Assembly: GCA_022646745.1 (NCBI GenBank)
Contig: CP060262.1
Span: 2,370,001-2,402,000, forward strand
Direction of reading: 5' to 3'
DNA length: 32,000 bases
Origin: Planctomycetales bacterium
Lineage (GTDB): Bacteria; 4484-113; JAFGCY01
Shown: one piece after another, positions 1-32,000 of the stretch
How positions within the stretch are numbered: position 1 is the stretch's first letter
How the letters are laid out: each line of letters starts with the position of its first letter
The notes under the pieces: model-generated
The model's database searches: none
What the model was told of the DNA's origin: nothing
What the model saw: the letters and a program-made list of their open reading frames with translations, nothing else
Position numbers and translations under genes: made by a program

Positions 1-1005
1 CTGCCCAACATCATGTACCTCACCGGCTTCACCGGCTCCACGGCGATGATCCTCGTCACGCCGACCAAGCGCTGGTTCATCACGGACTTCCGCTACCACA
101 CCCAGGTCGCGCAGCAGGTGGACCCCAGCTTTGAGCTGGTGGACAACACAGCCAAGAACCTTATCAAGGTCGTGCTGCCCTCCATCCCGGGGGCGGATGG
201 CCTGAAGCGCATCGGCTTTGAGTCAACCAACGTGTCTTATGACATGTGGAAGATGCTCAGTGCTGATGAAAACCACGAGTGGGTGCCGACCAAGGCAATG
301 GTTGAGTACCTGCGCGAGGTCAAGAGCGAGGCAGAGATCGAGCTTTTGCGCAATGCGGTGCTGCTAAACGAAGTGGTCTGGCAGGAAGTGCTCGGCACCC
401 TCAACGAGAACACCACCGAGGCTGACCTCGTGGCCGAGATCGAGTACCGTGCCCGCAAGCGCGGTGCTACGAAAACCAGCTTCGACCCGATCGTGGCTTC
501 AGGCGCAAATTCCAGCAAGCCGCATGCACGCTTCACGCAGGATCGCATCGTGCCCGGCACGCCGCTGACCTTCGATATGGGCATGCTGCTCAATGGCTAC
601 TGCTCGGACATGACCCGTACGGTGTTCTTCCGTGACTGCCCGCCACTGTGGGAAAAGATCTACGGCATCGTGAAGCTGGCCAAGGACAGCGCAAATGCGG
701 CCGTGAAACCGGGCAAGCTCGGCAAGGAGATCGACGCGGTGGCCCGCCAGGTGATCATCGATGCCGGCTACGGCGACAAGTTCGGCCATGGCCTCGGGCA
801 TGGAGTCGGACTGGAGGTGCACGAGGGCCCGCGCCTGGCGCAGGTGGCCGAGATGCAGCTCAGGGTCGGTAACATCCTCACCAACGAACCGGGCATCTAC
901 CTGCCCGGCGAGGGTGGGATCCGCATTGAAGATATGTTTGTCGTAAGGGCCGACGGCCCCGAAAATCTCAATACGCTCAGTACGGACCTGCAGGTGGTCG
1001 GCTAG
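1..1005 (+). CDS. Xaa-Pro aminopeptidase / M24B metallopeptidase, 5' end outside the window
   Basis: ORF track 13..1005, and the frame stays open back to base 1 (LPNI-MYLTGFTGS). Prolidase-type N-domain motif YLTGFTGS. M24 metal-ligand blocks DMTRT, HGLGHGVGLEVHEGP, NEPGIY and IRIEDM. It lies directly upstream of efp, a commonly conserved pair. Confidence 0.85.
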   Translation: MPNIMYLTGFTGSTAMILVTPTKRWFITDFRYHTQVAQQVDPSFELVDNTAKNLIKVVLPSIPGADGLKRIGFESTNVSYDMWKMLSADENHEWVPTKAMVEYLREVKSEAEIELLRNAVLLNEVVWQEVLGTLNENTTEADLVAEIEYRARKRGATKTSFDPIVASGANSSKPHARFTQDRIVPGTPLTFDMGMLLNGYCSDMTRTVFFRDCPPLWEKIYGIVKLAKDSANAAVKPGKLGKEIDAVARQVIIDAGYGDKFGHGLGHGVGLEVHEGPRLAQVAEMQLRVGNILTNEPGIYLPGEGGIRIEDMFVVRADGPENLNTLSTDLQVVG

Positions 1006-1055
1006 GTCGCTACCTTTCAGCAGTACTACATAGGTATAGGAACAAGGAGACAGCA

Positions 1056-1622
1056 GTGTCTATAACACCGAATGATTTCCGCAACGGGATCATCTTCGAG
1101 CAGGATGGAAAGCTCATCCAGGTCGTGGAATTCCAGCACGTCAAGCCCGGCAAGGGGCCGGCCTTCGTGCGCTGCAAGCTGCGCAACCTGATGACAGGCG
1201 CTCTCTACGAGGACAAGATCCGCCCGAACGTGAAGCTGGAGGAGGTCCGCGTTGAGAAGAAGGTCTACGACTACCTCTACTCAGAAGGCGAGGACATGGT
1301 GCTGATGGACAAGGAGACCTATGACCAGGTCCACGTCCCGACCGAGATGCTCGGCAAGCAGGCTGAACTGCTGCTGGAAAACGAGGAACTGACCGTCGCA
1401 ATGCACGGTGAAAACCCTCTTTCAGTGGAAATGCCGCTTACGGTGGTCCGCCAGATCACTTTCTGTGAGCCTGGAGTGAAGGGAGATACCGCCACGAACG
1501 CCACCAAGGCGGCCACCGTGGAGGGTGGGGCGACAGTCCAGGTACCGCTGTTTATCAACGAAGGCGAGCGGATCAGGGTGAACACCGCGGATTTCAAGTA
1601 TGTGGAAAGGGCCAAAGATTAG
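1056..1622 (+). CDS. efp: Translation elongation factor P
   Basis: 188 aa. The N-terminus (DFRNG..FE.DG....V.EFQHVKPGKGPAFVRCKLRNLMTG) is the EF-P signature with the modified-Lys loop PGKG. GTG start at 1056, preceded by AAGGAGA at 1044-1050 with a 5-nt spacer. Confidence 0.95.
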   Translation: MSITPNDFRNGIIFEQDGKLIQVVEFQHVKPGKGPAFVRCKLRNLMTGALYEDKIRPNVKLEEVRVEKKVYDYLYSEGEDMVLMDKETYDQVHVPTEMLGKQAELLLENEELTVAMHGENPLSVEMPLTVVRQITFCEPGVKGDTATNATKAATVEGGATVQVPLFINEGERIRVNTADFKYVERAKD

Positions 1623-1631
1623 TACTAACAC

Positions 1632-1660
1632 TTGAATAGAATCCGTGAATGGTTCATAAT
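1632..1660 (+). promoter_or_regulatory. Candidate sigma70-type promoter for the PKD/Kelch lipoprotein genes
   Basis: TTGAAT (1632-1637), 17-nt spacer, CATAAT (1655-1660), read directly. It lies in the relatively AT-rich gap between efp and the next gene. Not validated. Confidence 0.3.
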
Positions 1661-1667
1661 TACCGGA

Positions 1668-1692
1668 TTAAACCCGCCTCGTGTGGGTTTAA
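1668..1692 (+). terminator. Hairpin downstream of efp; a weak terminator or a 5'-leader structure
   Basis: ttaaaccc (1668-1675) pairs with gggtttaa (1685-1692), an 8-bp stem with a 9-nt loop. It is followed only by a poor U tract (gtgttgatg), so its function is ambiguous. Confidence 0.3.
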
Positions 1693-1768
1693 GTGTTGAT
1701 GATGGGTAAGATAAAGCGTACTACGGTTTGCTTTGGGGCAAATTGCTGACATAGTCAGGAGGCTAAGG

Positions 1769-4765
1769 ATGAATTCTAGTTCAACTAGAATATGGGCAGT
1801 TCTGCTGCTCAGCTTCGTCGCGTTCATCGCAAGTTGCGGTGGAGGCGGCACCACTACACCGAACGTCGGAAGTGCATTCAGCCTGTTCGTGCAGGCCAGC
1901 ACTGACGTCGGCCCGGCACCGCTTGCGGTGACCTTCGATGTGGTGCCTTCAGGGGGTGTGGCTCCCTATACGTACGCCTGGGACTTCGATGATGACGGCG
2001 TGACGGACAGCAATGCCGCAACCGGTCGCTTCACCTTTACCCAGAGTTCAGTGGTCCGTCTGACCGTCACCGACAATGCGAACCAGTCGGTCAGCACCTC
2101 CAAGACCATCACGGTCACCGACGGCGGTCAGGTCATCAACCCGGACACCCTGCGAGTGACCTTCGAGGTCGACAAGACCCTGGGCAATGTCCCCTTCAAC
2201 GTGCAGTTCACGTCCCGCATCGAGGGTGGCAAGGCGCCCTACCAGTATGCCTGGGACTTCAACGGCGACGGCGAGTATGAGGACTTCACTGCGAACCCGC
2301 TTTACACCTACACCGCGATCGGCGAACTGGTCGGAACCGACCTCTACCTCGTCTATCCGGTGCTGCGCGTGATCGACAGCCGCGGCATCGAGTCCACCAA
2401 CCTGGCGGACAACGACAACAACGGCGAACCCGATTTCCGCGTGGCCATCAACGCCCTGCCGCCCAACCAGGGCCTGCAGGTTGCCGCGATCCCCAACCCG
2501 AGCAACGGCCAGGCGCCGCTGCTTGTTGAGTTCACCGGCGTGGTTTCCGGCGGTTCCGGTAACTATGAGTACCGCTGGGAGTTCGGTGACAACAGCACCT
2601 TCCCCGCGCAGGCCGGCAAGTACAGCCAGTCCTCGATCGTGAACCATACCTACGTCGAGGCCGGCGAATACAAGGCCCGCATCCTCGTGCGTGATGCCAG
2701 CACCCAGGAGAGCCGCTACAGTGAGTACGTCTCCGTGGTGGCCAACGTCGAGCAGCCGATGACCATTGAGATCACCGCCGACGAGTCCGCCGGCCAGGTG
2801 CCCTTCGTGGTCAACTTCGAGGCCAAGGCCGCGAACGGTTCAGAACCGATCATCTACAACTGGGACGTATTCAACGATGCCAACGGCGGCGTCGGCACAG
2901 TCGGGATCACCAACCCGCCGAGCCTGGTCGCTGATGCGATCGTGACCCCGCACAGCACGACCCGCAAGAGCCCTGCGTTCCACTTCGCGAACACGGGCGA
3001 CACCCCCGGTGCCACCTTCCACTATGCAGTCCGCTGCGTGGCCGTTGATGCACTGGGCAACACCGCTGCAAGCAACATCATCCGTGTGACGGCGAATCCC
3101 CGCACGGCTGCCAACTACTACTCAGCCGTCCGCCCGCCGGTGGCCGGTACCACCTTCTTTGACGTGCTTGCCGGCAACAGCAAGCCCAAGGTCCAGGCTG
3201 CCTCCGGCGCTCCGTGGAGCCCGCGTGCCAACGCTGCGGTGACCTCGCATAAGAGCGGCCTGAGCTTCATCATGGGTGGTGAGCTGACTGACGAGTTCGG
3301 CAACTACATCCAGAACGTGCTTCCGGGCGACAGCGCCTACATGTTCATGCCGGAGTCCACGCCGATCAGCGCGGCGACCGGATCCTCCAGCTTCGGTAAG
3401 TTCAACCTCGGCGCCGGCTCCGTCGGTAACCCCGGTGAGTATGGTGGAAACACCAACATCGGCACCAACGTGATGCTGCGCCTCAACGACGGCACTCCGC
3501 CGTCATTCCCCGGACAGGGTGACCGTGCGGCCGAGCCGGATGGCCCGGCCCAGTCCAGCGTGCTGCGTGGCCGTGCCTTCGAGATCGTCGGTTCCGCCGC
3601 CGCAGTGTTCGTCCACGAGAACCCCGAGAGCAACCCCGACGGCTCCTACTGGGAGGAAGTGCAGGCTGACCCGATGGGCCATCCGAATGCTGACCACCCG
3701 ATGGGCGGCTTCGGCCTCGGCGTGCCCGGCACCCAGGGTCTCGGAGTTCCGCTGATCTACGTGATGGGTGGCCGCGTGCCCCAGTCCGGCGACCTTGATG
3801 GCGCCCCAGTTGACCTGGTGCAGCGTTATGAGGTGTTCGGCTTCGGTGCCGAGGACCTGCCCTATGACAGCTTCCAGTTCCCGAACGACGGTGACTGGCA
3901 GATGACCTCCAACCAGACTGACATCTGGAGCACCTGGAAGCTCCGTCCGGACCTTGACCAGGTGCCCCGCCAGGGTGCCAACGAGCATCCCCCGGTGATC
4001 ACGGCCCGCCAGCCCGACGGCGCCAGCACCACCGGCCCGCTGCCGACCCTGCCCAAGCCGCTGTACGGCCTGGCAGCCACCTCCTTTGAGACCGGTGCTG
4101 ACGTCGGTGCCCCGTCCTTCCCGGACCAGCCCTTCAGCTACGTCTTCATCTTCGGTGGTGTGGACGAGAACGGCTCCGTCACCAACGAGATGCGCTGGTG
4201 GGATACCGCGCTTGGCCAGGAGGACAACGGTGGCCAGGAGCGTGAGGATGGCGTGTTCAGCCTGCTGGCCAGCATGCCCAGCCCGCGTGCCTATGCGACC
4301 GCGGTGCCGATCCGCAGCGGCCCGGTCTACCAGATCGCCCTTGTCGGCGGTGTTGACCAGAATGGTGTTCCGGTCAACAGCATCGACATCTTTACCTTCG
4401 ACAGTGGCCTGAACCCGAACTCCGGAAGCTGGGAGACCTTTGAGGGAGCATTCCCCGAGGCCCTGGAAGCCTGCGGTGCGGGTTACCGCCCGGCCGGTGG
4501 CCAGGACTTCATCCTTGCCTTCGGCGGTTGGACCGGCGAGGACTACAGTTCCGCCGCCTACAGCCATCGCTACAATGCGAACTCCACGCAGGCCGGCTTC
4601 TCCGTGCGTGAGCCGCTGCCGCTGATGCCGCGTTCACACCTCGGCTCCAGCACCGGTGGTTCGTTCACCCTGTTCGGCGGCGGTTCCTTCAACTCCTACC
4701 AGCTCTTCGGTGGTGTTGATGAGAACGGCGTCGAGAACGTTGTTGAGACCTTCATGCTTCCGTAA
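1769..4765 (+). CDS. Large lipoprotein with four PKD-like modules and a C-terminal Kelch-like beta-propeller
   Basis: ATG at 1769, 6 nt after AGGAGG (1757-1762); this is internal to track ORF 1733..4765. Signal peptide with lipobox: WAVLLLSFVAFIAS-C-GGGG. PKD-type WDF/GDG motifs occur four times (PYTYAWDFDDDG, PYQYAWDFNGDG, NYEYRWEFGDNS, PIIYNWDVFNDANGG). Kelch-like blades are repeated (VFIFGGVDENG, IALVGGVDQNG, ILAFGGWTGED, YQLFGGVDENG). Confidence 0.85.
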   Translation: MNSSSTRIWAVLLLSFVAFIASCGGGGTTTPNVGSAFSLFVQASTDVGPAPLAVTFDVVPSGGVAPYTYAWDFDDDGVTDSNAATGRFTFTQSSVVRLTVTDNANQSVSTSKTITVTDGGQVINPDTLRVTFEVDKTLGNVPFNVQFTSRIEGGKAPYQYAWDFNGDGEYEDFTANPLYTYTAIGELVGTDLYLVYPVLRVIDSRGIESTNLADNDNNGEPDFRVAINALPPNQGLQVAAIPNPSNGQAPLLVEFTGVVSGGSGNYEYRWEFGDNSTFPAQAGKYSQSSIVNHTYVEAGEYKARILVRDASTQESRYSEYVSVVANVEQPMTIEITADESAGQVPFVVNFEAKAANGSEPIIYNWDVFNDANGGVGTVGITNPPSLVADAIVTPHSTTRKSPAFHFANTGDTPGATFHYAVRCVAVDALGNTAASNIIRVTANPRTAANYYSAVRPPVAGTTFFDVLAGNSKPKVQAASGAPWSPRANAAVTSHKSGLSFIMGGELTDEFGNYIQNVLPGDSAYMFMPESTPISAATGSSSFGKFNLGAGSVGNPGEYGGNTNIGTNVMLRLNDGTPPSFPGQGDRAAEPDGPAQSSVLRGRAFEIVGSAAAVFVHENPESNPDGSYWEEVQADPMGHPNADHPMGGFGLGVPGTQGLGVPLIYVMGGRVPQSGDLDGAPVDLVQRYEVFGFGAEDLPYDSFQFPNDGDWQMTSNQTDIWSTWKLRPDLDQVPRQGANEHPPVITARQPDGASTTGPLPTLPKPLYGLAATSFETGADVGAPSFPDQPFSYVFIFGGVDENGSVTNEMRWWDTALGQEDNGGQEREDGVFSLLASMPSPRAYATAVPIRSGPVYQIALVGGVDQNGVPVNSIDIFTFDSGLNPNSGSWETFEGAFPEALEACGAGYRPAGGQDFILAFGGWTGEDYSSAAYSHRYNANSTQAGFSVREPLPLMPRSHLGSSTGGSFTLFGGGSFNSYQLFGGVDENGVENVVETFMLP

Positions 4766-4817
4766 CGGAATTGGATGGGATTTGGTGAGAGATAAGATAC
4801 GACAGGAGGACTTGAGC

Positions 4818-7460
4818 GTGAAACGCTTGATCGCACTGATAGCAATCCTGATACTGGCCCTGCTGGCAAACGCCTGCGGCGGTGGTGGAAATGGATCGGA
4901 AACGATTGCGGATGGCCCGCTCACGTTGAAGTTCCTCTCTGCTCAGCCGAGCACTGGCGCTAGCCCGTTGACGGTGGTGTTCACCACGAACATCTCCGGC
5001 GGAGTCGCACCGTTCTTCTATACGTTCGACTTCAACAACGACTCGGCTCCGGACCGGTATGTCAACAACAGCTTCGACAGGACGGTCAGCGTTCAGAACC
5101 AGTACTTCCTGAACCAGGCTGATGCCGGGGGCTCCACCGCCTATGAGGCGTTCGTGAGGGTCGTGGACAGCGAGGGCACTGAAGTGAGTTCCTCGCTCGT
5201 CAACGTCACCGTGAACGCCACCGGCGATGTCGTGATCGGCGGCATTGATGTGATCTCTGAGATCCAGGACCCCGACGGCAGCTACCGCTACCGCAGCGGC
5301 GAGCCGGTCTTCTTCCGTGCCAATGCCACCGGCAGCACCGCTCTTGAGTATGAGTGGGACTTCGATGGTGACGGCGTGGTCGATTCGACCGTGCAGAACC
5401 CGCAGTACACCTTCTTCTATGATGGAAATGGTGTGAAGGTCTTCGTGGTCAAACTGCGTGTCATCAACGACAAGGGCGAAGCCGCACTTTCCGAGGCCCT
5501 CGTCCCGGTCGAGGAAGCCGATCCCGTGATCGGTCCTGACCCGGTGCCGGACTTCGACATCATCCTCACGACCAACCCGACTGCCAGCAATGGCCGCGTG
5601 GTGCTTGAGTGGGATCCCAGCGGCGCCAAGCTGCCGGCGATCGATACCGAGCCCAAGCTGGACCTCGCTGTCGTCGTTGACCCGAAGAAGCCCGGCGTGG
5701 CCCCCTTCGAGTACTACTGGGATTACCAGAGCGACAACAGCTTCGACAGCAGTGACATCTCTCCCACCGTTCCCTACTACGACCTTGAGAAGAAGATCTT
5801 CGTGAACCCGTATGTCCATGCGGAGACCGAGAAGACCTACACCCTCAAAGTGCAGGTGATTGACGGAACGGGCCGCATCCGCACCCGCACCGTCGACATC
5901 CTTTCCCGCAACGTGGCCCAGATCAACACTGAGCTCAACGTGACCGGCCAGTACGGCATCTCCAGCGCCGGCGGTGCATTCTCCGAGAACCCGCCGCTGC
6001 CCTACGATGTGGTCACCGGCCGTACCGATGTGAACAACGTCACCTGGGACTTCGACGTCAGCGGCAGCACCGGTGACTACGTCTACCAGATTGACATCGA
6101 CAACGACGGCAACGTGGACTTCCCCGCCCTGGCGGACCAGCCCACCGGCTTCGAGCCCGTCAGCGGCGGCAGCTTCAGCTACACCGCAGCCTTCGACGGC
6201 ATCACCTGGCCGGCGGTCGGTTACTTCGGTACCACCATCCGTGTCCGTGCCCTGCAGAACGCTTCCGTGATCGATGAGGTCGTGATCAACGCCCCGGTCA
6301 GCCTGGTGCAGCGCACCAAGCTGAGTGTCGGCGGTGAGTACGCCCTCGTGCCGCGGAGCCACCACCAGATGGTCGGAACCTACACTGAGGCTCCGGGCGG
6401 CGGCAACATCAACTTCCTCGCGGAGCGCCGCCTGCGGATCTTCGGTGGTGAGGACAACAGCAACCCGATTGCAACCTCCGAGACCTTCATGCAGCCCTAT
6501 GCCCAGCCCGACACCGCCGGCAACCTTGAGATCGCTCTCGAGAGCTCTGCCATGAAGGTGCAGCCGCTGGTGCAGCAGGCCACCGGTGGCTTCTCATGGA
6601 TTTCCAGCCCCGAGGAGGGTGACACCCCCTCGATCTGGCACCTGGGAGGCGAGAATGTCGTGGATGGCGTGCTGCGCTTCGCAGAGGCCACCACCTCCAC
6701 CGCATATGACAGCAACACAGGCTGGAGCATCGCCCCGACCAACATCGGTGGCGGCCCGCGCAAGGAAGCGATGGGCGTGATGGTCCCGCAGACCTGGCCG
6801 CGTTACAGCAGCTTCGACGGTGGCCTGCCGCTGAACTTCGTCTACATCGGCGGATTCAGCCCCGGAAGCGTCAACCAGGTGAATGGTTCTCTCTGGAGCC
6901 ACCAGCCCGGCCGTCCGCCGCTGTTCCTGCCTGAGTATGCTGACCTGAGTGCTGACATGCTGACCCCGCGTTACGACGGTGCGGCTGTCTACCTCAATGG
7001 CTTCATCTACGTGATCGGCGGCCGTGGTGCCAGTGGCCAGTCCACCGCCACCATGGAAATCCTGAACCTCGCCACCGGCCTGTGGGTCGCTGGCCCGCCG
7101 CTCAAGGATGCCCGCAGCGGACATGTGGCGCACGTCGTCGGTGGCAAGATCTATGTCATCGGTGGTGCCTACTATCCGTTCGACACCTCTGACAAGACCA
7201 TGGTCAGCACCGCCGAGGTATTTGACCCGAACACCCAGGTCTGGAGCTACACGGTCGCCCTGCCCAACAGCGGCGGCGTGGATGCCCGTACGGAGAATGC
7301 CGCCAGCACCGTGCTGCCCGCCCCGGGTAGCGTGAACAGCGCCGGCGCCCTCAACGCGGCCATCCTCTATCACGGTGGTTCTGACCTGAACGACACCGAC
7401 AAGTCGGATATCTACCAGTTCCAGTACCTGTACACGGTGGATCCGCCGGCAGCTCCGTAA
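4818..7460 (+). CDS. Paralogous large lipoprotein with PKD-like modules and a Kelch-like propeller
   Basis: GTG at 4818, 8 nt after AGGAGG (4804-4809); this is in frame with and internal to track ORF 4656..7460. Lipobox: IAILILALLANA-C-GGGG. PKD-like motifs: PFFYTFDFNNDS, ALEYEWDFDGDG, PFEYYWDYQSDN, DYVYQIDIDNDG. Kelch-like blades: LRIFGGEDNS, FVYIGGFSPGS, GFIYVIGGRGASG, GKIYVIGGAYY, AILYHGGSD. Confidence 0.85.
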   Translation: MKRLIALIAILILALLANACGGGGNGSETIADGPLTLKFLSAQPSTGASPLTVVFTTNISGGVAPFFYTFDFNNDSAPDRYVNNSFDRTVSVQNQYFLNQADAGGSTAYEAFVRVVDSEGTEVSSSLVNVTVNATGDVVIGGIDVISEIQDPDGSYRYRSGEPVFFRANATGSTALEYEWDFDGDGVVDSTVQNPQYTFFYDGNGVKVFVVKLRVINDKGEAALSEALVPVEEADPVIGPDPVPDFDIILTTNPTASNGRVVLEWDPSGAKLPAIDTEPKLDLAVVVDPKKPGVAPFEYYWDYQSDNSFDSSDISPTVPYYDLEKKIFVNPYVHAETEKTYTLKVQVIDGTGRIRTRTVDILSRNVAQINTELNVTGQYGISSAGGAFSENPPLPYDVVTGRTDVNNVTWDFDVSGSTGDYVYQIDIDNDGNVDFPALADQPTGFEPVSGGSFSYTAAFDGITWPAVGYFGTTIRVRALQNASVIDEVVINAPVSLVQRTKLSVGGEYALVPRSHHQMVGTYTEAPGGGNINFLAERRLRIFGGEDNSNPIATSETFMQPYAQPDTAGNLEIALESSAMKVQPLVQQATGGFSWISSPEEGDTPSIWHLGGENVVDGVLRFAEATTSTAYDSNTGWSIAPTNIGGGPRKEAMGVMVPQTWPRYSSFDGGLPLNFVYIGGFSPGSVNQVNGSLWSHQPGRPPLFLPEYADLSADMLTPRYDGAAVYLNGFIYVIGGRGASGQSTATMEILNLATGLWVAGPPLKDARSGHVAHVVGGKIYVIGGAYYPFDTSDKTMVSTAEVFDPNTQVWSYTVALPNSGGVDARTENAASTVLPAPGSVNSAGALNAAILYHGGSDLNDTDKSDIYQFQYLYTVDPPAAP

Positions 7461-7486
7461 ACCCGGAGTTCACTGATCGGACAAAA

Positions 7487-7520
7487 GACCGCCTCCCCAT
7501 CGGGGGGGGCGGTTTTTTTT
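7487..7520. terminator. Rho-independent terminator, probably bidirectional
   Basis: ccgcctcccc (7489-7498) pairs with gggggggcgg (7503-7512), allowing one G-U pair. T8 follows on the plus strand (7513-7520). On the minus strand the same stem is followed by tcttttgt. It sits between the convergent lipoprotein gene and the chaperone operon. Confidence 0.8.
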
Positions 7521-7526
7521 ATCCCT

Positions 7527-7616
7527 GGCCGCAGCCCGCAGGTTTCAGGCATGTATATGCAGCAATGAGCCAGGGGATGCTACGTTGTGAAGGCCTGCGC
7601 CCAGCGCCAACTGGCC
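7527..7616. repeat. Copy 1 of a tandem ~85-90-nt structured repeat (possible ncRNA or REP-like element)
   Basis: Aligns with 7633-7716. Shared blocks are ggccgca, ggtttcaggc, and gggatgcta[c/a]gttgtgaaggcctg[c/a]gcccagcgcc. Internal 4-bp hairpin gcat-gtat-atgc at 7549-7560. Confidence 0.6.
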
Positions 7617-7632
7617 TGGACAGCGAAAACAA

Positions 7633-7716
7633 GGCCGCAGGTTTCAGGCCTTGCATTTGCAACGACAAGGGTAGGGATGCTAAGTTGTGAAGGCCTGAGC
7701 CCAGCGCCCAGCGGCC
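7633..7716. repeat. Copy 2 of the tandem structured repeat; abuts the stop codon of the zinc-ribbon gene
   Basis: Nested complementarity: ggccgc (7633-7638) with gcggcc (7711-7716); tcaggcc (7644-7650) with ggcctga (7692-7698); ttgc-attt-gcaa (7651-7662). Confidence 0.6.
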
Positions 7717-8322
7717 TTACACAGGCGGCAGCATGCTCTCCAGGTTGAGCCAGGCGGCCGGACGGGCATTCAGCTTGTCCAGCGCGCGCAGGTCAGCATA
7801 CACGCGCACGTAGTAGGCGCACTTGAGGTCCAGCTTGAGTTTCAGCTCCCACAGGGCCGGGTCAGCGCTGAAGTGCCGCACGCAGATTTCCATCTGGCGG
7901 GCCCCGCGCACGTACTCACCGCGGCGGGCAGAAGTCAGGGCCTGGTTGTACAGTTCCCGGGCCAGCATCTCACGCTGTCCAAGCTCAGCCAGCTGCTCGG
8001 TGAGCACGGGCTGTTCGGCAGGGCTGACCCGTGACAGCAGTTCACGGGCGCGGCCGATGTCCTGGCAGGCCAGCGCAAGCTTGCACTGCAGGGAGGCCAG
8101 CACCTGGGGGTCGACGTCACTGAGCTGCGAAAGGCGGCTGATGATAGCCTCAGCCTTCTCCAGTTCCCCTTCAGTGATCAGCTCGCGGGCATTTCCGATG
8201 TAGCTGGCCGTGATTGCCGCGATATTGGACCAGGGCGCGAGATCCGCCCCGCAACCGGGACAGGAACCCGCGCCCTCCTTGAGCGTCGTTCTGCATAATG
8301 GACAGGCGTCCAGGACCAGCAC
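7717..8322 (-). CDS. Zinc-ribbon (CxxC-x10-CxxC) protein with a helical, TPR-like C-terminal region, translationally coupled to the Hsp70 gene
   Basis: 201 aa. N-terminus MLVLDA-CPLC-RTTLKEGAGS-CPGC-GADL, followed by helical repeats resembling TPR. The GTG start at 8322 overlaps the upstream TAG stop by 1 nt (minus strand TAGTG). No specific family recognised. Confidence 0.7.
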   Translation of the reverse strand: MLVLDACPLCRTTLKEGAGSCPGCGADLAPWSNIAAITASYIGNARELITEGELEKAEAIISRLSQLSDVDPQVLASLQCKLALACQDIGRARELLSRVSPAEQPVLTEQLAELGQREMLARELYNQALTSARRGEYVRGARQMEICVRHFSADPALWELKLKLDLKCAYYVRVYADLRALDKLNARPAAWLNLESMLPPV

Positions 8323-10067
8323 TACATGCCCCAGTCAGACAGGATCAGGCTGGCGGTACGCATCTGCTTCTCAATGTCCTCTTCCTCCTCGGCACGGATC
8401 GCCTTTTCCAGGTCCTCCGTCAGCGAGCGAAGCTTGGACAGCTCCATTTCGTTCATCTTCTTGCTGCCGTCGACCACCTGCTTGGTGAGGGTCTTCAGCT
8501 TCTCGTAGACACCCTGAGCCTCGAACAGGATCTTGCCCTTCTCGCGCTGGGCGATCAGGGATCCGCTCATCTGGGCCACCTCGCGCTCGGCATCGGAGAT
8601 GTCCTCACCGGTCAGGCGCTGCTTGGAGGCCTTGATGGTGATGCCCTTTCCGACGCCGGTCTGGCGGTCCTTGGCGGTGACCTTCACGATGCCGTTCACG
8701 TCGTAGTCGAAGCTGACCTCGACCAGGCTCTCGCCGGCCATGCCGGTGGAGATGCCGCCCAGCACGAACTCACCGAGGCTGGAGTTCTCGTTGGCCTTCA
8801 TGCTCTCACCCTGCAGCACGTGGATCAGGGCTTCGGTCTGGCCGTCGATGGTGGTCTTGTACAGCTTCTTCTCGGAGCAGGGGATGGAGGTGTTGCGGCT
8901 GATGATCGGGCTGAAGCGGTTGTTCTCCGTCTCGATGCCGAGCGTGAACGGGGCCACGTCGACCACCACCAGCTCCTCCAGGTTACCGCGCTTGATGCCG
9001 GCCTGGATGGCGGCGCCGGCGGCGACGCACTCCTCCGGGTTGATGTCGGTGTAGGCTTCCTTGCCGGTGACGTTCTTGACCAGGCGGCCCACGGCGGGCG
9101 TGCGGGTCATACCACCGACGAGGATCACGGCGCCGAGGTCCTCGGGCTTCAGGTTGGCATCACTGAGCGCCAGCTCCATCGGCTGCAGGGTCTGGTCCAC
9201 CAGGTCCTGCACCAGGTCCTCATACTTGGCACGGGTCAGGGTCTCGTTCAGGTGCAGCGGCTCATCACCACCGGTGTAGATGAACGGCAGGTTGATGTTC
9301 GTCTCAAGCAGGCTGGAGAGGTCGATCTTGGCGTTCTCCGCGGCTTCCTTGAGGCGCTGCATGATCGCGCGCTGCTGGGAGACGTCGGAGATCGAACGCA
9401 GGTCGATTTTCTCCTTCTCCTTGAAGCGGTCGATCAGGAACTCGACGACTCGGTAATCGAAGTCGTCACCACCGAGGTTGTTGTTACCGGTGGTGGCAAG
9501 CACCTTGAAGGCGCCGTCCACGAGGCGGATGACGGAGACATCGAACGTGCCTCCACCGAGGTCGTAGACCATGATGGTCTTCGCCTCGCCGCGCTCGAAA
9601 CCGTAGGCCAGGGCGGCTGCCGTGGGCTCGTTCAGAATACGCTCGACCTTGAAGCCGGCGATCTCGCCCGCATCCTTGGTGGCCTGGCGCTGGGAGTCCG
9701 TGAAGTAGGCCGGCACCGTGATCACCGCTTCCTCGACGATGTCGTTGAGGTAGGTTTCCGCGTCCAGCTTCAGCTTCTTGAGGATCACCGCGCTGATTTC
9801 CTGCGGGGAGAACTCCTTGTCGCCGATGCTGATGCGGCGGTCGGTGCCCATCAGGCGCTTGATGCTGGTGATGGTGCGCTCGGGGTTGGCAACGGCCTGG
9901 TTCTTGGCCGGTTCACCGACGAGCAGCTCACCGGTCTCGGTGAAGCCGACAACTGACGGGGTGATGAACTTGCCTCGCTCATTCGGGATGAGCTGGGGCT
10001 GGCCGTCAATGATGGCCGCAATCAGCGAGTTCGTCGTGCCGAGGTCGATTCCAACAATTTGACCCAT
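8322..10067 (-). CDS. dnaK: Hsp70 family chaperone, DnaK-like, Gram-positive-type short form with a shortened C-terminal lid
   Basis: 581 aa. Motifs IVGIDLGTTNS, DLGGGTFDVS, VILVGGMTRTPAV and NPEECVAAGAAIQAG. It shows the ~24-aa deletion typical of Gram-positive-type DnaK (MGTDRRISIGDKEFSPQE). The substrate-binding domain is divergent (VVDVAPFTLGIET, SIPCS). The lid is about 100 aa with no G-rich/EEVD-like tail. Strong RBS TAAGGAGA lies upstream of the ATG. Confidence 0.9.
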   Translation of the reverse strand: MGQIVGIDLGTTNSLIAAIIDGQPQLIPNERGKFITPSVVGFTETGELLVGEPAKNQAVANPERTITSIKRLMGTDRRISIGDKEFSPQEISAVILKKLKLDAETYLNDIVEEAVITVPAYFTDSQRQATKDAGEIAGFKVERILNEPTAAALAYGFERGEAKTIMVYDLGGGTFDVSVIRLVDGAFKVLATTGNNNLGGDDFDYRVVEFLIDRFKEKEKIDLRSISDVSQQRAIMQRLKEAAENAKIDLSSLLETNINLPFIYTGGDEPLHLNETLTRAKYEDLVQDLVDQTLQPMELALSDANLKPEDLGAVILVGGMTRTPAVGRLVKNVTGKEAYTDINPEECVAAGAAIQAGIKRGNLEELVVVDVAPFTLGIETENNRFSPIISRNTSIPCSEKKLYKTTIDGQTEALIHVLQGESMKANENSSLGEFVLGGISTGMAGESLVEVSFDYDVNGIVKVTAKDRQTGVGKGITIKASKQRLTGEDISDAEREVAQMSGSLIAQREKGKILFEAQGVYEKLKTLTKQVVDGSKKMNEMELSKLRSLTEDLEKAIRAEEEEDIEKQMRTASLILSDWGM

Positions 10068-10159
10068 CTATGTCTCCTTACCGGATCAGGCCGGCTTCGT
10101 TTTGTACTCTGCCCGTGTCCGGCTGAAAGCCCCGCAGGGTAATGTTCTGACCATTCCGG

Positions 10160-10831
10160 TCATGCGTTTGTTTCGCTGTTCTTCACCACCACTACCTGGG
10201 CGGTGCGGAACACCTGGTCTCCAAACATGTAGCCCTTCAAAAGAATCCGGGACACCTTGCCGTCCTCCCTGCCGGGATGCGGTTCGGTACCCATCGCAAG
10301 ATGCAGGTGCGGATCGAAGCTGTCCCCGATCTGCATCTGCTTCAGGCCATGCCTGCTCAGCGTGTCCTGAATCAGCTGATAGACGGACTGCAGGCCGGTC
10401 ATCACGCCCTGGGGGACGCTGCCCGGCTGGTTCTCCATCAGCTCAAACACCCTGTCCAGGGAATCCACCCCGATCAGCAGGTCCTTGAAAAGGCGCCTGA
10501 TCTGGGATTCATCCTCCTTGCTGCTCAGCACCTGCTCGAGCGGGCGCAGCTTCATCTCCAGCGAACGCAGCTGCTCGGCGGTCCTGTCCAGTCCGACGGC
10601 TTCAATGGCCGGCATGCGCAACTGCTCCACACCGACTCGCAGCCGGGACAGTTCCGCACGCAGTTTCCCCACGTCAGCCATCACCGAGGAGACGTTTGTC
10701 CAGACCTCTGACGACAGGTCGGGAGAGGGCTGGACTGTGTCCTCGACAGGGAAGAGATTATAGTATTGCTCAGTACTGAAGTCAATTTCAGCAACCAGCC
10801 TGGCAAGCTCTGCGGAGCGCTCCTGCTGCAT
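10160..10831 (-). CDS. grpE: GrpE-like nucleotide exchange factor, divergent N-terminal half
   Basis: The C-terminal domain matches the GrpE beta-domain pattern (GLKQMQIGDSFDPHLHLAMG....GKVSRILLKGYMFGDQVFRTAQVVVVKN). It is preceded by LLIGVDSLDRV, which resembles L.v.DnleRA. The ATG at 10831 overlaps the TGA of the upstream TPR gene (TGATG); an in-frame GTG at 10834 is an alternative start. Confidence 0.75.
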   Translation of the reverse strand: MQQERSAELARLVAEIDFSTEQYYNLFPVEDTVQPSPDLSSEVWTNVSSVMADVGKLRAELSRLRVGVEQLRMPAIEAVGLDRTAEQLRSLEMKLRPLEQVLSSKEDESQIRRLFKDLLIGVDSLDRVFELMENQPGSVPQGVMTGLQSVYQLIQDTLSRHGLKQMQIGDSFDPHLHLAMGTEPHPGREDGKVSRILLKGYMFGDQVFRTAQVVVVKNSETNA

Positions 10832-13800
10832 CACACCAGCGTCCCGTCAGGAATCTTCAGGTTGATCTGCAGCAGCTCCAGCAGCGGCGAGGTGATCTCA
10901 CCCTCATCCGCCTTCCAGGGCTCAAGCTGCGAGTAGTCCGGGTCCGGCACGCTCTTGGGCATCGGCAGGGTCTCGAAGCTGATCTTGCCGTCACGCGGCA
11001 GCTTGGTCAGCCTGCCGCGGGTGGCCTCGACATCCACCGGATTGAACACGAATAGGTTGATCGCCTGGCGCTTCTTCTTGTTGGCGTAGAGGTTCGTGTA
11101 GGCCTCCTCCACCAGCATGAAGTCATCCGCGTGGCGCTCGGGGTTGAAGATCTTGATCAGGCGGAAGTACTCCCGCTCGATCTGGGTCTCATGCGCATTC
11201 TTGTCGAGGCTGAGCATCCAGTAGAACTGGTTGGCCTTCTTGAAGAAGGCGATGCTGTCCTCGGCGCGCACCTTCGTCAGGTCAAACTCCGGGCGGCCCT
11301 TCGTCAGCGCGAAGGTGTTCATCGCCTTCTCGATGGTGTTGATGTCCTGCGAAAGGTGGCTGTGCTTGCGCGGGTTCTGGTTGATCATCACCTGCCAGGT
11401 CTTGCCGAGGCGGTGGAAGGAGCGCGTGCACTCCTCGTAGTTGTCAGTCATCAGGTAGCCGATCGCCAGGTTCTGCTGGATCGCCGCGTTGTCCTCATCG
11501 AACTTGAGCGACTTCTTCCATTCCTCCAGCGCCAGCTTGTGCTGGTCCTTGCGGGCCAGCTGGTAGGCGTTCAGGTCCAGCGTGGCGGCGTAGAGCACCG
11601 GCAGGTCCGGGTTGCTCTCGTCCACCTTGCGCAGCGTCTCCCAGGTTGCCATCGCCTCCTGGGCGTAGCCGGCGGCCATGAAGGCCATGCCGATCTCGGT
11701 GAACTGGCGGATCTTCTTGTCCGGCGCGCTCTGGGCCTCGTTGCAGATCCGGAGCAGCTCCTTCCAGTGGTGCACCGCCATGTCGCGCTTGTTCATCGCG
11801 GAGTAGGCGCGGCCGAGGTACCAGTGCACCTGGGTGTCCTTCGGGTCCTGGCGCAGCATGCCGTCCAGCAGGCTGACGGCCCGTTCGTACAAGCCGTCGT
11901 GGATCAGCACGGCGGCCTGCATCAGCGGCGGGGCCTGATCAGGGAACTCGACATTCTGCCAGACTTTGCCGCCCTGCGCCTCGGGATCGCTCAGGAAGCA
12001 GTCCACCATGCGCGGGAAGTTGTCATTGGCTAAATTGCCACGCCTGGCGAGGTCGAGGAATACGCGCCAGGCCTTGTCTGGCTGCTGGTTGAGCATGTAG
12101 GCGTAGGCGTTGGAGCGCTCCAGCGAGGGATCCTCGTCCTTCCAGGAGATCTCGCGGTAGTAGATGATCGCCTTGGCGTATTCCTTCTTCAGGTGGTAGG
12201 CGTAGGCGAGGTAGGTCTTCGTCAGCATCTGGTTCGGCAGGATGCGGTGCGAGACGTCGAGGACCCGCGTGGCGCGGTCAAGGTCACGGGAGAAGAATGC
12301 CTTCTCGCCGTACAGCCGCAGCACGTCGACGATCACCTGGCGCAGGGTACGGTCGTTGCGGTTGACCTCCACGGCACGGGTGAACAGCGGCAGGCCCTCA
12401 CCGAGCTTGTCCTCACGCAGATGCTTGTGGCCCTGGAAGAACAGTGCCAGTGACAGGAACACCTGCTCGGCCCGGCCACTCGGGTTGAGCCGCAGGATCT
12501 CCTCGAGGTGCATGATCGCTTCTGACAACTCACCGAGGCGGATCCGCACGATGCCGATCTGCAGCCCCAGCCAGCGCTGGAACTTGACCAGGCGTGGGTC
12601 CTTGACCAGCTTCAGGTAGCGCTGGTGCGCGTCCTGCAGCTTGCCGTCCAGTTCAAGGTTGATGGCCGTGCGCAGTTCAAGCAGGAAGTCCGGGATCTCG
12701 TCCGCGGATTCAAGCGAACTGAGCAGCGCACCGGCCTCGCTGACCTGGCCCAGCATCTGCCGGGCGGCCGCGATCCAGTAGTCACGCTTGGCGCCGAATT
12801 CCTTGCTGTCGAGGCTTTCCAGCAGGCTGATGGCTTCCTTGGCACGGCCTTCCATGATGTAGATCTTGGCAAGGCGGAAGCTGATCGTGCTGCTCGGGTT
12901 GAGCCTGGAGGCATCTTCGTAGGCACGGCTGGCCAGCGGGTAGTTGAAGTGCTCGATAAAGAAGTCGCCGACATCCTGCAGTACGGCGGCCCGCCCAGCT
13001 GCGGCGACGGTCTCGGTCAGGCGCGTACTGTCTGCCTCGAAGCAGCGCACCGCCACATTGAGCAGCATTGCGTCTTCCTTGCCGTCGTTGAGGATGTCAA
13101 TCAGCAACGCGAAAGCAATCTCCTCCGGGGTGCTGAACTTCTTCAGCTCAAACAGCTTCCGGTAGACCCGCATCTCGACACTGCCGGGCTGCGGCCTGGC
13201 GCCGCTTTCGAGGATGATCTCGGCCAGCAGGTCAACCAGGCGCGGATTGATGTCGTCTGATTTCTCGGTCTTGTCGAACAGGGCGTAGTAGGCCTGCTGG
13301 GCCTGCTCGCCGCGGCGGCCGGTGTTCAGGAAGCAGTTCGTCAGCGCTTCGTCATAGATCGCCGCCAACGGGCCTTTCTCAGGCCGGCCGAGCACCACAA
13401 GGTAGTTCAGCGTCTCGGCGTTGAAGGCCTTGGCCTCCAGCCGGATCTCGGCCAGCACCTCGGCGAGCATCTTTCTGACGTCCTCGTCGACGAACTGGAA
13501 TGCCTGCTTGTAGATGCTGTCGGCAATTTCGTCACGGCGGTCGGCGGCATGGTAGGCGCGAGCCAGGATCGCTGTGATCACGGGGTCCGTCGGGTTGTCA
13601 ACCAGCGCTTCCTCGTAGATCTTCTGCGCCTGGTCGTCAACGCGCGTCAGCTCAGCGTATTGGTGCGCGAGGATCTGGTAGATGCGGCGCTGCGGCCGGT
13701 CGGGCCACTGCGAGAGGTAGCTCTCGTATACCCGCATCGCGAACTCGTCCTCGCGGTCGTTGGCAAGGCAGTGCTCAGCGAGGATCAGCACGGCGCGCTT

Positions 13801-14808
13801 CGTGACCGTGCGCTGCTCGAAGGCACGCGTCATGATCTCGATTGCTTCGTCGTCAAACTTGTTGCTTTCGGCGAGCTTGTCGCTCAGGAAGGTCAGCAGG
13901 TTGCGGTCGCTGAAGCCCTGGCGGTAGATCGCGAGGCACATCCCGAGCTTGTCAAGGAAGTCCAGCCCGCTGTTGAGCGCGAGCTCGGTCAGCTTCTGCA
14001 GCACCTCGTTTTCGAGCTTGCCGCGCTCCAACGCCCGCTCGATGTAGGGGATGGTGCCAGGGTGGAAGTCCTCATGCTCGATGTAGTAGCTGGCCAGCAG
14101 CTGCAGGGCCTGCAGGTTGTCAGAAGTCTCCACCACGTCGCGGTAGACTCCGGCGGCGAACTCGTCCTTCTCGTTGTTGACGATCAGGCTCTCCAGCAGC
14201 ACCTCACGCAACTTGCGGTCAGCCTTGCGGTTCTGGTAGGCGTTGCGGTAGATCTCGAGTGCTTCGGGATCGCGGCGGTTGTCACGCAGGTAGTGGTCGG
14301 CGAGCACGCCAAGCCCGTCCTTCCAGAGCGGGTAGGCGATCGCGGTGTCCCGCAGGAAGGCGAACTCCTTCTCATCGAGGTGCTCGCCTTTCTGGCTGTA
14401 CAGGTTCTTGGCAAGGTTCAGCAGCAATCGCTTGGAGTTGCTGTCCTGTTCACCGGCACGGCGCACGAGGTCAAACACCTCAGGCTCGATCCACCTGCTG
14501 TCCACCAGCCTGTCCGCGATGGCGGGGAGCTGCTGGGGGGCAAAGCCGGCGAGTCTATCAGCGTGGGCCAGGGCTTCTGCGGCCTTGCCGGAGGCAACAT
14601 AGGCATTGAACAGTTCAAGGGAAAGCACGCCGATCTGGCTGCGCAGTTCGGCATCCCCCTCCTTGCCTTCGGAGTCCTCCGCCATCAGCTCATTCACAAT
14701 CTCGGCAGCATCTCCGAGCTTTCCCCCGTCAAGGAGCTTGGAAGCCTGCTTCAGACGAGCAGACTGTTTGCTTGCTGAGCCCGAGAACAGTTTTTCGAAT
14801 AGACCCAT
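10831..14808 (-). CDS. 1325-aa TPR-repeat protein with a C-terminal degenerate J-like domain (HPD replaced by NPE)
   Basis: Long helical repeat protein with many TPR-like 34-aa units (A..Y..AL....P....A...LA.AY). The C-terminal segment YWMLSLDKNAHETQIEREYFRLIKIFNPERHADDFMLVEEAYTNLYANKKKRQ aligns with the J-domain template Y..LG......eIkkaYrkLa..yHPDr.....F..i.eAY..L.d..kR. I checked the NPE codons directly at 11137-11145 (minus strand AAC CCC GAG). Confidence 0.8.
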   Translation of the reverse strand: MGLFEKLFSGSASKQSARLKQASKLLDGGKLGDAAEIVNELMAEDSEGKEGDAELRSQIGVLSLELFNAYVASGKAAEALAHADRLAGFAPQQLPAIADRLVDSRWIEPEVFDLVRRAGEQDSNSKRLLLNLAKNLYSQKGEHLDEKEFAFLRDTAIAYPLWKDGLGVLADHYLRDNRRDPEALEIYRNAYQNRKADRKLREVLLESLIVNNEKDEFAAGVYRDVVETSDNLQALQLLASYYIEHEDFHPGTIPYIERALERGKLENEVLQKLTELALNSGLDFLDKLGMCLAIYRQGFSDRNLLTFLSDKLAESNKFDDEAIEIMTRAFEQRTVTKRAVLILAEHCLANDREDEFAMRVYESYLSQWPDRPQRRIYQILAHQYAELTRVDDQAQKIYEEALVDNPTDPVITAILARAYHAADRRDEIADSIYKQAFQFVDEDVRKMLAEVLAEIRLEAKAFNAETLNYLVVLGRPEKGPLAAIYDEALTNCFLNTGRRGEQAQQAYYALFDKTEKSDDINPRLVDLLAEIILESGARPQPGSVEMRVYRKLFELKKFSTPEEIAFALLIDILNDGKEDAMLLNVAVRCFEADSTRLTETVAAAGRAAVLQDVGDFFIEHFNYPLASRAYEDASRLNPSSTISFRLAKIYIMEGRAKEAISLLESLDSKEFGAKRDYWIAAARQMLGQVSEAGALLSSLESADEIPDFLLELRTAINLELDGKLQDAHQRYLKLVKDPRLVKFQRWLGLQIGIVRIRLGELSEAIMHLEEILRLNPSGRAEQVFLSLALFFQGHKHLREDKLGEGLPLFTRAVEVNRNDRTLRQVIVDVLRLYGEKAFFSRDLDRATRVLDVSHRILPNQMLTKTYLAYAYHLKKEYAKAIIYYREISWKDEDPSLERSNAYAYMLNQQPDKAWRVFLDLARRGNLANDNFPRMVDCFLSDPEAQGGKVWQNVEFPDQAPPLMQAAVLIHDGLYERAVSLLDGMLRQDPKDTQVHWYLGRAYSAMNKRDMAVHHWKELLRICNEAQSAPDKKIRQFTEIGMAFMAAGYAQEAMATWETLRKVDESNPDLPVLYAATLDLNAYQLARKDQHKLALEEWKKSLKFDEDNAAIQQNLAIGYLMTDNYEECTRSFHRLGKTWQVMINQNPRKHSHLSQDINTIEKAMNTFALTKGRPEFDLTKVRAEDSIAFFKKANQFYWMLSLDKNAHETQIEREYFRLIKIFNPERHADDFMLVEEAYTNLYANKKKRQAINLFVFNPVDVEATRGRLTKLPRDGKISFETLPMPKSVPDPDYSQLEPWKADEGEITSPLLELLQINLKIPDGTLV

Positions 14809-14892
14809 ACTGACTTTATTCAGACCTGCTGTAACTAATAGGGTTCGACCTCGCCTCAGGGGGCCAGCCGATTAAGATTAATAGTGTAGCAG

Positions 14893-15999
14893 TTACCTGA
14901 TGTTAAGTAACTGGTAGAGGAAATTCCCGCCCTTCTTTTCCGCCTTGATGTCCTCCTCCTTGAGGTCGGACAGCAGCTGTTTCTGCTGGCGGTTTAGCTT
15001 CTGGGGCACGTAGAGCTTCACCCGCACGTGCAGGTTGCCCTTTCCATGGCCGCGCAGGCGGCTCAGGCCATGCCCGCGCAAGGTGAACTGGCTGTGGCTT
15101 TCGGTGCCGGCCGGGATGCGCAGCTTCTCCGTACCCTCGAGGGTGGGCACATCCACCGTGGCGCCGGACACGAGGTCTGTGTAATGCACTGGCAGTTCGA
15201 CGAACAGGTCGGAACCGTCTCGCTGGAACTGCTTGTCCGGCTCCACTGTGACCTGCACATACAGGTCGCCGGGGATCCCACCACCGGGGGCCGCATGGCC
15301 CATCCCGCTCATTTGCAACAGGTTGCCATTGTCAATGCCGGCCGGGATGCTCACATCAATCCGGCGTTTCTTATACTGGAAACCGGTGCCGCGGCAGGAC
15401 TTGCAGGGGTCGCTGACGGTCACACCGTCGCCACGGCAGGTCGGGCAGGTGGTCTGGGTGCGCATCGCCCCGAGCAGGGTCTCACGCACCTGCACCACGG
15501 CCCCGCGGCCGCCGCAGGTGCGGCAGGTCTCGGGCTTGCTGCCGGCTTCAGCACGGCTGCCATCGCAGCTTTCGCAGGTCTCGCGCCGCTCGATGTCGAG
15601 CTCCACATGCTGTTCCGTCAGGCAGTCGCGCAGCTTCTGGTGCACACTGCGCTGGATGTCCTCGCCACGCCGCTGGCGCCGTCCAGCGCCACCCCCGCCA
15701 CCGCCGAAGAACATCTCGAACAGGTCGTTGATTGAGCCGAAGCCCTCGCCAAACGGGCTGCCGCCGCCCATCCCGCCGGGGCCGCCGACAGTGCCATACT
15801 GGTCATATTGCGCGCGCTTCTGCGGATCCGAGAGGATCTCGTAGGCGACGCTGATTTCCTTGAAGCGCTCCTCAGCCCCGCTGTCGCTGTTGACATCGGG
15901 GTGGTACTGGCGCGCCAGCTTGCGATAGCTCTTCTTGATCTCATCCGCGCTCGCTTCACGCGAGACCCCGAGGATCTCATACAGGTCTGTTGAACTCAT
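14893..15999 (-). CDS. dnaJ: Molecular chaperone DnaJ (type I: J domain, G/F region, four CxxCxGxG zinc-finger motifs)
   Basis: [33 protein letters not shown] with an intact HPD. G/F-rich linker. [24 protein letters not shown] and CKSCRGTG. The ATG overlaps the hrcA stop (ATGA at 15996-15999). Confidence 0.95.
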
Positions 16000-17072
16000 C
16001 CATCCCTCCCGGGCAGCAGGCCCTCACTGCTGTCGGACAGTGCACTGGCGATGCTCTCGCCGATCAGCTTGATCCAGGGCAGGGTGCGGTCGTAGAACAG
16101 GCGCGTCGGGCCGATCACGCCGAGCGTGCCCTCGCCGGCGCGAGGCACGTCATAGCGGCTCAGCACCAGGCTGACCTGGTGCAGGTCGGGGTCACTGTTC
16201 TCGCTGCCGATGATGGTCTGCACGCTGCGGCTGTTGAGCCGGCTGCGCAGGTTGCGGATGAAGCGGTCACGGTCCTGCAACACGTTGACAACGCTGTTCA
16301 GGCTCTCGCTGGAGCTGAACTCCGGCTGCACTACCAGCTTCAACGCATTGCTGAACATCACGCGCTCGCCGCTGAAGCTCATGCCCTCGATGAAGGAGGA
16401 CACCGCCTCGTACATCCCTTCCGGCAGGTTGACGGTCTCGATGAAGATGCGGCGCATCTCCTGGTAGTCAACCTCAATGATGCTGCGGTGGCGCAGGTAG
16501 TTCGTCAGGCTTTCGCTCAGGCGCGCGAGGTCCAGCGAGCTGGTTTCCAGCGGCACCCTGATGCGGCGGCTCTGCATCACGCCGGTCGCCGTAACGAGTA
16601 CCGCTAGGATCTCCTGCTCTCCGGCCTCGACGAAGTTGAGGCTGCGGATCTCCAGCGCGCTGGGCCGCGGCAGGCTGACCCAGGCCACGTAGCCGGTCAT
16701 CTCCGTGAGCAGGTCCAGCGTGCCCTCGAACAGTGATTCCGTCTCGCTGGACAGCTGGGAATAGACCTCGGCCACGCGGCCACGATCGGCGAGCGTCTCG
16801 CTCAGGTCAGACAGCAGTTCCTCCACGAGGTAGCGGTAGGCAAGGTCAGTCGGGATCCGTCCGCCGGAAGTGTGGGGCTGCATCAGGAAGCCCATCTCCT
16901 CCAGCGCGGCCAGCTCATTGCGGATTGTGGCACTGCTGGCCTTGACCGACTCGGAGATCAGGGACGAACTGACGGGGCGCACGTTGCGCACATAGCTGCT
17001 GATCACGTGGCGCAGGATGGCACGGCGCCGCTGTGTCAGCCTCCCAAGCAGGTCCTGTCTGAGAATCTCCAT
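15996..17072 (-). CDS. hrcA: Heat-inducible transcription repressor HrcA
   Basis: 358 aa. N-terminal winged-helix region [68 protein letters not shown] is the HrcA signature. First gene of the operon. Confidence 0.9.
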
Positions 17073-17108
17073 TACAGCAATCCCGCCAGGCTATCGCCCG
17101 GCAAGCTA

Positions 17109-17138
17109 AATATACGCAATTGCGGGGAATTGTGTTAC
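17109..17138 (-). promoter_or_regulatory. Weak candidate promoter upstream of hrcA
   Basis: On the minus strand: GTAACA (17138-17133), 18-nt spacer, TATATT (17114-17109). Downstream of it is a 7-bp hairpin gccgggc-gata-gcctggc in the putative leader. No CIRCE inverted repeat seen. Confidence 0.25.
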
Positions 17139-17154
17139 CCGCGGACCATCTCAG

Positions 17155-17673
17155 TTATTCCCTGATGTAGGCCCGGGTAATGAAATCGGCTTCGGGGAAC
17201 ATGTCCTTGAACACCTGGATGCCGCCTGGCTGCTGCAGGCCGAACTGGTCATCGAACTCGCAGCGGTGCAGGCTGTCCGCCACTTCCATGCCTTCCTTAA
17301 CACGGGCGAAGGCCGGGAAGCCCTGCCCATCGAGGAAGTGGTTGTCCTTGAAGTTGACGAAGATGTGCGAGCTGCGGCTGTTGGGGGCACCGGTGCGGCC
17401 AAAGGAGATGTTGCCGCGGCTGTTGCCTTCCACGATCGGCTCGTCCTTGACCGTCTGTGACCCGATGCCTTCATTGTGCTCGGGGTTTGCGCTGATGCCA
17501 CACTGTGCGACGAAGTTGTCAATCACGCGGAACCAGGGCGCACCGTCATAGAATCCGGACTTCACCAGTCCGAGGAAATGCTCGGTGCCCAGCGGGGACC
17601 AGTCCTCCACGACCTCGATCACGATGTTGCCGCTCGTGGTCTCAAAAACCACTTCTGTAAGCTTGCCTGCCAT
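17155..17673 (-). CDS. Cyclophilin-like peptidyl-prolyl isomerase, divergent, no signal peptide
   Basis: Start moved to the ATG at 17673, which follows GAGGAG (17685-17680) by 6 nt. The 21 upstream codons of the track ORF are occupied by a terminator hairpin. Cyclophilin-fold motifs: VVFETTSGNIVIEV, GFYDGAPWFRVIDNFVAQCG (vs FHRVI.GFMIQGG), GAPNSRSSHIFVNF (vs N.NGSQFFI) and FARVKEGMEVAD. Confidence 0.8.
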   Translation of the reverse strand: MAGKLTEVVFETTSGNIVIEVVEDWSPLGTEHFLGLVKSGFYDGAPWFRVIDNFVAQCGISANPEHNEGIGSQTVKDEPIVEGNSRGNISFGRTGAPNSRSSHIFVNFKDNHFLDGQGFPAFARVKEGMEVADSLHRCEFDDQFGLQQPGGIQVFKDMFPEADFITRAYIRE

Positions 17674-17695
17674 GCGATTCTCCTCGTCCAATAAT

Positions 17696-17725
17696 GAAAA
17701 AGCTGCCGGCCCGGGGGCCGGCAGC
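17696..17725 (-). terminator. Rho-independent terminator of the upstream cyclophilin lipoprotein gene
   Basis: On the minus strand: gctgccggccc-cc-gggccggcagc (17725-17702), an 11-bp perfect stem followed by TTTTT. It lies between the TAA at 17737-17739 and the RBS of the next gene. Confidence 0.85.
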
Positions 17726-17736
17726 GGTGTAGTCAA

Positions 17737-18591
17737 TTACTCGCGGATGTAGGCCCGCTTGATGAAGTCAGCGTCGGGGAAGCGTGCCTTGAAGGCGTCC
17801 AGGCCGCCGACGTTCTGCAGGGCGCCCTGGTCGCGGAACTCGCACTTGAACAGGCCGTCCGCGATCTCCATGCCCTCCACGACCTGCGCGAAGCAGGCAA
17901 AGCCCTGCGGGTTGAGCGCGGAGCTGTTGTCAGTGAAGTTGATGAAGATATGGGTGCTGCGGCTGTTGGGCATCTGGCTCTTGCCGAAGGCCACGAAGCC
18001 GCGCTTGTTGCCAACCACCACGGGCTCGTCCTGGATGGTCTTGTTGCTCCACTTGGTGTTCATCTCCGGGTCGGCGGCCACGCCGCACTGGGCCACGAAG
18101 CCGTCCAGCACGCGGAACCAGGGTGCGCCGTCGTAGAAGCCGGCCTTGACCAGCTCGAGGAAGTGCTCGGAACCGAGCGGGCTCCAGGCGCTGTGCACCT
18201 CAAGTACGATGTCGCCGTCGGTCGTCTCCAGCACGACGGTGGTCACCTTGTCCTCCGGCTCGGTCTCGCCGCAGGGGTTCTCACCGCAGGGGTTGTCCGT
18301 GGCAGCGTTGTCCACCGCGCAGGGGTTCTCGCCACACGGGTTCTCACCGCAGGGATTCTCGCCACAGGGGTTCTCACCGGCGGTGCAGGGGTTCTCCTCA
18401 GCGGCACAGGGGTTCTCCTGGCCGGCGCAGGGGTTTTCCTGGGCACCACCGTTGCCGTTGTTGCTGGCATTGGTGGAGCTGGTGCTGGTGCTGCCATTGC
18501 TGGCGCCTGCATTGGAGTCCGTCCGCGGACAGCCGGCAAGCAGGCTGAGGAACATCACGCTGACAAGCGCGAAGAGGATGGTCCTGTTCAT
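17737..18591 (-). CDS. Cyclophilin-like PPIase lipoprotein with a Cys-containing (GENPC)n linker
   Basis: Signal peptide and lipobox MNRTILFALVSVMFLSLLAG-C. Low-complexity S/T/N stretch. About ten NPC units (ENPCAGQENPCAAEENPCTAGENPCGENPCGENPCGENPCAVDNAATDNPCGENPCGE). The cyclophilin-like domain is paralogous to 17155..17673 (SAWSPLGSEHFLELVKAGFYDGAPWFRVLDGFVAQCG, MPNSRSTHIFINF, FAQVVEGMEIAD). Confidence 0.85.
   Translation of the reverse strand: MNRTILFALVSVMFLSLLAGCPRTDSNAGASNGSTSTSSTNASNNGNGGAQENPCAGQENPCAAEENPCTAGENPCGENPCGENPCGENPCAVDNAATDNPCGENPCGETEPEDKVTTVVLETTDGDIVLEVHSAWSPLGSEHFLELVKAGFYDGAPWFRVLDGFVAQCGVAADPEMNTKWSNKTIQDEPVVVGNKRGFVAFGKSQMPNSRSTHIFINFTDNSSALNPQGFACFAQVVEGMEIADGLFKCEFRDQGALQNVGGLDAFKARFPDADFIKRAYIRE
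18265..18441 (-). repeat. In-frame tandem 15-bp (pentapeptide GENPC) repeat tract within the lipoprotein gene
   Basis: The plus strand shows repeated gcaggggttctc(a/g)cc / acacgggttctcacc units. Four near-perfect consecutive 15-mers span 18319-18378, with more degenerate copies on both sides. Confidence 0.85.
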
Positions 18592-18708
18592 GGTCTACTC
18601 CGTTCCTTGTATTCGTCCTTCCGTCTGACACCCGGAAGGACAGGCTGGGATTCTGGATAAACGGACATTTTAGCATGCCCGCCGGGCTGCTGGGGAGAAC
18701 TGAATCTA

Positions 18709-19500
18709 TCAGTTCTCCAGCGCGGCCATCTCGATCACGTCGCCCTGCGGGTACTGCCGCTTGAATGCCATGACGCCTTCACTGCCGATCTGTTCGATCA
18801 GGCCAGGCTTGGGATCGCCGGTCCTGAACAGCTCGTCAAGCACGTCCATACCCTCCATCACTTCGGCGAAGGGGACGAAATAGTTGTCCGGGCCGTCCAG
18901 GTTCGGGTTGTCCGTCAGGTTAACGAAGAATTGTGTGTTACGGCCGTCGGGATTGTTCTGGGCAAAGCTGACCATCCCACGGGTGTTGCTGCCGTGCATC
19001 GGGTCGCGCTTGACGCTTTCGGCGATGTGCAGCGTGTTCGTTTCCGGGTCAGGCGCGATGCCGGTCTGGGCAATGTTGTCGTTGACGCGGAACCAGGGTG
19101 CGCCGTCGTAGAACTTCTCCTCGACGAGCTGGATGAAGCGGCGGGCACCGTTCGGGGACCAGCTGGAATGCACAAGTATCCTGACATTACCTTTGCTGGT
19201 ACGGATGAACACCCAGCGGTCCGGTGGCGGGATGTAGGTTTCCTCAGTGCTGCCGGTCGCCTTGGTGCTGCTGGGCACTGAATCACTGACTCGTTGGGCT
19301 TCCGGGCGGTAGTCGTACTTCTCGATCAGCTTGTTCTCACCGTCCACGACGGGCAGGTCGCTGATCACCCGGTAGGCCAGGCCGTTGTCATTGTCAGCCT
19401 GGGGCTCCTCATTTTTCGGCTTGGTGCTGCATCCGAACAGGCTGGCCAGGAGGACCAGGGATAGCAGCAGGCTCAGGCGCGGGAGCTTCATGTCGATCAT
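18709..19500 (-). CDS. Cyclophilin-like PPIase lipoprotein, third paralog
   Basis: Internal start of the 515-aa track ORF: MIDMKLPRLSLLLSLVLLASLFG-C-STK. ATG at 19500, with an alternative ATG at 19491. The longer ORF would run antisense through purA. Domain motifs: SSWSPNGARRFIQLVEEKFYDGAPWFRVNDNIAQTG, DGRNTQFFVNLTDNPNLDG and FAEVMEGMDVLDEL. Confidence 0.8.
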   Translation of the reverse strand: MIDMKLPRLSLLLSLVLLASLFGCSTKPKNEEPQADNDNGLAYRVISDLPVVDGENKLIEKYDYRPEAQRVSDSVPSSTKATGSTEETYIPPPDRWVFIRTSKGNVRILVHSSWSPNGARRFIQLVEEKFYDGAPWFRVNDNIAQTGIAPDPETNTLHIAESVKRDPMHGSNTRGMVSFAQNNPDGRNTQFFVNLTDNPNLDGPDNYFVPFAEVMEGMDVLDELFRTGDPKPGLIEQIGSEGVMAFKRQYPQGDVIEMAALEN

Positions 19501-19560
19501 TTCAAGGGGCGCGAATGCTTGTAATCCGCGAACATGGCATTTTAGCAGCCTGAGGTCTAT

Positions 19561-19589
19561 TTGACCACGGGATGCACCGCCCCTAGAAT
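19561..19589 (+). promoter_or_regulatory. Strong sigma70-type promoter candidate for purA
   Basis: TTGACC (19561-19566), exact 17-nt spacer, TAGAAT (19584-19589). It is about 44 nt upstream of the purA ATG in the divergent intergenic region. Confidence 0.6.
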
Positions 19590-19632
19590 GTGATTTTAAA
19601 CAAGGCAAGTTTTCTTCTAGGAGTGAGTGGCA

Positions 19633-20901
19633 ATGCCTGTCACAACTATCATCGGAGCCCAATGGGGCGACGAGGGCAAGGGCAAGCTGGCACACCTGCT
19701 GGCAGCCGACCAGGATTACGTGCTGCGCTACCAGGGCGGCAGCAATGCTGGACATACCGTCATCTCGGACGGCCAGACCTACAAGTTCAACCTGATGCCG
19801 AGCGGCATGCTGATTGACGGCATCCGCTGCATCCTCTGCGACGGCGTGGTTGCCAACCCTGTCACGCTGGCCTGGGAGATCGAGAACCTGCGCCGGCTCG
19901 GGCATTACCGCGGCGAGCTGTTCGTCAGCCGCCACGCGCACCTCGTGCTGCCCTTCCACAAGACCCAGGACCTCTACTTCGAGGAGGCCAAGGGCAACAG
20001 CGCGATCGGCACCACCAAGCAGGGCATCGGCCCGGCCTATGCCGACAAGTACTTCCGCGTCGGCCTGCGCGCCGGTGACATGCTGCTTCCGGACTTCGAG
20101 GCCCGGGTAAAGGGGCTGGCCAGCCGCAAGAACGTGCTGTTCGGCGGCTACTACGACCGTGACCTGATGGACCCTGACGCAGTCTGGGCCGAGGTGCAGC
20201 CCACGCTTGAGCTGCTGGCCCCGCTGGTCAAGGATACGATCGGCATGGTGCGCCATGCAATCAGTGAGGATGCGCGCATCCTGCTGGAAGGTGCGCAGGG
20301 CACCCTGCTGGACATCGACTACGGCACTTACCCCTTCGTGACCTCAAGCCACCCGATCAGTGGTGGCGCGCTGCTCGGCACCGGCATCAGCTGGCGCGAG
20401 CTGCACCGCGTGGTCGGTGTCGCCAAGGCCTACAACACCCGCGTCGGTGCCGGGCCTTTCCCGACGGAGGATACCGGACCCGACGGCCAGACCATGGCCA
20501 AGACCGGCGCTGAGTTCGGCACGGTCAGTGGTCGCCCCCGCCGTTGCGGCTGGCTGGACCTGCCGCTGCTACGTTATGCAACCCAGTTGAACGGATTCAC
20601 CGAGCTGGCCATCATGAAGACCGACGTGCTTGATGAATTCGAGAGGATCAAGGTCTGCGTGGCCTACGAGATAGACGGCAAGCGGCTGGACTGGCCGGAC
20701 ATGGCGCCCGAGGTGCTCGAGCGCTGCCAGCCGGTCTACGAGGAGCTGCCGGGCTGGAAAGTGAGCACCAGCAGCATGCGCTCTGAGGGCGAGCTGCCTT
20801 CCGAGCTTTCGGACTATCTCGAGCTGATTGCCAGGGAAGCCGGCGCTCCGGTGCGCATCGTCTCCGTGGGTGCCGACCGTAACGCGACGATCATGCTGTG
20901 A
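19633..20901 (+). CDS. purA: Adenylosuccinate synthetase
   Basis: GAQWGDEGKGK P-loop and GGSNAGHTV motif; ~420 aa. The ATG at 19633 is 9 nt after AGGAG (19619-19623). The track's GTG at 19627 is too close to the SD. Confidence 0.95.
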   Translation: MPVTTIIGAQWGDEGKGKLAHLLAADQDYVLRYQGGSNAGHTVISDGQTYKFNLMPSGMLIDGIRCILCDGVVANPVTLAWEIENLRRLGHYRGELFVSRHAHLVLPFHKTQDLYFEEAKGNSAIGTTKQGIGPAYADKYFRVGLRAGDMLLPDFEARVKGLASRKNVLFGGYYDRDLMDPDAVWAEVQPTLELLAPLVKDTIGMVRHAISEDARILLEGAQGTLLDIDYGTYPFVTSSHPISGGALLGTGISWRELHRVVGVAKAYNTRVGAGPFPTEDTGPDGQTMAKTGAEFGTVSGRPRRCGWLDLPLLRYATQLNGFTELAIMKTDVLDEFERIKVCVAYEIDGKRLDWPDMAPEVLERCQPVYEELPGWKVSTSSMRSEGELPSELSDYLELIAREAGAPVRIVSVGADRNATIML

Positions 20902-21593
20902 GATTACTGGTCCTGACTGCATTCATTTTGTTGCTGGCCTCAGCTGCCCATGCACGCGAGGATGCCGGCCAGCTCGGGGTAGGAGATGCCTATGCAACCG
21001 AACTGCTGTCCCAGCTGCGCTCCGCCTACCGAGGCATTGAGCGCGAGCGGGCAGAAGGCAATGAGCTGGCCCTGCGCATCCAGTTCGACCTCGCAATCAG
21101 CAGCCTGGCGGCACTGGACCAGCTCTTCGGCTTCGACTGGGCCAGGAGCCGGCAAGCTGCAATGCTGCATGAAGCGGACTGCCCGGACATCCATATCGGC
21201 TACAGCGACGACCGCCGCCTGCTGCTGCGGATTGAGCCGTTGGAGCTGAAGAACCCGGCCTTCGAGGGCCAGCTGGTGCTGCTCTGCACGCTCGAGAGCC
21301 TGCAGGACACGGATGTGCATACGGAGGATCGCGGCCAGCTGCAGCTTATGCTGAGCGATGGCAGTACGCGCATTGCCGAGTTGCTGGCCCCGGAGCACCC
21401 GCTCTGGGAACATCTCGGATCGCAGGCAGATGCCTTCCTGTCGCCGGATTACCTGCCCAGCGGGCACAATGTGGTGTTCAAGCAGCTGTACTCCGCCCCG
21501 GCCCCCGGCAGGAATTCAATCTCAGCGGTATCATTGGACTGGGATCAACGCCATTTCGGGCTTGAATGGATGGAAAATGAGGTATCGGATTGA
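20898..21593 (+). CDS. Secreted hypothetical protein with a Sec signal peptide
   Basis: 231 aa. MRLLVLTAFILLLASAAHA-RE is a signal peptidase I-type site. The GTG start overlaps the purA stop (GTGA at 20898-20901). No family recognised. Confidence 0.6.
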   Translation: MRLLVLTAFILLLASAAHAREDAGQLGVGDAYATELLSQLRSAYRGIERERAEGNELALRIQFDLAISSLAALDQLFGFDWARSRQAAMLHEADCPDIHIGYSDDRRLLLRIEPLELKNPAFEGQLVLLCTLESLQDTDVHTEDRGQLQLMLSDGSTRIAELLAPEHPLWEHLGSQADAFLSPDYLPSGHNVVFKQLYSAPAPGRNSISAVSLDWDQRHFGLEWMENEVSD

Positions 21594-22192
21594 CTGATGA
21601 CAGGGATGAGATGATCCTTCCTGAGGATGTGGAGGAAGGTGATGACCAGGACACGGCGAGCGTGCAGCCGACTGCGCTGCTGGAAACGCTCGGCAGCCAG
21701 ATAGACGATGCGGCGCTGCTGCCAGCCACCAGCCAGACGCACTACCTGTTCGCATTCGACGACCTGCTGGACCAGGCCACCATCGCGCGCTACGTGAAGG
21801 GCATGCGCATGGAGAAGATCGTCTGCGTGCCGCGCCACCGGCTGGTGTTCCCGTACTTCTATCCGCCGCGCGAGACATCGCTGCCGAGCCTGATCCGCAC
21901 GAACAATGACAACGACGAGGTCTGGGGCGTGCTGTACAACCTGCGCGGGAAGGACCTGAAGCCGCTGGAGCGCCACCTGAAGGTGCCCAACCGCTACCAC
22001 CGCCGCAGCGTGCGCATCCACGACCGCGGTGGCAACCGCCTGGTGGCAAGCACCTACGTGCTGACGATCACCGACGAGGAGCACCGCCCGCCGAGCAATG
22101 CCTACCGCGACTTCCTCGTAGAGACGGCGCGTGAGCGCGGCCTGCCCGAGCACTGGCTCGCGCGGCTGATGGAAATCGACTGCGAGGACTAG
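21590..22192 (+). CDS. Gamma-glutamylcyclotransferase (GGCT/AIG2)-like fold protein with an acidic N-terminal extension
   Basis: The core YLFAFDDLL....(~60 aa)...VWGVLYNLRGKDLKPLERHL..PNRYHRRSVRIHDRGGNRLVASTYVL resembles the AIG2/GGACT pattern (YFAYGS.L ... VxGxLYxl....L..LD..E.....Y.R..v.V....G....A..Y). The YGS motif is replaced by FDD. The TTG start at 21590 overlaps the upstream TGA; an in-frame ATG at 21611 is an alternative start. Confidence 0.5.
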   Translation: MTDDRDEMILPEDVEEGDDQDTASVQPTALLETLGSQIDDAALLPATSQTHYLFAFDDLLDQATIARYVKGMRMEKIVCVPRHRLVFPYFYPPRETSLPSLIRTNNDNDEVWGVLYNLRGKDLKPLERHLKVPNRYHRRSVRIHDRGGNRLVASTYVLTITDEEHRPPSNAYRDFLVETARERGLPEHWLARLMEIDCED

Positions 22193-22200
22193 GCGGGAAG

Positions 22201-22220
22201 GTCAGACGAAAGTCTGACAA
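22201..22220 (+). repeat. GNRA-loop hairpin gtcagac-GAAA-gtctgac; copy 1 of an exact 18-nt repeat
   Basis: cagacgaaagtctgacaa at 22203-22220 is identical to 23591-23608. It lies 9 nt after the stop of the GGCT-like gene. Confidence 0.8.
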
Positions 22221-22278
22221 CGGAGGCCAGGCCGTTGGCCTGGCTGTAGCGGCGGCTTCCAGCCGCCAAACCAGTTCC

Positions 22279-22319
22279 AATAGTGGAAGAAGTGGGGAAG
22301 TGGAAGAAGTATAAGTAGT
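22279..22319 (+). repeat. C-free purine-rich simple array (gaagaagtg-like units), flanked by two related hairpins
   Basis: 41 nt contain no C: aatagtggaagaagtggggaagtggaagaagtataagtagt. It is flanked by gtagcggcggcttccagccgcc (22246-22267) and gtagcggctgcttcaagcagccg (22323-22345). Confidence 0.7.
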
Positions 22320-22420
22320 CCCGGTAGCGGCTGCTTCAAGCAGCCGGGCCACAGTAGCAGTTGCGCTCCCGCCGCTGACAAGCTGTAATTCATTCCGGCA
22401 ATCGTGGGAGAATCTTTTTG

Positions 22421-22798
22421 ATGGCAATTGCTGTACTTGCGGAGACCACGAGACTGGGCTGGGGAATGGCCGGCATCAACCTGTGTTTCCTTTCAATTGC
22501 CATTTATGCAGCCTTCAGGACCCTTGCCACTTTCCAAATACCGGAAAAACGGAAACTCAGATATCGATACTTCGCGATCAGGTTGCTGCTGGGACTTGTC
22601 ATCGCTGCCAACCTCATGTTCGGAGTATGGTTACCACTGCTTGGGATTGAAGGCTTTGGGCTTAACCAGGCAATGTTCATGCTGCTCCTGATGAATGCAT
22701 CATCGCTTGGCGTATCAGTAACGGTGATCAATGAAGCTTCTACACCGCAAACTGAAGCCCAGCGTAATCCGGCACGTGGCGAAATCAAAGCATCCTAG
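22421..22798 (+). CDS. Small integral membrane protein (about 4 predicted TM helices), hypothetical
   Basis: 125 aa with hydrophobic segments (GMAGINLCFLSIAIYAAF, LLLGLVIAANLMFGVWLPLL, AMFMLLLMNASSLGVSV). GGGAG at 22406-22410 lies 10 nt before the ATG at 22421. G+C is about 43-58% per 60-nt line, against 60-72% in flanking genes. Confidence 0.6.
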   Translation: MAIAVLAETTRLGWGMAGINLCFLSIAIYAAFRTLATFQIPEKRKLRYRYFAIRLLLGLVIAANLMFGVWLPLLGIEGFGLNQAMFMLLLMNASSLGVSVTVINEASTPQTEAQRNPARGEIKAS

Positions 22799-22810
22799 GT
22801 AAATCTTATT

Positions 22811-22827
22811 GGCGGCATGCTGCCGCC
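22811..22827 (+). terminator. Hairpin after the membrane-protein gene, possibly a weak terminator
   Basis: ggcggca-tgc-tgccgcc (7-bp stem), followed by tgatcttct. A second perfect 9-bp hairpin gggcaaggc-caccgt-gccttgccc lies at 22873-22896. Confidence 0.35.
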
Positions 22828-22948
22828 TGATCTTCTACGTTCATGCCTGCTCATTGCATTGTTGGTTACGTAGGGCAAGGCCACCGTGCCTTGCCCAGGA
22901 TGGCTACAGCCTTCCGTTAGCAGCCACATCCTTGTAATCTATCAACCT

Positions 22949-23605
22949 ATGAATGCGCACAAGTCTGATGAGCAGGACCAGCTTAAGCTTGCAAGCCTGG
23001 TCAAATTCAACCTGCAGACCCTCGACTGCTTCGAGCCCTTCATCGGAGCCACTGTCACGCGACTCGGGATCCACCGCTGGCCGCAGCTCGACTGGGACAT
23101 TGACAGCGCGGATGGCGACCTGGTCATCAGCCTGCAACTGGACGGTGTCTCGACCGATCTGCGCATCGAAGCCAGGATGGGAACACCTGGAGGAGTGCTC
23201 GTTGAACAGGTACCACATGGTTCGGAACTGCTGCAGTTCCGCAACCTCGTTGAAGCGCGTTTACGTTACGAGCAGGAGCAGCAGGAAGATAAAGATGGCA
23301 ATGTTGCCGGCAGCCGGCCGCAGACTATCAATCTTGCTGGCTATGCCGAATTCGCAGCGTACATCGGCGCACGCCTGGAACGGATCGGCCTGGCCTGTAC
23401 TCGCCGAAGCGGCTGGGAAATGTTTCCACTTGGCCTGTTGCTTGATTTCAGCGGCGGCCTGCAGCTGTATGTGACTATCGGAGAGGATGGCACGGAAGTC
23501 TATCGTGGACTGACCCGGAAGTATGAAAACGATGCGCTTGTGATGATGACATTTGATAGTTCAACGAAGTGGATGTCAGGCAGTGGAGGCCAGACGAAAG
23601 TCTGA
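22949..23605 (+). CDS. Hypothetical cytoplasmic protein, 218 aa, no recognised family
   Basis: The ATG at 22949 (MNAHKSDEQDQLKL...) is preferred over the track's GTG at 22886, which lies inside the 22873-22896 hairpin. No signal peptide or TM segment. The stop TGA (23603-23605) is embedded in the second copy of the 18-nt hairpin repeat. Confidence 0.55.
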   Translation: MNAHKSDEQDQLKLASLVKFNLQTLDCFEPFIGATVTRLGIHRWPQLDWDIDSADGDLVISLQLDGVSTDLRIEARMGTPGGVLVEQVPHGSELLQFRNLVEARLRYEQEQQEDKDGNVAGSRPQTINLAGYAEFAAYIGARLERIGLACTRRSGWEMFPLGLLLDFSGGLQLYVTIGEDGTEVYRGLTRKYENDALVMMTFDSSTKWMSGSGGQTKV

Positions 23606-23608
23606 CAA
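23591..23608 (+). repeat. Copy 2 of the exact 18-nt hairpin repeat
   Basis: cagacgaaagtctgacaa is identical to 22203-22220. It overlaps the last codons and stop of the 22949..23605 gene. Confidence 0.8.
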
Positions 23609-23611
23609 TCA

Positions 23612-23665
23612 CACCTTCACTACTTCCACTATTCAAACTACTCTTACTATTCACACTTATCCACC
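23612..23665 (+). repeat. G-free 9-bp periodic array (six units, TAYTYNNAC-like)
   Basis: Units are caccttcac, tacttccac, tattcaaac, tactcttac, tattcacac and ttatccacc. 23605-23665 contains no G. It shares cttccactatt-type words with the reverse complement of the C-free array at 22279-22319. Confidence 0.75.
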
Positions 23666-23704
23666 GCCCCTTTGTGCGCAAACAAGTTGCGCACCTCCGC
23701 ACAT

Positions 23705-23782
23705 CCCGTGACTTCCGCGCGCCCGGGCGAAACTTGCTTTCGCCCCAGCGCCAGACTGTCGAGCCCTCGGGCGAGACGGCAG
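23705..23782 (+). repeat. Copy 1 of a ~75-nt direct repeat containing a conserved hairpin
   Basis: Aligns with 23840-23914, including a 36-nt identical core ccgggcgaaacttgctttcgccccagcgccagactg. The core contains the hairpin gggcgaaa-cttgc-tttcgccc. A second, sequence-divergent hairpin follows (ctgtcg...cggcag). Confidence 0.75.
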
Positions 23783-23839
23783 CTAACTATGTAACTTCAA
23801 CCCGATCCCGCCTTCGGCGGGACTTCGCCTTTGGCTCAG

Positions 23840-23914
23840 CCCGTAACTTCAGCGCGACCGGGCGAAACTTGCTTTCGCCCCAGCGCCAGACTGCCGAACG
23901 CTTGCGCGAGGCAG
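23840..23914 (+). repeat. Copy 2 of the ~75-nt direct repeat
   Basis: Same core as 23705-23782. The distal hairpin is retained with a different sequence (ctgcc-gaacgcttgcgcgag-ggcag). Confidence 0.75.
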
Positions 23915-23952
23915 AAAATCAAAAAGGGGTGCAGGCCTGAGCCCACACCCCT
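23915..23952 (-). terminator. Rho-independent terminator of the MocR/lipoprotein operon
   Basis: On the minus strand: aggggtg-tgggctcaggcctg-cacccct (23952-23925), followed by tttttgatttt. It begins 24 nt after the stop of the 23976..24986 gene. Confidence 0.7.
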
Positions 23953-23975
23953 CATTTGCGACAGGAACAGCTTGG

Positions 23976-24986
23976 TTAGAAGGTGTTCACTGACAGCGCG
24001 TTGAACACGCCGCTGTCAAAGTAGCCGGTGACCTGCACTCCGCGTTCGGCCAGCTCGGTGATCGCCAGGCTGAAGAACTCGCCGCCCTGGCTGCTGACCA
24101 CGAAGCGCTCCACCGGGGTGAAGTAGCTCACGCTGATGTTGACAATGTTTCCGCTGTTGTCGCGGATGCTGATGCGGCCGCGCTCCTCGCTGACGGAGAC
24201 CACCGTGCCGAGGATGGTCTGCAGTGCGGCAGAGCCCTCGCCGGCGTTCACAGGGGTTTCCAGCGGGTCGGCGGTGCCGTCGAAGTTGGCATCATCGAAG
24301 CTGACGTCGTCACCCGGTTCAATGAAGCCGTCGCGGTCGAAGTCCGAGACGAGGCTGCCGCTGGACGGGATCTGCGCCAGTTCAGTGGCCAGGTGCCCGC
24401 CGCGGTCCAGCTTGTCAATGGCGGCAATCAGCACCTCGCCCTGCTCGGGCTCCAGCGCCGGGTCAAGCTTGAGCGCACTGGCCTTGCTGATCTCCATCTT
24501 GACGGTGTGCACGCGGCCCTGCTCGAGGAATAACGGCACGGTCTGGCGCACGGTGTCGCCCGGCGTGCCGTCGCCATCGATGTCCTCGGTAACGCGGAAC
24601 TCCACCTCAAGCCGTGAAAGCAGCACATCACCGTTGATCAGCAGCTCGAAGTCGCCCTTGCCGTCCGGGTTGCCGGCCACGAGGATGTCGTCACCGGGGT
24701 CGATCACGCGCACCAGGATGCCGGTTGACATGTCCAGCTGCGAGGGCTGGCTGGCGCCGTTGGCAAGCACGGTGAAGTCCTTGATCGACACAGTGCCCTT
24801 CACGCTGGTCTGTGTACCGTCACCGTTGACGAGCAGGCGTGACAGTGTCGCCGCCTCCAGTGCCTGCGGTGGTGCGACCTGCGGGTTGCCGCTGTTGGCA
24901 TCCACAGCCTTGCCGCTGCCGCAGCCCGTCATCCCCCAGATGCCGGCGCCCAGCACCAGCACTCCCATCAATCTCACCCAGTTCAT
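23976..24986 (-). CDS. Lipoprotein with DxDxDG-like (calcium-binding-type) motifs, otherwise hypothetical
   Basis: MNWVRLMGVLVLGAGIWGMTG-C-GSG lipobox. Acidic loops DIDGDGTPGD, DFDRDGFIEPGDD and FDDANFDGTADP. The ATG overlaps the stop of the upstream MocR gene (ATGA at 24983-24986). Confidence 0.65.
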   Translation of the reverse strand: MNWVRLMGVLVLGAGIWGMTGCGSGKAVDANSGNPQVAPPQALEAATLSRLLVNGDGTQTSVKGTVSIKDFTVLANGASQPSQLDMSTGILVRVIDPGDDILVAGNPDGKGDFELLINGDVLLSRLEVEFRVTEDIDGDGTPGDTVRQTVPLFLEQGRVHTVKMEISKASALKLDPALEPEQGEVLIAAIDKLDRGGHLATELAQIPSSGSLVSDFDRDGFIEPGDDVSFDDANFDGTADPLETPVNAGEGSAALQTILGTVVSVSEERGRISIRDNSGNIVNISVSYFTPVERFVVSSQGGEFFSLAITELAERGVQVTGYFDSGVFNALSVNTF

Positions 24987-26548
24987 GATGCACTCCTGTT
25001 CGATTTCAGATTCCCCTGTCCGGCCAGCACCCGGCGGATCACCGCCCCCAGCCGTCGCACACCCTGGCGGATCTGCGACTGGTTGAGTGTGCTGAAGGAC
25101 AGGCGGAAGTTGCCGCTGTCCTCACGGCCGACATGGAAGTAGTTGCCCGGCGCGAAGTCCATCCCGGACTGCACCGCCTCCCGGAGGAGGTCCTTGCTGC
25201 TGTGCCCGGCGGGCAGGGAGACCCAGTAGCTGAAGCCGCCGCGCGGGCGTTTCCAGCTGACCTCCGCCGGGAAGTGCTGACGCATCACTTCGTCCATCAG
25301 TTCACGCCTGCCGCGGTAGATGCGGTCCACCTTGCGGCAGTGCAGGTCCATGTAGCCCTTCCTGATGAACTCATGCACGAGTGTCTGCAGGAAGTAGCTG
25401 TCACTTCTGTCCATTGAGCGCTTGGCAATGATGAAGGTCATCGCCAGGTCGCTTGGGATCACCACCCAGGCCACGCGGCTGCCGGGCAGGAACGCCTTTG
25501 AGAAGCTGCCGATCTGGATCACGTTGCCAGCGCTGTCGAGCGTCTTCAGCGAAGGCTGGTGCTCGCCCTCATAGCCGAGCAGCATCGCCCAGTTGTCCTC
25601 GATGATCGGCAGGCGGTGCTTCTGCGCAAGCTGGATCAGGCGCTGGCGCTTCTCGCGGCTCATCGTCACACCCGTCGGGTTGTGCATTGTCGGGATGGTG
25701 ATCAGCAGGCGCGGCTTCTCCTTCTCGACGAGCCGCTCCAGGTAGTCGATGTCCATCCCGTCATGCTCCATCGGGATCCCGCGATGCGGGATGCCGCGTG
25801 CCTCGAGCAGGTTGATGATTGCGTTGAAGGTCGGGTTCTCGACCGCCACCATGTCACCGGGCTTCAAGAGGATTGACAACAGCAGGTTGAGTGCGACCTG
25901 GAAACCGCTGCAGACCACGAAGTCATTGCGCCCGTCTGCCACGTTCAGGCCGTCGCGTGCCTGCTGCATCTCGATGTATTCGCACAGCGGCAGGTAGCCC
26001 TGCGGGTTGCCATAGTCAAAGAAGTAGGCCTGCGGGTCCCACAGCATCTGGCTGGAGACCTTCTTGATGCGCTCGAAGGGGAACAGCTTGGCATCCGGGA
26101 TGGCCCGGCTGAAGCTGATCCACTCCTCGTCGCCCTTCCAGTTCTGGTAATGTGCCGGCATACGGAACCAGGCGGCCGGGATCGAGTAGTCGCCCCAGTC
26201 CATCTGCGCCACATCATGGTCCGGCTGGCCGGGCAGGATCTCCAGTTCCCCGCGCCGGCCCTCGCTTTGGTAGTCACGCCTGCCGACATTACTCTGGCCG
26301 GTGAAGGCGTCGCGGTCCAGCACGTATGTGCAGCTGCCGGGCTTGCTTTCCACCCAGCTGTCCGCGGCGAGCTCAAGGTAGGCCTGCAGCACCGTCTTGC
26401 GCGACACCCCGAGCTGGGTTGCCAGCTCACGGGTGCCGGGCAACTTGTCGCCGGCCGAAAGCAGCCCGCTGCGTATCATCTCCACGATCTTGTCGCGGAT
26501 CTGCATGTAGACGGGCTGGCTAAGCTCCTTGTCTATGGATACAAACAT
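24983..26548 (-). CDS. MocR/GabR/PdxR-type regulator (GntR winged-helix domain fused to a fold-type I aminotransferase-like domain)
   Basis: N-terminus QPVYMQIRDKIVEMIRSGLLSAGDKLPGTRELATQLGVSRKTVLQAYLELAADSWVESKPGSCTYV is a GntR HTH. A linker of about 100 aa follows. The aminotransferase-like domain carries the PLP-lysine context GSFSKAFLPGSRVAWVV. Confidence 0.9.
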   Translation of the reverse strand: MFVSIDKELSQPVYMQIRDKIVEMIRSGLLSAGDKLPGTRELATQLGVSRKTVLQAYLELAADSWVESKPGSCTYVLDRDAFTGQSNVGRRDYQSEGRRGELEILPGQPDHDVAQMDWGDYSIPAAWFRMPAHYQNWKGDEEWISFSRAIPDAKLFPFERIKKVSSQMLWDPQAYFFDYGNPQGYLPLCEYIEMQQARDGLNVADGRNDFVVCSGFQVALNLLLSILLKPGDMVAVENPTFNAIINLLEARGIPHRGIPMEHDGMDIDYLERLVEKEKPRLLITIPTMHNPTGVTMSREKRQRLIQLAQKHRLPIIEDNWAMLLGYEGEHQPSLKTLDSAGNVIQIGSFSKAFLPGSRVAWVVIPSDLAMTFIIAKRSMDRSDSYFLQTLVHEFIRKGYMDLHCRKVDRIYRGRRELMDEVMRQHFPAEVSWKRPRGGFSYWVSLPAGHSSKDLLREAVQSGMDFAPGNYFHVGREDSGNFRLSFSTLNQSQIRQGVRRLGAVIRRVLAGQGNLKSNRSAS

Positions 26549-26575
26549 CCCTCATCCAGATTATATCCGGCTGGC

Positions 26576-26632
26576 TGGTACCACGCTATACCGGTACCAT
26601 TGAAAATGAGGGGTACCAGTTATCCCTCATTT
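26576..26632. promoter_or_regulatory. Cluster of GGTACC(A) motifs and an inverted repeat; candidate MocR operator
   Basis: TGGTACCA (a perfect palindrome) at 26576-26583; GGTACCA at 26593-26599 and 26612-26618. The inverted repeat aaatgaggg (26604-26612) / ccctcattt (26624-26632) brackets the third site. Further sites are TGGTACC at 26701-26707 and a degenerate TGGTTACC at 26681-26688. Confidence 0.45.
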
Positions 26633-26751
26633 GCGATACCTGACTGATAAAGGGAGGAGCAGTTGAGACAACCTCGCAAGTGGTTACCTTCCCTGCGAAC
26701 TGGTACCCTTCATTCACTCCAATCCGGATTCATTTGCGTTGTCCCCTCAAA

Positions 26752-26780
26752 TTGACTTTACCCGTTTGTTGGGGCACAAT
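26752..26780 (+). promoter_or_regulatory. Candidate promoter for the divergent lipoprotein gene
   Basis: TTGACT (26752-26757), 17-nt spacer, CACAAT (26775-26780). It is about 40 nt upstream of the ATG at 26820. Confidence 0.35.
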
Positions 26781-26819
26781 TAAACCAGTTCTTCAGAGAA
26801 TCCAAAGACGGGGACTGTC

Positions 26820-27698
26820 ATGGATCGTGCAACTGGACATTTACTACGTGAAACCGCCCTGCTGGCGCTCCTGCTTCTGATGCTGTGCATGGGCAGCTGT
26901 AACAGGCAGGACAGCGAAACCGCCGCCACAGAAACCGCCGGAGCACCCGCCGAACTGAACGCAGTCGGCGACATCGGCCTGAGCCGCGAAGACATGGTCA
27001 TCCCGGCCGATACCGAAGTCAGCATCGCGGTTGATTATCACGGCTGGGCTGTTGATTCAGATGACGGCAACCCGGCGGACCGTGAGCATATCTTCACGGT
27101 GCAGGCGCGCTGGGGGATGAACCTGTTCGAGGAGACCCGCGAGCTTGCAGTGCGTGAGGGCCAGGCTGACGAGATCCGGCTGGACATCGGTGATGGCCAG
27201 TGGCTGGCAATCAGCCCGCAATGGAACGACCGCCAGCGCGGCAGCTATGAGTTCCGCGTGGAGGAAGGCGATGGCAAGGTGATCGCCGTGTTCGATGCGA
27301 AGGACACGAACGAACTGGAAAGCATGACGAATGCCAACCGCAACGGGCACCACACGAAGACCGTGTTCGCGGACCTCGACAAGCGGATCTTCCTGCAGGA
27401 AGTGAAGCCCGGTGACCTGCACGAATTCAGCCGCAAGTCCGAATTCGGGATTGCCTATGTCGGAGAGGGCTACAAGGATATGCCGACCTGCAAGGAGAAC
27501 GCCAACCACCACTGGCACTTCCCGCGCTTCGAGCTGGTGGCCTGCCCGAAGGAGTGGATGGCCAACTACAGCTTCAAGGGCCTCGGCGAGAAGCTCGTGC
27601 TGGATAAGCCGGGCGCCGAGGGCGGCAGCGGCGGCGTGCAGCGCATCAACTGGGATTCCGTCTACACCCCGGAACGCCGCTGCATGAGCGGTGGTTGA
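26820..27698 (+). CDS. Hypothetical lipoprotein
   Basis: 292 aa. LLALLLLMLCMGS-C-NRQD is a lipobox-like signal. No recognised domain. Divergently oriented from the MocR gene. Confidence 0.6.
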   Translation: MDRATGHLLRETALLALLLLMLCMGSCNRQDSETAATETAGAPAELNAVGDIGLSREDMVIPADTEVSIAVDYHGWAVDSDDGNPADREHIFTVQARWGMNLFEETRELAVREGQADEIRLDIGDGQWLAISPQWNDRQRGSYEFRVEEGDGKVIAVFDAKDTNELESMTNANRNGHHTKTVFADLDKRIFLQEVKPGDLHEFSRKSEFGIAYVGEGYKDMPTCKENANHHWHFPRFELVACPKEWMANYSFKGLGEKLVLDKPGAEGGSGGVQRINWDSVYTPERRCMSGG

Positions 27699-27798
27699 TA
27701 GGCCACACAAACGCCCGGTCGGGCGTCCCCAATGTTAAATTGCTTGGCTGGCTGGGCCTGGCGGGTTAGGCTCTGGCATCACGTGCAAGGAGTGCACC

Positions 27799-29400
27799 AT
27801 GCAACACGGCCAGCTCGTCTTCCTCGTCCATGGTTACAGCATCAACCGGACCGGTACCTACGGCCAGCTGCACCGCCAGCTTGAACGCCGCGGCTTCGCC
27901 CCCCGGGAAATCCAGCTCGGGCGCTACGTCTCCCTCGATGACGACATCGAACTGCGCGACCTGGCGCGAGCGATGGACCGGGCGGTCTGTGCAGCGCTAA
28001 GGCCGTTGCCAAGCGGCACGCCCTTCCATATGCTGACCCACAGCACCGGCGCGCTCATCGCCCGGCACTGGCTGCTGGAGCACTACAGCCAGCGGCGCTA
28101 TCCCCGTTCGCGGCTTGGCAACCTCGTGTTCCTCGCCGGGCCACACTTCGGTTCCCGCCTGGCGCACCATGGCCGCAGTGTGATCGCGCGGGTCTGGCGG
28201 CAGGGTGATGTCGGCCAGCGCGTGCTCAGTGCGCTGGAACTTGGCAGCCAGTACGGCTGGGAGAGTAGCCTGCGCCTTGCCGCCGAGGCGGACTTCTTCG
28301 GCAGCCGCGGCATCCGGCCATACTGCCTCAGTGGTGACCGCACCAGCCGCGACCTGCTGCGCCATGTGGGACTGCTGCGTGAGAAGGGCAGCGACGAAGT
28401 GGTGCGCCTGGCCAGTGCCAACCTCAACTTCCGCCACTACCGGCTGGACATGCTGCGAGACGAGCTCTTCGACCACGCCGCCCCTGCCGCCCAGCTCAGC
28501 GGCATCCCCTTTGCGGCACTGCGCAACTACACCCACAGCGGTGCTGGCAACTCGATCCTGCAGTCCATCTCCGCCGTCGAGCCGCCCGACTGGTCGATCA
28601 AGGCTGACAGCCAGGACGGCCGGCGGCTCAACCTCAAGCTGATTGTGCACCTGCTGGCCAGCCCGACTGACAATGCCAGCTACGCTGCCAACCGCGAGCT
28701 GCTTGCCTCGCTGACTGACAGTGAGTCACAGCGCCTGAGCGACTGCGCCCAGCTGCAGCTGCGCTTCCTCGACCGCGACGGACGCCCGGTGGAGGACTAC
28801 TTCGTGGAGTTCGGCGAGGCCCGGCGTGTGACGGAGCGTGACCGCTATGGCCTTGAGTTCCAGCGCATGGAAATCACCCAGTCAAAGGCGATCACGCATA
28901 TCCACCGCAACAGCCGTAACCCGCACATCCTCACCCTCTTCATTGACCGCTCGCTTCTTACTCGCGAAGCAAGCTACGGCATGCGGGTATTCGTCGAGGG
29001 CCAGCGCCTGCTGCACTGGGATCCGCAGGCCAGCGAGACTGACAGCGCGATCACGATCAAGGGAGAGCACCTGTTGGACCATCTGCTGCCGCGCCATTCA
29101 ACGACACTCGTGGATGTCACGCTGGACCGCGTGCCGGCCCGCGCTCTTTTCCAGTTCGATTCGGCTGCCAGCGTGCATGACGACGTGGCGCTGGAGGCCT
29201 TCATTGAGCAGGAGTTGCTCGCCTTCAGCCGCAGCCGCGCCTACCGCGCGTTGGACGATGCCGGCCGCCGCAGGGCACTGTCACGGCTGGAGCGCCGCCT
29301 CGAATCGCAGCGGCCTGAGCTGCGCGAGCGCTTCCGGCACGACTACCACGTGCAGTGGGAGCGCAGCGGGCGGATCAGGCGCAGCGCACTGGATGGCTGA
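27799..29400 (+). CDS. Alpha/beta-hydrolase (lipase/esterase-like) N-terminal domain fused to an uncharacterised ~300-aa C-terminal region
   Basis: LVFLVHGYS (oxyanion-region pattern as in small lipases), and a nucleophile elbow in FHMLTHSTGALIARHWL (xHSxG). AAGGAG at 27788-27793 sits in the loop of a 5-bp hairpin gtgca-aggag-tgcac just before the ATG. The C-terminal half matches no family I recognise. Confidence 0.6.
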   Translation: MQHGQLVFLVHGYSINRTGTYGQLHRQLERRGFAPREIQLGRYVSLDDDIELRDLARAMDRAVCAALRPLPSGTPFHMLTHSTGALIARHWLLEHYSQRRYPRSRLGNLVFLAGPHFGSRLAHHGRSVIARVWRQGDVGQRVLSALELGSQYGWESSLRLAAEADFFGSRGIRPYCLSGDRTSRDLLRHVGLLREKGSDEVVRLASANLNFRHYRLDMLRDELFDHAAPAAQLSGIPFAALRNYTHSGAGNSILQSISAVEPPDWSIKADSQDGRRLNLKLIVHLLASPTDNASYAANRELLASLTDSESQRLSDCAQLQLRFLDRDGRPVEDYFVEFGEARRVTERDRYGLEFQRMEITQSKAITHIHRNSRNPHILTLFIDRSLLTREASYGMRVFVEGQRLLHWDPQASETDSAITIKGEHLLDHLLPRHSTTLVDVTLDRVPARALFQFDSAASVHDDVALEAFIEQELLAFSRSRAYRALDDAGRRRALSRLERRLESQRPELRERFRHDYHVQWERSGRIRRSALDG

Positions 29401-29424
29401 AACCGGGCCTGTGTGCAATAGAAT
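29397..29424 (+). promoter_or_regulatory. Candidate promoter that would give a leaderless lipB transcript
   Basis: CTGAAA (29397-29402), 16-nt spacer, TAGAAT (29419-29424). The lipB ATG begins 7 nt after the -10 element, and there is no SD between them. Confidence 0.3.
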
Positions 29425-29430
29425 ATCCCT

Positions 29431-30114
29431 ATGGCTGACCACCCGCCGCTGGATGTGCTGCGCCTTGGGCGCCTCGGCTGGCCGCAGTGCTACAGCCGCC
29501 AGCTCGAGCTGCACACCGCGCGGCGCATGGACGAAATCCCCGACACCCTGGTCCTCGTGGAGCACGATCCGGTGATCACGCTCGGGCGCAGCGGGGACAG
29601 TGCCAACCTGATCGTTGACAGGGAGCACCTGGCGGAGCTCGGCGTCGGCTGGCAGGAGATCGAGCGCGGCGGGGACATCACCTACCACGGCCCCGGCCAG
29701 CTCGTCGGCTACCCCGTTGTCAACCTGCGCGCGCGCGGCATGAGCGTGCGTGAGCTGATGCACGGCCTCGAGGAGGCGATCATCCGCACCCTGCATGAAT
29801 GGGGCATTGACAGCGAGCGCATCCCCGGCCTGACCGGCGTGTGGGTCGGTGAGGTGAAGCTGGCCGCGCTTGGCGTGGCGGTGCGCGGCGGGGTGAGCTA
29901 CCACGGCCTGGCGCTGAATGTGACAACGGACCTGAGTTTCTACGACCTGATCATCCCCTGCGGGATCACCGGCAAGCAGGTCGGCAGTATTGAAAGCATC
30001 AGCGGGCAGTCGCCCACGCTGGATGAAGTCGGCAACGCGCTGGAGCGCGAGTTCCGCGAGGTGTTCGGCTACCGCAGTCCGGAAGGCGATTACCAGGCTG
30101 ACCTGTGGGAATAG
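29431..30114 (+). CDS. lipB: Lipoyl(octanoyl) transferase
   Basis: LVEHDPVITLGRSG, GGDITYHGPGQLVGYPV, KLAALGVAVRGGVSYHGLALNV and PCGI are LipB signature blocks. 227 aa. Confidence 0.9.
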   Translation: MADHPPLDVLRLGRLGWPQCYSRQLELHTARRMDEIPDTLVLVEHDPVITLGRSGDSANLIVDREHLAELGVGWQEIERGGDITYHGPGQLVGYPVVNLRARGMSVRELMHGLEEAIIRTLHEWGIDSERIPGLTGVWVGEVKLAALGVAVRGGVSYHGLALNVTTDLSFYDLIIPCGITGKQVGSIESISGQSPTLDEVGNALEREFREVFGYRSPEGDYQADLWE

Positions 30115-30147
30115 TGGTCAGTAGTCAGTATTCAGTATTCAGATTGC
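30113..30147 (+). repeat. Tandem heptamer array (agtggtc-like, five units), starting within the lipB stop codon
   Basis: Units are agtggtc, agtagtc, agtattc, agtattc and agattgc. It is the reverse-complement counterpart of the array at 30251-30292. Confidence 0.8.
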
Positions 30148-30215
30148 TTCGCGTTTCTTTCTGCTTGATTGAATCTGAATTGCCAGTTGGCCCGCCGTAT
30201 TATTCGTTTTCCTGA

Positions 30216-30251
30216 CTTCTGCCTGTTACCTTCTGCCTGTTACCTTCTGCC
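30216..30251 (+). repeat. 14-bp tandem repeat, 2.5 copies
   Basis: cttctgcctgttac at 30216-30229 and 30230-30243, then a partial copy cttctgcc at 30244-30251. Confidence 0.85.
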
Positions 30252-30292
30252 CACTGACCACCGACCACTGACCACTGACCACAGACCACTCT
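30251..30292 (+). repeat. Tandem heptamer array (ccactga-like, six units), inverted relative to 30113-30147
   Basis: Units are ccactga, ccaccga, ccactga, ccactga, ccacaga and ccactct. The reverse complement tcagtgg is a circular permutation of the left-array unit agtggtc. Confidence 0.8.
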
Positions 30293-30298
30293 CTACTG

Positions 30299-30329
30299 AA
30301 AAGGCCCCGGTTGCCCGGGGCCTTTGTTG
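30299..30329. terminator. Bidirectional rho-independent terminator between the convergent lipB and FN3 genes
   Basis: ggccccgg (30303-30310), loop ttgc, ccggggcc (30315-30322). tttgttgt follows on the plus strand and ttttcag follows on the minus strand. Confidence 0.8.
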
Positions 30330-30360
30330 TCTGCTTCTGTTCCAGTGAGTCGGTCTGTGC

Positions 30361-32000
30361 CTACTCGCCGGGGTTCCAGGTCTGGCGCTTGTAGTAGAGG
30401 TCACCCTCCACGTAGTTGTTGCGCTGGCTGTACTTGTTGAACAGGTTGATGTAGTTGTCATCCTGGTCGATGAAGCCGAGGTCGCAGGTCACGCAGTGCT
30501 GGTAGCTCTCACCGGCCGTCACCGAATTGCTCGAGGAGATGTTCGGGATCAGGTTGGCAGGGTTGGACCAGGTGGTGTCCGGGCGCTGGCTGTAGCGCCA
30601 GGAACCGGTCAGCTGGGCGGACTGCTCAATCAGGTCGACTTCCATGTCCAGGTTGCTCCACAGCGAGACGGCCTTGCCGGTCGGGGAGAACACGATCTGC
30701 GGGTCCTGCCCGGTGAGGATCGTCTCCTGGGTGAAGTTGTTGAGGTCGATGATGAAGTCGCCTTCCTCAAGCACGTTCTTGATCCAGCTGGTGCCGCTCC
30801 ACATGTAGACGACCGCGTCACTGATCGGAGCATTGCCGAAGCCGGTGTCCACCACGCGCACCTCAGCGTTGACGACGATCGGCACGTTGCTGTTGGGGTC
30901 AATGTCCACCACCATCACGTCACCGCCGTAGCCGGACGGGCCGCCGGTCCAGCCGTCGACGCGGTTGGGACGGGTGAAGTAGTAGAACTTGAGGTCATCA
31001 CTGTTGCTGTCAGCCTGGCCGACGGCGGCGACGGCCCACTGGGATCCGTCACTCTCGTTGATCGTGATGTCGCACTGCCAGATCTCCGGGTTGCCATCCG
31101 CGATCTTCGAGGGCAGGGTCCAGCTGCCGGCCGCAGCACGCTCGGTGTAGAACAGCTTCTCACCACCGTTGTCAGTCGCATAGCAGACCGCGAAGTAGTC
31201 ATCGGTTGCGGAGTAGTCGAGGCCGATGCCGTACAGCTCGGTGATGCCCGTGTTGGCGATCGTGGTCTGGGTCCAGGTGCTGGGGTCGCTGTCCTTGTCG
31301 CCATGCAGTTCGTACAGGGCGTTGGGGGTGCCGAACACCAGGTGGATGTTATTGCCACGGGCCACGGCCTGCGGGTGGTACTTGCGGTCCGGGTTCGAAA
31401 GGATCGTGTTCAGGTCGGTGGTGATCCAGGAGCTGCCGTTCCAGCTGGTGTAGTTCAGCGCCGTGCCGCGGTCCACGGAGAAGATGCGCGGCACTTCCTC
31501 GCCGGGCATGCGCACACTGGCGGTGTCACTGGCGGTCACGCCGCCACCGATCTGGCCGGAGCCGGGGAAGACCTGCGGAGTGGCATAGAGGAAGTTCTCA
31601 TTTGTGGTACGGTTCGGCGGGACTGCGCTGTCCTGGGCCTTGACCGCGAACTTGTAGCGCTGGTCATTGGTCAGGCCGATCACCGTATGGCTGGTGATGC
31701 TGCTGTCAAACACTTCCTGCGGGTTGTCCCAGTCGAAGTCCTCGGTGTCCTCGACGTAGTACAGCAGGTAGCTGACCGGCGGGTTCGTCGCATCCACCGC
31801 ACTGTACCACCTCACGGCGACCGTCTGGTTGTCAGGCTCGGCGCTCTTGATACCCTCGCCCTGGAACCAGGCCGGGGGAGTATTGTCAACGCCGGCCATC
31901 GGGGTTGCGCTGAGGAAGTTCTCATTTGTGGTTTCGTTGCCGACGCTGTCCTGGGCGCGCACACCGAAGTCGTAGCTCACGCCGTTCGTCAGGCCGTTGA
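30361..32000 (-). CDS. Secreted/surface protein with FN3-like repeats and a C-terminal BNR/sialidase-like propeller region; N-terminus outside the window
   Basis: The frame stays open to base 32000 (…NGLTNG-VSYDFGVRAQDSVGNE), so the track's GTG start at 31980 is an internal Val codon. FN3-type strand pattern occurs twice (GLTN..YxFxVxAQDS..N.TTNENFL.ATP). SxW-type blade motifs: NGSSWITT, DPSTWTQTT, AAGSWTLPS, DGSQWAVA, SGTSWIKN, DTTWSNP. Confidence 0.7.
   Translation of the reverse strand, partial: NGLTNGVSYDFGVRAQDSVGNETTNENFLSATPMAGVDNTPPAWFQGEGIKSAEPDNQTVAVRWYSAVDATNPPVSYLLYYVEDTEDFDWDNPQEVFDSSITSHTVIGLTNDQRYKFAVKAQDSAVPPNRTTNENFLYATPQVFPGSGQIGGGVTASDTASVRMPGEEVPRIFSVDRGTALNYTSWNGSSWITTDLNTILSNPDRKYHPQAVARGNNIHLVFGTPNALYELHGDKDSDPSTWTQTTIANTGITELYGIGLDYSATDDYFAVCYATDNGGEKLFYTERAAAGSWTLPSKIADGNPEIWQCDITINESDGSQWAVAAVGQADSNSDDLKFYYFTRPNRVDGWTGGPSGYGGDVMVVDIDPNSNVPIVVNAEVRVVDTGFGNAPISDAVVYMWSGTSWIKNVLEEGDFIIDLNNFTQETILTGQDPQIVFSPTGKAVSLWSNLDMEVDLIEQSAQLTGSWRYSQRPDTTWSNPANLIPNISSSNSVTAGESYQHCVTCDLGFIDQDDNYINLFNKYSQRNNYVEGDLYYKRQTWNPGE

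Follow-up and report, generated by a model that had tools for sequence, protein, structure and literature searches.

The locus described here raises the question of what two extra genes are doing inside a cluster of Hsp70 chaperone genes, and whether this cluster encodes the ordinary Hsp70 machine of its lineage or a specialised one. In Bacillus and other Firmicutes the HrcA-controlled dnaK operon has the order hrcA-grpE-dnaK-dnaJ. The present locus likewise encodes HrcA, GrpE, a DnaK-type Hsp70 and a class A DnaJ on one strand, but dnaJ follows hrcA directly and two further genes have a fixed place among them. The window is the whole stretch of DNA that was analysed (32,000 nt); positions are given in window coordinates, and loci numbered L001 and so on lie on other contigs. 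The list of open reading frames places six genes, from hrcA to a zinc-ribbon gene, on the minus strand (Table 1). hrcA and dnaJ overlap by 4 nt (ATGA), the TPR gene and grpE also by 4 nt with the GTG start at 10834 (TGATG with the next ATG), and hsp70 and the zinc-ribbon gene by 1 nt (TAGTG). Gaps of 84 nt (dnaJ to the TPR gene) and 92 nt (grpE to hsp70, 10068-10159) complete the arrangement, and the linkage, junctions and gaps given in the original prediction were found to be exact to the base. A terminator-like hairpin lies between the zinc-ribbon gene and a convergent Kelch/PKD gene.

Table 1. Features of the locus in window coordinates, in the order of transcription
Feature	Position	Strand	Basis
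Promoter-like site GTAACA-18-TATATT, upstream of hrcA	17109-17138	-	Consensus scan, 9/12 matches; weak evidence
hrcA, heat-shock repressor, 358 aa	15996-17072	-	TIGR00331, 252 bits vs cut-off 197
dnaJ, canonical class A J-domain protein, 368 aa	14893-15999	-	TIGR02349, 407 bits vs 377
Spacer between dnaJ and the TPR gene, 84 nt, possible module promoter	14809-14892	-	TATAAT-like box in relatives
Giant TPR/helical-repeat scaffold, 1325 aa, with C-terminal J-like domain and probably disordered tail	10831-14808	-	Pfam
J-like domain of the giant, aa 1195-1248	11065-11226	-	Pfam DnaJ, 27.6 bits, E 3e-6
N1222-P1223-E1224, replacing HPD	11137-11145	-	Invariant
C-terminal tail of the giant, aa 1249-1325, conserved short motifs	10834-11064	-	Alignment and AF2 model
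grpE, nucleotide exchange factor, 224 aa, start overlapping the TPR-gene stop	10160-10834	-	Pfam GrpE
Short DnaK-type Hsp70, 581 aa, without acidic C-terminal tail, altered arch	8322-10067	-	Pfam, 605 bits
Zinc-ribbon and TPR-like protein, 201 aa, start overlapping the hsp70 stop	7717-8322	-	Weak profile match, E 0.006
Hairpin, terminator-like, bidirectional, with U/A tracts	7488-7526		Read from sequence; scan lists the plus-strand version

It had been proposed that the six genes form one expanded operon. Comparison with relatives speaks against this: the locus consists of two adjacent units, hrcA-dnaJ upstream and a four-gene Hsp70 module (the 1325-aa TPR/J-like gene, grpE, the gene for the 581-aa Hsp70 and that for the 201-aa zinc-ribbon/TPR protein), and it is the module that forms the conserved core. 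Sixteen loci reach beyond the giant gene on its upstream side, and 12 of these (a count that includes two near-identical copies of a third locus) have hrcA and a class A dnaJ ahead of the module, directly adjacent to it except in L009, where the gap is about 1.8 kb. The module occurs without neighbouring hrcA-dnaJ in L001, L013 and L014. The pair is probably absent from L011 as well, where no HrcA or DnaJ match was found in the 3 kb upstream of the giant gene, and in L026 hrcA-dnaJ stands alone with neither dnaK nor grpE adjoining. The idea of a single HrcA-type operon is further weakened by a TATAAT-like box that most relatives have 25-45 nt ahead of the start of the TPR gene (L001, L002, L007-L010, L013, L014); the spacer of the window has only TATTAAT. 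The scan found no terminator-like site on the minus strand in this 84-nt spacer, and its RNA fold has no significance (z = 0.37). In another departure from the Firmicutes operon, no CIRCE operator was found in the window (up to 3 mismatches) or in 16 related loci (up to 4 arm mismatches). The upstream pair itself is canonical, as had been expected. HrcA matches both Pfam HrcA and HrcA_DNA-bdg, DnaJ matches Pfam DnaJ, DnaJ_CXXCXGXG and DnaJ_C and has the HPD motif (QYHPDVN), and both proteins score above their TIGR cut-offs.

The order of the four module genes was kept in all 17 loci on other contigs that are long enough to show them, among them L001-L004, L005, L006-L011, L013, L014, L023, L028 and L030. 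L023 and L028 are near-identical copies of L007 and both are counted, and L005 carries 99-100%-identical copies of the window genes. In L012, L021 and L024 the same order begins and then the contig ends. Identity of the giant across the module loci ranges from 34% to 99%. Since the same order recurs in every locus of sufficient length, the arrangement is not due to chance. Both non-canonical genes are genuine and firmly associated with grpE and hsp70, and the co-occurrence that was to be checked in related genomes was seen in every relative examined. Hsp70 is the slowest-evolving gene of the cluster, with 81-98% identity across UBP7 relatives; the corresponding values are 54-87% for the giant, 46-86% for GrpE, 35-83% for the zinc-ribbon protein, 55-88% for DnaJ and 53-86% for HrcA.

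The giant protein matches 18 TPR-type Pfam families. Its 36 full or near-full-length homologues, the identical database entry included, share 53-100% identity with it and are 1303-1335 aa long, the exception being a single 1016-aa partial sequence; the mean column identity is 67%. The J-like domain lies just under the Pfam DnaJ gathering score of 27.8. Its identity rests on this match, on profile matches in register with solved J domains (E 5e-4 to 5e-3), on matches to ordinary N-terminal J domains in a library search and on the helix I-II-loop-III-IV topology of its AF2 model (pLDDT mostly mid-80s to mid-90s, falling to about 73 in the NPERH loop). The prediction of a large protein joining TPR repeats to a J-like domain therefore stands, with the qualification that the domain is of a non-HPD kind. 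The triad is invariant NPE in 20 sequences and also NPE in L011 and L014, and DPE in L013; judging from these sequences, the HPD position is always occupied by N/D-P-E and the catalytic motif is missing throughout the family. The domain is among the best-conserved parts of the giant (0.86 vs 0.69 for the whole protein), and it keeps R1216 and K1219 in helix II and Pro-Glu in the loop. The tail behind it carries the motifs SFE, PPDYxQL and, close to the C-terminus, KIPD, with S1277, F1278, E1279, P1288, D1291, Q1294, L1295, K1318, I1319 and D1321 invariant. Its AF2 confidence is low (from about residue 1271 on, pLDDT never reaches 65, and three segments, among them residues 1277-1284 and the last 11 residues, are under 50), and it is therefore read as a probably disordered region of linear motifs.

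The GrpE encoded here is a true GrpE, with a Pfam score of 81 bits against 25.8 and a match to Thermus GrpE (3A6M) over residues 70-218. Its N-terminus is divergent, as had been noted. The Pfam match is confined to residues 105-218, and the protein falls under every NCBIfam equivalog cut-off. Hsp70 passes the DnaK model NF001413 (664 vs 648) and fails TIGR02350 (643 vs 822). All its top solved matches are DnaK proteins, the best being Geobacillus DnaK (2V7Y, E 1e-154), with an overall identity of 54% that rises to 58% in the NBD and falls to 45% in the SBD-beta, in agreement with the divergent substrate-binding domain described before. As in the Firmicutes operon, it is a Gram-positive-type protein that lacks the NBD insert. 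Its alignment with DnaK of E. coli extends to residue 591, and it has the conserved Arg in the stretch VERILNEPTAA. Its ATPase is intact, with the expected residues in place, and it also retains a hydrophobic linker, a beta-sandwich and a lid. It differs from the Firmicutes system in being tail-less, with a conserved LSDWG[ML] as its C-terminus, in changes of the substrate arch (M404->E, A429->T) and in that both Hsp70 and GrpE remain below strict equivalog scores. The arch Glu occurs in every clade that carries the giant and in no other (four clades with it were compared to four without). The weak profile match of the zinc-ribbon protein is backed by four invariant cysteines (CPLC...CPGC) in 24 homologues; ARELYN..L..AR.G and W.LKLK are also invariant, and in the AF2 model (pLDDT 89) helical hairpins come after a ribbon. 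Every giant-bearing locus has a homologue behind hsp70, and so has L015, where the giant is missing.

The giant resembles DNAJC7/TPR2 and DNAJC3/p58IPK, in which a J-type domain close to the C-terminus and then a disordered tail come after the TPR repeats, and p58IPK was among the matches of the PDB fold searches. However, the eukaryotic proteins have a true HPD and about nine TPRs in 450-500 aa as against 1325 aa and N/D-P-E in the giant, and their partner Hsp70 ends in EEVD. The likeness is one of shared domain types and need not reflect common descent beyond these. The type IV or pseudo J-domain proteins Pam16 and DNAJB13, and also DjlB/DjlC, have a J fold that can still be recognised although HPD is replaced. 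HscC is not known to require GrpE; unlike the HscC system and the pseudo J proteins, the J-like domain of the giant is strongly conserved, operon-linked to GrpE and fused to a TPR solenoid. The dnaK operon of Thermus thermophilus encodes DafA, a lineage-specific assembly factor of 78 residues, which may be regarded as a precedent for such a factor inside a dnaK operon, though it is not known to contain a TPR or J-like domain.

The combination of TPR and J domains is not in itself new to bacteria, as had been supposed, since DnaJ-TPR is listed as a common class C architecture (PMC10410713). The class C relatives also carry a J-type domain with TPR repeats, but have the former at the N-terminus and are a third of the giant's size. 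The nearest relatives of the giant's J-like domain are J-like/TPR (+SEC-C) proteins of 450-500 aa. The domain belongs to a large and apparently uncharacterised non-HPD class fused to TPR, here called xPE, with the triads N/D/S/T/P-P-E. This class is missing from the class C survey because sequences without a full HPD were dropped there and only the HPE variant was analysed further (PMC10410713). Genes of xPE J-like/TPR proteins adjoin an Hsp70 gene in three of three sampled contexts and grpE in two of them, with DnaJ absent. The Hsp70s paired with them in these other bacteria are more diverged, about 584 aa long and 39-43% identical to that of the window, and one (L036, 462 bits) is far under the DnaK cut-off. 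DjlB/DjlC, with HPE, indicate that a variant triad can accompany a dedicated diverged Hsp70, HscC (PMC13254874, PMC10410713); in the xPE domains, unlike these, the His is lost too.

We suggest that the module is the main DnaK/GrpE machine of the lineage, equipped with two dedicated TPR co-chaperones, and place the probability of this reading, the following mechanism included, at about 55%. The C-terminal J-like domain of the giant would dock at the J-site of Hsp70. With Asn/Asp in place of the His of HPD and Glu in place of its Asp, the docked domain would either give no trigger for ATP hydrolysis or alter the coupling. The TPR solenoid of about 1100 residues could hold clients or partner proteins, the normal ATPase trigger would come from the canonical DnaJ or from bound substrate, and GrpE would reset the cycle. 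Through the start/stop overlaps the giant may be coupled with GrpE, and Hsp70 with the zinc-ribbon protein, so that the members of each pair are made in matched amounts. The arch Glu, the conserved Hsp70 C-terminus and the conserved, probably disordered tail suggest a client range that co-evolved and was narrowed or redirected. These features may include a bacterial analogue of eukaryotic EEVD-TPR docking, and DNAJC7, which requires TPR docking on the C-terminal motif of Hsp70 (PMC13254874), would be the model for such docking on SDWG.

The indirect evidence leans toward the main DnaK system. No gene of the cluster is better conserved than hsp70, whose product resembles DnaK most among solved structures and passes NF001413; hrcA and the only dnaJ seen are usually next door; hrcA-dnaJ of L026 has no other dnaK or grpE beside it; and the module of L014 is divergent from groES-groEL. 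The xPE genes beside Hsp70 and the arch Glu that tracks the giant support the explanation as a whole. Counted against it are the failed equivalog cut-offs of Hsp70 and GrpE, which fit a diverged paralogous pair, the low SBD-beta identity, and the lack of any match when the J-like domain is compared with the J domain of the window DnaJ by pairwise BLASTP. The module also moves independently of hrcA-dnaJ like a self-contained cassette, with a probable promoter of its own. The failed cut-offs and the cassette-like module, together with the altered arch and the missing tail, would suit a second, specialised Hsp70 system, as had been proposed, in which this diverged pair, the non-HPD scaffold and a zinc-ribbon adaptor would serve a narrow client set or a single assembly pathway, the ordinary DnaK and GrpE being encoded elsewhere. 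GrpE-linked specialised DnaK paralogues exist, for example GrpS-SglK of Myxococcus. SglK is a second PRK00290 protein (PMC8265645), and E. coli HscC with DjlB/DjlC is a further analogue, HPE-type J proteins being known partners of the diverged HscC (PMC13254874); the more diverged Hsp70s beside xPE proteins point the same way. Yet two PRK00290-type DnaKs occur in only 5.7% of 5551 prokaryotic genomes (PMC8265645), and among the best 120 Hsp70 matches no second one came from the same 4.1-Mb contig, a weak argument, since a paralogue of 50% identity would stand lower in the ranking. We consider such a parallel specialised system the less probable of the two.

Pam16 pairs with Pam18 in mitochondria, and the J-like domain could likewise engage the J domain of DnaJ instead of acting on Hsp70 directly, so that the TPR scaffold would tether or throttle DnaJ. 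In most UBP7 loci dnaJ lies immediately upstream of the giant gene, Pam16 is a named precedent for a J-like regulator, and HPE alone is tolerated for ATPase stimulation under the current rule (PMC13254874). This is nevertheless improbable, as the giant stays with grpE-hsp70 and not with dnaJ where the units separate, its xPE relatives lie beside Hsp70 and not DnaJ, and R1216, K1219 and the loop Pro-Glu would permit contact with the conserved Hsp70 Arg. TPR proteins are common and promiscuous and the PDB fold searches gave only generic TPR matches, including those with the zinc-ribbon protein, so that the two extra genes might be thought unrelated passengers that were inserted into a dnaK operon and have no functional link with the chaperone. 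Synteny brings this close to refutation: gene order, overlaps and protein lengths are strictly conserved even where the giant is down to 34% identity, the giant has a J-type domain, the arch residue co-varies with its presence, and the zinc-ribbon family stands behind a short Hsp70 even in a giant-less lineage. For UBP7, an uncultured bacterial phylum, a module whose J-like domain is always non-HPD suggests that a bacterial Hsp70 is controlled in a manner not described before.

The giant (a 1325-aa TPR/J-like protein), GrpE, Hsp70 and a small 201-aa zinc-ribbon/TPR protein make up what is best read as an Hsp70/GrpE system that has TPR co-chaperones of its own, of the non-HPD J-like kind. The six minus-strand genes that had been read from the sequence were reproduced exactly by the ORF map, with overlaps of 4 nt between hrcA and dnaJ, 4 nt between the giant gene and grpE (if the GTG start of grpE is used) and 1 nt between hsp70 and the small-protein gene, and with two gaps of 84 and 92 nt. 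The first of the six encodes the HrcA repressor (TIGR00331 252 bits, cut-off 197). No terminator-like site was found on the minus strand in any intergenic spacer of the cluster, and Rfam and tRNA scans across the window gave no match. RNA folds of three intergenic spacers and of one relative gave z values of +0.4 to -1.4, so that a thermometer or leader structure is unsupported. None of the four module proteins matched a PADLOC defence model. The 3' spacer between the small-protein gene and the terminator (7533-7717) contains two tandem copies of a unit of about 100 nt, 77-94% identical over two sub-blocks, with a 20-nt inverted repeat in one copy and no Rfam match.

Genes of the chaperone cluster and the hairpin at its end
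Feature	Position	Strand	Basis or remark
hrcA	15996-17072	-	ORF map and profile searches
dnaJ (class A, with HPD)	14893-15999	-	ORF map and profile searches
giant gene (1325 aa)	10831-14808	-	ORF map; many TPR families and a borderline DnaJ-domain match
grpE	10160-10834	-	ORF map and profile searches; GTG start
hsp70	8322-10067	-	ORF map and profile searches
small-protein gene (201 aa)	7717-8322	-	ORF map; weak zinc-ribbon match
hairpin with flanking T and A runs	about 7488-7526		separates the cluster from the convergent Kelch/PKD gene

The giant is identical to H7A35_09275, encoded on a 4.1-Mb contig of a MAG labelled Planctomycetales. It has 36 full-length or near-full-length homologues at 53-100% identity including the identical entry, and 35 of these are 1303-1335 aa long, the remaining one being a 1016-aa partial. 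Synteny was tabulated by tblastn of the six proteins against every fetched locus, together with the called genes of further contigs. The expected co-occurrence of the four genes was borne out: the order giant-grpE-hsp70-small protein exists in 17 of 17 other-contig loci long enough for all four, a set in which L005 holds 99-100%-identical copies of the window genes and L023 and L028 are near-identical copies of L007. Three distant lineages are included, namely L013 (giant of 1326 aa, Hsp70 73% identical to that of the window), L014 (giant of 1320 aa, Hsp70 72%) and L011 (giant 34% identical, Hsp70 65%). In a further locus, L037 (8001-15651), the genes downstream of a distant giant with NPERY are grpE and then the rpsP-khpA-rimM-trmD-rplS ribosomal cluster, and no Hsp70 is adjacent.

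The hrcA-dnaJ pair behaves differently. The pair precedes the giant in 12 of the 16 loci with sequence on that side, and L009 is the only one of the 12 in which it is not an immediate neighbour. It is missing from L001, where divergent rbfA/truB genes are found instead, from L013, which has LiaF-like genes upstream, and from L014, which has a divergent groES-groEL; it is probably absent beside the module in L011 too, because no HrcA or DnaJ match was found within the 3 kb upstream of that giant. A metagenome scan with HrcA, meant as an indirect test for a second dnaK, gave one informative locus (L026), in which cyclophilin-cyclophilin-hrcA-dnaJ stands alone before a convergent Omp85 gene and neither dnaK nor grpE was found nearby. 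In most relatives a TATAAT-like box lies 25-45 nt upstream of the giant start codon. The absence of hrcA-dnaJ from some loci, the lone pair in L026 and this box together show that the region is a separable hrcA-dnaJ pair plus a fixed four-gene module. Thus, the non-canonical partner genes of the original prediction are indeed fixed, but its single six-gene operon does not hold, as hrcA-dnaJ is separable in L001, L013, L014 and L026.

The CIRCE operator (TTAGCACTC-N9-GAGTGCTAA) had no match in the window at up to 3 mismatches, nor in the window and 16 related loci (L001-L016) at up to 4 arm mismatches; it may exist in a diverged form upstream of the chaperone genes. Of the promoter-like sites in the region, the one with the highest score, TTGACT-17-TATAAT (11/12; 10757-10785, minus strand), falls inside the 5' part of grpE. 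The GrpE N-terminus is kept as protein in the relatives, and the site is therefore either a chance match or an internal hsp70 promoter.

Directly upstream of hrcA and on the same strand are three cyclophilin-type PPIase genes (17155-19500). Their order is kept in the close relatives L003 and L004, and one or two copies precede hrcA in L002, L007, L010 and L026. For the outermost copy the most likely start is near 19500, at 'MIDMKLPRLSLLLSLVLLASLFGC', a predicted lipoprotein signal with lipobox, which suggests that this cyclophilin, at least, is probably extracytoplasmic. A 515-aa ORF read here (18709-20256, minus strand) is over-extended: about 210 codons at its start lie antisense to purA (19627-20901, plus strand; Adenylsucc_synt, E 1e-156), and it looks conserved in L002 only because it mirrors purA on the opposite strand. 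Divergent promoter-like sites occur at 19539-19589. On the other side of the cluster (13-7460) lie an M24 peptidase gene, EF-P and two genes for very large PKD/Kelch/SprB-repeat proteins (1010 and 934 aa). These genes keep their synteny with the module in both L002 and L013, and the gene neighbourhood is therefore old within the lineage. The MAG and several relatives carry the NCBI label 'Planctomycetales bacterium', which is probably a placeholder classification; sister assemblies are UBP7, the candidate phylum of the window and its close relatives.

The window Hsp70 and GrpE, though divergent, are clearly of the DnaK and GrpE type. Over its whole length Hsp70 aligns with solved DnaK structures, the top match being Geobacillus DnaK (E 1e-154; 54% identity overall, 58% in the nucleotide-binding domain), and residues were compared with the Geobacillus and E. 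coli proteins. The ATPase motifs GIDLGTTNS, NEPTAAALAYG and DLGGGTFDVS are intact, the hydrophobic interdomain linker reads VVVDVAPFTLG, and the full-length alignment covers SBD-beta and the helical lid. Judged by its sequence, this Hsp70 is ATPase-competent. The alignment to E. coli DnaK stops after residue 591, and so the disordered acidic tail is absent. Two positions of the arch over the substrate cleft, Met404 and Ala429 in E. coli, are Glu and Thr in the window Hsp70. Its score is above one DnaK equivalog cut-off (NF001413, 664 vs 648) and below a stricter one (TIGR02350, 643 vs 822). Among UBP7 relatives no other gene of the cluster is as well conserved, its identity being 81-98%. GrpE scores 81 bits against the Pfam GrpE threshold of 25.8 and has the GrpE fold of long helix, four-helix bundle and beta domain, aligning with Thermus GrpE 3A6M over residues 70-218, and it reaches no NCBIfam equivalog cut-off. 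Divergence of the Hsp70 substrate-binding domain and of the GrpE N-terminus had been seen fairly from the sequence, as the beta-sandwich is 45% identical to that of Geobacillus DnaK and the GrpE match runs from residue 70 onward.

Profile searches of the giant found the TPR repeats and the J-like domain that had been proposed, the latter remote and without HPD. The DnaJ-domain match at residues 1195-1248 scores 27.6 bits, against a Pfam DnaJ gathering score of 27.8; distant giants exceed that score with 30-44 bits. A profile of the C-terminal 305 residues matches the solved J domains of DNAJA3, E. coli DnaJ and Thermus DnaJ2 in register (E 5e-4 to 5e-3). In the AlphaFold2 model (mean pLDDT 83.5), TPR hairpins are followed by a short and a long helix, the NPERH loop, and a second pair of helices, the first long and the other short, before a low-confidence tail, and this predicted order of helices around the loop is the J topology (helices I-IV). 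When the J-like domain was compared with the J domain of the window's own DnaJ by pairwise BLASTP, no alignment was obtained, and only profile methods detect the relationship, which is real but remote. A Foldseek search of both AlphaFold2 models, giant and small protein, against the PDB gave generic TPR matches only (E > 0.002), and in the model of the giant the signal of the J-like domain is drowned by that of the TPR repeats.

Few segments of the giant are as conserved as the J-like stretch, which has a mean column conservation of 0.86 compared with 0.69 for the whole protein in an alignment of 20 homologues, in all of which YFRLIKIFNPERHADDFMLVEE is essentially invariant. The HPD position is NPE in 20 of 20 homologues, NPE also in L011 and L014, and DPE in L013; an HPD tripeptide between helices II and III was never found in the giants. 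With a recognisable J domain and a non-conservatively replaced HPD, the giant is a type IV or pseudo-JDP as defined in PMC13254874. Its tail has invariant SFE, PPDYxQL and, near the C-terminus, KIPD. The order of TPR followed by J is common to the giant and co-chaperones of the DNAJC7/DNAJC3 type. Unlike these, the giant lacks HPD, and whereas their partner Hsp70 ends in EEVD, the window Hsp70 ends in LSDWGM.

For the small protein, the expected zinc ribbon is borne out in part: the profile match is weak, and four cysteines (CPLC...CPGC) are invariant across 24 homologues, which also share ARELYN..L..AR.G, W.LKLK and ARP...LE.LLPP. The AlphaFold2 model (pLDDT 89) has a zinc ribbon followed by helical hairpins, and the PDB fold search returned generic TPR folds only. 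In L015, which has GrpE-Hsp70 without a giant, a homologue follows the short Hsp70, and the link of the small protein to Hsp70 therefore extends beyond the giant-bearing lineages. The homologue of L014 (10767-11513) ends in a hydrophobic stretch, FGLMLAGAQIVLLIIIIVILLTR, that is absent from the window copy and resembles a membrane anchor at the C-terminus.

A profile of the J-like domain plus tail was searched against 1.84 billion representative proteins. It was found that ~25 giants of 1295-1334 aa come first, followed by mostly N-terminal J-type domains in proteins of 90-560 aa; these smaller relatives number in the hundreds. HPD is present in just 10 of the 131 profile-aligned matches, the other triads including SPE (26), PPE (25), NPE (21), TPE (12), DPE (12), PPD (8) and GPE (3). 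Sampled members are above the Pfam DnaJ threshold and have TPR repeats, and in some a SEC-C zinc motif lies at the C-terminus. In the few contexts sampled, these non-HPD J-like/TPR proteins are tied to an Hsp70 gene (3 of 3), usually with grpE too. The gene order is J-like/TPR-GrpE-Hsp70 (584 aa) in L038/L039, GrpE-Hsp70 (583 aa)-TPR protein-J-like/TPR/SEC-C in L036, and Hsp70 fragments-J-like/TPR/SEC-C in L040. In the last of these (2987-7245) an xPE protein, having any residue and then Pro-Glu at the HPD position, is preceded by a DUF2357 protein as well as two short Hsp70 fragments (116 and 181 aa), which may be a decayed or unusual Hsp70 context. From the giants, their smaller and mostly non-HPD relatives and the Hsp70-adjacent contexts it follows that the UBP7 giant is the largest form of a broad non-HPD J-like/TPR family. 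A survey of about 280,000 J proteins dropped sequences without a full HPD and took only the HPE variant further (PMC10410713), and a 2026 review regards HPE as apparently the sole tolerated deviation and the selection behind other non-HPD variants as enigmatic (PMC13254874). A search for literature on dnaK operons with TPR genes, or on UBP7 chaperones, found nothing relevant.

The Hsp70 varies along with the giant. The arch Glu is present in every giant-bearing clade (UBP7, L011, L013, L014), and the clades without a giant (L015-L018) have Ile or Val. The C-terminal motif of Hsp70 is LSDWG[ML] in UBP7, IADYSY in L013, DFG in L014 and IADYAR in L011, and LSDAEL or LSDADI in the clades without a giant. 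In this small sample, the pattern fits a scaffold and a chaperone that evolved together. GrpE is a true member of its family, the neighbouring genes usually include a canonical dnaJ, and the two TPR proteins are fixed in the operon, with start/stop overlaps. It could be possible that the TPR scaffold is docked at the J-site of Hsp70 through its J-like domain, with the normal HPD trigger absent, while clients are selected or held by the TPR solenoid and the zinc-ribbon adaptor. ATPase stimulation would come from DnaJ or from bound substrate, GrpE would reset the cycle, and the short C-terminal motifs may dock in TPR grooves, as does the eukaryotic EEVD. A wider proposal, which we put forward tentatively and would sooner doubt than assert, is that xPE J-like plus TPR proteins are a widespread, undescribed class of bacterial Hsp70 co-chaperones, in which loss of HPD is selected and whose genes are linked to those for GrpE and for short DnaK-type Hsp70s without a tail, the UBP7 giant being an extreme, motif-held form. 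LSDWG[ML] of Hsp70 and KIPDWT[IV]L of the giant would then hold scaffold, zinc-ribbon adaptor and Hsp70 together. If true, bacteria would have a counterpart to the EEVD-TPR docking of eukaryotes, and loss of HPD could be a functional, selected state and not decay.

Whether the module is the main or a second Hsp70 machine has to be weighed. We favour, at a probability of about 0.55-0.6, the main DnaK machine of the lineage. Hsp70 is the slowest-evolving of the cluster genes, it lies next to hrcA and dnaJ, and to groESL in one lineage, no other dnaK accompanies the lone hrcA-dnaJ pair (L026), and only 5.7% of genomes duplicate the PRK00290-type DnaK (PMC8265645). A second, parallel Hsp70 system is less likely; it would account for the missed strict equivalog scores, the altered substrate-binding domain, the cassette-like behaviour of the module and the pairing of small xPE J-like/TPR proteins elsewhere with more diverged Hsp70s. 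No further Hsp70 from the 4.1-Mb contig is among the best 120 Hsp70 matches, although a paralogue would in any case rank below these.

DnaK-DnaJ-GrpE is the basis of bacterial Hsp70 biology. Under the current rule a J domain without HPD is dead, and HPE is the one tolerated variant (PMC13254874). The region is a clear natural test case of this rule, as a non-HPD J-like domain is conserved with no reversion to HPD across deep divergence and is a constant operon partner of GrpE and an apparently ATPase-competent Hsp70. The open question on non-HPD J domains thus becomes a four-protein experiment, with few genes and soluble-looking proteins. In addition, the module adds a chaperone trait that helps to define a phylum known from metagenomes alone.
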